Source: Desulfomonilaceae bacterium (GTDB lineage Bacteria > Desulfobacterota > Desulfomonilia > Desulfomonilales > Desulfomonilaceae). Taken from it: a stretch of 46,449 nt of DNA. The notes under the pieces are model-generated. The model did not search any database, was not told where the DNA came from, and saw only the letters and a program-made list of their open reading frames with translations. The stretch is from assembly GCA_052144015.1 (NCBI GenBank), contig JBKQRG010000380.1:1-46449 (forward strand), in the 5' to 3' direction. Below are positions 1-46,449 of this stretch, in pieces; positions within the stretch are counted from its first letter, which is position 1, and the number at the start of each line of letters is the position of its first letter. Both the position numbers and the translations under genes were made by a program.

Positions 1-156
1 ATCAAACCCGGTCAGTCGAAATCGCCAAACCAGGGGGTGAATTCAAGCGCCGGAACTTCGCGGAGTACTTCCTGAATTCCCGACAATCACCGGATCCAGC
101 GTTCAAAAAAACAATTATCAGAGAAACCGCGGAACAGATTATTAATTTGAATTTCA

Positions 157-933
157 TTATTCCTTTTTGCATCTTGTAATCACCTTGGGTAGACGTGAAG
201 CATCTCTTTTGAGGTCCGCGGCTATTTTTCGAGCAATAATCTCCACCTCTCCTTCTGTTTTGCACGCAAGCAACTGACCATAATATTTTTCCCTGTAAGC
301 TGTGTAAAAACGAGGAACCGGCGGCACACGTAACAGCATACCGAATTTTTGTTCAAATTCTTTTTCAGCCCTGGTTAATAACCCAGACATATCATGTTCA
401 CGGGAAGGATCCACTGCGAGAGGATCGACTCGAAAGCCCGATTCCATGGCTACAATGCATGATACTAGCCCAAGGGCCTCTTTACAGATTGGCAACCCGT
501 TTCGTTCCACGGCATCGATGATGCCGTTAATCCACTCTAATTGATGTTTCACGGGGCAGTTCAGCGGCTGTGATGAAATGAACCGAGTCATCCAGGGAAC
601 AGCTTCGCTGCGATCCATAATCTGAACAGCATTCAGCATGAGTTGCTCTTCCTCAGTTACGGCTTGTTCCAGCCTCTTCAGCTCAAACTGCCGATCTTTG
701 AGGAGCTGATTTCCCACATCTGGTTTCTCCGTTTTAACATCTGAGCCATTGCGTTCCGCTGAAGTGCTTTCAACAGGTTTCGGTTGGATTGTTTTCGGCT
801 GAAATGATGATAAATTCAGCCGATTTGGCGAGCAAAACGAAAGAAACGGAACACAGCAGAAATTGGTTTTTCTGAAGCAGCCCCGCGTCCCGCGAGGCTG
901 CTTCACATTTATCTTAGACGCATGACTTTTCAA
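157..933 (-). CDS. hypothetical protein with a possible SLT-like (lytic transglycosylase) motif; the true start is probably internal
   Basis: The ORF begins at the codon immediately after the rpoH stop. The C-terminal half contains ...AMESGFRVDPLAVDPSREHDMSGLL..., reminiscent of the E-S-x-F...GLMQ pattern of SLT domains. The N-terminal 60 aa are Cys/Pro-rich and of low complexity. Confidence 0.3.
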   Translation of the reverse strand: MKSHASKINVKQPRGTRGCFRKTNFCCVPFLSFCSPNRLNLSSFQPKTIQPKPVESTSAERNGSDVKTEKPDVGNQLLKDRQFELKRLEQAVTEEEQLMLNAVQIMDRSEAVPWMTRFISSQPLNCPVKHQLEWINGIIDAVERNGLPICKEALGLVSCIVAMESGFRVDPLAVDPSREHDMSGLLTRAEKEFEQKFGMLLRVPPVPRFYTAYREKYYGQLLACKTEGEVEIIARKIAADLKRDASRLPKVITRCKKE

Positions 934-1785
934 TCAGGCGGGAAGAGCCTCCAATTGCAATTGGGAGAATTCATTTCTAAGCTTCTTCAAGGCACGCTTC
1001 TCCAACTGCCGGACTCGCTCACGACTTGTCCCGAAATGCTCGCCCAATCGCTGGAGCGTCCATGGTGAATCGTCCATATAACGCTTTGTAACTATGAAAC
1101 GTTCACGAGGATCTAATTTCTTGAGGGCCTGATCTGTAGCCGTCGAGAGTTGAGCAGCACTCTCACGCTCGATAAGGAGATCCTCAGATCCAGGAGCATG
1201 GTCGGGCAGCAAATCCATTGCCGTGACGTCTTTGTCGTCGCCAACAACTTCATTTAGAGACCACTCTCGGGCCTTTATCCGCGCTTCAACTTCGATAACG
1301 TCATCGGGCTTAACCTTCAGTTCCTTAGCTAGATCATCTATGCGAGCATTTCGGGAAGCTTCATCCAAATGTTCGCCAATGTCGCCGATTCGGAAAAATA
1401 ATTTTCTTTGCGCTTGGGTAGTCCCCAATTTGACGAGGTTCCAAGATTTCAAAATAAAATTCTTTATGTAAGCTTTTATCCACCATACGGCAAAAGAAAC
1501 CAGGCGAAATCCCCTATGGGGATCGAATCTCTTGACCGCCTTCATTAGACCGATGGTGCCTTCTTGGATGAGGTCCTGAACCGGAATCATATAATGGCGA
1601 TATTGGAATGCAACCTTTACGACAAAAGGTAAATGGGAAACCACCAATTCCTGCGCGGCCCCCACATCACCGCTTTCCGAATATTTGACTGCTAATTCGA
1701 ACTCTTTTTCCGGCGTTAAAGGTTTTATGGATCGAACCAGCGTCAGGAATTGATCCCATTGCTTGGTTACAACCGGATAATTCAT
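934..1785 (-). CDS. rpoH: RNA polymerase sigma-32 (heat-shock sigma factor RpoH)
   Basis: Sigma-70 family regions 2-4 are present: QEGTIGLMKAVKRFDP, LVSFAVWWIKAYI, and the RpoH-box-like QRKLFFRIGDI. The C-terminal region 4 has a HTH (GTSRERVRQLEKRALKKLR). Confidence 0.85.
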   Translation of the reverse strand: MNYPVVTKQWDQFLTLVRSIKPLTPEKEFELAVKYSESGDVGAAQELVVSHLPFVVKVAFQYRHYMIPVQDLIQEGTIGLMKAVKRFDPHRGFRLVSFAVWWIKAYIKNFILKSWNLVKLGTTQAQRKLFFRIGDIGEHLDEASRNARIDDLAKELKVKPDDVIEVEARIKAREWSLNEVVGDDKDVTAMDLLPDHAPGSEDLLIERESAAQLSTATDQALKKLDPRERFIVTKRYMDDSPWTLQRLGEHFGTSRERVRQLEKRALKKLRNEFSQLQLEALPA

Positions 1786-1947
1786 TTAAGCCCCCTCCAG
1801 ACATTTTTGATTTTTTGGCCGGCTTAAACCCTCGGAAGCTTTCGATAGGTCTGGGTCATCTGCCTGAAGGTTCACGGCCGACCGTTTTTTGTATTCCAAT
1901 TCGTGGTAATAGACAATCACTGTAGCCGCAAAGTTCCCGCAAAGTGA

Positions 1948-2343
1948 CTACACAGCGGATATCGGAATTCTTCTAGAGAGCGCCTTGTCAATCTTCGGCA
2001 AAACGATTTTGAGAACTCCGTCTAATAGCGAAGCTGCGAGCCCGTGTGTGTCAAGCTCTTCCGTAACAATAAAAGCACGAAAGTAATCATGTGCCTCATA
2101 TTCGCGAAATATCGACTTGCCTTCACCCTCTTCCCGAGAGGCTTTTCCGAGCACGGACAAGATATTCCCCGCTACCTCTATCTCCAACTGATTTGGGTCA
2201 ACTCCGGGCAAATCAATCAATATCACTAAATCCTGCTCGGATTCGCAAATATCAACCGCCGGCGTGGAACGCCATGACATAAATTGCTCTTTGCGGAAAT
2301 GCACTTTTTCGGGATTCACTTGAATTGCTAAATCCGCCATCAT
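1948..2343 (-). CDS. Hsp20/alpha-crystallin family small heat-shock protein
   Basis: 131 aa with an alpha-crystallin domain pattern (PAVDICESEQDLVILIDLPGV...EVAGNILSV...GVLKIVLPK). It sits directly upstream of rpoH on the same strand. Confidence 0.85.
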   Translation of the reverse strand: MMADLAIQVNPEKVHFRKEQFMSWRSTPAVDICESEQDLVILIDLPGVDPNQLEIEVAGNILSVLGKASREEGEGKSIFREYEAHDYFRAFIVTEELDTHGLAASLLDGVLKIVLPKIDKALSRRIPISAV

Positions 2344-2678
2344 CTCCTGCCTTTGAAGAGTCTCGTACCGTGAAAATGCCTTTCAGACATGAAAGACAGC
2401 TCAATTCAGTTTTATTTATTAATGCAAGTACTCACAGTTGTGATAAAAGTTACCGTCTCCTGAATTTTTAATAGGCATCATTTCGCGATTGTCAAGAAGC
2501 TCTGGATTATGCGATGAAACGAGACTTGCAAAGCAAGCGACTAAAAATCAGAAATCATGCAGAGAACGGTTCACAAAAGAAGCAGACAAAATTGACAACC
2601 CTTTTGGCGATCCACGCTTTAGTGACCTTGATTTTCCGTTGTTTTCAGCGTATGAAAGTAGGCTTCGAGGAGGTTTGA

Positions 2679-3671
2679 ATGTCCACAGACGTGCTTTACC
2701 GAGAACTCATAGATGCGGTTGAAGAAAAGGTCTTGGCAGGTGGCTGCATTCTCAGGAACGAAGCCGAAACTCTTCTGGATACGCCTGATGAATACGTTTT
2801 GCGCCTACTGGCAGTGGCGGATCGTATTCGAATTCATTTCAAAGGCTGGAAATTCGATTCTTGCTCTTTAATTAACGCGAGGTCCGGACGCTGTGCCGAG
2901 AACTGCGCTTTCTGCGCTCAGTCGGGCCATTATGCGACTCATTGCGAAACATACGATCTGCGCTCAACAGATCAGATCTTGGAAGCCGCTCGATCGGCCC
3001 GCGAAGCAGGTGCATCACGATTTTGCACGGTGACGAGCGGTGGAGCGCTTTCCCAGCGAGAATTCGACGGTTTGATCGAATCATTGGAAAGAGTTCATAA
3101 CGCGGTGCAGATCCAACTGGACGCATCACTCGGCTTTTTGGACGACCAGAGAGTGAAACGACTCAAACAGGCGGGCATTACACGATACAATCATAATCTT
3201 GAAACCTCCCGAGAGTACTTTCCCAGTATTTGCACTACACACACTTTTGACCAGCGTGTGAATACCGTAAGTAAAGCGCTCAGTAACGGCTTGTCCGCGT
3301 GTTGTGGAGGGATTATGGGGATGGGCGAAACGCCGTCTCAAAGATTAGACCTTGCATTCACTCTCGCTGATTTGGGCGTGGACTGCGTCCCAATAAATAT
3401 TCTTGATCCCCGACCCGGCACTCCGCTGGAAGGTTCGCCCCCGCCGGAACCTATGGAAATATTGAAAACAGTCGCCCTGTTTCGCCTGATCCTCCCGAAG
3501 GCAACTATAAAGATAGCTGGAGGCCGAGAGAAGAACCTCGGAGATTTCCAGGGGACGGTATTACGCTCCGGAGCAAACGGTATGATCATCCGGGGATACC
3601 TCACCTTTGGCGGACGGCCTGTTGAAGATGATTTAAAGATGGTGCGGCAAGCAGGTTTTGAGACGGAGTGA
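2679..3671 (+). CDS. bioB: biotin synthase (radical SAM)
   Basis: Carries the CAENCAFCAQ CxxxCxxC radical-SAM motif and the BioB-typical NHNLETSREYFPSICTTHTFDQRVNTV and GMGET segments. A GAGGAGG RBS lies 6 nt upstream. Confidence 0.9.
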   Translation: MSTDVLYRELIDAVEEKVLAGGCILRNEAETLLDTPDEYVLRLLAVADRIRIHFKGWKFDSCSLINARSGRCAENCAFCAQSGHYATHCETYDLRSTDQILEAARSAREAGASRFCTVTSGGALSQREFDGLIESLERVHNAVQIQLDASLGFLDDQRVKRLKQAGITRYNHNLETSREYFPSICTTHTFDQRVNTVSKALSNGLSACCGGIMGMGETPSQRLDLAFTLADLGVDCVPINILDPRPGTPLEGSPPPEPMEILKTVALFRLILPKATIKIAGGREKNLGDFQGTVLRSGANGMIIRGYLTFGGRPVEDDLKMVRQAGFETE

Positions 3672-3739
3672 AATAAGGATAAATCGGCTGAACCCCGCGT
3701 TCTGCTGAGGATAGAAAAAGCTTCCCCAGGATCCTTTCG

Positions 3740-4375
3740 TCAGACGGTTCCTGGTATGGAAAACCCGTATTCCATCATATGTTCCAGGAAATCTCCTTTA
3801 GTGCGGTAAAGAATAGTATTCCACCCTTTGTCCCGAGCCTTATCAATGTTACCTTCATTATCGTCAATGAACAGAATCTCCGAACTTTTCATACCTAATT
3901 TTATTGAGATTTCATCGAATAGCGCGGGATCTTTTTTACCTTTGCCGAGGTGATATGAATTGAATACGAAGTCGAATTCCTTGAAGAAATCGTATTGCTT
4001 ATCCAGATCATCCAGCCATTGGGATTGATCACTTAAAATTCCCAACACATACCCACGCTGTTTTAGCCGACGAACAATCTCTAACATCCAGGGGCGCAAT
4101 TGAAAGCGTTCCAATATTTCACGGCGAAACTCCTCGTCGGTGCCGTCGATCCTTGTTTTTTCCCTCACCATTTTCCAATAGGCGCTCTCGTCGGCTTTGC
4201 CCAACACGTACCCCGAATCGTATACAGCTGCTCCAGCCGAGTCAAAAAAACCTTCAGGTGAAAGACCTTTAGCCCGAGCTATTGCCATTAAGCCTTTTCG
4301 GAAGCCCTCTTCAGCCAGAACACCACCGAAATCGAACAGTACCGCTTTTATGTTGCGACGAATAGGAGTAGACAA
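3740..4375 (-). CDS. HAD-superfamily hydrolase
   Basis: N-terminal motif I VLFDFGGVL, a later ILSDQS and a C-terminal FIDDNEGN (motif IV-like). Confidence 0.75.
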   Translation of the reverse strand: MSTPIRRNIKAVLFDFGGVLAEEGFRKGLMAIARAKGLSPEGFFDSAGAAVYDSGYVLGKADESAYWKMVREKTRIDGTDEEFRREILERFQLRPWMLEIVRRLKQRGYVLGILSDQSQWLDDLDKQYDFFKEFDFVFNSYHLGKGKKDPALFDEISIKLGMKSSEILFIDDNEGNIDKARDKGWNTILYRTKGDFLEHMMEYGFSIPGTV

Positions 4376-4479
4376 ATTACACTTCCTCTTGGGATTAAAA
4401 TAGCACCCATTGAACCCGATTAATATTCCGATTAATATATAGTTTATTCAGTAAAACGAAGAGCGATAATTTATCCGCG

Positions 4480-5529
4480 ATGGTTGTCAAAAATTTCGCC
4501 ATAACGGCAGAGAGGTTTTACATGAAATACTACAGCTTTCCCGGTCTCCTGCGTTGGCATAGAACTGAGGCGGGTTCCTCAATTTACAGTTTTCTGGGAT
4601 TTCTAATACTGATCGCGGTGGCAATAGCCATTATACTGCTTTTGCCATGGACGAACATTCTCCACCATTGGAACGATGTGGACCTAATGGCAGCCAATGA
4701 CGCAATGGCCCAAAAGAATTGGAAAACAGCCATAATTTTTTTTGACAAATCTCTTAAGGCAAATCCGGCCAATGCATTTGCCGTCTATATCGGACGTTCC
4801 AGAGCCTATATTCAATTGGGCAATCTGGAAAAAGCTGTAGAAGACGCCGACGCGGCGGTGGAAATGAAGCCCGCCAACGCTACCGCTCATGGGCAAAGAG
4901 GTATCGCTCGGAAGCTTCAACAAAAATACAATGAGGCATTGCTGGATTTTGATGAAGCTGTAAGGCTGGACTCACATTACTGGTGGGCTTACGCCCAGAG
5001 GGCGGATGTGCTTTCAAGGATGAATAACCAGGAAAAAGCACTCAAAGACGTGAATATCGGATTGGCCATGAAGCCGGATTTTGTCGAAGGCTTACGCCTC
5101 AGAGCCTGGATTCTCAATAGGATGGGAAAATGTAAGGAGGCTTACCAAGATTTTCAGAAGGTATGTCAACTGAGCCCGAATGATGCCTGGTCTCTTCAGG
5201 ATACCGCCTGGTTTCTGCTTACCTGCCCAGATGAAGGAATTCAGGATAAATCTCAGGCACTTGCATTAGCAAAAAGGGCTTTTGAATTAACCGAGGGGAA
5301 AGATGGAATTGTTTATGAGACCCTGGCCGAAGCCAATTTTCGGCAAGGAAATCCGGTGAAGGCCGTAGAACTTCAGAAAAAAGCGATTGAGATCGGATCC
5401 AAGAAGTGTCCGGATAGGTCCTGTACTAAACAGATGGAGGAACGACTCCGTAAATACGAGCTTGCAGCGAGGCCTGAAATGAGAAGCGGTTATGAGGTCT
5501 TGCCTATGGACTCTGTGGTCGAACGATGA
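4480..5529 (+). CDS. membrane-anchored TPR-repeat protein
   Basis: One N-terminal TM helix (FLGFLILIAVAIAIILLLPW) followed by multiple 34-aa TPR-like repeats (A..YIGRSRAYIQLGNLEKA; AHGQRGIARKLQQKYNEALLDFDEAV, etc.). Confidence 0.7.
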   Translation: MVVKNFAITAERFYMKYYSFPGLLRWHRTEAGSSIYSFLGFLILIAVAIAIILLLPWTNILHHWNDVDLMAANDAMAQKNWKTAIIFFDKSLKANPANAFAVYIGRSRAYIQLGNLEKAVEDADAAVEMKPANATAHGQRGIARKLQQKYNEALLDFDEAVRLDSHYWWAYAQRADVLSRMNNQEKALKDVNIGLAMKPDFVEGLRLRAWILNRMGKCKEAYQDFQKVCQLSPNDAWSLQDTAWFLLTCPDEGIQDKSQALALAKRAFELTEGKDGIVYETLAEANFRQGNPVKAVELQKKAIEIGSKKCPDRSCTKQMEERLRKYELAARPEMRSGYEVLPMDSVVER

Positions 5530-5547
5530 TGTCTTTTTGGTCGGCTC

Positions 5548-5817
5548 TTAGTGGTCGGATCTGAATCCTATCGCGCGGAACTCACCCTGCTCGTTTCGGA
5601 AATCCACCGTGACCCATCTGCCCAAAAAGGGCGCTGCTTGAAAGCGGCGATCCCTATTGACTCGGATGACGACAAGCTTGTCATTAGAGTCACGAAGTGT
5701 CACACTTTCCAGATCTACTCGTTCAAGTCTGCCGGCAAATTCATCAGCCGCACAGAGTAGAGGAGAGCTTAATAACCCTGTGAACGCAATCACAATGGCC
5801 AAACAACGACCCATCAT
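5548..5817 (-). CDS. small secreted hypothetical protein
   Basis: A GGAGGA RBS lies immediately upstream of the MMGRCLAIVIAFTGLLSSPLLCAADE signal peptide. No recognisable domain. Confidence 0.4.
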   Translation of the reverse strand: MMGRCLAIVIAFTGLLSSPLLCAADEFAGRLERVDLESVTLRDSNDKLVVIRVNRDRRFQAAPFLGRWVTVDFRNEQGEFRAIGFRSDH

Positions 5818-6191
5818 GTCTTCCTCCATTCGACCTCTAACACCACATGAACCCGGTAGCTCTCCATAATGAAAAGCCCTAGGCAATTACACAATACAAA
5901 TCATTTTCTAACCTGCTGATAATGATAATCGACTGTACTCAATCTTTCAACCTCTCATTTCAGCCCCCAATCGCTAGACGTTCAGCCTGATTTCGTTGAC
6001 AGGCCGAGGTCGTTTTGTACAAGATTAAAATAATGCACCCTATATTATAGGCATATGTGAAGCAGCCACCATGCTCGGGGTCCCACCCACGGCATGATTC
6101 GTAGAAGGATGAAGGCTGCCTTAATATAGCTAATTATAGTGCGCCGCATTTTTCCGAAATAGCTCTTGCCCTTATATGGGAGGCCATACGG

Positions 6192-6584
6192 ATGGAAGCA
6201 CCGGAAGATCGACTGTATTCACAACATCATCTTTGGGTAAAATTGGAGAAAGATCAGGCTGTAATCGGGATAACGGATTACGCGGCCGAAGAAATTGGAG
6301 AAGTGGATTATATAGAACTTCCCGAACCGAATGACACCGTCTCGAAAGAACGGGCCTTTGGCGCTCTCGAAACCAGCAAAGCGATAACGGATCTCATTTG
6401 CCCGATTTCGGGCGTTGTCTTGGATTGCAACATGCTGCTAACCGAATCGCCGGAAATGGTGACGGATGACCCTTATGGTGACGGTTGGCTAATGGTACTG
6501 CAACCTTCCGATCCGGACGAATGGGACGATCTAATGAAAGCCGGCGATTATGAAAAGCTGGTTAGAAGCGCAGTGGAAGAATAA
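6192..6584 (+). CDS. gcvH: glycine-cleavage H-protein-like lipoyl carrier (stand-alone)
   Basis: 130 aa with a GcvH-like fold signature. LWVKLE...VIGITDYA and ALETSKAITDLICPISGVV contain the candidate lipoyl-lysine. There is no gcvT or gcvP nearby. Confidence 0.7.
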   Translation: MEAPEDRLYSQHHLWVKLEKDQAVIGITDYAAEEIGEVDYIELPEPNDTVSKERAFGALETSKAITDLICPISGVVLDCNMLLTESPEMVTDDPYGDGWLMVLQPSDPDEWDDLMKAGDYEKLVRSAVEE

Positions 6585-6602
6585 AAGTCGGGCGGTTCCG
6601 CG

Positions 6603-7640
6603 CTACATTAAATTTCTAAACGAATTGCCTGTGATATAAATAAAATTAGCTCTGATGCGAATCCGTTTGGCGGTTAGCCTAGGGGGAAACGGATAAAAAG
6701 GAGCGGCTGATTTGATGGCCTTCATGGCGGATTCATCAAGTACCGTATGGCCTGATGAATCCAGCAAAGTAACTCCCAAAAGTTGTCCTTCTTTCGAGAT
6801 CAAGAATTCCAACATCAAGCTTCCGCCTATGCCGGCCCTTGCGGCAACCGTCGGATATATCCAGACTGCTTGAATCTTTTGTTTTAAATGTTGAAGATAG
6901 GAAAAGAAATTTACTTCTCTTGTATTAATGTCAACAACCGGTTCGTCCGGACTACCATCCGGGTAGAACTCCGTAACTCCACCCGATGTTGAGAGACCTT
7001 TTGCTATTTCGGCGGGTGTAGGTCTCAGATCTATATGCCTATTGGATAAATCACTTTTTGGTGCCCGAGAATGCAATGGCTCTTTTACAACACTAGGTTT
7101 TCTCACGGGTTTTTGTGCTGGTGTAGGATGATCTGTCTTTTCTTCTTTGTTTAGCTTATCATCCTTCGGTTTTATGAAATCTTCGGGCGCCATAGGAGGG
7201 GGCAACGCAGCAAGCCTTTGAGGTTGAGGCTCCACGCTTCCTAATGGAGGTCTCGGATCCGGCAAAGCTTTGGGTAATCGTTGCTTTTCCGCGATGTGAT
7301 CTCTGTCCGATATGGCTGAAGCCACTTCAGGTGGTGGTTCCTGCTTTTTTTCTGGAGAGTTGAATTCGACCAGCCTGACCGGCGTTACTTGGTCCCCCGT
7401 ATTCATAAACGGTTTAACCGGCGCAAAGCCGGCCAATATGGGTAAAGAAGCGAAGAATGCCACGTGCAATACTACTGAAGCAATAATGCAGTATCTTAAT
7501 GCCCTGTCGCTCGGCGAATCTGTTATTTCAGGTTGGCTGGATCGAAGCTCGGCGACCGAATCTTCATCAAGTGAATCGTATTCTTCATTCACCATCTGAT
7601 CGATATCATTTTCTAATTTTGTGCTATATGATAAATTCAC
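6603..7640 (-). CDS. TonB-family energy-transducer protein
   Basis: N-terminal TM segment, a long Pro/Lys/Glu-rich spacer (PPPEV...PKALPDPRPP...) and a C-terminal TonB domain (KIQAVWIYP...GIGGSLMLEFLISKEGQLLGVTLLDSSGHTVLDESAMKAIKSAAPFYPFP). Confidence 0.7.
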   Translation of the reverse strand: MNLSYSTKLENDIDQMVNEEYDSLDEDSVAELRSSQPEITDSPSDRALRYCIIASVVLHVAFFASLPILAGFAPVKPFMNTGDQVTPVRLVEFNSPEKKQEPPPEVASAISDRDHIAEKQRLPKALPDPRPPLGSVEPQPQRLAALPPPMAPEDFIKPKDDKLNKEEKTDHPTPAQKPVRKPSVVKEPLHSRAPKSDLSNRHIDLRPTPAEIAKGLSTSGGVTEFYPDGSPDEPVVDINTREVNFFSYLQHLKQKIQAVWIYPTVAARAGIGGSLMLEFLISKEGQLLGVTLLDSSGHTVLDESAMKAIKSAAPFYPFPPRLTAKRIRIRANFIYITGNSFRNLM

Positions 7641-7802
7641 CTGATGTCAAGCCCTTCACTTGTTTAAGCAACCCTTACTTGAAGAAGACTATTTAACTTT
7701 AAGTCAGCGGCGTCACTGTCATGATAAATCTTTTTTGAAATTTGACAACCATTATCAACAGCGCCCACCATGATTTGCGCAAATAAGCGCTCCAAAAGCG
7801 GT

Positions 7803-8744
7803 TCAGGCCCAATGCTTTGCTCTTACATGCCGGGAATAAAGGCAGTAGCTCGCCGAATCCGTAGGAGGTCGGTTGTCGGAACGGATCGGGCTTGCATTGG
7901 CATAACAGTAAACACATCCGTGATAACACGTATCATACGCGCCGATGTCCAATGAAGCAGCGCATCCGCACTCTTTTCGTGTCGGCGCTATTTTGAGTTT
8001 GTTTATCGCCTCCTTTTTTTGGGCGGAATCCACGACCTCCAACAAATAATCCGGATCGATACACCTGGCTTTGGCAATCTTGGATGACACCAGAAAGTCA
8101 TGAGAGCATGACGCGAGAGAAATGCCTTGTTCGGCTGCAAGTTCGGCCATTTCTTCCCCCATGTCCTTGCAAAATGCCGCATCCGGTCTTACATGGGTTG
8201 GAACGAAAGTTTCCATGTTTCGTATGGTCTTTCTGTAATAATCACAGAAGCTGAAGATGCAAATATTTGTGTATTTGGAAAATTTTTCACACAACTTACG
8301 AAAATTTTGGATATGCCACTTCCGGTTCAGGGCATCGGTTAGAACTATGGTGTCATAGCGCCAACGCAATATTGGACCAGGAAAGCGGTCCGTCAAATCA
8401 TTCAGAACTTGCAAAGTTAGACCGAAATCGGGGACACAAGGTTCCAAGGAAATCGGATAATTGTTTATTGTGTACAAAAAAGTGAAGCAATAGCCCTTTC
8501 TTTGCAGTTCGGCAAGATGCTCTAGAATAGGGGCTGCATTCTTTGTCCAAAAAATAATGGCAGACACATCTTCGGGCACCAAGGATATTTCCGATATGCC
8601 GCGTCCAAATGGAGAGACGACTCCTACCCTGCCGGAACGTATTCGGTTCATAAACCAATCGGCGTGGAACGCTGGAATATCGGTTCTTCTGCTTGCCGAA
8701 ATTACATGCATTGGTTTGTCTTTCATGCCGCAAAAGTTAGTCAT
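7803..8744 (-). CDS. DUF1848-like protein with a C-terminal CxxxCxxC motif
   Basis: ISASRRTDIPAF near the N-terminus resembles the DUF1848 signature, recalled from memory and not verified. The C-terminus has CYHGCVYC, a radical-SAM-like cysteine triad. The gene is divergent from recA. Confidence 0.45.
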   Translation of the reverse strand: MTNFCGMKDKPMHVISASRRTDIPAFHADWFMNRIRSGRVGVVSPFGRGISEISLVPEDVSAIIFWTKNAAPILEHLAELQRKGYCFTFLYTINNYPISLEPCVPDFGLTLQVLNDLTDRFPGPILRWRYDTIVLTDALNRKWHIQNFRKLCEKFSKYTNICIFSFCDYYRKTIRNMETFVPTHVRPDAAFCKDMGEEMAELAAEQGISLASCSHDFLVSSKIAKARCIDPDYLLEVVDSAQKKEAINKLKIAPTRKECGCAASLDIGAYDTCYHGCVYCYANASPIRSDNRPPTDSASYCLYSRHVRAKHWA

Positions 8745-8777
8745 GATCGTATCTCAGGACTAAATCATTGTCTACAT

Positions 8778-8793
8778 GAGCAGTTGTTTGCTC
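8778..8793. promoter_or_regulatory. perfect 16-bp palindrome GAGCAGTTGTTTGCTC about 100 bp upstream of recA (candidate operator)
   Basis: The GAGCA-N6-TGCTC inverted repeat is read directly from the sequence. It lies in the divergent DUF1848/recA intergenic region. Confidence 0.3.
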
Positions 8794-8891
8794 TAAATAA
8801 AAGGTTTCAAACTTCTTATTAATTAAGTAAAATTAGGTCGCCGGTCGAATCGCATTCGCAAAAACCAGGACAGCGCAAGAAAGGAACCTTA

Positions 8892-9995
8892 ATGGCCAAG
8901 ACAAGGAAAGGGAGAGATATCTTAGAAAACGGACCACCTACTTCGGAAAAGTCCCGAGCAGTGGATATGGCTGTCAGTCAAATCGAGCGACAATTCGGCA
9001 AAGGCGCTATAATGAAACTAGGTGCCGGAGGCATTATCCCTGATGTTCGAGTCATACCATCGGGTTCGCTCGGACTTGATATATGCTTGGGTGTAGGCGG
9101 TCTTCCTCAGGGAAGAGTTACGGAGATTTTCGGACCCGAATCTTCCGGAAAAACAACGCTTTGTTTACATGTTATCGCTGAGGCTCAAAAACGTGGTGGT
9201 ATAGCGGCTTTCGTCGATGCTGAGCACGCTCTGGATATAGGGTATGCCAAGAAATTAGGGGTGAAAACAGACGAATTGCTGATTTCTCAGCCTGACACTG
9301 GAGAACAAGCACTTGAAATTACGGAAATTCTTGTCAGATCCGGCGCAATGGACGTCGTAGTCATCGACTCGGTAGCCGCTCTGGTTCCACGCGCAGAGAT
9401 TGAGGGCGAGATGGGTGACTCGCACATGGGCCTCCAAGCGCGGCTAATGTCTCAAGCGTTACGGAAGTTAACCGCGGCTATCGCGCGTTCCAGCACCGCG
9501 GTAATTTTCACGAATCAGATAAGGCAAAAGATAGGCATCATGTTTGGAAATCCTGAAACCACCACCGGCGGCAACGCTCTTAAGTTTTACGCTTCGGTAA
9601 GACTGGACATTCGCCGAATAGGACAGATCAAGGACGGAGAAAATATTGTCGGTTCACGGACCAGGGTAAAAGTGGTAAAAAACAAATTATCTCCGCCCTT
9701 TCAGCAGGCGGAGTTTGACATAATGTATGACGAGGGCATCTCTTCGGCTGGCGAAGTTCTGGACATGGGCGTAGATTATGGGCTCATTGACAAGTCAGGT
9801 TCGTGGTACTCCTATGGAGAAGAACGGATAGGTCAAGGAAGAGAAAACGCAAAACAGTTCATGAGAGAAAATACGGAAACTATGAACGAAATCAAATCCA
9901 AGATCTTGGACAAAAAAGGAATTCCGCCTCGGAGAGATCATGCGGATGATCAGGATGCCACGAGTGTGACGACAGGAGATTTTGATGGATCTTGA
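8892..9995 (+). CDS. recA: recombinase RecA
   Basis: [15 protein letters not shown], Walker [19 protein letters not shown], and the L2 loop region [38 protein letters not shown]. An AAAGGA RBS is present. It has a roughly 14-aa N-terminal extension relative to E. coli RecA. Confidence 0.95.
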
Positions 9996-11088
9996 TGAAA
10001 CCTTGAAAAAAGCCATAGAAATGGGCGCGTCCGACGTTCATTTAAAGGTCCCGTTGCCTCCGGTGACAAGGGTCAATGGCGTCTTGGCTCCCTTGAAGGG
10101 TGAAGATCGTCTTACGCCCGACGAAGTTAAACGGATAGCACTGTCTGTCATGAATGAACGTCAGAGGGAGATTTTTACTAAGACCAGGGAATTAGATATG
10201 GCCTACGGGGTCAGCAAATTGGCCAGATTCCGAGTCAATGTTTTTTGGCAAAGGGACTCTATCGCAATGGTTTTTCGCGCAATTCCCTCTGAGCCGCCTT
10301 TGCTAAAGGACTTGAACCTGCCTCCCATCGTTGAAAAAATAAGTGCAGAGAACCGAGGTCTTGTTCTGGTGACCGGGACAACGGGATCAGGCAAAACCAC
10401 AACCCTGGCGTCCATGATCCATCAGATCAACTCTTTTCGCAACTGTCATATTATCACCATCGAAGATCCAATTGAATTCCTGCATAGAGACCGCAAAAGC
10501 ATTATTAACCAGAGAGAGGTGGGGCAGGACACACTTTCATTCCAAAATGCCCTGCGTTCAGCGCTCCGCGAGGACCCGGATGTCATCCTGGTAGGTGAAA
10601 TGCGTGACCTGGAAACAATCGAAATAGCTATGCTTGCAGCAGAGACGGGGCACCTTGTGTTCAGCACGCTCCACACGCTCGATGCTACCGAAACGATCAA
10701 CCGGGTTGTCTCGGCTTTTCCTATGGAGCATCAGGCATCCATCCGAATCCAATTGGCTGGGCTAATAAAAGGGGTAATTTCACAGAGACTACTGCCCAAG
10801 GCTGACGGTAATGGACGAATTCCCGCGATTGAAGTGCTCATATCAACAGCCCGAATAAGGGAATGTATTGGCGAGGAGCGGAGGTTACGCGAGATCAGGG
10901 ACGCCATAGCCGAAGGCCACATAAGCTACGGTATGCAAACGTTCGATCAGTCATTGATGCAATTGTTCCAGCGGAAGCAAATTACATACGATATTGCTTT
11001 GGCCGCAGCATCGAATCCTGATGACTTTGCTCTGTTTGCTAGGGGAATTACAGGCACCTCCGAGGCCAAATGGGAGATGAATGCTTGA
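9982..11088 (+). CDS. pilT: type IV pilus retraction ATPase PilT
   Basis: Walker [29 protein letters not shown], and the FSTLHT His-box typical of PilT/PilU secretion ATPases. Its start overlaps the recA stop by 14 nt. Confidence 0.9.
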
Positions 11089-11159
11089 GCCGCCCCTAAT
11101 GAAGAAGACTATTCGCATAACATTCTGAATCACAGAAGTGAATAGCGGAGGAAGACGTA

Positions 11160-11582
11160 GTGAACGAATTTAAGGTCATGCTTGTTGATGACGAAAAAGA
11201 TTTTTTGGAAACGCTCTGCAAAAGACTTACAAAACGCAAGTTAGATGTTACTTCGGCCAATAGTGGACGAGAAGCCATAGCCAAAATACAAGAATTTCCT
11301 GTCGATGTAGTGGTGCTTGACGTCAGGATGCCCGGCATGAACGGAATAGAAACATTGAAGGAAATTAAAAAGATAAAACCTTCAGTGGAAGTCATCATGC
11401 TTACGGCCCATGCCGATGTCCAAGTCGCTATAGAAGGGATGGAATTAGGGGCATTCGACTACCTTATGAAACCTATGGAGATCGATGACCTTCTTTATAA
11501 ATTGCAAGACGCGTACAAGAAGAAATGGTGCCGTGAAGAAACCGAAAAATGCGAGTTGCCGCCATCTCTTCAACTGAGCTAA
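11160..11582 (+). CDS. single-domain response regulator (CheY-like receiver)
   Basis: Receiver-domain residues are present: DDEKDF (acidic pocket), the phospho-acceptor in VVVLDVRMPGMNG, T in IMLTAH, and K in YLMKP. Confidence 0.8.
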   Translation: MNEFKVMLVDDEKDFLETLCKRLTKRKLDVTSANSGREAIAKIQEFPVDVVVLDVRMPGMNGIETLKEIKKIKPSVEVIMLTAHADVQVAIEGMELGAFDYLMKPMEIDDLLYKLQDAYKKKWCREETEKCELPPSLQLS

Positions 11583-11834
11583 TTCTCTCTATGCTGTGTG
11601 TCTGAATTGAAAACTTGCGTCGCTCCGGTTAATATTTATAGAAATGCGAAGGCTTTTTGACGTGTAAAACATCTGATAATTTTCACGAGTTTTCTATTAT
11701 CGATATGCCCAATTATTCGATGGGATTATCTAGAATGTTCGGGGGACCTGGCGTTTCGCCTTGCTTTGGTAAAACTTAGCATTTCCGGAACGGTTATTCC
11801 GTGGCTGTCGATAAATTAATGAGGAGGAAAATGC

Positions 11835-13115
11835 ATGAAAGTGGGTAAGAACCTGTACCGGATGCTCATGGCTGCCTCAATGGCCCACGCGAAGTGGGAT
11901 TACGAGACATCCATGAACATATTGAAAGACAAAAAAAGAGTATATTTATTGGGGTTGATGTTGCTGCCGGCAATTTTCACCTCACTGGCCTTGGCTGCGG
12001 AATTGCCGAGTGTTTTGGGCGGACATGAAGCCTATACACCCGCGTTTTATTCCACGAACATATTTATCGTTTCCATTCTGGTGGGACTTTGCGCTGGGCT
12101 GATCACCGGCTGCATCGGAGCGGGCGGCGGTTTCATAATAACCCCTGCGCTTATGAGCGCAGGAGTAAAGGGTATTCTTGCGGTAGGAACCGATTTGTTC
12201 CACATATTCGCGAAAGCCATTATGGGAACAGCCATTCATAGGAAGCTGGGAAATGTGTCAGTCGGTTTGGCAATAGCCTTCTTAGTCGGCTCCGGCATAG
12301 GAGTGACCGGCGGAGGTTTCATCAACAGAGCTCTTTATGAATACGATCCCGTTGTCAGTGATGCTTTCATAAGTGTCGTTTACGTTGTGCTGCTGGGATT
12401 TCTAGGATTTTACTCTTTGGCCGATTTTCTTACGCTCAGAAAGGCAGAGGCCGGTGTCGGCGCCCATGTCGGAGAAAGCGTCCATGGCGAAGAGGTAGCA
12501 ACGGGCAAGGTTGGACTTCCGGCCAGATTGCAATCCTCCACGATTCCGCCGGTCATCACTTTTGACGAAGACCTAGTTCCGGGAGGCAAGAAGATCCCTG
12601 CCCTTTTTGTTGCTGTTTGTGGAGCTATTGTAGGCTTAATGGCAGCGATCATGGGGGTTGGAGGAGGTTTTATCACTTTCCCGATCTTCGTGTATGTCCT
12701 GGGAGTATCTTCATTCACAACTGTGGGGACAGACATACTGCAAATAATTTTTACCGCTGGTTACGCATCCATTGCGCAATATGCGGTCTACGGGTTTATC
12801 TTTTACACTCTGGCTATGGGCATGCTGTTGGGTTCTTTGATAGGAGTTCAAATAGGCGCCCTTACGACAAAAGTAGTCAAAGGCATTTATATCAGGGGAT
12901 TTTATGCGACTGCTATTTTGTCCGGCTTTGCAAACAGGTTTTTTGCGCTACCGGAAAAACTCAATCAGATGGAGGTCATTCGGATTTCAGATTCTTTGGC
13001 GTCCGGCCTGAGCCAAATAGGCACATGGGTCTTTTTCGTGGTCGTAGGAATATTCGCCATATGGGTTCTGGGAAAATTCTTTGGCAGCATAAAATTCCTG
13101 AGAGGGGAGGTGTAA
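11835..13115 (+). CDS. TauE/SafE (DUF81) family anion exporter-like membrane protein
   Basis: Two copies of the DUF81 glycine motif (GCIGAGGGFIITPAL and GVGGGFITFPIF) are separated by a soluble insert. There are multiple TM helices. Confidence 0.7.
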   Translation: MKVGKNLYRMLMAASMAHAKWDYETSMNILKDKKRVYLLGLMLLPAIFTSLALAAELPSVLGGHEAYTPAFYSTNIFIVSILVGLCAGLITGCIGAGGGFIITPALMSAGVKGILAVGTDLFHIFAKAIMGTAIHRKLGNVSVGLAIAFLVGSGIGVTGGGFINRALYEYDPVVSDAFISVVYVVLLGFLGFYSLADFLTLRKAEAGVGAHVGESVHGEEVATGKVGLPARLQSSTIPPVITFDEDLVPGGKKIPALFVAVCGAIVGLMAAIMGVGGGFITFPIFVYVLGVSSFTTVGTDILQIIFTAGYASIAQYAVYGFIFYTLAMGMLLGSLIGVQIGALTTKVVKGIYIRGFYATAILSGFANRFFALPEKLNQMEVIRISDSLASGLSQIGTWVFFVVVGIFAIWVLGKFFGSIKFLRGEV

Positions 13116-13119
13116 TAAC

Positions 13120-13827
13120 ATGTTGGTCAAACAAAAGGGGACGTTCATAAAAGGATTGGTTATGGCAGTCGCTTTCTTGGTAGTTCTGATCATCATGTTT
13201 TCGCCTATATTCGGCGGACAAAATGCCATGGTAGCTGCAGATAAACTTTTTAATTCGATTGCCAAGGGCTCTACAAACTACTTCCCCGGCCTGCTGCAGA
13301 AAAATGCGGAATATGCGAATAAAATGTTTGATGTGAACCTTAAATTAAAGGACCAGGACATGGCACGGAAGGCCGCCAAAATAGTGACCGCGGCCGGTGC
13401 CAAATCTACGGGAGAAACTGCGGAAATCAAAGTAAACGGGGATTTGGGCAGCGTCGTTTCCGCGGCGCTGAAAGATTCCGAGGCTATGTTCAATAATCGT
13501 GAAACCGAGCTGTCAGGCAAGTATGGGATGCCGGGTCAAGAAGCGCTGTACGTCTGGTGGAACGTGTTCAAGGAAATTGACAAAGATCTGACTAGACAAA
13601 AACAGTTCAAGGAGGCCAGCTTTGTGGCGGATGTCGTAAAAAAAGGTATAGAAGTAGCTTACAACTTTGCCAAAATCGAGCCTGAAAGCGCGGCATCCAG
13701 AATGGGCATTCTGAGCTTCTCGTTAATCTTTTATGTTATTTATACATTATGGTGGGGACTCGCGGTCATGTACATTTTTGAAGGAATCGGTCTGCAAATG
13801 ACCGCCGGGGCTAAGAAAGAAATGTAG
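13120..13827 (+). CDS. hypothetical membrane protein, probably co-transcribed with the TauE-like gene
   Basis: A 4-nt gap separates it from the upstream gene. It has an N-terminal TM (LVMAVAFLVVLIIMF) and a C-terminal TM (ILSFSLIFYVIYTLWWGLAVMYIF). No recognisable domain. Confidence 0.5.
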   Translation: MLVKQKGTFIKGLVMAVAFLVVLIIMFSPIFGGQNAMVAADKLFNSIAKGSTNYFPGLLQKNAEYANKMFDVNLKLKDQDMARKAAKIVTAAGAKSTGETAEIKVNGDLGSVVSAALKDSEAMFNNRETELSGKYGMPGQEALYVWWNVFKEIDKDLTRQKQFKEASFVADVVKKGIEVAYNFAKIEPESAASRMGILSFSLIFYVIYTLWWGLAVMYIFEGIGLQMTAGAKKEM

Positions 13828-14115
13828 GTTTATCTTTACTGGGCTTTTACATTTAATGCGTTAGTCTCTACAAACTTGTCCCCATAAGCAATCGGCAATC
13901 TTTCTGTACGGGCGACCGATGGTCGCCCTTCCATTAAGATGCGTTGAACGTGAGTTGTAGAATTACCCGGAATGTGGCTGGTTTCATACTGCCCCTGATG
14001 CCCGAACATGGTTCAAAAAACAATTTTGCGCTTCCGTTGTCTTCGAAGGTGAAGGATTTTATATCAACCTTCATTCTCTAATAACTCAAAAAATTGCACT
14101 AATCGTTGCGGAATT

Positions 14116-16794
14116 ATGACCAGAATAGCCGAATTCATAAAACAAACCATATTACGAATCTTCGGAAAAGACGATCATGCAGCCGGTTTGCAGGATGTCC
14201 GTGCAGCCTTTGCCTCCAGATACCACAATTTCAAGCTTCTTCTTACGGCGAATAATAAGGCTCTGGAAATCATGAGCGATCTGGAGAAGGCCCTTGACGG
14301 CACGCAGCCGTTCGGAATGTCCTTTATAAAATCTAACTGCACTGCCATTTCCGTAAATTTGTACAAAATAATCAAGCACCTAGACGAATTGGCGCCGGGA
14401 AAATACGGCGAGTTGTACAGTCGCTTCAAAACTATTCGGGATGCTATCGACCAGAATCTTGTTCAAAAAAAGCTCCCCAAAGGGGACAAACTTGTATTAC
14501 CTTTCCGCTCCATTGACAGCACGATGGTCGATCAGGTGGGGAGCAAAATGGCCAATGTGGCTGAAATTGCCAATCAGGTCCATTTGCCTGTTCCCGGCGG
14601 ATTTGTAGTGACATCTCTGGGATATCAACGATTTGTAGAACATAATGAATTACAGCAAGAGATCGATCGGCGTATCCAAGCTGCAAATGCCGAAAACCTC
14701 CAAGAATTGTACAGCTTGAGTGCGGATATCCAGCAGCTGATAATTCGCTCATCGGCCCCTAAAGATCTTGAAACAGCCATTCTGGAAGCATACGCGGAAC
14801 TGGAAAAAGATTTTGGCCAAGACGTCAAGGTATCAGTTCGCAGCAGCGCTTTGGGAGAGGATGCAGCTGGGAGATCCTTTGCGGGACAATTCCGAACTCA
14901 ACTGAACGTCAGTCACGATAATCTTGTAGACGTTTACAAAGAGATAGTGGCCAGCAAATATGGTTTGCCCGCCGTGACATATAGACTCAATAGAGGCATC
15001 CCGGACGAAGATGTCGCTATGTGTGTCGGATTTATGCCCATGGTGGATGCAGTCGCCGGCGGTGTAATGTATTCGAGGAATCCCCTGAACATTCGAGACG
15101 CATCAATCATCATTAATTCCGTATGGGGATTGGCCAGGGCGGTTGTGGATGGGAGCGTTGACCCGGACGTGTTCGTAATTGCCAGATCCCAGCCTATGGA
15201 AATAATTGAAAGAAATATCAAGCTTAAAGAATTGCAATTTGTTTGCGATCTTACTGAAGGCGTGTGCCGGATGACCCTGACCGGCGACAAAGGCGGTTCT
15301 CAATCCATAAGCGATGATCAGGCTTTGGAATTAGCGTCGATGGGCGACAAATTGGAGCAATATTACGGTTCACCCCAGGATATAGAATGGGCAGTTACAC
15401 CCGAAGGTTCGATCTATATTCTTCAATGCAGACCGCTCAAGCAGCTGCAAATGGCTCATACTACAATAAAATCATCTGGTCGTGGAGAGATCGCGGAGCC
15501 ATTTATCGCCCGTGGAGGTGTTACTGCTTCCCCGGGCGTAGCCGATGGCCATGTTTTCGTGGTTAAGAACGATGTGGACAAGCTGAAATTTCCGGAGGGG
15601 GCAGTTTTGGTAACCGCCCAATCGCTTCCTCGGTGGGCCCCCTTGTTGGGCAAGGCCTCCGCTGTAGTCACTGAGATAGGTGGAGTTGCGGGTCATCTCG
15701 CAAACGTTGCGAGGGAATTCGGAGTGCCTGCGGTTTTCGGTGTTCCACTAGCGACTGAAATCATGAAGAACGGCGAGATAGTCACGGTCGATGCTGATGG
15801 AATGACCGTATATCAGGGTCGAGTGAAAAGCTTATTAGCTTCGAATGAGGGTAAAAAAAGGCTGATGGAGGGCAGCCCTATTTATGAGGTCCTGCATCGG
15901 GTGGCGGCTCATATTGTTCCCCTAAACCTTCTCGACCCGGATTTGCCGGAATTCCGTCCATCAAAATGTCTCACCTATCATGATATCACGCGGTTTTGTC
16001 ATGAGAAATCTGTCCATGAAATGTTCAATTTCGGAAAAGAGCATCATTTTTCTGAACGTTCCAGTAAGCAGTTAGTGTGCAATGTTCCGATGCAATGGTG
16101 GATTATTAACCTGGATGATGGATTTAGACAGGACGTGGAAGGTAAGTTCGTCCAGCTTGACAACATAATCTCGATACCCATGCTTGCAATATGGGACGGA
16201 GTGACAGCGATTCCTTGGGGTGGACCGCCTCCAGTTGATGCGAAAGGATTGATGTCGATTTTGGTTCAGGCTACTCACAATCCTGCACTGAATCCGGCTA
16301 CGGCTTCTGCTTATTCGGCCCGGAACTACTTCATGTTATCTAAGAATTTTTGTAGCCTCACGTCTCGATTCGGCTTCCATTTCTCCACTGTGGAAGCACT
16401 TGTGGGCGAACGGGCATCGGAAAACTATGCGAGTTTCTCTTTCAAAGGTGGTGCGGCCGATTTTGGTCGACGACGAAGGCGGGCGGGGCTTGTGGCCGAA
16501 ATCCTGGAAAATTTCGATTTCCGTGTTGAGGTTAAGGAAGACAGCGCGTTTGCCCGGATTGAGGGGCTCGACGAGGAATCGATGAAAATCCGTCTGAACA
16601 TTCTGGGATATTTGATTATTCATACGCGTCAATTGGATATGGTCATGTCCAGCGATGGTTCACTGCAGGAATATAGGGGAAGACTCCTGAAAGACATAGA
16701 ATCTATTGTTCGTGCTAAATCATCGGTAAAGCAGGAAAGCTCTGTTGGACCTTCCATCCACCAACCCGCTGCTCTTGGGGAAACCGTTAATTAA
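14116..16794 (+). CDS. PEP-utilizing enzyme family protein (PEP-synthase-like ATP-grasp plus mobile His domain, non-canonical C-terminal domain)
   Basis: The N-terminal PEP/pyruvate-binding domain (VGSKMANVAEIAN...VPGGFVVTS) and the central mobile domain GGVAGHLANVAREFGVPAVFGV (phospho-His) are present. The C-terminal ~330 aa do not look like the usual TIM-barrel. Confidence 0.75.
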   Translation: MTRIAEFIKQTILRIFGKDDHAAGLQDVRAAFASRYHNFKLLLTANNKALEIMSDLEKALDGTQPFGMSFIKSNCTAISVNLYKIIKHLDELAPGKYGELYSRFKTIRDAIDQNLVQKKLPKGDKLVLPFRSIDSTMVDQVGSKMANVAEIANQVHLPVPGGFVVTSLGYQRFVEHNELQQEIDRRIQAANAENLQELYSLSADIQQLIIRSSAPKDLETAILEAYAELEKDFGQDVKVSVRSSALGEDAAGRSFAGQFRTQLNVSHDNLVDVYKEIVASKYGLPAVTYRLNRGIPDEDVAMCVGFMPMVDAVAGGVMYSRNPLNIRDASIIINSVWGLARAVVDGSVDPDVFVIARSQPMEIIERNIKLKELQFVCDLTEGVCRMTLTGDKGGSQSISDDQALELASMGDKLEQYYGSPQDIEWAVTPEGSIYILQCRPLKQLQMAHTTIKSSGRGEIAEPFIARGGVTASPGVADGHVFVVKNDVDKLKFPEGAVLVTAQSLPRWAPLLGKASAVVTEIGGVAGHLANVAREFGVPAVFGVPLATEIMKNGEIVTVDADGMTVYQGRVKSLLASNEGKKRLMEGSPIYEVLHRVAAHIVPLNLLDPDLPEFRPSKCLTYHDITRFCHEKSVHEMFNFGKEHHFSERSSKQLVCNVPMQWWIINLDDGFRQDVEGKFVQLDNIISIPMLAIWDGVTAIPWGGPPPVDAKGLMSILVQATHNPALNPATASAYSARNYFMLSKNFCSLTSRFGFHFSTVEALVGERASENYASFSFKGGAADFGRRRRRAGLVAEILENFDFRVEVKEDSAFARIEGLDEESMKIRLNILGYLIIHTRQLDMVMSSDGSLQEYRGRLLKDIESIVRAKSSVKQESSVGPSIHQPAALGETVN

Positions 16795-17112
16795 ATCAAT
16801 GGAATCTAATAAAACCACTCGACTCGGAATTCCACAGTTCCTGTGAATAAGTTGGGAGTAACCCTGTGGATATCAATCCATCCATTAGGATAATGTTAGT
16901 TTTCCAGCAGAGTGCATGATCGGGGTACACTCGGGATAATACAGTTTTGTCAATATGTTACAAATCAGCTAACCATGCTGTTTCCGGCGCTGACGATTTG
17001 CCAATGTATTTCGAACTCTTTCACATGAATGACTGATTTTCGGTCTTGTTTTCAGAAGGAACAGCATTGATACCAGTTCGCCATTAATTTTGTAACAAAC
17101 GGCAGGTCAGCT

Positions 17113-17199
17113 GTCATTGCGAGGAGTGAAACGACGAAGCAATCTCATTAGTAAGAGATTGCTTCGGGCTTGACGCCCTCGCAATGACAAATCCACGCC
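17113..17199. repeat. REP/MITE-like palindromic repeat, copy A
   Basis: GTCATTGCGAGG...GAAGCAATCTC / GAGATTGCTTC...CCTCGCAATGAC inverted arms followed by AAATCCACGCC. It is related to copies at 34803 and 34934. Confidence 0.6.
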
Positions 17200-17325
17200 C
17201 CGTGTAACTGAAGGATTTCCGTAATCACACCCTTTTACTTGAAAAACCGCTAAGCTCCTGTTACAGTCTATCGTCGCATTCACCCCTATTCTAAGGCGCA
17301 ACGCTATCCTTCAAATGAGGACATT

Positions 17326-17988
17326 TTGTTAGCGCGGGTTCATTCCGGCACGCTGATCGGGATTGATGCTCACCCAGTGGAGGTCGAAGTCGACGTTTAT
17401 CCGGGGATGGCTTCCATAGCTGTGGTCGGGCTGCCTGATAATGCGGTGAAAGAAAGCACCGCTCGGGTAAAATCGGCTATAGTGAATAGCGGATACCCCT
17501 TTCCTGTCCGGCGTATTACGGTGAACCTGGCTCCGGCCGACCTCAAGAAGGAAGGCGCGGGCTTTGATCTTCCTATAGGCGTGGGCATGCTTGCCGCGCT
17601 AAATCTTCTCCCTTCCGACAAACTCAATGATTACATGATAGTGGGTGAGCTGGCCCTTGACGGCCGCATTAAAGCGGTTCGAGGAGCCCTGAGTATCAGC
17701 CTGGCTGCACGTGAACTCGGTTTCAAAGGTCTCATTTTACCTGCGGCCAATGCCGCGGAAGCCGCGGTGGTTGAAGGCCTAAATGTCTATGGTGTTTCAG
17801 ACTTTCTCACTACAACAGGTTTTTTGATGGGCCGAGTTCCGCTGGAAGCTGCGGCGCCTGCTGTGTCCAAACCATCAGCACGTTTCTCCAGGTATCGTGT
17901 TAATTTCAGCGAAATAAAGGGCCAGGAATTCGCAAAGCGAGCAGTGGAAGTGGCTGCCGCCGGCGGTCACAACGTGTTCATGCTATGA
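17326..17988 (+). pseudogene. comM: comM/yifB (Mg-chelatase-like competence protein) 5' portion, interrupted by an insertion
   Basis: The N-terminal Lon-like domain of YifB/ComM is present (ARVHSGTLIGIDAHPVEVEVDV...VVGLPDNAVKES.ARVKSAI). The ORF stops at ...GGHNVFML*, just before the expected Walker A. The remainder is found at 30136. Confidence 0.85.
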
Positions 17989-18366
17989 CCTCTCTCGCAG
18001 CATCTCGGATGCGATGGAAGAGGACACAACGTTTTGGCGTTATGTTCTCAGTTGATACCAATCGCATCAGGTTTATGCCACTGATATGCAAGGATATTAT
18101 CTATAATCCATATCATTCTTTTCGATGACCGGTTTTTACGCCACTCGGCCGAAAAAGCCAAACAGGAACAAGATAGAGACCGGATTTTTTCAAATGGGGC
18201 GACACTAACAACCTTGCCGTACAAGAGCATGCGCGCTCAAGGAATAAAATAAATAAATATAAATAAATGGAATATCTTATTTATATAATAGATTATATTA
18301 ATCTTATTACATCTAGTAATCTATAGTTATTTTGTTATAACTCATGATTTATATTTGACCGTTCCT

Positions 18367-18750
18367 TCAAACGATCTGCTTACAACGCTCCGTGTTTTCA
18401 GATAGATAATCGTATTTATTTTTTTTGCAAAAAATTACCTGTGGTGAATGTCTAGCGATCTGAGAAAGTGGCTGAGGATTGATTTGACGAAGGCTCAGCG
18501 GGTTTTGTGCATCGTTTTTATCTTTGGGTAGCACTCCCAATAGTATTCGGTTGCGATGGATACCATAGACGGATGCCAATAAACCTCCATATCTGAAGCC
18601 GAATCTGGATTTGCAGAAAATCAGACCCAGGGTGATATCCGATTGGCGAATAGGTCGTGAAAAGTTTTCAATACCTATTCGCATGAACCACCCGACACGG
18701 AATACAGGGCTGCGATACTGATGAACGCATGGGCATATATGCACATTCAC
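18367..18750 (-). CDS. hypothetical protein (element)
   Basis: 127-aa ORF at the left arm of the element, downstream of the recombination operon. No recognisable motif. Confidence 0.3.
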   Translation of the reverse strand: MNVHICPCVHQYRSPVFRVGWFMRIGIENFSRPIRQSDITLGLIFCKSRFGFRYGGLLASVYGIHRNRILLGVLPKDKNDAQNPLSLRQINPQPLSQIARHSPQVIFCKKNKYDYLSENTERCKQIV

Positions 18751-19057
18751 TTATTCGCGGGTAATTTTAATGTGCTATGGGCAATGAGGTAGGGAGTGTG
18801 GGTGTGCGATGATAGGCTTGTTCTCAAAAATCTTCCGGATTTATCGTGTCAGGTAGGACCCTTCTTTTGGGTCCCATATTTTTGTTTAGGAAAACAGTAT
18901 AGGGGCTATGGGGGGTCTTCTTCTAGTTATGATGCAGTATTTCCCATAGTGGGTCGTTCCAAAAGCACTAAAAGCCCTGCCTACAAATCCAACCTGAGCA
19001 CGTTCACAAAAAGACCTCTCTCATTGGATGAGGTCTTCTTGTTTGTCTTTCGGTTTC

Positions 19058-19228
19058 CTACCTGTGATGCTTATGGCCACCACCTTTTCCTATGCCGGTG
19101 CCACATGAACCGCCCCACTTGCCTTCACTGGTGATAATTGGTTCGTCGCTGGGTGTCCAAATGCTGGCCAGTGCTAGGTTGTTGAAGAGCAAGGCAACTA
19201 GACAGACCATGATAACGAATGTTTTCAT
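19058..19228 (-). CDS. small secreted Gly/His-rich peptide (56 aa; below the ORF-track cutoff)
   Basis: By my translation of the minus strand this reads MKTFVIMVCLVALLFNNLALASIWTPSDEPIITSEGKWGGSCGTGIGKGGGHKHHR. A GGAGG RBS lies 8 nt upstream and a clear signal peptide is present. Confidence 0.35.
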   Translation of the reverse strand: MKTFVIMVCLVALLFNNLALASIWTPSDEPIITSEGKWGGSCGTGIGKGGGHKHHR

Positions 19229-19281
19229 CGTTCATGCCTCCTTTTTGGTTTATTCCATTGTTGTGTAGATATAGCCGGCGA

Positions 19282-19608
19282 TTATGAGCCAAGAGTTTCG
19301 TCAAGGCTTTTCTCATCCTCGCTGGCGGGCAGAAGTCCCTCTTTGGTAAGGTCCTGTTCCAGTTTCGCCTCGGCTGCTTCCATACGTTCAGCCGCACTTC
19401 GCAGAATTATTTCCGTTCGCTGTCCGGATTCGTTGATCCTTCTCAGCAGCCCGCCCATTCTCATCGCTCTGGCTTTGAACATATTGGCGGTTTCTTCAAG
19501 AAACTTGCCGATTACGCCCGAGTTGGGCGGTTGAAGAATTACTTCTGTGGACGGCTCATACGGAACCAGCTCGGCCGGTTTACAGTTGGCTTCTTTGCTT
19601 CTCGGCAT
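19282..19608 (-). CDS. hypothetical protein (element recombination operon)
   Basis: An AGGAGGG RBS lies directly upstream of the ATG. The 108-aa protein has a charged, helical C-terminus (AAERMEAAEAKLEQDL). Confidence 0.55.
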   Translation of the reverse strand: MPRSKEANCKPAELVPYEPSTEVILQPPNSGVIGKFLEETANMFKARAMRMGGLLRRINESGQRTEIILRSAAERMEAAEAKLEQDLTKEGLLPASEDEKSLDETLGS

Positions 19609-19623
19609 AGTAATCCCTCCTTT

Positions 19624-20382
19624 CTACCATTCGGCGCATTCTTTTGCCCAGGCGCACTGGCTACAGTGCCAGTCTTCACGTGGGAACCATACGCCCTGCT
19701 TAATACCGTTCCATACCTGATAGAGCAGTTTGACGAATCGGTGTCGGTCATCTTCGGTGCGGCTCGTGTCGTACCTCACCATCTCTGGGGTCTTGGACTT
19801 CGTCAGCACGTCCAGCCGCAAGTTCAAAGCATCCTGCTCAAATCCCAATACGTCAGCTCCCAACGAGTAGGCCGTCAACTGAAGATTGCTTTTAACGCTT
19901 GCATCGGTCAATTTCTTGGAGGCGGTCTTCAGATCAACAATGGTGATGGTTCCGTCTGCTGACTCCTCGATCAGATCGATGTAGCCTTGGAAAGACGGTA
20001 GCCTGTCCAATGGGGCTTCAAAGAATTCTTCCACGCCGACTATGGAAACAGATGGATCGTAAGCCTCATGGAATACGGTCAGCAACTGATTGGCCTTCTG
20101 CATCAGGGAGTTCTCATTATCGCCGTTGAAGAACTTGACCCGTTCTTTGCTCATCCAGGTATCCCGATAAACGTCCAACAACTGATCGGGACGTAGCGCA
20201 TCACCTTCCAAACAGCTTTGGTAAAACGCTGCTGCCGCCTCGTGGATCGCTGATCCAAATGCCAGTGATGCTGTGGTAAATGCCGGAGGTATTTGCTCAA
20301 CGTATTGGAAACGATAGCGCAGCCCACAGGTCATGTAGGTGTTGATCTGGGAATAGCTCAGATGAGGCTCTTCTTGTGTCAT
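19624..20382 (-). CDS. Cas4-like / RecB-family PD-(D/E)xK exonuclease
   Basis: YSQINTYMTCGLRYRFQYV (N-terminal Cys plus a motif I-like segment), IDLIEES...IVDLKT (D...D/ExK core) and a C-terminal CSQCAWAKEC cysteine cluster, as in Cas4-type Fe-S nucleases. An AAAGGAGA RBS is present. Confidence 0.75.
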   Translation of the reverse strand: MTQEEPHLSYSQINTYMTCGLRYRFQYVEQIPPAFTTASLAFGSAIHEAAAAFYQSCLEGDALRPDQLLDVYRDTWMSKERVKFFNGDNENSLMQKANQLLTVFHEAYDPSVSIVGVEEFFEAPLDRLPSFQGYIDLIEESADGTITIVDLKTASKKLTDASVKSNLQLTAYSLGADVLGFEQDALNLRLDVLTKSKTPEMVRYDTSRTEDDRHRFVKLLYQVWNGIKQGVWFPREDWHCSQCAWAKECAEW

Positions 20383-20469
20383 GGCGCTGTTCTCCTTTCT
20401 AGGGGACAGAACGCACCTATCCTGTCCCCCTAATGCGCTTGTCTGTGTTTTCGATAGTTGTGTCTGGAA

Positions 20470-21144
20470 CTAAGCGGCGGCTTCTGTTTGCAGAGTGGTG
20501 ATAAGATGCGAAGCAGATTCACGGGTGAGGTCTTGGAAGGTGGAAGCGTTTAGCGGGCTCAGCATAGACCCAATGTCTTCATCGGTGTAATTCGCTCTTT
20601 TGGTGAGGGCATAAAGGGCTCGGCATTGAGCTTGGGTAGCTCGACCATTGCCGCCAGTTGACGGTTTTGATTTCTCCGCCGTAGCGCAATGTAGCGCTTC
20701 GGGTTTTGCTCCGTCCTTGCCAGCGCCATTGGCTTCATAGAACACTGATGCAGCCGGTTTGTTGGAACTTTGTTGGCTTTCTGACTCCGCCGGCGCAACG
20801 TGCGATACCTCTTCGGCACTGACAAATTCCAGCCCAAAACCGGCAAACCTGAGCGCCCGAGCGACGCTTCTGGTCTCGGCTAACTCAATAAGGCTCTCTG
20901 CCAGCCTTGCATCTCTTTGGCTGTTTGCGGTGCCGTAGCCGACGAACTGACCTTTGCTGGTAGCAGCACTACATTTGAAGATGGCATACTGACCGTCCCA
21001 GCTCACCATCTCAGTTTGCAGGTTGAGATTCTGGTTTTCTTCATGTGCTAAACGCAGTCTTCCACCAACGACCGGAAATACCCTGCTCTGACCGTTCACT
21101 TTTCTGGTAATGAGTTCGTCTTCTCGAAATCCGTTCGTACCCAT
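20470..21144 (-). CDS. putative Rad52/Sak-like single-strand annealing protein
   Basis: GYGTANSQRDARLAESLIELAETRSVARALRFAGFG resembles the Rad52-family core (G.G......A.E.A.T.A..RAL..FG). It sits immediately upstream of the nuclease, in a classic exo plus annealase pairing. An AAAGGAG RBS is present. Confidence 0.45.
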   Translation of the reverse strand: MGTNGFREDELITRKVNGQSRVFPVVGGRLRLAHEENQNLNLQTEMVSWDGQYAIFKCSAATSKGQFVGYGTANSQRDARLAESLIELAETRSVARALRFAGFGLEFVSAEEVSHVAPAESESQQSSNKPAASVFYEANGAGKDGAKPEALHCATAEKSKPSTGGNGRATQAQCRALYALTKRANYTDEDIGSMLSPLNASTFQDLTRESASHLITTLQTEAAA

Positions 21145-21253
21145 AGCGATGCTCCTTTCTCGGTTTATTCTACTTGTCTTTAGATTTAATGCGGGCGGGT
21201 GTGCGAGCGCAGTGCAGAATGAGGCTGATGATTGCGGGAGCTGGTTTACAGGG

Positions 21254-21463
21254 TTATTTCGGCAGATAGCGATTTCCTTGACTGGATGCCACTATCGCCT
21301 TTGTGGTGCCATCGGAAATTCTCACTAACGAATTGCAAATCATACTTAGTTCCGAAGGCGAAATGACAAATCCGTCTCGTCTCAGCCTGCGCTTTCTTAC
21401 TCGCCCTTCTTTGTCATACCACTCAGTCAGCTCTATTCGTTGATATTGCATCGGCTTCTCCAT
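21254..21463 (-). CDS. small basic hypothetical protein (element)
   Basis: About 69 aa starting MEKPMQYQRIELTEWYDKEGRVRKRRLRRDGF. It lies in the operon upstream of the SSAP. Confidence 0.35.
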   Translation of the reverse strand: MEKPMQYQRIELTEWYDKEGRVRKRRLRRDGFVISPSELSMICNSLVRISDGTTKAIVASSQGNRYLPK

Positions 21464-21479
21464 CCTTCGTACCGCAAAG

Positions 21480-21674
21480 CTAACGTGGCAAACTGTAAGG
21501 GTTGCGTTTGAAAATAAGAGCAAAAGCAAGCTTGCTCAGCAAACTCATTGCACTGAATCCCAAAATGGCGCAATCAAGGCCACTAACTTTGAGGTCGTGC
21601 TGCGTCTGCACTTTCTTTACCAGCTGTCCATCTCGGTAATACGGATGTTCCGAATTCCATCTGAATGTGGGCAT
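21480..21674 (-). CDS. small hypothetical protein, first gene of the leftward element operon
   Basis: An AAAGGAGG RBS lies 5 nt upstream of the ATG (MPTFRWNSEHPYYRDGQLVKK...). The tail is hydrophobic. Confidence 0.45.
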   Translation of the reverse strand: MPTFRWNSEHPYYRDGQLVKKVQTQHDLKVSGLDCAILGFSAMSLLSKLAFALIFKRNPYSLPR

Positions 21675-22196
21675 TATTCGCCTCCTTTCATGCTTGCGTG
21701 AGTGTTTCACAGGCGTCTTCTATTCTATCCCTCAAATGAAAACCCACTAACCCTTAAATATAGAAAAGAACGGAAGATGCGGAAGGGCGCACAGGCAAAA
21801 AACGATATAGTGATCTGATGAAATGACTTTCAGAAGACGGTGGTCATCGTTAGGGGGTGAACTCTTGTCCTCCTGCGAAGAATTTGAGGACGGTTCTTTC
21901 ATGCCGCGAATTTATTCGTTCGATCACCTTGAGCGCTTCATCTATGCGCCGACCTTTAATTTGTGCAAGATTGTTTCTGACCGCAAAAAATAACCTATTG
22001 CAAAAAAAATTAATGCACAATGGACGCTTGGAACCAACAAATTTCTTGACACAAGTCACTCATTAAAGTCACAATACCGCATCCCATTTCTGCACGAATT
22101 CTAGATGTCAACTTTGTTCATCTCTCGGAGAGCAGGCTGAACTGCATTGCGAGAGGGGATGGAGTTTCCAGTGTGCTCTTGGTTTAGGAGGGTATT

Positions 22197-23603
22197 ATGG
22201 TTTCCCGCCGCACGATTCTCGGCCGTGTCGGAGTGCTTCAGTTTGTCTTCGTCTTTGCGCTTGTAGGATTCGCTCACTCCCAGGGTCTTCAGACATCCCC
22301 ATACAGCGCTCCCTCAATGCTTGGGAGTGCAGAAGTTCCGAGGGAATCAAATTCACTGTACGTCTCTGACAGGATGCTTCAAGGGATTCTGCCGTTAATT
22401 CCCAATCTTCAGTTCGGCTATCTCTACGATTTCGGCAACAAGCGCGTCAGCCAAGGACGTTTCACAGCAGATTATTTGTTGCCTTTCAGCTTAAGTCGAG
22501 GTTCCACGGTATTCGGGGAAGCTCACACCGAATTTCAGAGCTTCTGGAATACAAATAGTGGATTCAGCGGTGGCTTTAATAACAGAGTTGATATATCGCT
22601 TGGCGGTGGATACCGTACATTCTTAAGGAGCAATACTCTCCTGGGAGTTAACGGCTTCTACGACACCTCTCGCCTGGGCGGCACCTGGTATTCCTCAGGA
22701 AGTGCAGGACTCGAAATGGCAGCCCTTCTACCGGGCAACGATGCTATCGATCTGAACTTCAATTGGTACGGGCAACTCTTTAACAGCAGCGTGCTTGTGA
22801 ATGCATTCCGGTACGGTCCCTCGAATTTCGATTTTCAGGCCGGTTATTCCCACGAGCTTTGGAACGGCGGACCTGATCTCCGTCTGAGTGCCACAGGGTA
22901 CAAGTTTGACATTGGGAATAGCGTGTACGGTTGGAATGCAGGGGCCGAACTGAAGTCGCGGGACGGCATGTTCGTTCTCAAGTACGCTGTCGGCCATGAC
23001 AAGGTGGACAAGACCTACCAGACTGTCGGCGGGTTCGTCAATGTGGGATTCCGCCCAGAGAACGTCTTGAACGGCGAGAGTCCCTTTGTCATGCCTGAGC
23101 CGATTTTCAAGAGTCCGCGCAGCTTGTGGTATATGCTGACTCAGAAGGTGAACAGGAATTGGCATCAGCCTGAAGCTATGGTCGTCGCACAGGCGTTCGC
23201 AAACGCGCCTCCTCCAACGCCAGGATTGTACGTGGTATATGGCCCGGCGGTCATCTCGGCTGCGGTTCCTTTTGCGACCAACCCACCGATCCCACCCCCG
23301 GCCATCTGGAGCTCTTACACATCTTTTACTATGACATGGTCGGGCGTTACCGCGTCCTCCGGTGTATTGAACAATATCAACTTTGGTCAGATTCCAACAT
23401 CGATGATTCCAGGCGGTTTTAACTTCAATTTTATACCCACTCCGTTGCCTACGTCGGGTTCGTTCTCCTCACCGTTGATCGGACCGCCAATTTACGATAC
23501 TGTTGGTCCGATTCCCCAGGGCGATTTGTTGTTCAATCGCGGTGGGGCCTTCCTCTCCATCACAATCGGACCAGGAGGATGGCTGGCCTTTCAGTTCATG
23601 TAG
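22197..23603 (+). CDS. secreted beta-rich protein (outer-membrane or surface cargo of the element)
   Basis: Signal peptide MVSRRTILGRVGVLQFVFVFALVGFAHSQG. The composition is Gly/Asn/Phe/Tyr/Ser-rich, typical of beta-barrels, with a Pro-rich segment and an aromatic C-terminus (LAFQFM). Confidence 0.55.
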   Translation: MVSRRTILGRVGVLQFVFVFALVGFAHSQGLQTSPYSAPSMLGSAEVPRESNSLYVSDRMLQGILPLIPNLQFGYLYDFGNKRVSQGRFTADYLLPFSLSRGSTVFGEAHTEFQSFWNTNSGFSGGFNNRVDISLGGGYRTFLRSNTLLGVNGFYDTSRLGGTWYSSGSAGLEMAALLPGNDAIDLNFNWYGQLFNSSVLVNAFRYGPSNFDFQAGYSHELWNGGPDLRLSATGYKFDIGNSVYGWNAGAELKSRDGMFVLKYAVGHDKVDKTYQTVGGFVNVGFRPENVLNGESPFVMPEPIFKSPRSLWYMLTQKVNRNWHQPEAMVVAQAFANAPPPTPGLYVVYGPAVISAAVPFATNPPIPPPAIWSSYTSFTMTWSGVTASSGVLNNINFGQIPTSMIPGGFNFNFIPTPLPTSGSFSSPLIGPPIYDTVGPIPQGDLLFNRGGAFLSITIGPGGWLAFQFM

Positions 23604-23772
23604 GGTGATCCGTTCCTGGAAGCAATACCAGATCCAGCCCACTCGACCCACCTATGGCAGTACTTTCCAAGCCGCTTCATCCTCCGATGGGGCGGCTGAA
23701 CGCCATTGGGCCTCGCGGAGTAACGGGGGCATTCCTCAGCACTGCGATTGATCCCGGACAGTCACGACCGTT

Positions 23773-23964
23773 TCAGGCTTTTTGCCGACTTCGAAAGCTC
23801 AAAAGCCGGAGAGCGTCGAACTTGTCGATGGTCTTCTGCGCTAGGGTCAGCCCATGTGGACTAAAGTGATATCCCAGAAAATCGAATCCTTTCTCGATAC
23901 GCCCCATACAGGTCTTGTCGGGGTGCTTCTGCAACTTTAGCTCGCTGAATGTCTCATTCAACAC
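23773..23964 (-). pseudogene. reverse-transcriptase remnant (group-II-intron/retroelement RT domain fragment)
   Basis: ...HPDKTCMGRIEKGFDFLGYHF... matches the KT...GF.FLGF motif of RT domain 7. Only about 60 aa are present, and no upstream RT motifs are found in any frame. Confidence 0.45.
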
Positions 23965-24338
23965 CCTTACAGCTTTCTTGAGTTTCCACCGTGTCGGAGG
24001 ATCGTACTGCCTGTGTCGGCACCATTCTCATTCGGTCTTTCTTTCGGTCTTGTCTAAATGTTCAATCGTTCCGACCGTGCGATTTGCAAAACAAATGCTA
24101 GCATCAATGCGGCATTTCGTATCCCATCCTTGCGTATGAAAATGTGCCGGGATTTTTGTGAATTCATTGTAAAAGCCTGCACAAGGATATCATTCCAGCC
24201 AAGACCGGAACTTTCCTTAGCTACTATCTCGCATTTGTAATTCAGGACCTGAGCATCTGACAGACAATTACCCAACCTGGTACTACGTTTGAGAGAGACG
24301 TCTACCGCCTCTCACCAAATCTATGGAGGTATTTTTTA

Positions 24339-24563
24339 ATGAAATTTTATGGAATCCATGCGGCCGCCGGCGAAACTGGCACCACCGAATCGACCTTGCG
24401 AAGATGGGAGTCTATGGGATTGTTTACTGCTGATCGTGTGTTTTTGGGCGACAACGAGATGAGAATTTACTCGGATCGGCTGGTTGATCTGCTCCGGCGA
24501 GTGAAGAATATCATCGACTCGGGTATGCGTGTGCGGGCTGCTTTTGATTTTCTTGATGAATGA
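24339..24563 (+). CDS. MerR-type HTH small protein (candidate excisionase/RDF or regulator)
   Basis: A GGAGG RBS is present. AAGETGTTESTLRRWESMGL is a MerR/Xis-like helix-turn-helix. 74 aa. Confidence 0.6.
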   Translation: MKFYGIHAAAGETGTTESTLRRWESMGLFTADRVFLGDNEMRIYSDRLVDLLRRVKNIIDSGMRVRAAFDFLDE

Positions 24564-24592
24564 GGATGACTGGAGCGACAATCAGCTCAATC

Positions 24593-26128
24593 TCACTCAA
24601 ACTTGACCTCAAAAGGGACATCCAAATCAGTTGCGGTGGTCATCACTTCCTTTGATATTGCCATTGCATCCCTCGTTTCTTCTTCCGGTGATTCAATCCA
24701 AATGGAATCGTGAATCATCATTACTATGCGGGACTGCATACCTTTTTCACGGAATGCCCGGTCGATAAGCACCATCGCACGCTTCACTATGTCAGCCTCA
24801 AATTGCTGCAATGGAGTGATGCGGATTTTTCGTTGCTCGTGGTCGGTGAGTCTATTGGCAAATCGGCGTACCCTTCCAAAAGGAGACGCATATGCCCGCT
24901 CATTTCTTTTCTGCTTTTTGATTTGACCGACTGTTGCATCAAAGAAATCCCCCGCTCCGGCATAGGTTTTGAAGAATCCATCAATGTGAAGTTGTGCTTG
25001 TTCAACGCCTATGCCCAATTCGGCCGCCAATGATTCAGCGCCTTGTCCAAAGCAGATCCCGAAATTGATGCTTTTTGCTTGCTGTCGGCTAACTCCTAGC
25101 TTCTCAGCGGTCTTTGAATGAATGTCCTCTCCGCGGCGAAAAGTTTCTTTGAGTTGCGTATCGCCGGACAAATGTGCGAGGAGGCGCAGCTGCATTTGAG
25201 AATAATCCGGCTTTAGCAGCACGCATCCCGGAGCTGCTTTTAACAACGGGCGATACTTTTCCTTGCTTATGGACTGGACGGGCACCACCTTACTGAAAAT
25301 TCTGCCTGTAGCGCCCCTTGTTTGTCGCCATACTGGGTGTATCCGATCTTGACCAGCGGCTCTTTCCAAGAAACTCAAGTCCTCCTGTTTGATGCGCCAC
25401 CATTCCAATATCTGCGCCACAAGAGGAATGAAGGAGAAATCCTCTAATTGGGCACCGGGATACAAGGATACGCCCCTTTTTTGGAGGAACTGATAAACTT
25501 CCGTCTTGGAAGATAGGTCTACAGGCTCACCTTGTGTTATCTCCTGTTCCCGATCCTTCAGCCGAGCGTCTAAATTTTTCAATTCTCGGGTACAGGCATC
25601 GCCGTCAACACCGACTCCGTCCAGATGCATCCTTGCCAAAATCGGAACTAATAGCAATTCAACCTCTTGATAGAGCCGCCACAGTGAATCATTCATCAAA
25701 GAGCGCAGCTTGGACGCCAAATCATAAGTGAACTTTCCATCTTGAGCCAATAAATGCCATAAGGCGTCCTTGTCCAGATCACTTATGATTGGCACTCCGT
25801 GTGGATAATCGACTCCAAGGTATTTTTGTACCAGGCGGCTAAGACGCGGTTCGTCATCAGGATCAAGCAAGTAAGCCATCAATTTGATGTCGTAAACCGG
25901 ATGAGCAGCAAAATTCCAATCCGGTATACCCGACCATTCTAAAATCCGTTTTAGACCGTGCACCGCTACTATATTATTATTTTTACTACTAAATACGTCT
26001 TCTTCCACATTCTTAATTTCGTCTCCAATCATAACGAGGTCTCCTAATCCTGTGGTCTGGCCGTATGAACGTATGAGTACACGGTCATTCAGGAGGATAG
26101 GAGGCGATATGGCTAGGATTGAGTTCAT
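24593..26128 (-). CDS. family-A DNA polymerase, Klentaq-like (no 5' nuclease domain, vestigial 3'-5' exo)
   Basis: By-eye alignment to my recollection of Taq Pol I: YDIKLMAYLLDPDD (Taq DPMLLAYLLDPSN), motif A PDYSQMQLRLLAHLSGD, motif B RQQAKSINFGICFG, and motif C MMIHDSIWIE. The catalytic Asp residues are retained. Unusual substitutions are noted in the findings. Confidence 0.85.
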   Translation of the reverse strand: MNSILAISPPILLNDRVLIRSYGQTTGLGDLVMIGDEIKNVEEDVFSSKNNNIVAVHGLKRILEWSGIPDWNFAAHPVYDIKLMAYLLDPDDEPRLSRLVQKYLGVDYPHGVPIISDLDKDALWHLLAQDGKFTYDLASKLRSLMNDSLWRLYQEVELLLVPILARMHLDGVGVDGDACTRELKNLDARLKDREQEITQGEPVDLSSKTEVYQFLQKRGVSLYPGAQLEDFSFIPLVAQILEWWRIKQEDLSFLERAAGQDRIHPVWRQTRGATGRIFSKVVPVQSISKEKYRPLLKAAPGCVLLKPDYSQMQLRLLAHLSGDTQLKETFRRGEDIHSKTAEKLGVSRQQAKSINFGICFGQGAESLAAELGIGVEQAQLHIDGFFKTYAGAGDFFDATVGQIKKQKRNERAYASPFGRVRRFANRLTDHEQRKIRITPLQQFEADIVKRAMVLIDRAFREKGMQSRIVMMIHDSIWIESPEEETRDAMAISKEVMTTATDLDVPFEVKFE

Positions 26129-26460
26129 TGATTGTTGAGATTAAGTAGTGTTAACAAACACGTATTTATATGTATTTGATATTGTGAGCAATCATTCTTT
26201 GATTGAATGCGTATCTGATTTCTTTCCAGTCTATCTTCATTTGGCTGGTTAGATTCTGAATAAACAATAATCAGAGTGAATGAATATACATATGAATATC
26301 TATCTAGTAATACAGGCTATACCAGCATAGAGTTCCTGCTATCAATAGCGAGAGGGAGCGGCGGGCGGGTACTATACTACTATTATTCCTAATTGGTAGC
26401 AAAATGAGATTTGTCCAATTACTGCTAGAATTTCTCAATTGGGAGTTGCATTGAAGATCA

Positions 26461-26799
26461 CTACTGGATTTTTGCAATCCAGACGTTTCCATTCGCGCTC
26501 AGCAATCCCATCCGAACTAGATGCCTTCGGTATCTCCCTATGGTGCTCTTGTTGACGTTGAGTGCATCGGCAACTTCAGTGTCAGTGAGTTCTACTTGAA
26601 AACGATTTCGCCGCGCTTCACCTTCTTGATTCATCAGGAGCCACAAATAGAGGCGTATGGCTGGGGAGCCAATTTTGTACGCTTTGATTACCACACCTAT
26701 GAGTTTATCAGCAGGTATTTGATTTAGAAATTCCTGTACCTGATTAGGATGATCAAATACCTGTATGGATTTACTGTCTGTTGATTTCATCATGCACAC
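26461..26799 (-). CDS. winged-helix/HTH DNA-binding protein (element regulator)
   Basis: LTDTEVADALNVNKSTIGRYRRHLVRMGLL is an HTH typical of MarR/wHTH regulators. It is flanked on both sides by AT-rich DNA. Confidence 0.5.
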   Translation of the reverse strand: MCMMKSTDSKSIQVFDHPNQVQEFLNQIPADKLIGVVIKAYKIGSPAIRLYLWLLMNQEGEARRNRFQVELTDTEVADALNVNKSTIGRYRRHLVRMGLLSANGNVWIAKIQ

Positions 26800-26972
26800 C
26801 TGTTAACGAATATCTGCTTGTAAACTCATTACGGTACTGATTGCATTGTACTAATAAATAATGGAAGAGAGAGGCACAGGCAGAGGAAAGACCATATATA
26901 CTATAATGTACAAGCATAGGCTAGTAGATTAATATAATTATGTTATTAGCTTTTGAGGGGGGCATCGTGTAC

Positions 26973-28100
26973 CTAGGTCTTTGGATTGAAAAATACCCTC
27001 CATTGTCCGTCCACAATCTTGAAGAACCCAAGCTTCTCAAGCTTCTTTCTCTGCCTCTTGACCGTTGTTTCATCTACCGCCCATAGGTCGGCAAGCTTTT
27101 TATCCGAGAGTTTGAACTCGTTTATCCGCTTTTTTCTTTCACGGGCACGCCCGGATTGATGACACCACATCCACAACCAAAGACGTGCGGCAGAGCCCAT
27201 ATCCCAAAGTCCATCTCCCAATGCCACGGATTGAGCCAAATACACATAGCCTGCTGGGGCAGGTTTATTGCGGTATTCTTCCAGTGGTGAGCGTCGAATC
27301 AAATCCACTGCCTCTTTTATGAACTGGAGCCTCTTGCCTTTGCCGCCCACCTTTGCGTCCCGCAGGTCGGGGTACCGGCTGATCAAATCATTTAATTCGG
27401 CGCAGGACACTTTGAAGCGCTTGACATAATCCTTTTCCTGCCGGGTGGATTTTAGTGGTTGCAAGGGCATACCGAACCATTTAGCGACTATTTTTTGAGC
27501 CTGAAGCATTGAACCGAACTGATGAAATGCCTTCAGTAAGCCGTATATATCAACCGAACTGCGTTTCTTGAGATCACACCACCATCTACGACAGCCCTGT
27601 GATCTGCAACTAAATCGGATCTCGGAACGATAAATGGTCATCTGAATGGCTTGGGCATACCATTCGGGGGGATCGCCTTGTGGGGGATAATGATAAAATT
27701 GCCGATCATCTTGTGAAATCGGAACTGCCCGATGACCGAGCCTGGGCGCTTGGCAGTCAAAGGTGAGCGACGGTTCATCCAAAACACCATAGCTCTCACG
27801 CAAAAAAGCACGAGTATCCGACCAGAAACGCCAGTTTTTTACGATATGAGGGCTGAATTTGTCCGCTTCATCCGGAGGGGGGAGTTCACCACCCCAAATG
27901 TCGGGCGGCAGTTGATCCTCGGCTGCGGCAATCCCAAAGGTAGAAGCGTAAGATTGCCATTCTTCCATCGTTTGATTGCGCCTGGCGTCAATTTCGTCAA
28001 TGTTTTCTTCAACGGGCAAATAAATGGAAAATTTTGCGCAGTAGTCTCGCCAAAGGCTTACCATCCAATGGTTGCGAGGATCATAAAGGTTCAGCGTCAT
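26973..28100 (-). CDS. putative replication-initiation (Rep-like) protein with a C-terminal wHTH
   Basis: The 375-aa protein has the C-terminus LSDKKLADLWAVDETTVKRQRKKLEKLGFF (HTH) and a Cys cluster (CRSQGCRRWWC). The gene sits between the integrase and the polymerase. The assignment rests on context and the HTH only. Confidence 0.35.
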   Translation of the reverse strand: MTLNLYDPRNHWMVSLWRDYCAKFSIYLPVEENIDEIDARRNQTMEEWQSYASTFGIAAAEDQLPPDIWGGELPPPDEADKFSPHIVKNWRFWSDTRAFLRESYGVLDEPSLTFDCQAPRLGHRAVPISQDDRQFYHYPPQGDPPEWYAQAIQMTIYRSEIRFSCRSQGCRRWWCDLKKRSSVDIYGLLKAFHQFGSMLQAQKIVAKWFGMPLQPLKSTRQEKDYVKRFKVSCAELNDLISRYPDLRDAKVGGKGKRLQFIKEAVDLIRRSPLEEYRNKPAPAGYVYLAQSVALGDGLWDMGSAARLWLWMWCHQSGRARERKKRINEFKLSDKKLADLWAVDETTVKRQRKKLEKLGFFKIVDGQWRVFFNPKT

Positions 28101-28282
28101 TGTCGTTCAGCAGAATTGCCTTGGTAGAATGCGTTAAGAACTCTTACACTCACTGGCTCAGATGAAGCATACCGCAGCGTAGCCAAAAATCCTACAGAAA
28201 GAGTTGATCCCTTGTAGCCAATGTCATTGACAGACACCACAGTCCGGTCGTAGGCTGTAGTTGAAAAAGAGGGGTCATACAA

Positions 28283-30139
28283 ATGGGGAAAACGGTAGTT
28301 TCCACTGGTGCAACCACTCAAGAACAGCCAGTTCCAGACACGCTGGAAAATCAGCCTAATGCCAAAATAAATGCTCCTGGCAGTAAAATAGGCGCTTATA
28401 TCCGTGTATCTACCCAGGAACAGGAAGCGCAAGGCACCCAAGAGGCTCAAAGAAATGCTATCAACACCTTCTGTCTTTCTCGTGGGCTAGATGTGCAGGA
28501 ATGGCTCGAAGAGCAAGAAAGCACCCTGAATTTTGAAAGACCAAAGTTTAGAAGGCTCCTAGAACAGGTCCGCTCAGGAGAAATCAGCACTATTGTGGTA
28601 GCTGCTTTGGATCGTTTCTCCCGTGATCAAATAGAGACTCTACAGGCTGTTGAATTGATAAAAAAGGTAGGAGCCTCTTTTTATTGTATCAGAGACAATA
28701 TTAATATTACCAATGGGAAAGCTGATTTTGCTTCTGAAATGGTCATCAGTGTGATGAGTCTCTTTGCACGGAATGAGCGAGAAACTATAAAAATTAGGAC
28801 GATGTCCGGAAAACAGCGAAAACAGCAGTCTGGAAAATGGATCACCGGACAAGCGCCCCTTGGTTATGAATTAGACAGACAGACCAAAATCCTTAGAGTC
28901 AATAGCGCAGAAGCAGCTATTGTGAGGCATATTTTCAATCTCAGGCTGGACGGAAGAGGCGGGATAAAAATTGTTAAACTCCTTAACTCAGCGAGCCCCC
29001 CTTACGAAAGGCGATATCAATTCAGAGGCTCTAGATACTGCCAAGTCAGCCAAAAACAAAGAACGGCTTCTTATTGCAGGGTGCGTTCTCTTCATGATGC
29101 TTATAAACCATGTTCTGGCTGCGTACTACAGAATGATGCAATTGATATTACGGGAACGTCCTGGTCCCTTACCCTAGTGAAGAAGGTGCTAAAGAATCGG
29201 GTATATTTGGGAGAACTTAAGATTGATGGTAAATGGAGTCCTGGTGCTCATAAACCCATAATTGATAAGGCCACCTTTGATACGGTGCAGGACTTGCTGC
29301 GAAAAGCATACCGCCAGCCATATGAATTCTATCCTAAGAATCCTCTATCTGGATTGGTACATTGTGGTTGCGGTAGGCGCATGTATGCGACTGCCAGTTT
29401 TCACACTCAAAAGAAAACGGGGAAACCAGGCACAAGATATTGGGCTTTTGTGTGTCCTAGAAAAAAGCTTGGAAAATGCAACCAACCGAATGTACCCATA
29501 CCGATGGTAATGAAACTCCTATTCAAACGCATAGATAGGATTCTTCAGAATCCCGAGACCGGTGAGATTATTAAGCAGGCCTATGAAAGGATTCTTTCCG
29601 AGAGTAAAGAGAGTGAGCCTGATACAAAGGAATTGAAAAGAGAGCTACAGGAAATTACCCAGGAATTAACCCGTTTGACACGTGCGTATACTCAGGCAAC
29701 ACTGGCTGGAATCAAGGATGAAACTCTAACCGAGCTACTTGACCGGATTAAGATTTCAGAAGAGCGCAAACAAAACATTGACACCAAAATAAAATTTTTG
29801 GACATTCAGAAAAACGAATTGAAAGACGAACTACAGGCCCTATCGTATGAACAACTGATAACCCAGCTTTCCAATCTGTGGATGTACTTTTCAAAGGAAC
29901 CCCTGAAAGGCAATGAGGTTGTGGGGCGAATGATTAGAGCATTTGTAAAACGAATAGAAACGACGCTACCAACAGAAAAATTTCCAGAGCACCGTGGACT
30001 CCGGATAACCCAAAGATTTGATAAGAAACTTTTGGAGCAGCCACTAAATCAGCTGCTCCAAGCTGTTATGAGACTGCACAGATTGGGCAGAAATCAGCCG
30101 CACATGGAGGCTGCAACACAGGACCGATCATCCTCATGA
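28283..30139 (+). CDS. large serine recombinase (integrase)
   Basis: N-terminal resolvase domain [10 protein letters not shown] (catalytic Ser) and LDRFSRD, a recombinase domain, a zinc-ribbon (CGCGRRMY...C) and a long coiled-coil. Its stop codon (30137-30139) overlaps the resumed comM ATG. Confidence 0.9.
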
Positions 30140-31011
30140 TCGGTCCGCCGGGATCAGGCAAGACAATGATTTCCCAGCGTATTCCCACCATTCTGCCTGA
30201 GCCGATATTTGACGAGGCCATTGAAACTACGAGGATCTATTCCGCAGCAGGACGCCTGGGACGCAACGGATCGATCATGACTATTCGGCCGTTCCGCTCT
30301 CCGCACCATACAGTATCGGATGCAGGCCTTATAGGCGGTGGGATGATACCTCGGCCCGGCGAGGTTTCGCTGGCCCACAATGGGGTGCTCTTTCTGGACG
30401 AATTACCCGAGTTCCGCAAGAACGTGCTGGAAGTGCTCCGGCAACCATTGGAAGATGGTCAAGTCACGATATCCCGCGCGCAGATTGCGATTACATTCCC
30501 CGCCCGGTTCATGATGGTAGCTGCCATGAACCCCTGCCCGTGCGGGTACCGGGGAGATCCTAAACACAATTGTAACTGTTCGGCACAAACCATACAGCGC
30601 TACTGGAGCAAAATTTCAGGCCCATTACTGGACAGGATAGATATCCATCTGGAAGTTCCTGCGGTAGAATGGCGTGATCTTACGGCCACGAAGGATGCAG
30701 AATCCTCGGAGAACATCAGGGGACGCGTCAGTGAAGCACGGCAGATTCAGCTCGCACGTTTGGCAGGGACCGGATTATATTCCAACGCTCAGATGGGATC
30801 GCCCCAGATTAAGAAATTCTGCCAATTATCAGATCAATCCATGTCATTTTTGGAAAAGGCGGTGGAAAAGCTAGGGCTGTCGGCCCGAGCGTATCACCGC
30901 ATCCTAAAGATCGGCAGAACCATTGCGGACCTGGAAAAGGCTGAACATATCCAAACAGCCCACATCGCCGAAGCCGTGCAATATAGATCTCTCGACAGGC
31001 GGTATGATTGA
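30136..31011 (+). pseudogene. comM: comM/yifB 3' portion (AAA+ Mg-chelatase domain), separated from its 5' part by the insertion
   Basis: Starts [11 protein letters not shown] (Walker A), followed by [10 protein letters not shown] (Walker B), the Zn-finger-like [15 protein letters not shown] and the C-terminal Mg_chelatase_C region. Joining it to 17326..17982 gives ...[17 protein letters not shown]... in frame. Confidence 0.85.
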
Positions 31012-31699
31012 CTCGGTCGCGTGGATGATTTGTAAAGTAATAGAGCAATGGATTATTAGCTCCGTTGTTGGAAGAAGAATGATTTTCGGAAAGCGGATAT
31101 CCCGGGGGCAACCCTTTTGCAAAAGGTGCTCCGCGCACGGCGAACAATGCCTTTGTGCAAGCATTAAGTTAATCGAAGGCACGGGGCATTGAGCTGCATT
31201 GTTGGCCCCACGCCCAGTGGACCGGGACCCCCTTTCCGAAAACTCTTAAATAATTGCGGAGGGGCGCTGGGATAGCGACAGGTTTGCTTACCCGCACACG
31301 AGCTCATGAAGCATATTTTAGGAGTTCTTTTCGGGGGCCGGGGGGCGGTTTTCTTATTAATAACGTTCGATCTCTTTTCTTCTGGAGAAGAAATGCTTGA
31401 GCCGGCTCTCCAACTTACCTGTTTTATGAGTGAAATAGTGTCAGCCTGCCCCACCTTGCAGGACAGTGCTCACCCTATCACCAGCATATTAGAGTTTTTG
31501 CCGGAGGGGCCGGGAACCGGCTTTTTGCACAAAAAGCGGGTTCCCGGTGGCCTTCTCAGCGCCCCTGCTGATTCTTTGGCGAAAGATCCCAGCAGGCCGT
31601 TTTGGTTGCGGCCGCAGGCAGCGGCTTGCAAGAAAGAGCCGCCGGGAATCGCTGCGGAGCTAAATAAACAATCCATTGTGCAAGAAATCGGGGGAACAA

Positions 31700-32317
31700 A
31701 TGGAAGCCTGGTGGGAAGGACTGAGTGCTCTCAATGAGGTTTTTGCCATTTCTGCCCTGGCCTTCAGTGTGGCCTTTGTCGTGCAGATGATCATGATGGT
31801 GCTCGGACTGGATGCACACGGTCACGATATCGGGGGCACTGATATCCACGCGGCCGATATGCACGACGTCAGCCACGCGTCAGACGGCGCCCATGGCGTG
31901 ACACTGACGTTTGTTTCCGTTCGCTCTATCATGGCCTTCGGAACCCTATTCACCTGGGCAGGCACTCTTTATCTGGCAACCGGCACATCTCCGATTTTAG
32001 CTCTCGCCTACAGTGCTTTGTGGGGCTTAGCCGGGTTGTTCGGGGTTTCGTTTCTCTTATATTGGCTGCTTGGTATGCAGGAAATCGGCAATGTCCCACT
32101 TTGGAAGGCTGTTGGAGAGGAAGGAACAGTCTACATGGACATTCCTGAGGGAGGTACAGGCAAGGTCCGCATTCTATGCGGCGCAACTATATGCTTTGTC
32201 AATGCCCGGTCAAGGTCAAATAAGCCACTCCTGGCCGGGACAGCCGTGAAAGCAGTCGGCACACTCGATGCACGCACTCTGGAAGTTGAATATCTTGAAA
32301 AACGTGAGGAGGCTTGA
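31700..32317 (+). CDS. NfeD/YqiJ-like membrane protein (partner of flotillin)
   Basis: TM helices followed by a C-terminal OB-fold-like segment (GKVRILCGATICFVNARS...). The stop overlaps the region of the flotillin RBS. Confidence 0.6.
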   Translation: MEAWWEGLSALNEVFAISALAFSVAFVVQMIMMVLGLDAHGHDIGGTDIHAADMHDVSHASDGAHGVTLTFVSVRSIMAFGTLFTWAGTLYLATGTSPILALAYSALWGLAGLFGVSFLLYWLLGMQEIGNVPLWKAVGEEGTVYMDIPEGGTGKVRILCGATICFVNARSRSNKPLLAGTAVKAVGTLDARTLEVEYLEKREEA

Positions 32318-32318
32318 C

Positions 32319-33854
32319 ATGGCTACTTCAGCCGGTTTGACTATGATTCTGATACTGATTTTAATCGGGATTTTATTTATGTTTGTTAACCGGTTCAAAC
32401 GATGTCCGTCCAATCGAATCCTGGTCATTTACGGGAAAACCGGACAGGGTGCTGCAAAATGCGTCCACGGCGGCGCTGCATTTGTTTGGCCTGTGTTGCA
32501 GGCATCCGCATGGCTGGATTTGGAGCCGTTTGTGGTGCCTATTGAGCTGGCCAACGCTCTGTCGCAGGAGAATATTCGAGTGTCAGTCCCCACGACCGTC
32601 ACCGCAGCCGTAAGCATTGAAGAAGGGATAATGCAGAATGCATCCGTGCGATTGTTGGGCCAAACTATCGATGATATTAGAAAACAGGCCCAGGATATTA
32701 TTTTGGGTCAAATGCGAGCTGTGATTGCTACCATGAAGATAGAAGAGATTAACCGCGATCGGCAGGCATTCATGGCCAAGGTGAATGATGCGGTTTCCGT
32801 CGAATTGGAGAAGATAGGGCTGGCGGTAATCAACGTAAATATCAAAGATATCGAGGATGACAGTGGTTACATCAAGGCGCTTGGCCGTAAGGCCGCTGCT
32901 GAAGCGGTAAATCAGGCCATGATAGACGTGGCCGAGCAGGAGAAGCTCGGAAAAATTGGTGTGGCTGAGCGGGATCGCGACCAGCGGCGGTCCGTAGCCG
33001 CAGCCAACGCAGAGGCGACAATTGGTGAAGCCGAAGCGGAACGGGACCGGCGCAAAGCCGTGGCCGCAGCAGAAGCGAATGCCGCAGTAGGGGAAGCGGA
33101 AGCAACCCGTGATCGCCGACAGAAAACCTCTTTGCTCGACGCTCAAGCTGTTGACACCGAGGCTCAAGCCAATGCCAGCAAGGCGGGGTTCATGGCGGGC
33201 CAGAAAGTGGCCGAGGAGGAGGCGAGGAATAAGGGCCAGACTGCCGCGGTGCAAGCCGATGCATCAATTCGTGTGGCCCAGGAGGACGCGCAGAAGGCTG
33301 CAGAAGAAGCACGGGCTCGTCGCGAGCAGGCCAGGCTCAACGCTGAAGTAGTCGTACCGGCTGAGGCAGAAAGACAAAAGGCAGTTGTCAACGCTGATGC
33401 AGAGCGCCAGCAGAGGGTGCTCGTAGCCAAAGGAGAAGCTGAATCTGTCCTGGTTAAAATGCAGGCCGAGGCTCAGGGTGTCCAGGCCCAACTCGATGCC
33501 AAGGCCGCTGGTTACAAGTCACTCGTGGAATCTTGCAGTTCGGACCCTCAGCTCACCGCATCCTTGCTCATAATTGAAAAGCTCAAGGACTTGATGGAGA
33601 TTCAGGCCGAAGCTATCAAGCATCTCCCCATTGAAAAAATCATGGTTTGGGATGGCGGCGGTTCTGATGGGGGCGGAGTCTCCGATCTCGGGCGCAGACT
33701 TTTGGGCGTTCTTCCCCCGATGCATGAACTGGCCAAAATGGCGGGACTGGAGCTACCGGAATATTTAGGACGCGCCATGTCCAAAACTGATGCGAGATTA
33801 TCGGCTGAAACAGCGCAAGGTTCGGAAATTGAGACTCCGAAGCCGGTAGAATGA
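32319..33854 (+). CDS. flotillin/SPFH-domain protein (YqiK-like)
   Basis: An N-terminal TM is followed by an SPFH domain and a long Ala/Glu-rich coiled coil (EAEAERDRRKAVAAAEANAAVGEAEATRDRRQ...). A GAGGAGG RBS is present. Confidence 0.8.
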   Translation: MATSAGLTMILILILIGILFMFVNRFKRCPSNRILVIYGKTGQGAAKCVHGGAAFVWPVLQASAWLDLEPFVVPIELANALSQENIRVSVPTTVTAAVSIEEGIMQNASVRLLGQTIDDIRKQAQDIILGQMRAVIATMKIEEINRDRQAFMAKVNDAVSVELEKIGLAVINVNIKDIEDDSGYIKALGRKAAAEAVNQAMIDVAEQEKLGKIGVAERDRDQRRSVAAANAEATIGEAEAERDRRKAVAAAEANAAVGEAEATRDRRQKTSLLDAQAVDTEAQANASKAGFMAGQKVAEEEARNKGQTAAVQADASIRVAQEDAQKAAEEARARREQARLNAEVVVPAEAERQKAVVNADAERQQRVLVAKGEAESVLVKMQAEAQGVQAQLDAKAAGYKSLVESCSSDPQLTASLLIIEKLKDLMEIQAEAIKHLPIEKIMVWDGGGSDGGGVSDLGRRLLGVLPPMHELAKMAGLELPEYLGRAMSKTDARLSAETAQGSEIETPKPVE

Positions 33855-34123
33855 AAGCGTAACGTTCGCTTCGACCTTTTCTATGTCGAACCAACCGTTA
33901 TGCAGCCAGAAATCGGGAAAATCCGCGCCAAAGTCCGGCTAATCATAGTGTTTGCCAAACGTGATGGCGTGTTGCCACTCGTCACCCCGGCGAAAGCGGG
34001 GGTCCATACATTGTCCTAAGTAAAGCCTGGAACCAGTCCTTCCTGGATTCCGTCTTCCGCCGGAATGACGGAATCTGGCGACGTGTAATCGGACAGAACT
34101 TTTGGCAGCTATTGCCTATTGTC

Positions 34124-34507
34124 CTATGTCATGGCCCGCTTTGCTGCATCAAGCAAAAATGCCGATCGGGACATTTTGTGCCGTTTTGCATAATCGTCGA
34201 TGGATTCCAAGTCACGCTCGGGAATTGTAATATTGATCCGCTTTGTCTTGGTATCCGGCACAGTAACAAGAAACGGCACAGCACCTGCATTGGCTGGATC
34301 AGCCATAATTTCATCGAGAGAACAAGGCTCGGGGATAGGCTCTGCGTCTTCCATCATACCCTTTATATGAAATCTAAGAGCCTCCGCGGCCCTCTTGTGA
34401 GCCTCTTCCAAGGTCGTCCCAACCGTTATGCAACCGGGGAAGTCAGGGAAATCGACCCCAAAATCACTGTCTTTTTCTTTGCGAAGCAATGCTATATAGG
34501 TTGCCAT
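34124..34507 (-). CDS. hicB: HicB-family antitoxin with a C-terminal RHH
   Basis: MATYIALLRKEKDSDFGVDFPDFPGCITVGTTLEEA resembles the HicB N-domain. The C-terminal KRINITIPERDLESIDDYAKRHKMSRSAFL is a CopG/RHH fold. Confidence 0.8.
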   Translation of the reverse strand: MATYIALLRKEKDSDFGVDFPDFPGCITVGTTLEEAHKRAAEALRFHIKGMMEDAEPIPEPCSLDEIMADPANAGAVPFLVTVPDTKTKRINITIPERDLESIDDYAKRHKMSRSAFLLDAAKRAMT

Positions 34508-34509
34508 TT

Positions 34510-34719
34510 CTATGACCTCTTGCGGATGTCTTCCCTCAGTGTCAGCCCCGACTGGCGCCTTATACTGGCTAGGGTAGCGTCCAGGATGTCCTTGACAGGG
34601 TGCGGAGCAGTCACGCTGCCCGGCTTCGTTGGGTGCTTGAATTGGACATGATCGCCTTCCTGACCAACCTTGTACCATCCATCAGCCTTGAGCCTTTTTA
34701 TGAGTTCCCGGCTATCCAT
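34510..34719 (-). CDS. hicA: HicA-family mRNA-interferase toxin
   Basis: MDSRELIKRLKADGWYKVGQEGDHVQFKHPTKPGSVTAPHP matches the HicA consensus (ELIK.L...GW...R..GSH..F.HP). It lies 2 nt upstream of hicB. Confidence 0.8.
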   Translation of the reverse strand: MDSRELIKRLKADGWYKVGQEGDHVQFKHPTKPGSVTAPHPVKDILDATLASIRRQSGLTLREDIRKRS

Positions 34720-34802
34720 CTTTATTATACACACTCATACACATCAGACAAGGAGGTTGGTAAAATCAATAGTGACCCTTCGGACACGCTCGGCCAGGGA
34801 AT

Positions 34803-34893
34803 GTCATTGCGAGCGCAGCGAAGCAATCTCTATTCTCCTGCGTGGCTGGCAAAAGCCGCGAGATTGCTTCGTCGCTTCGCTTCTCGCAATGAC
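34803..34893. repeat. REP/MITE-like palindromic repeat, copy B
   Basis: GTCATTGCGAGCGCAGCGAAGCAATCTC ... GAGATTGCTTCGTCGCTTCGCTTCTCGCAATGAC with the internal loop motif TGCGTGGCTGGCAAAAGCC. Confidence 0.6.
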
Positions 34894-34933
34894 AAGTTGG
34901 AGCCCGCCATTGCGACCGCGTAACCCGAGACCT

Positions 34934-35044
34934 GTGATTGCGAGCGGAGCGGAGCAATCTCCTTCCTCATGCGTGGCTGGAAAACCCGAGATTGCTTTCC
35001 CGCGGAATGCGGAATTTCCCTCCTCGCACAGACAAATCCACGCC
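34934..35044. repeat. REP/MITE-like palindromic repeat, copy C (degenerate)
   Basis: GTGATTGCGAGCGGAGCGGAGCAATCTCC ... the same TGCGTGGCTGGAAAACCC loop ... CCTCGCACAGAC followed by AAATCCACGCC, as in copy A. Confidence 0.55.
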
Positions 35045-35199
35045 CATCCTGACTCAGGGGTTGCAATCAATAACATGGTGGCATGGAAGTTGACTTCCAC
35101 AGACTAATCGTGGGCTCCTCTTTCAGAATTGAATATCAACAGCGATCCGCCACTGGCAAGGAAAGGAAGTCCAAACCAGCTACCTCTGTTCTTCTTTCA

Positions 35200-35814
35200 T
35201 CATGGGAATCGGGCGCCTTCCAGGCGCCCGTGCTGAGTTCGAGCATCGTAGTCGGATTGTCTTTTCCTGCAATCTTCAACGAGACGGTGGCCCATGGCGT
35301 TAACGTCTCTTTTTAGTCCGTCGCAAGTTGCGTGTGGCTTCATGCCGGCAATTGCGCGCTCAATTTGAACGGCAGCTTCCACTGCAATGACCCTGTGCCT
35401 GCGTTCATGCTTTATTAAGGCTACAATATAGTTATCCCATTTCTGCCTCAATTCCTCAGGTGCGTTTGACCGATCTATCCACTTTGGGAAAGTAAATTTA
35501 ATCCGTACCGTTGTGTTTGCCGAAGTTATCCAGCAATTGGTACTGTTAGATCCGGACAGATAGCGCCAGCTCACATTCCAGTTCGTGTTTCCACGATAAG
35601 TTTTGCCGTCACTCCCTTTTACGCCGAACTTGTTCAGTTGAGTTCTAAGTTCTTCAGCGCTGCTACCTCTAACGTTATAGTAAACATTCTCTTCAGTAAC
35701 TGTGGGAGCAGCGTCAACAGGTGAAGATGTGATTACAATGATGAAAACAGGGAACAGGAGACACTGAAGAAAAACACGCACGAAACTGCTCCGGCGACGT
35801 GCTGTGAAAACCAA
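35200..35814 (-). CDS. secreted DUF922-like putative Zn-metallopeptidase
   Basis: A signal peptide and an HERRH (HExxH) motif are present. The DUF922 assignment is from memory of the family. Confidence 0.5.
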   Translation of the reverse strand: MVFTARRRSSFVRVFLQCLLFPVFIIVITSSPVDAAPTVTEENVYYNVRGSSAEELRTQLNKFGVKGSDGKTYRGNTNWNVSWRYLSGSNSTNCWITSANTTVRIKFTFPKWIDRSNAPEELRQKWDNYIVALIKHERRHRVIAVEAAVQIERAIAGMKPHATCDGLKRDVNAMGHRLVEDCRKRQSDYDARTQHGRLEGARFP

Positions 35815-35835
35815 AACTGAGCTTACACTTCCTTA

Positions 35836-36489
35836 CTACTTCGATTGCGGTAATCCAACCGATTGAGACAGGGTGATCTTTTGGTCAGGTCGCAGTTTCA
35901 TGACCTTGGCCAATTCATCCCTATTGATCAACGCTCTCACCACCGTAGCCAGTCCCTCTGACGCGCAATATAGATACACATTCTCACTGATAAAGCCGGT
36001 GTCGGCCCAAGATAGGGCCTGCTTCTCGGCCTCAGTAGGTTCGGTCATCCGCGAATAATCCGCAACGAACACCAGATTCACAGGGACATCCTTCACATAC
36101 TCCTGCGTGCCGCATTTTGCACGTATGTCTTCAGACAGGATGAGTTCTAAACTGTGGTTCTTTGCGTCGTATAGGAACACTCCGTTCGCTGTGGCGACGT
36201 ATACGTCAATCTCCTGCTTGTTTCGTGCAGTCGGAGCTGTCCGTTTTCCTGCTTCCGGCCGGTTAATGCCGCAAGCAGCCCAGAGCAGGTTAGACATAGT
36301 CTGCGCCGGAAGATTTTCGCGTTTGAAATCGCGCGAGCTTTTTCTGGCTTTGAGCACCTCCATAAGAGGTTTACCGATCGTCAGTTGCGGCTCGGGGAGT
36401 TTTCCGGGTTTAAGATCCTCGGCTGTTGCAGCGGTTACCATGATCAATGCCGCTGCCAAGGACAACGCCAATGCGAATCTACTTTTCAT
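35836..36489 (-). CDS. secreted nitroreductase-family / SagB-type dehydrogenase-like protein
   Basis: Signal peptide MKSRFALALSLAAALIMVTAATA. A nitroreductase-fold pattern is present (R.S.R.F....L....LS.LLWAA.G......RT.PSA......D.Y). Confidence 0.6.
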   Translation of the reverse strand: MKSRFALALSLAAALIMVTAATAEDLKPGKLPEPQLTIGKPLMEVLKARKSSRDFKRENLPAQTMSNLLWAACGINRPEAGKRTAPTARNKQEIDVYVATANGVFLYDAKNHSLELILSEDIRAKCGTQEYVKDVPVNLVFVADYSRMTEPTEAEKQALSWADTGFISENVYLYCASEGLATVVRALINRDELAKVMKLRPDQKITLSQSVGLPQSK

Positions 36490-36844
36490 ATCATTACCTC
36501 CTGTCAGGAAAGTGGGGCGGAACCCCGGTTTCAGTCTTTAGCAACTATTACTTTTATCCGGCACACAAATGTAATGCAACAATTCACATATAGGCAGTGA
36601 GAGGTTCTTGTCCGAACATTAGTTTAGGACCGAACCCATAATTTGCTTTTAAAAAGAACGAGGCCTCAGAGTTTCCTCCCCCAGGTCATGAAAATTGGGG
36701 GGGTGCCTAATAATACCGGCGTCTACACGCACTCCCACCCTCAACTAAATGGCCATATTCCACATCCACATTTCTGTTTTCATTTTTCCATTTAAAAAAT
36801 ATAATCGCTAACGCCGTTATTGTGTATGCAATTAGAGGGTAGGG

Positions 36845-37717
36845 TTGTCTGGTCGCACATTGATTAAAATATTGCTGTCGTTAGTAATGGTGCTCATTAC
36901 TGTGCCTTGGGTTTGCGCCCAAAGCTGCCCCTGGAATCTCACCTTGGATTCTTCTTTTAGAATCGAATTCCTCTTCGGCACACAAGCTATCAGAGATAGA
37001 ACGCCACCCCAGGATGTAGAGCGATTCCGAATCGATTCAAATTTCCGGCTTCCGGTTCTTGCCGGTAATGTCGAGATGACACCTCTAGTTTTTTTGTCCG
37101 GCCGGCTGGGAGGTTTAACAAGTGTCCTCGAACAGCAAGGTACTATTGACCGATCCGCAGCGGATTTCGATATTCAGGTTGCGGAGCGCAGGGTCATCAA
37201 TGCGAAGCCGAGTTTTAGCGGTTGGGAAGCTGCAGGACTATTTCATCTTTGGAACGACGGCGGATATCGGTTTAGTGTGACGGCCGGGTATCGCGAGGAA
37301 TATTGGAAGTTAGAAGGTGAAGGCCTGGAACAAACTTCATTTTTGAGCGAAAACTTTCAAACTCGTGTGCCCTTTTTGGGTCTGCAAACTGCGGTGTTCT
37401 TCCCCTGGTGGAAAGCACGCTTCGAACTGATCGGTTCCCGCTGGATGACGAAAATCGTCTCAGGTTCTCTTACTAATTCATTTCTAGCACAATATGAAGC
37501 GAAGGCAACCGGCGGCGGCTTGCTCGAACTGCAGGTCGAAGGGACCGCCAGCATCACACAGAATATTTTTGCAGGATTGCATAGCCGATACACTTTCCAG
37601 GAATCATTTGGGGAATTCATTAGAAAGGGTAATCTCAGGCCACCCGATCTCCCATTAGAGCTCTACATGGGCGACAGCTTCTTACTGGTCGGCGTGGACC
37701 TCACCGTGGCTTTTTGA
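36845..37717 (+). CDS. putative outer-membrane beta-barrel protein
   Basis: Signal peptide (LLSLVMVLITVPWVCAQS), alternating hydrophobic beta-strand patterning, and a C-terminal ...DLTVAF ending in Phe. Confidence 0.45.
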   Translation: MSGRTLIKILLSLVMVLITVPWVCAQSCPWNLTLDSSFRIEFLFGTQAIRDRTPPQDVERFRIDSNFRLPVLAGNVEMTPLVFLSGRLGGLTSVLEQQGTIDRSAADFDIQVAERRVINAKPSFSGWEAAGLFHLWNDGGYRFSVTAGYREEYWKLEGEGLEQTSFLSENFQTRVPFLGLQTAVFFPWWKARFELIGSRWMTKIVSGSLTNSFLAQYEAKATGGGLLELQVEGTASITQNIFAGLHSRYTFQESFGEFIRKGNLRPPDLPLELYMGDSFLLVGVDLTVAF

Positions 37718-37735
37718 ACGAAGCCCGGCATCTTC

Positions 37736-39241
37736 CTAAAAGACTAACTCTCTGGCCTCGATAAGCCGCTGAACCACTTTCTTTTGGCCTATTAGTTCCA
37801 GCATTTCGAATAGACTCGGACCTACTGATGTACCTGAGACCGCGGTACGCGCTGCGTTGATTATTAGCCCGGGCTTTATGTCCTTTTCTTCCGCAAAGGA
37901 CCGGAAAACCGCTTCGATTGCTGAATTGGAAAATTCCGGAAGGATTTCAAGCCTCCGTGCAAGCTCGGGAAGATATTCGGCCAGCTTCGGGTCTTTTTTC
38001 AGGTTCTTTTTCACCGCATCCGGATCAAAATCAAATTGATCGGAAAAATAGCTGCGAGCTCTCGTGGAAAAATCCTTCAGAGTAAAATAGCGTGCGCGGA
38101 TCAGGTCGACCGCCTTTGAAAACCAATCGCGCTTTTCATTACCAAATGCGTCTGTCCACAAACCGGATTCCTTAAGCTCTTGTTCCACTAGAGGGAGCAA
38201 CTCGTCGAGAGGCATAGTTCGGATGTATGTGGAATTGAAGTGAATGGCTTTCGGGTCTGTCCAATTCTTGGGATCCCCAGGCACATAATTGAAGATGGAA
38301 TTAGACCGATTGATCCGAGATAGATCAAAGGCTTCTACAAGTTCCTCACGGGTGAAAAATTCTCCTCCATCCGCCGGTGACCACCCCAGAAGCGCCAGAA
38401 AATTGCAGAGCGCCCATGGAAGAAAACCCATGTGTTTATAATAAGCAACAGTGGCGACTTCTCCGTGAGTCCTTTTGGAGAGCTTCGCCTTCTTATTATC
38501 AAGTGTCAGGGGCATGTGTGCGAAAACCGGAGGATCTATACCGAGGGCTTTGTAGATCAAAACTTGTTTCGGAGTATTGGCCAATCCATCGGCTCCTCTT
38601 ATCACGTGAGTAATATGGTCCAAAGAGTCATCCACCGCGTTGCTCAGAATGTACAGAGGGCGTCCGTCGGATCGCAAGATGACAAAATCTTCTATGTCAA
38701 CCGCTCTTTTTACCATAGAACCATAAACCGCATCTTTAAAAGCCACTGTCGCGCTGGGATCACGTGGAACGCGAAACCTGATCACATGCGGCACGCCCTG
38801 CTCTACTCTTTCCTGCACCTGCTCGGGTGATAGCTCTCGACAGCGGCCGTCATACATAAACGCGACTCGCCTGGCTTCAGCGGCCTTCCGCTGCTCATCC
38901 AGTTCCTCCTTGGTGCAGAAGCAGCGGAATGCATTACCGCGGTAAAGCAGCTCATGAGCAGCTTCCACATGCTTCGGAATATTTGCGCTCTGATAAAAAG
39001 GACCTTCGTCCCAGTCCAGCCCAAGCCAGCTCAATCCATCAAGTATTCCTTGGACAGAATCCTGCGTGGAGCGCTCTATATCCGTGTCTTCAATGCGCAG
39101 GATAAAAATACCATTTGTCTTTCTTGCCCAAAGCCAATTGTACAAAGCAGTGCGCGCGCCGCCTAGGTGCAGGTAGCCCGTGGGTGACGGCGCAAAACGC
39201 ACCCTGACCTGTTCCTGAGAATTCGCTCTTATTGCGCTCAT
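37736..39241 (-). CDS. gltX: glutamate--tRNA ligase
   Basis: RVRFAPSPTGYLHLGGARTALYNWL (HIGH region) and the KLSKR motif. Full-length (501 aa) class-I GluRS. Confidence 0.9.
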   Translation of the reverse strand: MSAIRANSQEQVRVRFAPSPTGYLHLGGARTALYNWLWARKTNGIFILRIEDTDIERSTQDSVQGILDGLSWLGLDWDEGPFYQSANIPKHVEAAHELLYRGNAFRCFCTKEELDEQRKAAEARRVAFMYDGRCRELSPEQVQERVEQGVPHVIRFRVPRDPSATVAFKDAVYGSMVKRAVDIEDFVILRSDGRPLYILSNAVDDSLDHITHVIRGADGLANTPKQVLIYKALGIDPPVFAHMPLTLDNKKAKLSKRTHGEVATVAYYKHMGFLPWALCNFLALLGWSPADGGEFFTREELVEAFDLSRINRSNSIFNYVPGDPKNWTDPKAIHFNSTYIRTMPLDELLPLVEQELKESGLWTDAFGNEKRDWFSKAVDLIRARYFTLKDFSTRARSYFSDQFDFDPDAVKKNLKKDPKLAEYLPELARRLEILPEFSNSAIEAVFRSFAEEKDIKPGLIINAARTAVSGTSVGPSLFEMLELIGQKKVVQRLIEARELVF

Positions 39242-39873
39242 CTGTCGGTAGGATCCAAAATTACTACTTTTGCCGATGTTGCGGCCTTGAATTTATCCCG
39301 ATCGTCCAATGTCCCCACGATGTCACCACAATGCATGGGAACTGCAACTTTGGGATTAATCTTATTGACGGCTTCAGCGGCCTGTTTCACGGTCATGGTA
39401 TACGTCCCGCCTACGGGAATCAAGGCCACATCTGCATTGGTGCCCGCCATCTCAGGTATCATGTCGGTATCGCCGACGTGATAAATTCTTACACCATCAA
39501 CAGTGACAATGTATCCGACCCAGTTGTTCTTCTTTGGGTGAAAGTCTTTGTCTGTATTATAGGACGGGATTGCTTCCACCTTCACATCACCAACAGTAAG
39601 GCTTTGACCGGGGGCTATGGTTTTAAAGGAATCTCCGAAACTCGCTTGGCAATCCGGCGGTCCGATGATAGTTGTACTAGCTTTGCGTATTCGAGCCACA
39701 TCTTCCTCGGAAAGGTGGTCAAAATGACTGTGAGTAATACAAACTACGTCCGCGGGTTTGGTGCTTTTCAGTTTCCACGGATCTATATAAACGATTGATT
39801 TTGACCCATCTATCCTGAAACTTGCGTGACCCAGCCAGGTGATCTTTTCCTTCACAAAAGATTCGATATCCAT
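39238..39873 (-). CDS. MBL-fold metallo-hydrolase
   Basis: The ITHSHFDHL (HxHxDH) motif, plus downstream His/Asp ligands. It overlaps gltX by 4 nt. Confidence 0.8.
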   Translation of the reverse strand: MDIESFVKEKITWLGHASFRIDGSKSIVYIDPWKLKSTKPADVVCITHSHFDHLSEEDVARIRKASTTIIGPPDCQASFGDSFKTIAPGQSLTVGDVKVEAIPSYNTDKDFHPKKNNWVGYIVTVDGVRIYHVGDTDMIPEMAGTNADVALIPVGGTYTMTVKQAAEAVNKINPKVAVPMHCGDIVGTLDDRDKFKAATSAKVVILDPTDR

Positions 39874-40688
39874 AGGTCATCTCCTTTTATTTTAACTAAC
39901 CACCTAAATGGTTGGCGTTCTATTCCAAAGGCACCCCCCCGTGACCAATCCCTTATTCTAAGCATGGACAAATTGGATTGCAAATCATTGAACCAAGATA
40001 TGATAGAATCAAGCAGAGCGAGCGCCATAATTCGGACCCGTTGTACGTCGTTGCTAATGGACATTCTCATCCCACATGGTCTCTCTTCTGATGAGGAACC
40101 CCTCCGTGAGCCCTTTCTCATAGGTTGGAAGTTCAAGGAGAGAGGACTTTTCAATGAGAGGTTTGGCAGACCACGTCCAGGACCGGCCAGAAACGCTCAC
40201 CGATGTATCCTCTTATGGTTTCAACGATTAACGCGTTCCGCAATCTTGGAGCTGGGTACAAAGGTTAGTCAAGGGGGTTTCCTTTATGCATTCAGAAACA
40301 AATTCGCCGAGCATCAGGAGAGCATCTCCAACTCCTCGAAGAACACGAACAGACCGGGATTGGATCATGTTTTCTCTCGGAGTCTTATTAATATTTATAT
40401 TTCTTGTTATAGGGTATTTCAGTGTTTTGCCACACAGCAAGGGGACCGGTGGCGTAATTCGCGGTCCGGTCAAAGATCCGAATGCGGTACAGCTACAGAG
40501 TATCCCGGGGGAGGCACCCCTGAAACAAAAATAATAAAACCCCTTCAGACGGGCTTATCGGTCTTGCCTTGCCGTTAACTGAACGGGGTTTCGGACTAAA
40601 TTATTATAAATCACAAGCCCCCTGAATGAACAGGTAAATTAAATTTTTCATTTGCTTGACCAGCTCGATCCGAATCGTTGGAGAAAAT

Positions 40689-41357
40689 ATGATTGCGGTA
40701 TTAAGGACATTAATCAGACTTTTTCTTACCGGCGCGGCCACACTATTACCTTTTGTAATCACTTTATACATCGTGAGCTGGGGGGTGATGCTCGCGGACG
40801 CACATATTGGGCCGAGCAGCAATTTCGGGGTTTTTATAGTAAAACTGGTCGGTCCTGATTACAAATATTTGGGATACCTTGTAGGGTATTTTGTGGCTAT
40901 CGGTCTACTAATTTTATTGGGTTTTTTGGTAACCCGAGCCACAGTTGCGCGCATTCAAAGAGCGATAGATTCCACAGTCGCAAAAATCCCCCTCGTTGGA
41001 AAAATATATATGGGAGTTGGCCAAATTGTTGATTTATTCGGGAGGAAAGATCAATCCGGATCGGAACGTTTCGGAGTAGTAGGACAGATACGTGTGGGAA
41101 ACGTCAAAATCTTAGGATTTCTAACTTCCGGCGATACTTACATTATGTCCGATGGTCGAGAGCACCTGCTGGTATATATTCCGAACTCTCCCATCCCTTT
41201 TACCGGATTCAATATGCTTGTCCCCTCCGAGGATTTTCAGCGGTTGGAGATCCCGGTGGAAGATGCAATGAAGCTTTTGATGTCCTTCGGGTTACTTGGC
41301 CGCGATGTACTGAAACCGGCCGCATCCGGAAATAAAGATCACGATGTGACTCAATAG
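40689..41357 (+). CDS. DUF502-family membrane protein
   Basis: A GGAGAA RBS is present. Two N-terminal TM helices and a conserved ...SEDFQRLEIPVEDAMKLLMSFG... C-domain typical of DUF502. Confidence 0.6.
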   Translation: MIAVLRTLIRLFLTGAATLLPFVITLYIVSWGVMLADAHIGPSSNFGVFIVKLVGPDYKYLGYLVGYFVAIGLLILLGFLVTRATVARIQRAIDSTVAKIPLVGKIYMGVGQIVDLFGRKDQSGSERFGVVGQIRVGNVKILGFLTSGDTYIMSDGREHLLVYIPNSPIPFTGFNMLVPSEDFQRLEIPVEDAMKLLMSFGLLGRDVLKPAASGNKDHDVTQ

Positions 41358-41374
41358 GATCTTGCCCCAGGAAA

Positions 41375-41812
41375 TCATTGCCCCTTCTTGAATAGTCCAC
41401 CCAGGCTGAATTTACTCTTTTTTTCGTCTGCGGCTTTCACGTTTGAGCTTTCAGCATGAGTTTTCTCCCCACCTTTCTTGCCCGGAGTTGTTGGCTCTTC
41501 GGGTTTAAAGGTGAGCAATTCGGTCAAGGTCACGGTATCGAGGAATTCCTCATCCATCTCATCAGGAGGGGGCGGCAGCAGTGATGGGGTAGGTATCTCA
41601 GGCTCCTTTTTAACCAGCTTAAATCGAACGCCGCGTTTATTCAAATCTTCTTCAGTGATGAGCTTACGGGCGAGCAGTTGTCTGAGAAGATCTGAAAAAC
41701 CTTTAGGAGTGATTTTGAATTTCTCCAGCAACTGCGCATTGGTTAGAGGTCCGCGTATTGCTTCGACAGCATCCCGTGCGCTTACGTTTCTGGCTTTTTC
41801 ATCCGCAGTCAT
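41375..41812 (-). CDS. hypothetical protein
   Basis: About 145-aa ORF with a basic N-terminus and an acidic/Pro-rich C-terminus. No recognisable domain. Confidence 0.35.
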   Translation of the reverse strand: MTADEKARNVSARDAVEAIRGPLTNAQLLEKFKITPKGFSDLLRQLLARKLITEEDLNKRGVRFKLVKKEPEIPTPSLLPPPPDEMDEEFLDTVTLTELLTFKPEEPTTPGKKGGEKTHAESSNVKAADEKKSKFSLGGLFKKGQ

Positions 41813-42072
41813 GGGCCGATCCTTGACCGAGGCATTATATATTATTCTCACAATGCTGAAAATTGCTTTTCAGGATATCCATCAAGTATTCGCAAATTGT
41901 TAAATTCCTCAGCGGTGAACACATTTTACTCTCAAGGACATCGATAAAATCAATTTCTGAAAAATTACCGGAGAGTATCACATTCAAAAAAGGTTTTCTT
42001 CTTTGATAATTTCTGTATTATCCCGCTGCCCCCGAAAGGACGTTCTTAAGCGTTTACCATGTTGGAGCGCTC

Positions 42073-43302
42073 GTGAGTCTTCGTTGGAAACTGGTACTGG
42101 TCTCGTTGCTTTATTTTGCTGAAGGATTCCCTTTCGGGATTATTGAGAAGACCTTTACGGTTTATTTTCAGAGACATGACTGGTCATTGCCCGATTTGGG
42201 CCTTCTGAGTTTGGCTCTCCTACCATACGCGCTGAAGTTTCTCTGGGCTCCTGCAGTTGATTTCCTTGGCACTCGTCGTCTGTGGATAGCTGCATCACAA
42301 GTTCTTATGGCAGCACTTCTTTGTGCCTTTATTTTTCTGGACCCCACCAAACCTGGAATTCTGCTCTGGACCTCTATTTTCGCGGTTGCAACTTTGTCGG
42401 CGACTCAGGATATTGCTATAGATGCCTACACCATCGAGTTACTCAATACTTCGGAAATGGGTTTAGCCAATGGATTCAGAATTGCCACTTATCGTATAGC
42501 GTTGTTGACCTCAGGTGGTCTATTTGTCGCTATGAGTGGAAGGATAGGGTGGTATCTTACTTTTTTTATTGCCGCAAGTGTCCTCGGTTTTTGCAGTATT
42601 GTCTCTTTGAGACTTCCACCCATCGAAATCCAGCGTCCTCCTGTCTCTTTAAAAACATTAGTGGCGCCGATAGGCGATTTGCTTAAACGGCCTGTGGTGA
42701 TCCCGGTCGGCCTTTTCATACTCTTGTACAAACTCGGAGATATGTCTATGGCCCCAATGGTGATTCCTTTTTGGGGTATAAGCGGGTTAGGCGATGATGC
42801 AATCGGCCTGATCACCGGTTTGGGAATGGGGTTCTCTATTGCAGGAGGTCTTGCCGGCGGAGTCTTTATGGCACGCTTCGGGATCTTCCACGGGCTTTGG
42901 TTTTTAGGTCTGTGGCAAGCGGTGAGCAACTTAGGCTATGCATGGGTTGCTACATATCCGGCAGGAAATTTGGGTATTTATATAGCATCAGCAATAGAAT
43001 CATTTTGTGCCGGGCTTGGTACTGCGGCATTCCTGGCATTCCTCATGAGCATCTGCGAGAAGCGTTTTTCTGCAACCCAGTACGCGGTACTCTCTGCTCT
43101 TTTCAGAGTAAGCGGTATTATGGCCGGTGCCCCCAGTGGATGGTTAGCCCAATATATGGGCTTTGCCCAATATTTTCTTTTTACCTTTTTTCTTTCTCTG
43201 CCTGGTTTAGCCCTCGTCGGCTATGCGCGGAGATGGATACCCTCTGATTCAGAATCGAGCCCTGATCAATCATCTTCTCAGGAAAAAACAGAAGCATCAT
43301 AG
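42073..43302 (+). CDS. MFS transporter, AmpG-like
   Basis: 12 predicted TM helices. The N-terminal YFAEGFPFGII resembles the AmpG/MFS signature. Confidence 0.65.
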   Translation: MSLRWKLVLVSLLYFAEGFPFGIIEKTFTVYFQRHDWSLPDLGLLSLALLPYALKFLWAPAVDFLGTRRLWIAASQVLMAALLCAFIFLDPTKPGILLWTSIFAVATLSATQDIAIDAYTIELLNTSEMGLANGFRIATYRIALLTSGGLFVAMSGRIGWYLTFFIAASVLGFCSIVSLRLPPIEIQRPPVSLKTLVAPIGDLLKRPVVIPVGLFILLYKLGDMSMAPMVIPFWGISGLGDDAIGLITGLGMGFSIAGGLAGGVFMARFGIFHGLWFLGLWQAVSNLGYAWVATYPAGNLGIYIASAIESFCAGLGTAAFLAFLMSICEKRFSATQYAVLSALFRVSGIMAGAPSGWLAQYMGFAQYFLFTFFLSLPGLALVGYARRWIPSDSESSPDQSSSQEKTEAS

Positions 43303-43548
43303 AATCGGCCATTGACGTGGCACGTAACTTGCTACATTATATATTCAACAACGACTCCTTTAACCATACCCTCAGCCCTCCTGCAATAGGTGGGCTTATT
43401 TTTTGTCTGTTTTTCAGGACCTTAGAAGCTCTGTACATAACCAATGCTGTGACAATTTTGGACCCGGCTGACGAAATGTTTCTCACCTGCCCTTAGATAT
43501 GGATAGAATTTTCACGATATTATATTTGACATACCCAAGGGGGAAACC

Positions 43549-44505
43549 GTGAGAATTTTATCCGAAGCTTTTGATTTGCAAAAAGACAAGAAATTGCGCG
43601 ATGATAATCTACTTCAACCTTGTAAAATAGTGAGTTTATGGGAAATGCTTGAATTTTACGCAGCCCTTTTTGTCCAGGTTTCACAATTCTTAGAGATGAT
43701 AAAGCACGCCGATGTATTTTTCCGTGACACCGACTGGCAACCTGATGAATGGAAATTGCTACAAAGCAAACTAATAAAAATATTAGCTTATCACCAAATT
43801 GACCTGGGGAAAATACGTTTGATTCATTCTGAAAAGAGAGCCAAAAAACTACTCGAAGCAATCGTCGGGATTAATAGGCAAAACATTCAAAAAAACAGCG
43901 ATCAAATAAAAAAGGGAATTGATGACCTGCATGAAATGTTCGTCGAAGAGCTTGAGAAGCACAAACTGTTTATCATTAGACCCGAGCGCGCAGAGTATTA
44001 CAGGAAAGGCGCCGCCTTTTTAGGCAAGAACTTGTTAGATGAGTTTCCAGACCTACTTGAAGACGCGAACGAAGGAGCCGCTTGTTTCGCTGTTGGCCGA
44101 TACACGGCTTGCGCTTTCCACCTCATGCGAATCATGGAATATGTCGTCCAACAATTCGCTCTCAAATTGGAAATTACATTTGATCCCAATGAGGATACGT
44201 GGGGGGTCATGCTTGATCGTGTTAAACAAAAAATTGACAAGTGGGACAAAGAACGTAAAAGACCAAGCCCTGCGAAAAAGAAATATGCCGCATGTTACAA
44301 ATCAATAGACGGTATGAGACCTCGACGAGATGATCTCATACACCACAGGGATTATTATACAGACGAACGCGTTGGCGACTTAAAAGGCAGGGTTAAATCA
44401 TGTGTAGAGGACTATTTGAAACTTCCTGACTGGAAACTCCTATTCGAGCCTAAAGCCTCAGAGTTGAAGCTTGTAGGTCACGACTCAAGAACTAAGAGAG
44501 AATAA
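43549..44505 (+). CDS. low-GC hypothetical protein with a C-terminal R-x4-H (HEPN-like) motif; candidate defence/Abi gene
   Basis: About 38% GC against roughly 50% elsewhere. The C-terminus has ...RPRRDDLIHHRD... (R-x4-H). It is followed by a perfect 12-bp hairpin and lies next to an IS. Confidence 0.4.
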   Translation: MRILSEAFDLQKDKKLRDDNLLQPCKIVSLWEMLEFYAALFVQVSQFLEMIKHADVFFRDTDWQPDEWKLLQSKLIKILAYHQIDLGKIRLIHSEKRAKKLLEAIVGINRQNIQKNSDQIKKGIDDLHEMFVEELEKHKLFIIRPERAEYYRKGAAFLGKNLLDEFPDLLEDANEGAACFAVGRYTACAFHLMRIMEYVVQQFALKLEITFDPNEDTWGVMLDRVKQKIDKWDKERKRPSPAKKKYAACYKSIDGMRPRRDDLIHHRDYYTDERVGDLKGRVKSCVEDYLKLPDWKLLFEPKASELKLVGHDSRTKRE

Positions 44506-44546
44506 TTGGCCTTGACATTCTGCCATGTACGCGTATTTTGGGTTTG

Positions 44547-44576
44547 CGGGACTAGTAGCACCACCTACTAGTCCCG
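44547..44576 (+). terminator. perfect 12-bp stem/6-nt loop hairpin downstream of the 43549 gene (no U-tract)
   Basis: CGGGACTAGTAG-caccac-CTACTAGTCCCG, read directly from the sequence. Confidence 0.3.
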
Positions 44577-45110
44577 GTTAATGGGGTGAAAAATCACCCA
44601 GTGAACAGTGTCCAGAGCAACCGGATGATGTCGGCTGTTAGCTCTGGATTGCGGGCTATCCAACGAAGGACGGCCCGAGCGATCCGTGCAAAAGCACGGA
44701 AACCTCTTGGATTGGGGCTATGCCTCATAACCCAATCCTCCCGTAATCCCCCGTCATGTAGGACCAAACCGCCTACAATATTCGGGTGAAATCATGAGGG
44801 GAGGCCATATTTCGACTCCCTCCCCTCATGTTCGGGACCTTTATCGCAACATTACAAGCCTGTCAAGCTTTTGGGTAATAAAAAGAACCACTTGCGCGCG
44901 GCAATAAGAACTTACGCGAACTGTGAGGAATAGGGGCTAGTTACTGTGTCTTTTTATTTGTTCGGGTTGCTATGTTTTTGGCTGAAGCTATTTTCTTCAT
45001 TGTCTCCTCAAACCGCTCTTCCGCATGTTCATCCTGTATCCGCTCGGCTGTCTCAATGAACCGAGCGGATTCTTCGGGATCATCCCACTCGGGTTTCTTT
45101 TTTTCGTTCA

Positions 45111-46088
45111 TTAGTTCATTATTCCCCCTTGATTAGTCGTTTGATAGGTCAGACGCCTTCCGACTATGCCTCTAAGCAGAATATCGGCTCTCTCAATATC
45201 AGTAAAGCCCTTGCGTGCAGGCCGTTTCTTAGTTTTGGGTCTGCTGCACCGATTATTATATCTGAAATCAAATTCAGCAAGATAACGGTGAAGATGCCGT
45301 TTCTTGCACCATTGATATACTCCCTTCATCCCTCTCTTAAAGACTGAAAAGAAGCCTTCGACGGTGTTAGTGTGAATTTCTGGATATCTCCTGGAGACGT
45401 ACTCACCGTCAGAATGATTAACAATTCCGTGAGCTGCAAAACAGCCCCTTAATTCTGATTTAGCATAATATCCAGCATCATCAGTGACAAGACGGGCTTC
45501 CTTGTTAATATTCTCTTGAAGAATCGGTATGATAGTTTTAGCATTCACGGCATCTATTACGAAACTCCTTGAATGACCGGAGGTTCGATCAATAAGCGAC
45601 AAGACTTTCTGTTTATGATGATAGCTTGGTCGTTTCTTTACACCTGGCTCTTTTCCAATGAAAGTTTCATCCGATTCCACGATTCCGCCGTTTGCCCCAA
45701 ATGGTGCCAAATCACCATTTCTCATAGCTTCCCGAATCCGATGACTCATAAACCAAGCAGTCTTGAGAGTAACGCCTAAAGTCCTGTGAAGCTGGTTTGA
45801 ACTGATTCCCTTCTTGGATGAACCCATAAGATAAAACGCCTGGAGCCATTTAAACATCGGAACATGGCTATCCTCAAATATAGTGCCAATCTTGACAGTA
45901 AAAGGCTTTCGGCAAACATAACACTTATACAAGCCTATTCGAGTGCTTTTGCCTTTCATCTTGCTTATGCGAGTAGTGGCTCCGCAATGAGGACAAACGG
46001 GACCATTAGGCCAAAGCCGAGCTTCAATGTATGCGTACGCGTCTTCCTCGTTATGGAAATGAATTGCTGATAATACTGAGGTTTTCAT
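45111..46088 (-). CDS. IS1595-family (ISXO2-like) transposase
   Basis: N-terminal zinc-ribbon CPHCG...CYVC, a DDE region, and the family-typical C-terminal HLHRYLAEFDFRYNNR. A GGGGGAG RBS is present. Confidence 0.85.
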   Translation of the reverse strand: MKTSVLSAIHFHNEEDAYAYIEARLWPNGPVCPHCGATTRISKMKGKSTRIGLYKCYVCRKPFTVKIGTIFEDSHVPMFKWLQAFYLMGSSKKGISSNQLHRTLGVTLKTAWFMSHRIREAMRNGDLAPFGANGGIVESDETFIGKEPGVKKRPSYHHKQKVLSLIDRTSGHSRSFVIDAVNAKTIIPILQENINKEARLVTDDAGYYAKSELRGCFAAHGIVNHSDGEYVSRRYPEIHTNTVEGFFSVFKRGMKGVYQWCKKRHLHRYLAEFDFRYNNRCSRPKTKKRPARKGFTDIERADILLRGIVGRRLTYQTTNQGGIMN

Positions 46089-46449
46089 GGTCTCCCCCTT
46101 TAGTCCCCCTATACTATCAAAAAAAGATGGGTATGTCAAGTGTAATAACGTCAGAATTTTTGCAGTTCAACTCCGATTTGGTTCTATAGGAGATTCTTGA
46201 AAATAGGTGCGAAAAAGGACGGGATTTGATGGCCGCGGACACCCTGCGTGGGATCGGCGCTGATGCAAATTCCGGTAGCGACCGGTCTCCGGAGACCGTC
46301 TCAAAACTCAGAATGGAGAAAGAATCACGCCGCACTTGTCGTTCCCATAATTTAAGGACAGCATTGGTTCCGTAGGAACCTTTGAAAGTAGCCCGGTGAT
46401 TCAGAAACTGTCTCAGAATTATTTTATCTGCCAAAATCGTAGCACGATG

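Follow-up and report, generated by a model that had tools for sequence, protein, structure and literature searches.

A 12.2-kb mobile element with its own large serine integrase lies inside comM of a Desulfomonilaceae bacterium

Two open reading frames (ORFs) resembling the two ends of comM (yifB) lie about 12 kb apart in a 46,449-bp stretch of Desulfomonilaceae DNA (the window), which raises the question of whether they are halves of one gene, what separates them, and how the intervening DNA arrived. The original prediction was that a serine-integrase element had split the gene at a known hot spot for insertions, and comM is indeed documented as one (PMC11472951; PMC9203015). A 12,156-bp (12.2-kb) mobile element carrying its own large serine integrase (LSR) lies inside comM (Table 1); as predicted, the intervening DNA is a serine-integrase element, with a complete large serine recombinase as its last gene.

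Table 1. Features at the interrupted comM locus, in window coordinates.
Feature	Position	Strand	Description
comM/yifB N-part	17326..17982	+	codons 1-219: Lon-like ChlI domain and first 26 AAA+ positions
outer attL	17953..18002	+	B arm ...GCCGGCGGTCACAACGTG, putative central TT 17977-17978, element arm CATGCTATGACCTCTC
segment between outer and inner attL-like sites	17979..18035	+	57 bp
inner attL-like site	18022..18055	+	B-arm-like GGACACAACGTT, TT, family-conserved P' arm GGCGTTATGTTCTCAGTTGA
hypothetical protein (cargo)	19282..19608	-	108 aa; no family match
PD-(D/E)XK / Cas4-like exonuclease (cargo)	19624..20382	-	252 aa; PF12705 E 1.9e-34, phrog_69 E 3e-29
phage-associated family phrog_11717 protein, function weakly assigned	20470..21144	-	224 aa; E 1e-8
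468-aa protein	22197..23603	+	hydrophobic, signal-peptide-like N-terminus
family A DNA polymerase (cargo)	24593..26128	-	511 aa; PF00476 E 1e-58, phrog_17 E 6.5e-72
helix-turn-helix protein, putative regulator	26461..26799	-	112 aa; sub-threshold HTH_Crp_2, HTH_IclR, CII-like PHROG
375-aa protein, putative replication initiator	26973..28100	-	C-terminal winged-HTH-like region; divergent from int
large serine recombinase (integrase)	28283..30139	+	618 aa; Resolvase, Recombinase, Zn_ribbon_recom domains
attR	30109..30158	+	P arm ...GGACCGATCATC (30121-30132), central CT 30133-30134, B' arm CATGATCGGTCCGCCGGG
comM/yifB C-part	30136..31011	+	291 aa, Walker A onward and Mg_chelatase_C

As found, the N-terminal ORF (17326-17988, plus strand) encodes 220 aa ending in ...GGHNVFML*, the Leu and the TGA being contributed by the element. 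In Pfam it matches PF13541 ChlI (E 1e-44) and positions 2-27 of the PF01078 Mg_chelatase profile, and the C-terminal ORF matches positions 27-205 of PF01078 (E 1e-82) and PF13335 Mg_chelatase_C (E 2e-34), so the halves abut at one profile position; the break falls at the codons immediately 5' of the Walker A motif. By blastn, the N-part, which is colinear with intact homologues, aligned with 9908-10657 and the C-part with 10652-11526 of L001, a syntenic contig with conserved flanks in which comM is uninterrupted; the six base pairs 10652-10657 are common to the alignments of both junctions. Removal of one core copy (12,156 bp, e.g. 17983-30138) gives ...HNVFMIGPPG and a 509-aa ComM, exactly the modal length among ComM homologues. 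The protein comparison of the joined halves that had been proposed aligned them end to end with contiguous, intact YifB/ComM proteins of 509 aa (98%, 94% and 94% identity, 100% coverage), including homologues that NCBI names YifB family; 501 of the 509 residues are identical in the uninterrupted P0001. The features of the class (ChlI/Lon-like N-domain, Walker A GPPGSGKT of the AAA+ domain, Mg_chelatase_C) are present colinearly over about 500 aa. The two ORFs are thus halves of one comM/yifB, and the related genome supplies the empty site that had been sought; with colinear halves and an uninterrupted gene in L001, this part of the original prediction stands. The deletion it proposed, 17983-30135 (12,153 bp), is 3 nt short and yields ...HNVFMMIGPPG rather than FMIGPPG; because it is one codon short, the element measures 12,156 bp and the rebuilt protein 509 aa instead of about 511. 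The gene can be rebuilt in the sense that the reading frame is restored, but precise excision today is not assured, because the rebuilt gene carries a Phe at the junction and because another attL-like site is found 57 bp in from the left end.

The recombinase has the features of an LSR: a catalytic domain (PF00239, E 3.9e-29, residues 38-186), C-terminal recombinase (PF07508, E 3.7e-14) and zinc-ribbon (PF13408, E 8.6e-8) domains, and a length above 400 aa. Residues Y39, R41, S43 (within YxRVST), D110, R111 and R114 are invariant in a 12-sequence family alignment (A1); relatives in PDB are the SPbeta, phiC31 and TP901-1 integrases, and the best NCBIfam match, CcrB, is far below its curated cut-off. 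The last base of the int stop codon (TGA, 30137-30139) is the first host base of the B' arm; as predicted, the codon overlaps the ATG at which comM resumes (30136-30138). The integrated int ends in ...SSS*, and the hypothetical excised form would end in ...WRYVLS* wherever both junctions are known in the family. LSRs recombine attP with attB without host factors and require a recombination directionality factor (RDF) for excision; no RDF candidate was recognised among the ORFs tested.

Nine of the ten distinct members of this LSR family (38-71% identity) lie at the same comM codon, namely P0121, P0122, P0123, P0126, P0128, P0131, P0134, P0135 and the integrase of the window; eight point the same way as comM and one the opposite way, and comM is broken at residues 213-222 beside all nine. 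The exception, P0129 (L041/L042), lies away from comM, and none of 11 distant LSRs (22-29% identity) adjoins the gene. The only gene common to all family elements is int; cargo differs in every member, sister elements carrying AbiJ/Abi_C, BrxC/BrxD with a helicase, or MerR/TauE. Since the same codon is targeted with unrelated cargo across the Desulfomonilaceae, the integrase and its att sites are the mobile chassis. The comM N-fragment is 5'-truncated in L024 and L031, where it lies beside a toxin-antitoxin cassette and the interruption is therefore permanent. Both junctions are visible in L006, L007 and L039.

The outer attL was defined by junction alignment against the L001 empty site, and its core in common with attR is the TCATG that had been noted at both junctions (17978-17982 and 30134-30138). 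The original prediction placed the crossover within these five bases; dyad symmetry and family comparison instead favour CT at their left edge, making the YT dinucleotide 17977-17978 / 30133-30134, which straddles that edge, the more likely crossover. Dyad symmetry peaks on this dinucleotide, at 12/20 about 17977-17978 and, in that register, in the attB and attP rebuilt from the window, and at 14/20 in the L007 attP. Family attR sites align as CAT(C/T)-CT-N-ATGATCGG, where N varies as the wobble base of Leu; the attR of the window contains, at 30121-30146, a perfect 11-bp inverted repeat centred on CCTC. A crossover at TC, CA, AT or TG within TCATG fits the window alone, and was rejected on the evidence of L007 and the L006 inner unit, in both of which identity stops at the T.

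The central dinucleotide so placed is TT in attL versus CT in attR of the window (17977 is T where attR, L001 and L039 have C), and attL and attR are mismatched in L006 too; L007, the inner unit of L006, and L039, with a comM N-part 97% identical to that of the window, have CT at either junction. The mismatch calls for an extra assumption, either that a C>T change came later or that the event tolerated a mismatch; failing that, it fits neither a clean LSR product nor the crossover placement originally proposed. The TT yields Phe where all 118 homologues carry Leu, Ile or Val. A random substitution was considered unlikely, because this is the sole residue of the 509 that is unseen across those homologues. 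With TT in both attL candidates and CT in attR, the copy in the window may no longer be able to excise. The element ends carry neither terminal inverted repeats nor long terminal repeats; the lack of the latter is what an LSR element should show. Scanning JGI metagenomes and IMG/VR with the P' motif returned attL and tandem sites and no excised circle or clean P-CT-P' attP junction, so that mobility is inferred from comparative data only.

Very probably, then, the 12,156-bp integrative element was inserted into the chromosomal comM of this Desulfomonilaceae bacterium by its own LSR. In the standard LSR model, integrase dimers bind attP and attB, the sites are cut at the centre, and the half-sites rotate and are religated. 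Here, dimers would occupy an attP of about 40-50 bp within the 3' end of int and an attB of about 40 bp in comM; because this attB encodes AAGGHNxLMIGPPG, with GGCGG of the Gly-Gly codons mirrored by CCGCC of the Pro-Pro codons, it is both conserved and quasi-palindromic. Cleavage of the two duplexes would fall on the central CT, positions 1 and 2 of the Leu codon that precedes Met-Ile-Gly-Pro-Pro-Gly, and rotation and religation of the half-sites would follow. The products can be read in the sequence itself: comM is divided into an N-part of 219 codons and a C-part of 291, and the int ORF is shortened by the host-completed TGA, which overlaps the ATG of the C-part.

The left end is complicated by the second attL-like site, which makes the boundary of the int-bearing unit ambiguous, at 12,156 or 12,099 bp. 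The P' motif GGCGWTATGTYCTYAGTTGA occurs once in the window versus 0.01 times expected by chance; it also forms attL in L006, L007, L024 and L029, and near-identical variants do so in L031 and L039. The 57-bp segment between the two sites may have been left behind by an earlier tandem element or may represent a duplicated half of attP; in the hypothetical circular form it would keep the frame of int. Comparable tandem second sites are spaced by 2.8 kb in L006 and by about 760 bp in L031.

The cargo comprises a family A DNA polymerase, a PD-(D/E)XK nuclease, putative initiator and HTH proteins and a secreted or outer-membrane-like protein. It resembles a module for replication and recombination rather than a virion, and the element is best described as a non-phage integrative island or possible satellite. 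The polymerase also matched NF004397 (positions 376-879) and is 50% identical to the polymerase of the L010 element. The 375-aa protein has weak DnaD-like and replication-initiator matches in PHROG (E 0.004-0.008) and is 33% identical to a 340-aa int-adjacent protein in L010; its assignment as a replication initiator is weak, as is that of the 224-aa protein, which has no match in Pfam, NCBIfam or PDB, and PDB sequences, NCBIfam and PADLOC gave nothing usable on the function of either. The 468-aa protein is possibly an outer-membrane beta-barrel protein, with a weak match to PF11924 IAT_beta (E 4e-4, below the curated cut-off) and a 55% identical counterpart in the L006 element (tblastn, L006 3802-4773). 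Ten small ORFs have no Pfam match and only one chance-level PHROG match. Relaxase and type IV secretion families were absent from the ORFs tested against Pfam and NCBIfam, as were transposase families, including those of TnsA/B/C or TniA/B/C type. Rfam and tRNA scans found no RNA genes in the window; with no tRNA there, this is not a tRNA-targeting island.

An unlikely alternative gives the element a phage identity, be it temperate phage, decayed prophage or satellite using a helper virion, with the LSR a phage integrase in the strict sense. The LSR matches phrog_95 integrase (E 9e-94), the polymerase, exonuclease and 224-aa protein match phage-derived PHROG families, and LSRs are typical of temperate phages, the closest precedent for the target, sr1WO, being a prophage (PMC9203015). 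However, the element is merely 12.2 kb, and no capsid, portal, terminase, tail or lysis family was found in Pfam or PHROG among the 20 ORFs tested (at least 56 aa). Single-protein queries of IMG/VR returned no close relatives of the LSR or the polymerase, an alignment query with the LSR reached at most 26% identity there, and the best LSR matches among GenBank phages and PLSDB plasmids were about 26% identical; the polymerase reached at most 31% against GenBank phages. The non-phage cargo of the sister elements also tells against this reading.

It is very unlikely that the element is a domesticated intervening sequence or 'active lysogeny' switch whose conditional precise excision restores ComM, and hence natural transformation or recombination, in the manner of skin in sigK, the fdxN element with XisF, SPbeta in spsM and the Listeria comK prophage. 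Such a role would suit a precise, in-frame insertion with both comM halves intact and 98% identical to a functional allele, an int that is co-directional with comM and abuts it, and the presence of XisF among the sub-threshold NCBIfam matches of the LSR. Yet conserved content and vertical inheritance would be expected of a switch, whereas cargo is unrelated among members and orientation can flip, which is the behaviour of a mobile element; near-identical hosts have no element (P0001) or a different one (L039); and the N-fragments of L024 and L031 have decayed. The difference between attL and attR at the proposed crossover and the failure to find an RDF among the ORFs tested also weigh against it. 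An equally improbable elaboration would combine a reversible transformation switch with an interfering ComM fragment and LSR-built tandem arrays. If it were true, an unrecognised RDF would let the integrase excise the element precisely and restore ComM; while the element is integrated, the conserved ATGA overlap of int stop and comM start would, by coupled translation, yield a ComM AAA+ fragment lacking its N-terminus, which would interfere when incoming DNA recombines; and, since some element arms resemble the B arm closely enough to regenerate attB, this family of LSRs would assemble tandem arrays that include passengers without an integrase. That a mobile-element contig was misjoined into comM during assembly is effectively refuted, since, probable as it is that the window is metagenomic, both junctions fall at the same comM nucleotide, removal of the insert restores the frame, and the same junction architecture recurs in independent assemblies (NCBI, ENA, JGI, Logan).

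The splitting of comM by an LSR island is real and clean; it opens no new category, the type of event being already known from sr1WO and AbaR. Wolbachia prophage WO of the sr1WO type has an LSR and integrates into a magnesium chelatase gene, portions of which flank the element, so that attB can be rebuilt from attL and attR; for WOVitA1 (KX522565) its own attP is reported, not placed at the magnesium chelatase gene (PMC9203015). The likeness holds at the level of the gene, a 'magnesium chelatase family' gene split by an LSR-bearing element; sr1WO is a full tailed prophage of an alphaproteobacterial endosymbiont, whereas the Desulfomonilaceae element spans 12 kb, lacks virion genes, and encodes an LSR at most 26% identical to any GenBank phage LSR. 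The sr1WO target is presumably a ComM/YifB-type AAA+ protein, since Wolbachia makes no chlorophyll. In Acinetobacter baumannii, AbaR/AbGRI islands (Tn7-like, Tn6019/Tn6022 family) and other mobile elements occupy comM, and comM insertions in Acinetobacter inactivate the transformation helicase (PMC11472951). These islands resemble the present one in target gene, in the MgCh/AAA+ domain hit, and in variable cargo that includes defence systems (PMC11472951). Unlike AbaR, which has Tn7-like TniA/B/C transposition, target-site duplication and terminal inverted repeats, the present element uses a serine integrase and has neither transposase nor terminal repeats. It is a third mechanistically independent convergence on comM, after Tn7-like AbaR and Wolbachia sr1WO, which supports the idea that elements gain by disabling the transformation helicase.

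Insertion of an integrative island by its own LSR also has parallels at other genes. The SCC elements of staphylococci (CcrAB/CcrC LSRs, rlmH/orfX) are likewise islands of non-phage type, moved by LSRs, whose highly variable cargo is found at a single conserved site; they form tandem composite arrays that include recombinase-less passengers, a trait resembled by the tandem second att-like sites in the window, L006 and L031. However, SCC integrates at the 3' end of rlmH and keeps the gene, whereas comM is split mid-gene, and the LSRs are only distantly related. Elements that interrupt genes by means of LSRs include A118/phi10403S in Listeria comK, SPbeta (SprA) in spsM, skin (SpoIVCA) in sigK, and the fdxN element (XisF) in Anabaena. 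The comM element is like these in its terminal LSR and in a host gene split in frame and rebuildable by precise excision; their excision has been shown experimentally to be tied to development or infection, whereas the comM element is known from sequence, and the comparative data argue for ordinary mobility.

To our knowledge, almost no mobile-element biology has been described for the Desulfomonilaceae, an environmental deltaproteobacterial lineage that now has a clean, fully bounded serine-integrase island. About ten orthologous LSRs with natural attB/attP pairs could interest integrase miners for genome engineering; the set spans variants with CT and TT cores, and a quasi-palindromic attB entered in either orientation. 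The placement of attP within the 3' end of int resembles that of myxophage Mx8, in which attP lies inside the int coding sequence and integration alters the C-terminus of Int, although Mx8 Int is a tyrosine and not a serine recombinase.

The comM (yifB) gene of the window is split by an element carrying a large serine recombinase (LSR), and this observation is confirmed. In Pfam searches, the N-terminal ORF matches the ChlI/Lon-like domain (E 1e-44) as well as positions 2-27 of the Mg_chelatase AAA+ profile; the C-terminal ORF matches positions 27-205 of that profile (E 1e-82) and Mg_chelatase_C, so the two are adjoining pieces of one protein. The motif TCATG is found at both 17978-17982 and 30134-30138, and removing one copy with the intervening DNA (12,156 bp) gives a 509-aa product reading ...HNVFMIGPPG. 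The original prediction was correct that comM can be rebuilt in frame, but its deletion of 17983-30135 is one codon off and yields FMMIGPPG. The rebuilt protein aligns over 100% of its length with three uninterrupted 509-aa proteins (P0001, 98% identity; P0002, 94%; P0003, 94%), as expected if the halves were one ComM/YifB, and its farther matches, from Desulfomonile/Desulfomonilaceae, are named "YifB family Mg chelatase-like AAA ATPase" by NCBI. The TGA of the recombinase (30137-30139) overlaps the ATG of the C-terminal part, also as predicted, and no relative was found with the same interruption but without an element.

An uninterrupted empty site exists in a syntenic relative. P0003 is encoded on L001, a 149-kb metagenome contig with the gene order of the window both upstream of comM (recA, T2SSE ATPase, TauE, PPDK) and downstream (Band_7, HicAB, nitroreductase, GltX). 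By blastn, L001 9908-10657 aligns with window 17235-17982 and L001 10652-11526 with window 30133-31007, and six L001 bases (CTCATG) are common to both alignments. The earlier interpretation is supported but needs refining in three respects: element size and deletion coordinates, the position of the crossover, and a possible lock-in together with a composite left end.

Features of the split gene, the element, the integrase relatives and the attachment sites (window positions unless a comparison contig is named)
Feature	Location	Strand	Description
comM N-part ORF	17326-17988	+	220 aa, end ...AAAGGHNVFML*
comM C-part ORF	30136-31011	+	291 aa
Large serine recombinase	28283-30139	+	618 aa; Resolvase, Recombinase, Zn_ribbon_recom domains (Pfam)
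375-aa protein		-	weak DnaD-like or initiator C-terminus
112-aa HTH protein		-	
Family A DNA polymerase		-	
224-aa protein		-	phage family phrog_11717
PD-(D/E)XK / Cas4-like nuclease		-	
108-aa protein		-	
468-aa protein		+	hydrophobic N-terminus, weak inverse-autotransporter beta-domain match
LSR P0123	L002/L010		comM C-part next, start at same ATG as window
LSR P0121	L008/L009		comM C-part next, start at same ATG as window
LSR P0122	L006		comM C-part next; N-part also on contig
LSR P0135	L039		comM C-part next; N-part also on contig
LSR P0126	L007		comM C-part next; N-part also on contig
LSR P0128	L003/L004		comM C-part next, start at same ATG as window
LSR P0131	L040		comM C-part next, start at same ATG as window
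LSR P0134	L005/L011		convergent with 220-aa comM N-part: same site, opposite orientation
LSR P0129	L041/L042		adjoins 3' end of GGDEF response-regulator gene; not at comM
attR	window		...GGACCGATCATC-CT-C-ATGATCGG
attR	L002		...GGACACATCATT-CT-G-ATGATCGG
attR	L003		...AGACATAACATC-CT-T-ATGATCGG
attR	L006		...GGACACATCATT-CT-T-ATGATCGG
attR	L007		...GGACATATCATT-CT-C-ATGATCGG
attR	L039		...GGGCATAACATT-CT-C-ATGATCGG
attB, predicted rebuilt form	window		GGTCACAACGTGCTCATGATCGGTCC
attP, predicted outer form	window		GGACCGATCATCCTCATGCTATGACC
attP, predicted inner form	window		GGACCGATCATCCTGGCGTTATGTTC

Close relatives of the window integrase are rare (about 15 proteins in 5.8 billion, 38-71% identity), and genomic context was recovered for nine of them. 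Given these contexts, the family appears to be dedicated to the comM site; as a negative control, none of 11 distant LSRs (22-29% identity) from the same genome scan had comM beside it. The integrase away from comM, P0129 (42% identity; L041 4079-4209, and L042), overlaps with its 3' end that of a convergent response-regulator/GGDEF gene, and the local sequence GATGGTATTGCCACCGGCC resembles the B' (right host) arm of comM, so the site is possibly a secondary attB or a product of retargeting. The integrase gene is broken into two or three ORFs in L002/L010 (10001-11890) and L039 (9457-11026), both from one ENA assembly series (ERZ250394xx-ERZ250395xx); tblastn aligns both at full length, and either real decay or frameshift errors could be responsible.

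The original prediction placed the crossover within TCATG, which is indeed present at both junctions, but a dinucleotide at its left edge is the better position. In six aligned attR sites CT is invariant and the following base varies like the wobble base of the host Leu codon, which puts the boundary between element and host at CT. Dyad symmetry also peaks in this register, with 12/20 in the rebuilt attB and attP of the window versus at most 8 at 15 other registers; the attP of L007 reaches 14/20 (binomial p 3e-5), as GGACATATC...GATATGTCC around an 8-nt spacer centered on C|T. Because of this boundary and this peak, the crossover is likely to lie at 17977-17978 / 30133-30134, and the additional CATG identity to the right would be half-site similarity. 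The attB symmetry would arise from upstream Gly-Gly codons (GGCGG) that mirror downstream Pro-Pro codons (CCGCC), which rationalizes an inverted insertion in the Desulfomonilaceae MAG JTS-AC162 (L005/L011 11840-12508). There an LSR of 39% identity is inverted at the same comM codon and converges on a 220-aa N-part ending ...GGHNMLML*, consistent with a quasi-palindromic attB whose central dinucleotide alone would determine polarity.

The central dinucleotide is TT at the attL of the window versus CT at its attR, and the empty site in L001 has CT. The element in L039, where the comM N-part is 97% identical to that of the window, has CT at both junctions. In the rebuilt ComM, the T at 17977 changes a Leu codon to Phe, and this Phe is the only one of the 509 residues absent from 118 full-length homologues (Leu in 102, Ile in 12, Val in 4); at the other seven differences from P0001, the window residues are all present in other homologues. 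It is unlikely to be a coincidence that the sole unique change falls exactly at the crossover. One possible explanation is a C>T change after integration, persisting through blocked LSR excision and leaving the element locked in; another is a rare integration of a TT-core attP into a CT-core attB. A TT-core attR is present in L040, and L006 has the same TT/CT pattern as the window. In LSR systems attL and attR must have the same central dinucleotide and a mismatch blocks excision, so the copy in the window may be incapable of excision.

The left end may also be composite. The attL sites of L006, L007, L024, and L029 have the form B arm-(CT/TT)-GGCG(T/A)TATGTCCTTAGTTGA, with near-identical arm variants in L031 and L039. 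The window has a single copy of this P' (element arm) motif, at 18036-18055 (0.01 expected by chance), 57 bp inside the junction originally proposed, where it is preceded by GGACACAACGTT-TT, resembling the true B arm GGTCACAACGTG-TT. Second such sites lie 2.8 kb inside the array of L006, behind a TauE/HAMP/MerR segment, and about 760 bp inside that of L031. Tandem accretion is known from SCC arrays, and the second attL-like sites in the window, L006, and L031 could reflect a similar process; window 17979-18035 might then be what remains of an earlier unit, or a half of attP that was duplicated. The comM frame is restored by the outer site alone; with the inner site, 57 bp including a TGA would stay behind in the gene. 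If the element were circular, the integrase ORF would continue across attP and terminate as ...WRYVLS* in the window (with either site), L006, L007, and L039; in the integrated state, it stops 5-24 codons sooner, where host DNA completes a TGA. Extra tandem P' copies inside arrays are found in L006 (401-420 and 3238-3257), L031 (~355-380 and 1132-1151), and L027 (1585-1604, minus strand), preceded by arms that match neither comM nor the P arm on the integrase side; the L027 site lies upstream, by about 860 bp, of a comM with no interruption in the part that the contig covers. These copies may be integrase-less passengers or rearranged arrays.

The integrase is the sole gene common to all family elements compared. 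The polymerase and 375-aa protein of the window have counterparts in the L010 element, and its 468-aa protein has one in L006. The cargo of other members includes AbiJ/Abi_C plus a methyltransferase, BrxC/BrxD-like proteins plus a DEAD helicase, a sigma factor plus a Dam methylase, or a tyrosine recombinase. Judged from gene content, this pattern looks like the signature of a mobile chassis of integrase plus att sites with exchangeable cargo. Candidate anti-phage cargo is found at L040 385-5842 (BrxC/BrxD-like ATPases and a DEAD/Cas3-like helicase) and L006 7578-9459 (AbiJ_NTD4/Abi_C and an N6/N4 methyltransferase). The 20 element ORFs searched had no match to virion, lysis, relaxase, or transposase families, and there was no tRNA or Rfam RNA in the window, no long terminal repeat at the element, and no close relative in IMG/VR, GenBank phages, or PLSDB. 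The element is best described as a small integrative island of non-phage type that carries a replication and recombination module, and a satellite lifestyle is possible. Its left end (18000-19280) is AT-rich (~41% GC), with a 56-aa signal-peptide-like ORF (19058-19228, minus strand) as the only convincing gene; this stretch could have a regulatory role or contain an origin. A 40-nt direct repeat (70% identity; 19234-19273 and 21149-21188) ends on the minus strand in a Shine-Dalgarno-like AAGGAG just before the starts of this secreted peptide and of the 224-aa ORF, perhaps as a regulatory or RBS region common to both genes.

Classical LSR elements that split genes in frame include the comK prophage, SPbeta in spsM, skin in sigK, and the fdxN element. 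A domesticated switch at comM is disfavored, since cargo varies among family elements, the element is present in some close hosts and absent in others, and the 5'-truncated comM N-fragment beside a MazF-like cassette in L024 and L031 points to an old, irreversible interruption. In the metagenome contigs L024 (1784-3806), L031 (1-380), and L029 (1036-1170), the comM fragment left of attL starts at residue 93 or 171; a MazF/PemK-like toxin gene precedes it in L024 and L031, and L024 also has HTH antitoxin-like genes. In these contigs comM may have been struck a second time upstream, with the N-part decaying. The class of event is already well documented and ordinary, although no case is known to have been described in this lineage before, and the details should be useful to integrase researchers. 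LSR-bearing sr1WO prophages integrate in a Wolbachia magnesium chelatase gene, leaving portions of the gene on each side (PMC9203015). The comM gene of Acinetobacter baumannii has insertions in its MgCh domain, both of Tn7-like AbaR islands and of other elements with defense systems, and transformation is lowered (PMC11472951), which bears out the earlier description of comM as an insertion hot spot.

The surroundings of comM vary as well. A sequence of about 135 bp downstream of comM in the window (31222-31355 and 31624-31687) occurs twice in L001, inverted, on either side of comM (9571-9764 and 11666-11800), and the L001 segment upstream of comM is a reverse match to window DNA downstream of it; such a pattern suggests a MITE-like repeat or a minor rearrangement mediated by repeats. 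The Band_7-HicAB-nitroreductase region is a second variable spot: L001 14614-17205 has ~2.6 kb between Band_7 and HicAB (DUF4411 and an HTH_3/Peptidase_M78 pair) without counterpart in the window (~34282-35829), and L001 in turn lacks ~1 kb that separates HicAB from the nitroreductase gene in the window.

Follow-up and report, generated by a model that had tools for sequence, protein, structure and literature searches.

A clade of element-encoded family-A polymerases with a remodelled active site in integrative plasmids of Desulfomonilaceae

A 12-kb integrative element in a 46,449-nt stretch of Desulfomonilaceae DNA (the window, i.e. the whole stretch analysed) encodes a family-A polymerase, here PolA*, belonging to a small and so far unclassified group of such polymerases. 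Across this entire natural clade the residues equivalent to E710, Y766 and E883 of the Klenow fragment (KF) are replaced, while the other catalytic requirements stay under selection. Its gene belongs to the core of a family of integrative plasmids and elements found in neighbouring lineages and in Desulfomonilaceae, an organohalide-respiring group that has received little study and has a plasmid-bearing member in culture.

A Klentaq-sized polymerase with three replaced active-site residues

The PolA* ORF (Table 1) is intact, and an upstream extension is impossible. Its sole Pfam domain is PF00476 (DNA_pol_A; 199.5 bits against a cut-off of 34.3, residues 226-510), the 5'-nuclease domain being absent by Pfam (no PF02739, no PF01367). 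The AF2 model (pLDDT 90.3, pTM 0.90) recovers the Bst large fragment (LF), Klentaq, Klenow, Pol theta and Pol nu in Foldseek searches with TM-scores of 0.75-0.80; the superposition on Bst LF and Klentaq (TM 0.78) spans the whole length of PolA*. Residues 1-150 align to the 3'-5' exonuclease fold devoid of its catalytic residues: the DxE of Exo I is missing, the NxxxD of Exo II has become HGLKR(I/V/M) and the Tyr of Exo III is gone. These comparisons bear out a first-pass annotation, made from the DNA letters and their open reading frames, which had described a Klentaq-like PolA with a vestigial exo domain and no 5'-nuclease. Assignment to the Pol I equivalogs of NCBIfam was rejected (TIGR00593, 224 against a required 600; NF004397, 233 against 720), as was assignment to DpoZ by the exception models of that collection (70.8 against 500; 20.3 against 350). 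A search of the PolA* sequence against PDB chains returned no RNAP chain among its matches.

By eye against Taq Pol I, that annotation had read a Gln for E615 (Klenow E710), a Phe for Y671 (Y766) and a Ser for E786 (E883). All four motif strings that it quoted are present in PolA*, namely YDIKLMAYLLDPDD at residues 79-92, PDYSQMQLR at 307-315, RQQAKSINFGICFG at 348-361 and IHDSIW at 472-477. With the register set by a phmmer alignment of PolA* to Klenow fragment chains (E 2e-35), DYSQMQLR pairs with DYSQIELR of Klenow and puts Q313 at E710, NFGICFG pairs with NFGLIYG and puts F360 at Y766, and IHDS pairs with VHDE and puts S475 at E883. The three substitutions are thus in register, and the residues that had been listed as kept, i.e. 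both catalytic Asp and the equivalents of Taq R659, K663, F667 and H784, are found at D308 (Klenow D705), D474 (D882), R348 (R754), K352 (K758), F356 (F762) and H473 (H881).

E710 and Y766 have been termed "universally conserved" or "invariant" in family A, and in Klenow the E710Q allele is a mutator with a low incorporation rate, whose Kd1 is 120 uM for dTTP and 126 uM for rUTP as against 5.1 and 210 uM in the wild type (Hohlbein 2013, PMC3715850). By analogy, the Gln at the steric gate of PolA* could possibly relax sugar discrimination. E883 of Klenow is counted among the catalytic residues. Both E710Q and the loss of E883 reduce catalysis in Klenow, an enzyme that selects dNTPs over rNTPs by a factor above 10^3.

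The replacements are a property of a lineage. When 266 PolA sequences were aligned by HMM, the 192 canonical Pol I read E/Y/E at these positions and the 40 close relatives of the window protein read Q/F/(S, A or C) without exception, Q313 and F360 being invariant. Since the pattern is kept in 40 of 40 members that are 37-61% identical, it reflects conservation; it is far beyond chance and is not decay. Other PolA clades read E/Y/G and Q/Y/G. The homologues form a distinct clade, and neither of the two outcomes that the first-pass annotation had named as fatal to its reading, i.e. a wrong register with E, Y and E conserved or homologues that are ordinary Pol I fragments, is observed. The remodelling extends beyond the triad to N675P/A, G850Q, A852E and two deletions of about five residues, which in PolA* sit at the thumb-palm junction. 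The clade shares these substitutions and a 5-6-residue deletion in the segment KF 681-686, and its span from R668 to R690 counts 17-18 residues versus 23 in 188 of the 192 Pol I. Both catalytic Asp and the equivalents of R754, K758, F762, R668, Q849, R841 and H881 are nevertheless invariant or nearly so: D, K and R712 are kept in all full-length members, and the exceptions are single changes to Tyr at R754 (member P0018), F762 (P0125) and H881 (P0127). PolA* is a folded and, on this pattern of conservation, probably active nucleotidyl transferase.

When a clade profile was run against 1.84 billion representatives, only about 18 representative clusters outscored the best canonical Pol I, for which the profile gives scores of up to 319 bits; the clade is thus small and sharply bounded. 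Members occur in Desulfomonilaceae and neighbours, with up to five copies per MAG, some of them frameshifted.

The integrative element and the gene upstream of PolA*

The gene had been placed by the first-pass annotation in a small integrative replicon, and this is what the boundaries display: the element is a 12,156-bp insertion in comM with the core TCATG at both junctions, and it combines a recombinase at one end, a split comM and a short common core, as expected of serine-recombinase integrative elements. Excision would join 30133 to 17983 at attP and leave an empty attB in comM. A Tyr or Ser integrase adjoins the PolA* module in most loci. A free circular relative is pDESTI.01, the 26.9-kb plasmid of Desulfomonile tiedjei DSM 6799, which bears an integrase, the gene upstream of PolA* (hereafter the partner; WP_014813322.1), PolA* itself (WP_014813323.1, reading Q/F/A), a 217-aa gene, a PD-(D/E)XK nuclease and a 104-aa gene. 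The 224-aa gene of the window accompanies the nuclease gene both in pDESTI.01 and in 10 related loci; its product has no PDB relative by sequence and no Pfam match at E <= 0.01. No gene is named as a replication initiator in the PLSDB gene table of pDESTI.01, and GC skew did not locate the origin of the plasmid. There is no helicase in the 12-kb element and neither a helicase nor a recognised primase is conserved in the family, so that replication of these elements would rely heavily on host factors.

Table 1. Features of the element and residues of PolA* (positions in the window; strand; description)
Feature	Position	Strand	Description
attL crossover core TCATG	17978..17982	.	end of comM N-terminal fragment (17326-17988)
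Conserved small ORF, 108 aa	19282..19608	-	homologous to the 104-aa gene 3' of the nuclease in pDESTI.01 and related loci L020, L040 and L046
Conserved PD-(D/E)XK nuclease, 252 aa	19624..20382	-	Cas4-like / phage exonuclease-like
Conserved core gene, 224 aa	20470..21144	-	homologous to proteins with weak Slr1353_N matches and to phrog_11717
Cargo gene, 468 aa	22197..23603	+	sub-threshold, weak match to inverse-autotransporter beta domain; not conserved in relatives
Group II intron-type RT relic, about 40 aa	23773..23964	-	motif 6/7 only; outside the conserved module
Small MerR-family HTH, 74 aa	24339..24563	+	convergent with PolA*; recurs downstream of PolA* in related elements
PolA*, family-A polymerase, 511 aa	24593..26128	-	exo-dead, without 5'-nuclease
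PolA* active-site residues			D308, Q313 (=E710), R348, K352, F356, F360 (=Y766), H473, D474, S475 (=E883)
PolA* further clade-specific residues			P283 (=N675), Q442 (=G850), E444 (=A852)
Intergenic region 5' of PolA*	26129..26460	-	candidate operator or origin
Chimeric ORF, 112 aa	26461..26799	-	recombination scar
Partner gene, 375 aa	26973..28100	-	upstream of PolA*; no Pfam family
Large serine recombinase, 618 aa	28283..30139	+	Resolvase + Recombinase + Zn_ribbon_recom; stop codon overlaps attR
attR crossover core TCATG	30134..30138	.	start of comM C-terminal fragment (30136-31011)

The first-pass annotation had stressed a "decayed RT" as the neighbour of the polymerase. About 40 residues resembling motif 6/7 of a group II intron RT are indeed there, but the fragment is incidental and not conserved elsewhere, and a link between PolA* and an RT was accordingly dropped; the real conserved neighbour is the partner. 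The latter has a winged helix at its C-terminus and four invariant cysteines (C116, C165, C170 and C175) that form a putative metal cluster. PolA* nearly always follows it: in about 20 related loci with upstream DNA covered, the partner gene lies upstream of PolA* on the same strand, usually at a distance of 190-330 nt. The protein is predicted to be largely helical, but its structure could be modelled only poorly (pLDDT 65), with the winged helix alone recognisable, and Foldseek gives it no significant neighbour, only generic winged-helix domains; an initiator role for the partner is, for these reasons, a guess.

The intergenic region between the two genes contains conserved DNA blocks. Among them is a family-conserved motif, present twice (26386-26399, CTACCAATTAGGAA; 26432-26445, CTCCCAATTGAGAA) and with a C-rich tract after it; TACTTCAACTT and CATACC-N-TA are motifs to which the partner might bind. 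RNAalifold found no conserved RNA fold across nine related partner-PolA* intergenic regions (0 pairs), and a retron- or DRT-like RNA at this place was therefore dropped. Sigma-70 and terminator sites between 24.2 and 28.4 kb are no more numerous than in shuffled sequence, and Rfam, at gathering thresholds, and ARAGORN return nothing in the window. The window copy of the module is a recombinant: residues 4-37 of the chimeric ORF resemble the N-terminus of the 597-aa type of PolA* (59% identity to that of L046), residues 41-107 resemble the C-terminal winged helix of a partner protein (52% identity to the L001 partner), and the type of partner present in the window normally goes with a PolA* of 591-597 aa. 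Thus, the partner and the PolA* of the window may not be co-adapted.

Relationship to known polymerases

PolA* shares with Klenow, Klentaq and Bst LF the overall architecture (TM about 0.78) as well as motifs A, B and C, in which both catalytic Asp and the R/K/F of the O-helix are present, and it resembles Taq and Bst in that the 3'-5' exonuclease fold is inactive. It differs from them in a gene lacking any 5'-nuclease part and in E710Q, Y766F, E883S/A, N675P/A, G850Q and A852E; unlike the housekeeping polA product, it scores far under the equivalog cut-offs and is element-encoded and multi-copy.

The remodelling partly recalls the sole enzymes of family A known to begin chains de novo; its best precedent is provided by the CcPol primase and T7 RNAP. 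CcPol of Staphylococcus aureus is a proven family-A primase, which keeps E710 and uses only dNTPs (Bebel 2020, PMC7581432). The segment KF 681-686 is shortened in the PolA-SSB primases and in T7 RNAP, and it is relevant to binding of the first nucleotide (Rice 2023, PMC10061031; Fig. S4). Like PolA*, the CcPol-MP pair of SCC/SCCmec has a family-A core gene without a 5'-nuclease, located in a large-serine-recombinase element and accompanied by a second DNA-binding protein; the same segment (VRNEEG in KF) is shortened in both, with no indel there between CcPol and the clade profile, and the S. aureus CcPol also carries Y766F (SFLFGG) and E883A (IHDA). The two systems differ in several respects. 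The hosts of CcPol are Bacillota, those of PolA* Desulfomonilaceae. CcPol has lost most of the exonuclease domain, whereas PolA* retains the whole, inactive fold; the second protein of the CcPol system, MP, is a small SSB of the OB-fold type whose gene lies downstream and is followed by that of the helicase Cch2, whereas the partner of PolA* is an upstream 340-375-aa Cys-cluster/winged-helix protein, with a convergent MerR gene downstream and no helicase. CcPol also has a Glu at the steric gate and accepts only dNTPs for priming, while the gate of PolA* is an invariant Gln, for which there is thus no precedent among primases. As the relationship is distant (35 bits for S. aureus CcPol against the clade profile), the substitutions common to CcPol and PolA* may be coincidental.

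In T7 RNAP the steric gate is a Gly, and the mutation Y639F has been reported to let this enzyme take dNTPs. Its motif C reads IHDS (H811-D812-S813 in PDB chains), as do residues 472-475 of PolA*, and it has in common with PolA* the absence of a Glu at the gate and an equivalent of 681-686 that is shortened according to Rice 2023 (PMC10061031); unlike PolA*, a plain Klentaq-sized protein with Gln and Phe, it has a large N-terminal promoter-binding domain. The Phe at motif-B position B4 (=Y766) has been called a unique substitution of the two DpoZ clusters (Czernecki 2023, where PolA is divided into 19 subfamilies); PolA* is comparable to the DpoZ enzymes (phiVC8-like and Wayne-like) in this residue, but those belong to phages and PolA* to integrative elements. 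Pipolins, with their primer-independent PolB, likewise are small integrative elements or plasmids having their own, possibly self-priming, polymerase; theirs is of family B and that of the present elements of family A, with priming by the latter putative.

Possible roles of the polymerase and its partner

Given this context, we propose, as an interpretation with about an even chance of being right, that PolA* is the element's own polymerase, which together with the partner would initiate and extend replication on the excised circle. The partner might bind the conserved motifs of the intergenic region and then deliver the polymerase. In the pocket formed by E710Q, Y766F, E883S/A, N675P/A, G850Q, A852E and the shortened KF 681-686 segment, a steric block and two carboxylates are missing close to the sites of the primer and the incoming nucleotide. 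Such remodelling might be an adaptation to starting synthesis either on an initiating nucleotide or on a primer that is short or made of RNA, with reduced fidelity and weaker sugar discrimination as the likely cost.

Three other readings have to be set against this proposal. The pair could be a two-gene anti-phage or anti-MGE defence system, in which a signal sensed by the partner upon infection would lead PolA* to synthesise an aberrant nucleic acid (untemplated, ribo-containing or error-ridden), comparable to the defence-associated RTs and their PolA. UG9 RTs do associate with a PolA (Mestre 2022, PMC9226505), and this RTasPolA, which like PolA* is short, free-standing and without a housekeeping function, is the sole polymerase match, and the sole defence-database model, that PADLOC gives for PolA* (PDLC03816; 92 bits, E 1e-26; 78-140 bits in relatives). 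Related elements have AbiE, HEPN_AbiV, Mrr, BREX-like ATPases and CD225 beside the pair, and the same possibility has been raised for the PolA-SSB primases (Rice 2023, PMC10061031). However, the 92 bits, over a model of 475 positions, fall below the generic Pfam score, so that the match probably reflects general PolA homology; the partner matches no PADLOC model. No UG9 RT lies beside PolA* here or in related loci, nor is any RT conserved nearby, that of the window being the 40-aa relic and that of locus L002 an ordinary group II intron. Membership in the UG9/DRT systems was rejected, with scores that do not exceed generic PolA similarity and no adjacent UG9 RT. Moreover, the pair keeps its place beside the integrase throughout the elements and on the plasmid as well, unlike the recognisable defence genes, which differ between elements; it thus behaves as core and not as cargo. 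We hence hold a defence role to be improbable. A similarly low likelihood is assigned to a low-fidelity repair, translesion or gap-filling polymerase that is carried by the element and has no part in initiation, aiding survival of DNA damage by the element or its host, or generating diversity. Such a function would suit an exo-dead enzyme lacking the 5'-nuclease, and E710Q makes Klenow a mutator; bacteria are known to have auxiliary PolAs that are exo-inactive and probably serve in repair (APEX 1/2; Czernecki 2023), and a module for recombination or repair could be made up of the conserved PD-(D/E)XK nuclease and the 224-aa protein. Nevertheless, strict linkage to a DNA-binding partner and a conserved intergenic motif would be unexpected for a repair enzyme, PolA* is confined to mobile elements with multiple copies per genome, and the shortened 681-686 segment and Y766F/E883A point toward initiators.

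The least probable reading, to which we accord very little weight, is a catalytically crippled pseudo-polymerase with a structural or DNA-binding role, e.g. a scaffold or regulator acting with the partner. Three residues called universally conserved or catalytic (E710, Y766 and E883) are replaced, and Klenow E710Q incorporates at a low rate; but the metal-binding Asp, the R/K/F of the O-helix, R668, Q849, R841 and H881 show little or no variation among sequences that are 37-61% identical, which is hard to explain without catalysis. Moreover, CcPol is an active polymerase and primase with Phe and HDA, and T7 RNAP functions with HDS.

The proposal of an element-encoded replicative polymerase can be taken further, to a reading that we consider possible but rather doubtful: PolA* may start chains de novo and/or use ribonucleotides, standing functionally between DNA polymerase I and the T7-type RNAPs, and with its partner would be a primase-replicase of a new, two-protein kind, by which a class of integrative plasmids becomes self-synthesizing. 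The Gln gate, which is invariant, the loss of the carboxylates of E710 and E883 and the gain of an invariant Glu at A852 would then be the signature of a redesigned pocket. Were the enzymes of the clade active, they would show by natural experiment how the Pol I fold can vary in sugar selection, in fidelity and in the initiation of chains; the clade could seed the engineering of polymerases that accept ribo- or 2'-modified nucleotides, and it bears on the origin of primases and RNA polymerases from DNA polymerases. PolA* and its Cys-cluster/winged-helix partner would form a previously undescribed replication module of this family of integrative plasmids. A sister clade, which reads Q/Y/G at the three positions, also has the partner gene upstream (hhalign probability 99.7%).

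Active site and fold of the polymerase

The reading frame of PolA*, the family-A polymerase of the window, is intact and encodes 511 aa. Pfam recognizes a single domain in it, DNA_pol_A, at 199.5 bits over residues 226-510, and its scores against the NCBIfam Pol I equivalogs fall far under the cut-offs (233 vs 720 and 224 vs 600). A phmmer comparison with PDB sequences aligned it with the Klenow, Klentaq and Bst large fragments (E ~1e-35 to 1e-32), and the printed alignment fixes its register against Klenow (KF): Q313 corresponds to E710 (DYSQMQLR opposite DYSQIELR), F360 to Y766 (NFGICFG opposite NFGLIYG) and S475 to E883 (IHDS opposite VHDE). Retained are D308 (D705), D474 (D882), H473 (H881), R348 (R754), K352 (K758) and F356 (F762). 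When aligned with proofreading-active Pol I proteins, residues 1-150 display a 3'-5' exo fold devoid of its catalytic residues: the DxE motif is absent, NxxxD is replaced by HGLKR(I/V/M) and the Exo III Tyr is gone. The AlphaFold2 model, built from 35 relatives, is confident (pLDDT 90.3, pTM 0.90) and matches the folds of Bst LF, Klentaq and Klenow at a TM of ~0.78; PolA* is a folded, Klentaq-like protein. The first-pass annotation had compared the enzyme with Taq Pol I; all four strings quoted there lie where it had placed them, and the register, the exo comparison and the model fold together confirm the three active-site differences that it had noticed. The finding is real and larger than that annotation had seen.

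The PolA* clade and its pocket

A search of 5.8 billion proteins recovered ~34 short PolA-only proteins (500-570 aa) with 37-61% identity to PolA*, canonical Pol I coming next at ~30%; when a profile was run against 1.84 billion representatives clustered at 50% identity, only ~18 clusters outscored the top canonical Pol I. In the alignment of the short relatives, both the gate Gln and the Phe of motif B are invariant, and motif C is HDS or HDA. With all 266 collected PolAs re-aligned to the clade profile, the triad at the E710, Y766 and E883 positions is E/Y/E in 192 and Q/F/(S, A or C) in 40 (S in 25, A in 14, C in one). A sister group of the clade has Q/Y/G or Q/Y/A (P0129, P0132, P0133, P0137), and a further group E/Y/G or E/Y/A (P0078, P0142, P0149). 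Contrasted with Pol I column by column, the clade also departs at further positions where Pol I is 96-100% fixed: N675 is P/A, G850 is Q, A852 is an invariant E and Q879 is M. R668, Q677, R841, Q849 and the catalytic residues are retained. Two segments are also shortened: that from the last thumb helix to the RVH strand has 21-22 residues in the clade as against 26-27 in Pol I (5 shorter), and R668-R690 has 17-18 as against 23 in 188 of the 192 Pol I (5-6 shorter). Judged from these alignments, the substitutions are a character of the clade, not decay, and the remodelling of the pocket is conserved across its divergent members. The window protein itself has a Glu (E290) in the shortened 681-686-equivalent segment, where 36 of the 40 clade members have Arg or Lys.

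E710 and Y766 have been described as 'universally conserved within A-family polymerases' and their mutual hydrogen bond as 'invariant' (Hohlbein et al., PMC3715850), and a review groups E883 with D705 and D882 as catalytic residues (PMC10520511). The 19-subfamily classification of PolA holds no subfamily with the properties of PolA*, and reports Phe at the Y766 position for two DpoZ clusters only (Czernecki 2023, PMC10201439). The active-site signature is undescribed in the literature searched. Separately, the 266-protein alignment includes 15 full-length Pol I that are canonical except for an Asp at the steric gate (D/Y/E; P0040, P0045, P0051, P0055, P0068 and 10 more), deriving, where the source is named, from Desulfobulbaceae or Thermodesulfobacteriota MAGs; thus, even among housekeeping Pol I the 'universal' Glu has exceptions.

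Integrated and free forms of the element

In the window, the Mg-chelatase-like competence gene comM/yifB is severed inside its P-loop codons by an insertion of 12,156 bp. TCATG is present at either junction, and joining the two restores the comM protein stretch. The element encodes no helicase or known primase; its 468-aa cargo protein appears to be specific to it. The neighboring decayed RT pointed out by the first-pass annotation proved incidental: it is a ~40-aa piece from a group II intron-type RT, and no RT is a conserved neighbor of PolA*. The same comM site is occupied by a related element in the MAG contig CAVUIT010000014 (L003/L005), whose serine recombinase is split into three frames.

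Features of the window element, with some positions in related loci
Feature	Position	Strand	Remarks
comM/yifB, N-terminal part	17326-17988		ends within Mg_chelatase profile, position 27
TCATG junctions	17978-17982; 30134-30138
Trio	19282-21144	-	224-aa unknown protein, Cas4-like PD-(D/E)XK nuclease, ~105-aa ORF (here 108 aa)
Cargo protein, 468 aa	22197-23603	+	weak sub-threshold inverse-autotransporter beta-domain match, 20.5 bits vs cut-off 22.3
RT-like relic	23773-23964	-	isolated ~40-aa group II intron-type RT piece, motif 6/7, ...HPDKTCMGRIEKGFDFLGYHF; no upstream RT motifs, no Rfam intron match
PolA*	24593-26128	-	E290 codon at ~25259-25261
Partner-PolA* intergenic DNA blocks	26129-26460; L004:9749-10000; L050 (pDESTI.01):24957-25203; other loci
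112-aa 'HTH' ORF	26461-26799	-	between partner and PolA*; fusion
Partner, 375 aa	26973-28100	-
MerR-family gene, 74 aa			convergent
Two small unknown ORFs
Large serine recombinase, 618 aa	right end of element
comM/yifB, C-terminal part	30136-31011		begins at Mg_chelatase profile position 27
pDESTI.01 accessory genes	L050 (pDESTI.01): 4670-5113, 7164-8452, 5185-6947, 11051-15641		RNase HI, ParA partition pair, AbiEi/AbiEii, two BREX-type ATP-binding proteins, DEAD helicase

A homologue of the 375-aa partner is encoded 190-330 nt upstream of PolA* on the same strand in ~20 loci with upstream sequence, those of the sister Q/Y/G clade included (hhalign probability 99.7%); L013, L016 and L021 gave no partner match at the E-value used. 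The partner has 57 relatives, no Pfam domain, and invariant cysteines (C116, C165, C170, C175) within FSCRSxxCxRxxC. In its AF2 model (mean pLDDT 65) the N-terminal half is poorly predicted. Foldseek returned no significant match, the sole recognized part being a winged helix at the C-terminus that resembles those of GntR, MarR, Crp or plasmid initiators; PHROG gave faint matches (E 0.004-0.008) to DnaD-like loaders and replication initiators. The linkage of PolA* to this putative DNA-binding protein is obligate-looking. In the conserved intergenic region, TACT(T/G)CAACTT directly follows the partner stop codon, succeeded by CATACC..TA, in some loci ATAC-N6-GTAT or repeats at 10-bp spacing; a C- or G-rich tract comes last. 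RNAalifold found no conserved fold in this region, which we read as a candidate operator or origin, bound by protein, and not as an ncRNA.

Over residues 4-37 the 112-aa ORF matches the first ~34 residues of a 597-aa PolA* (59% identity), a type that comes after the closest relatives of the window partner, and over residues 41-107 it matches the last ~70 residues of a partner protein (52% identity). By these matches it is evidently a scar left when two related elements recombined or a deletion joined them, so that the window element is a recombinant whose partner and PolA* come from different lineages, though both ORFs are intact.

In one scan of 185,579 species genomes, the clade was almost confined to MAGs of Desulfomonilaceae, 'delta proteobacterium', Syntrophaceae and Desulfatiglandales, with one further MAG from Dissulfurispiraceae. 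A single MAG may have up to five loci, several copies being truncated or frameshifted (frameshifts in L021, L028, L029, L040). L014, L017, L027, L028 and L040 have additional pieces of PolA* or partner genes at a distance of a few kb from intact copies; with the frameshifted copies, these pieces suggest that insertions have been tandem or nested and that some copies are still decaying. Tyrosine or serine integrases and HTH_17 or MerR small proteins recur near PolA*, as does the pair of the 224-aa protein and the nuclease. With the ~105-aa ORF, this pair forms a trio, possibly a recombination module, that accompanies PolA* in many elements and pDESTI.01; proteins related to the 224-aa protein give weak Slr1353_N matches.

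The decisive find is pDESTI.01 (NC_018026.1), the 26.9-kb circular plasmid of Desulfomonile tiedjei DSM 6799, which carries a tyrosine integrase, the partner, a 569-aa PolA* (Q/F/A), a 217-aa protein, the nuclease and a 104-aa ORF, along with ParA, RNase HI, AbiE and cargo. The module thus comes in an integrated form and in that of a free replicon. The incomplete PLSDB gene table of this plasmid names no gene as replication initiator.

Precedents and proposed role

PolA* belongs among the specialized family-A polymerases encoded by mobile elements, its nearest analogue and best precedent being CcPol-MP of SCCmec, in which a family-A polymerase with a small SSB-like subunit performs de novo DNA priming in a serine-recombinase element (Bebel 2020, PMC7581432; Rice 2023, PMC10061031). 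S. aureus CcPol has Y766F (in SFLFGG) and E883A (in IHDA) (Rice alignment, PMC10061031), but it keeps E710, is only remotely related (35 bits) and primes with dNTPs only (Bebel 2020, PMC7581432). The KF 'VRNEEG' segment, marked as shorter in CcPol-type primases and T7 RNAP and relevant to first-nucleotide binding (Rice supplementary alignment, PMC10061031), is the one 5-6 residues shorter in PolA*. Motif C of T7 RNAP, checked on PDB chains, is IHDS (H811-D812-S813), as in the window protein.

PolA* is a core gene of an integrative-plasmid family, and we infer that PolA* is active and is the replication enzyme of its element, a reading to which we accord about an even chance. Within it, remodelling of the pocket would serve initiation, through binding of the initiating nucleotide or of a short or RNA primer, through loss of two carboxylates (E710, E883) and of the steric block that the 681-686 segment forms; reduced fidelity and a weaker discrimination of sugars would be a consequence or a purpose. 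Genuine de novo starts, substantial use of rNTPs, or both form a tentative, rather doubtful part of this proposal. Klenow Y766F is near wild type, and E710Q acts as a mutator whose incorporation is low, its Kd1 rising from 5.1 to 120 uM for dTTP and falling from 210 to 126 uM for rUTP (PMC3715850). An element-borne repair or error-prone polymerase is an unlikely role for PolA*. The variable cargo of related elements includes AbiE, HEPN_AbiV, Mrr, ankyrin and CD225 proteins, and PolA* as a defence module is just as unlikely, the polymerase and partner recurring together as the cargo varies. That it is a pseudo-enzyme is more improbable still, the polymerase Asp residues persisting throughout the clade.

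Returning to PolA* as a replication enzyme, the cultured host of pDESTI.01 allows the module to be tested. The RNase HI of this plasmid, absent from the other loci examined, may be meaningful alongside a gate-changed polymerase lacking a 5'-nuclease, e.g. in primer or R-loop processing.
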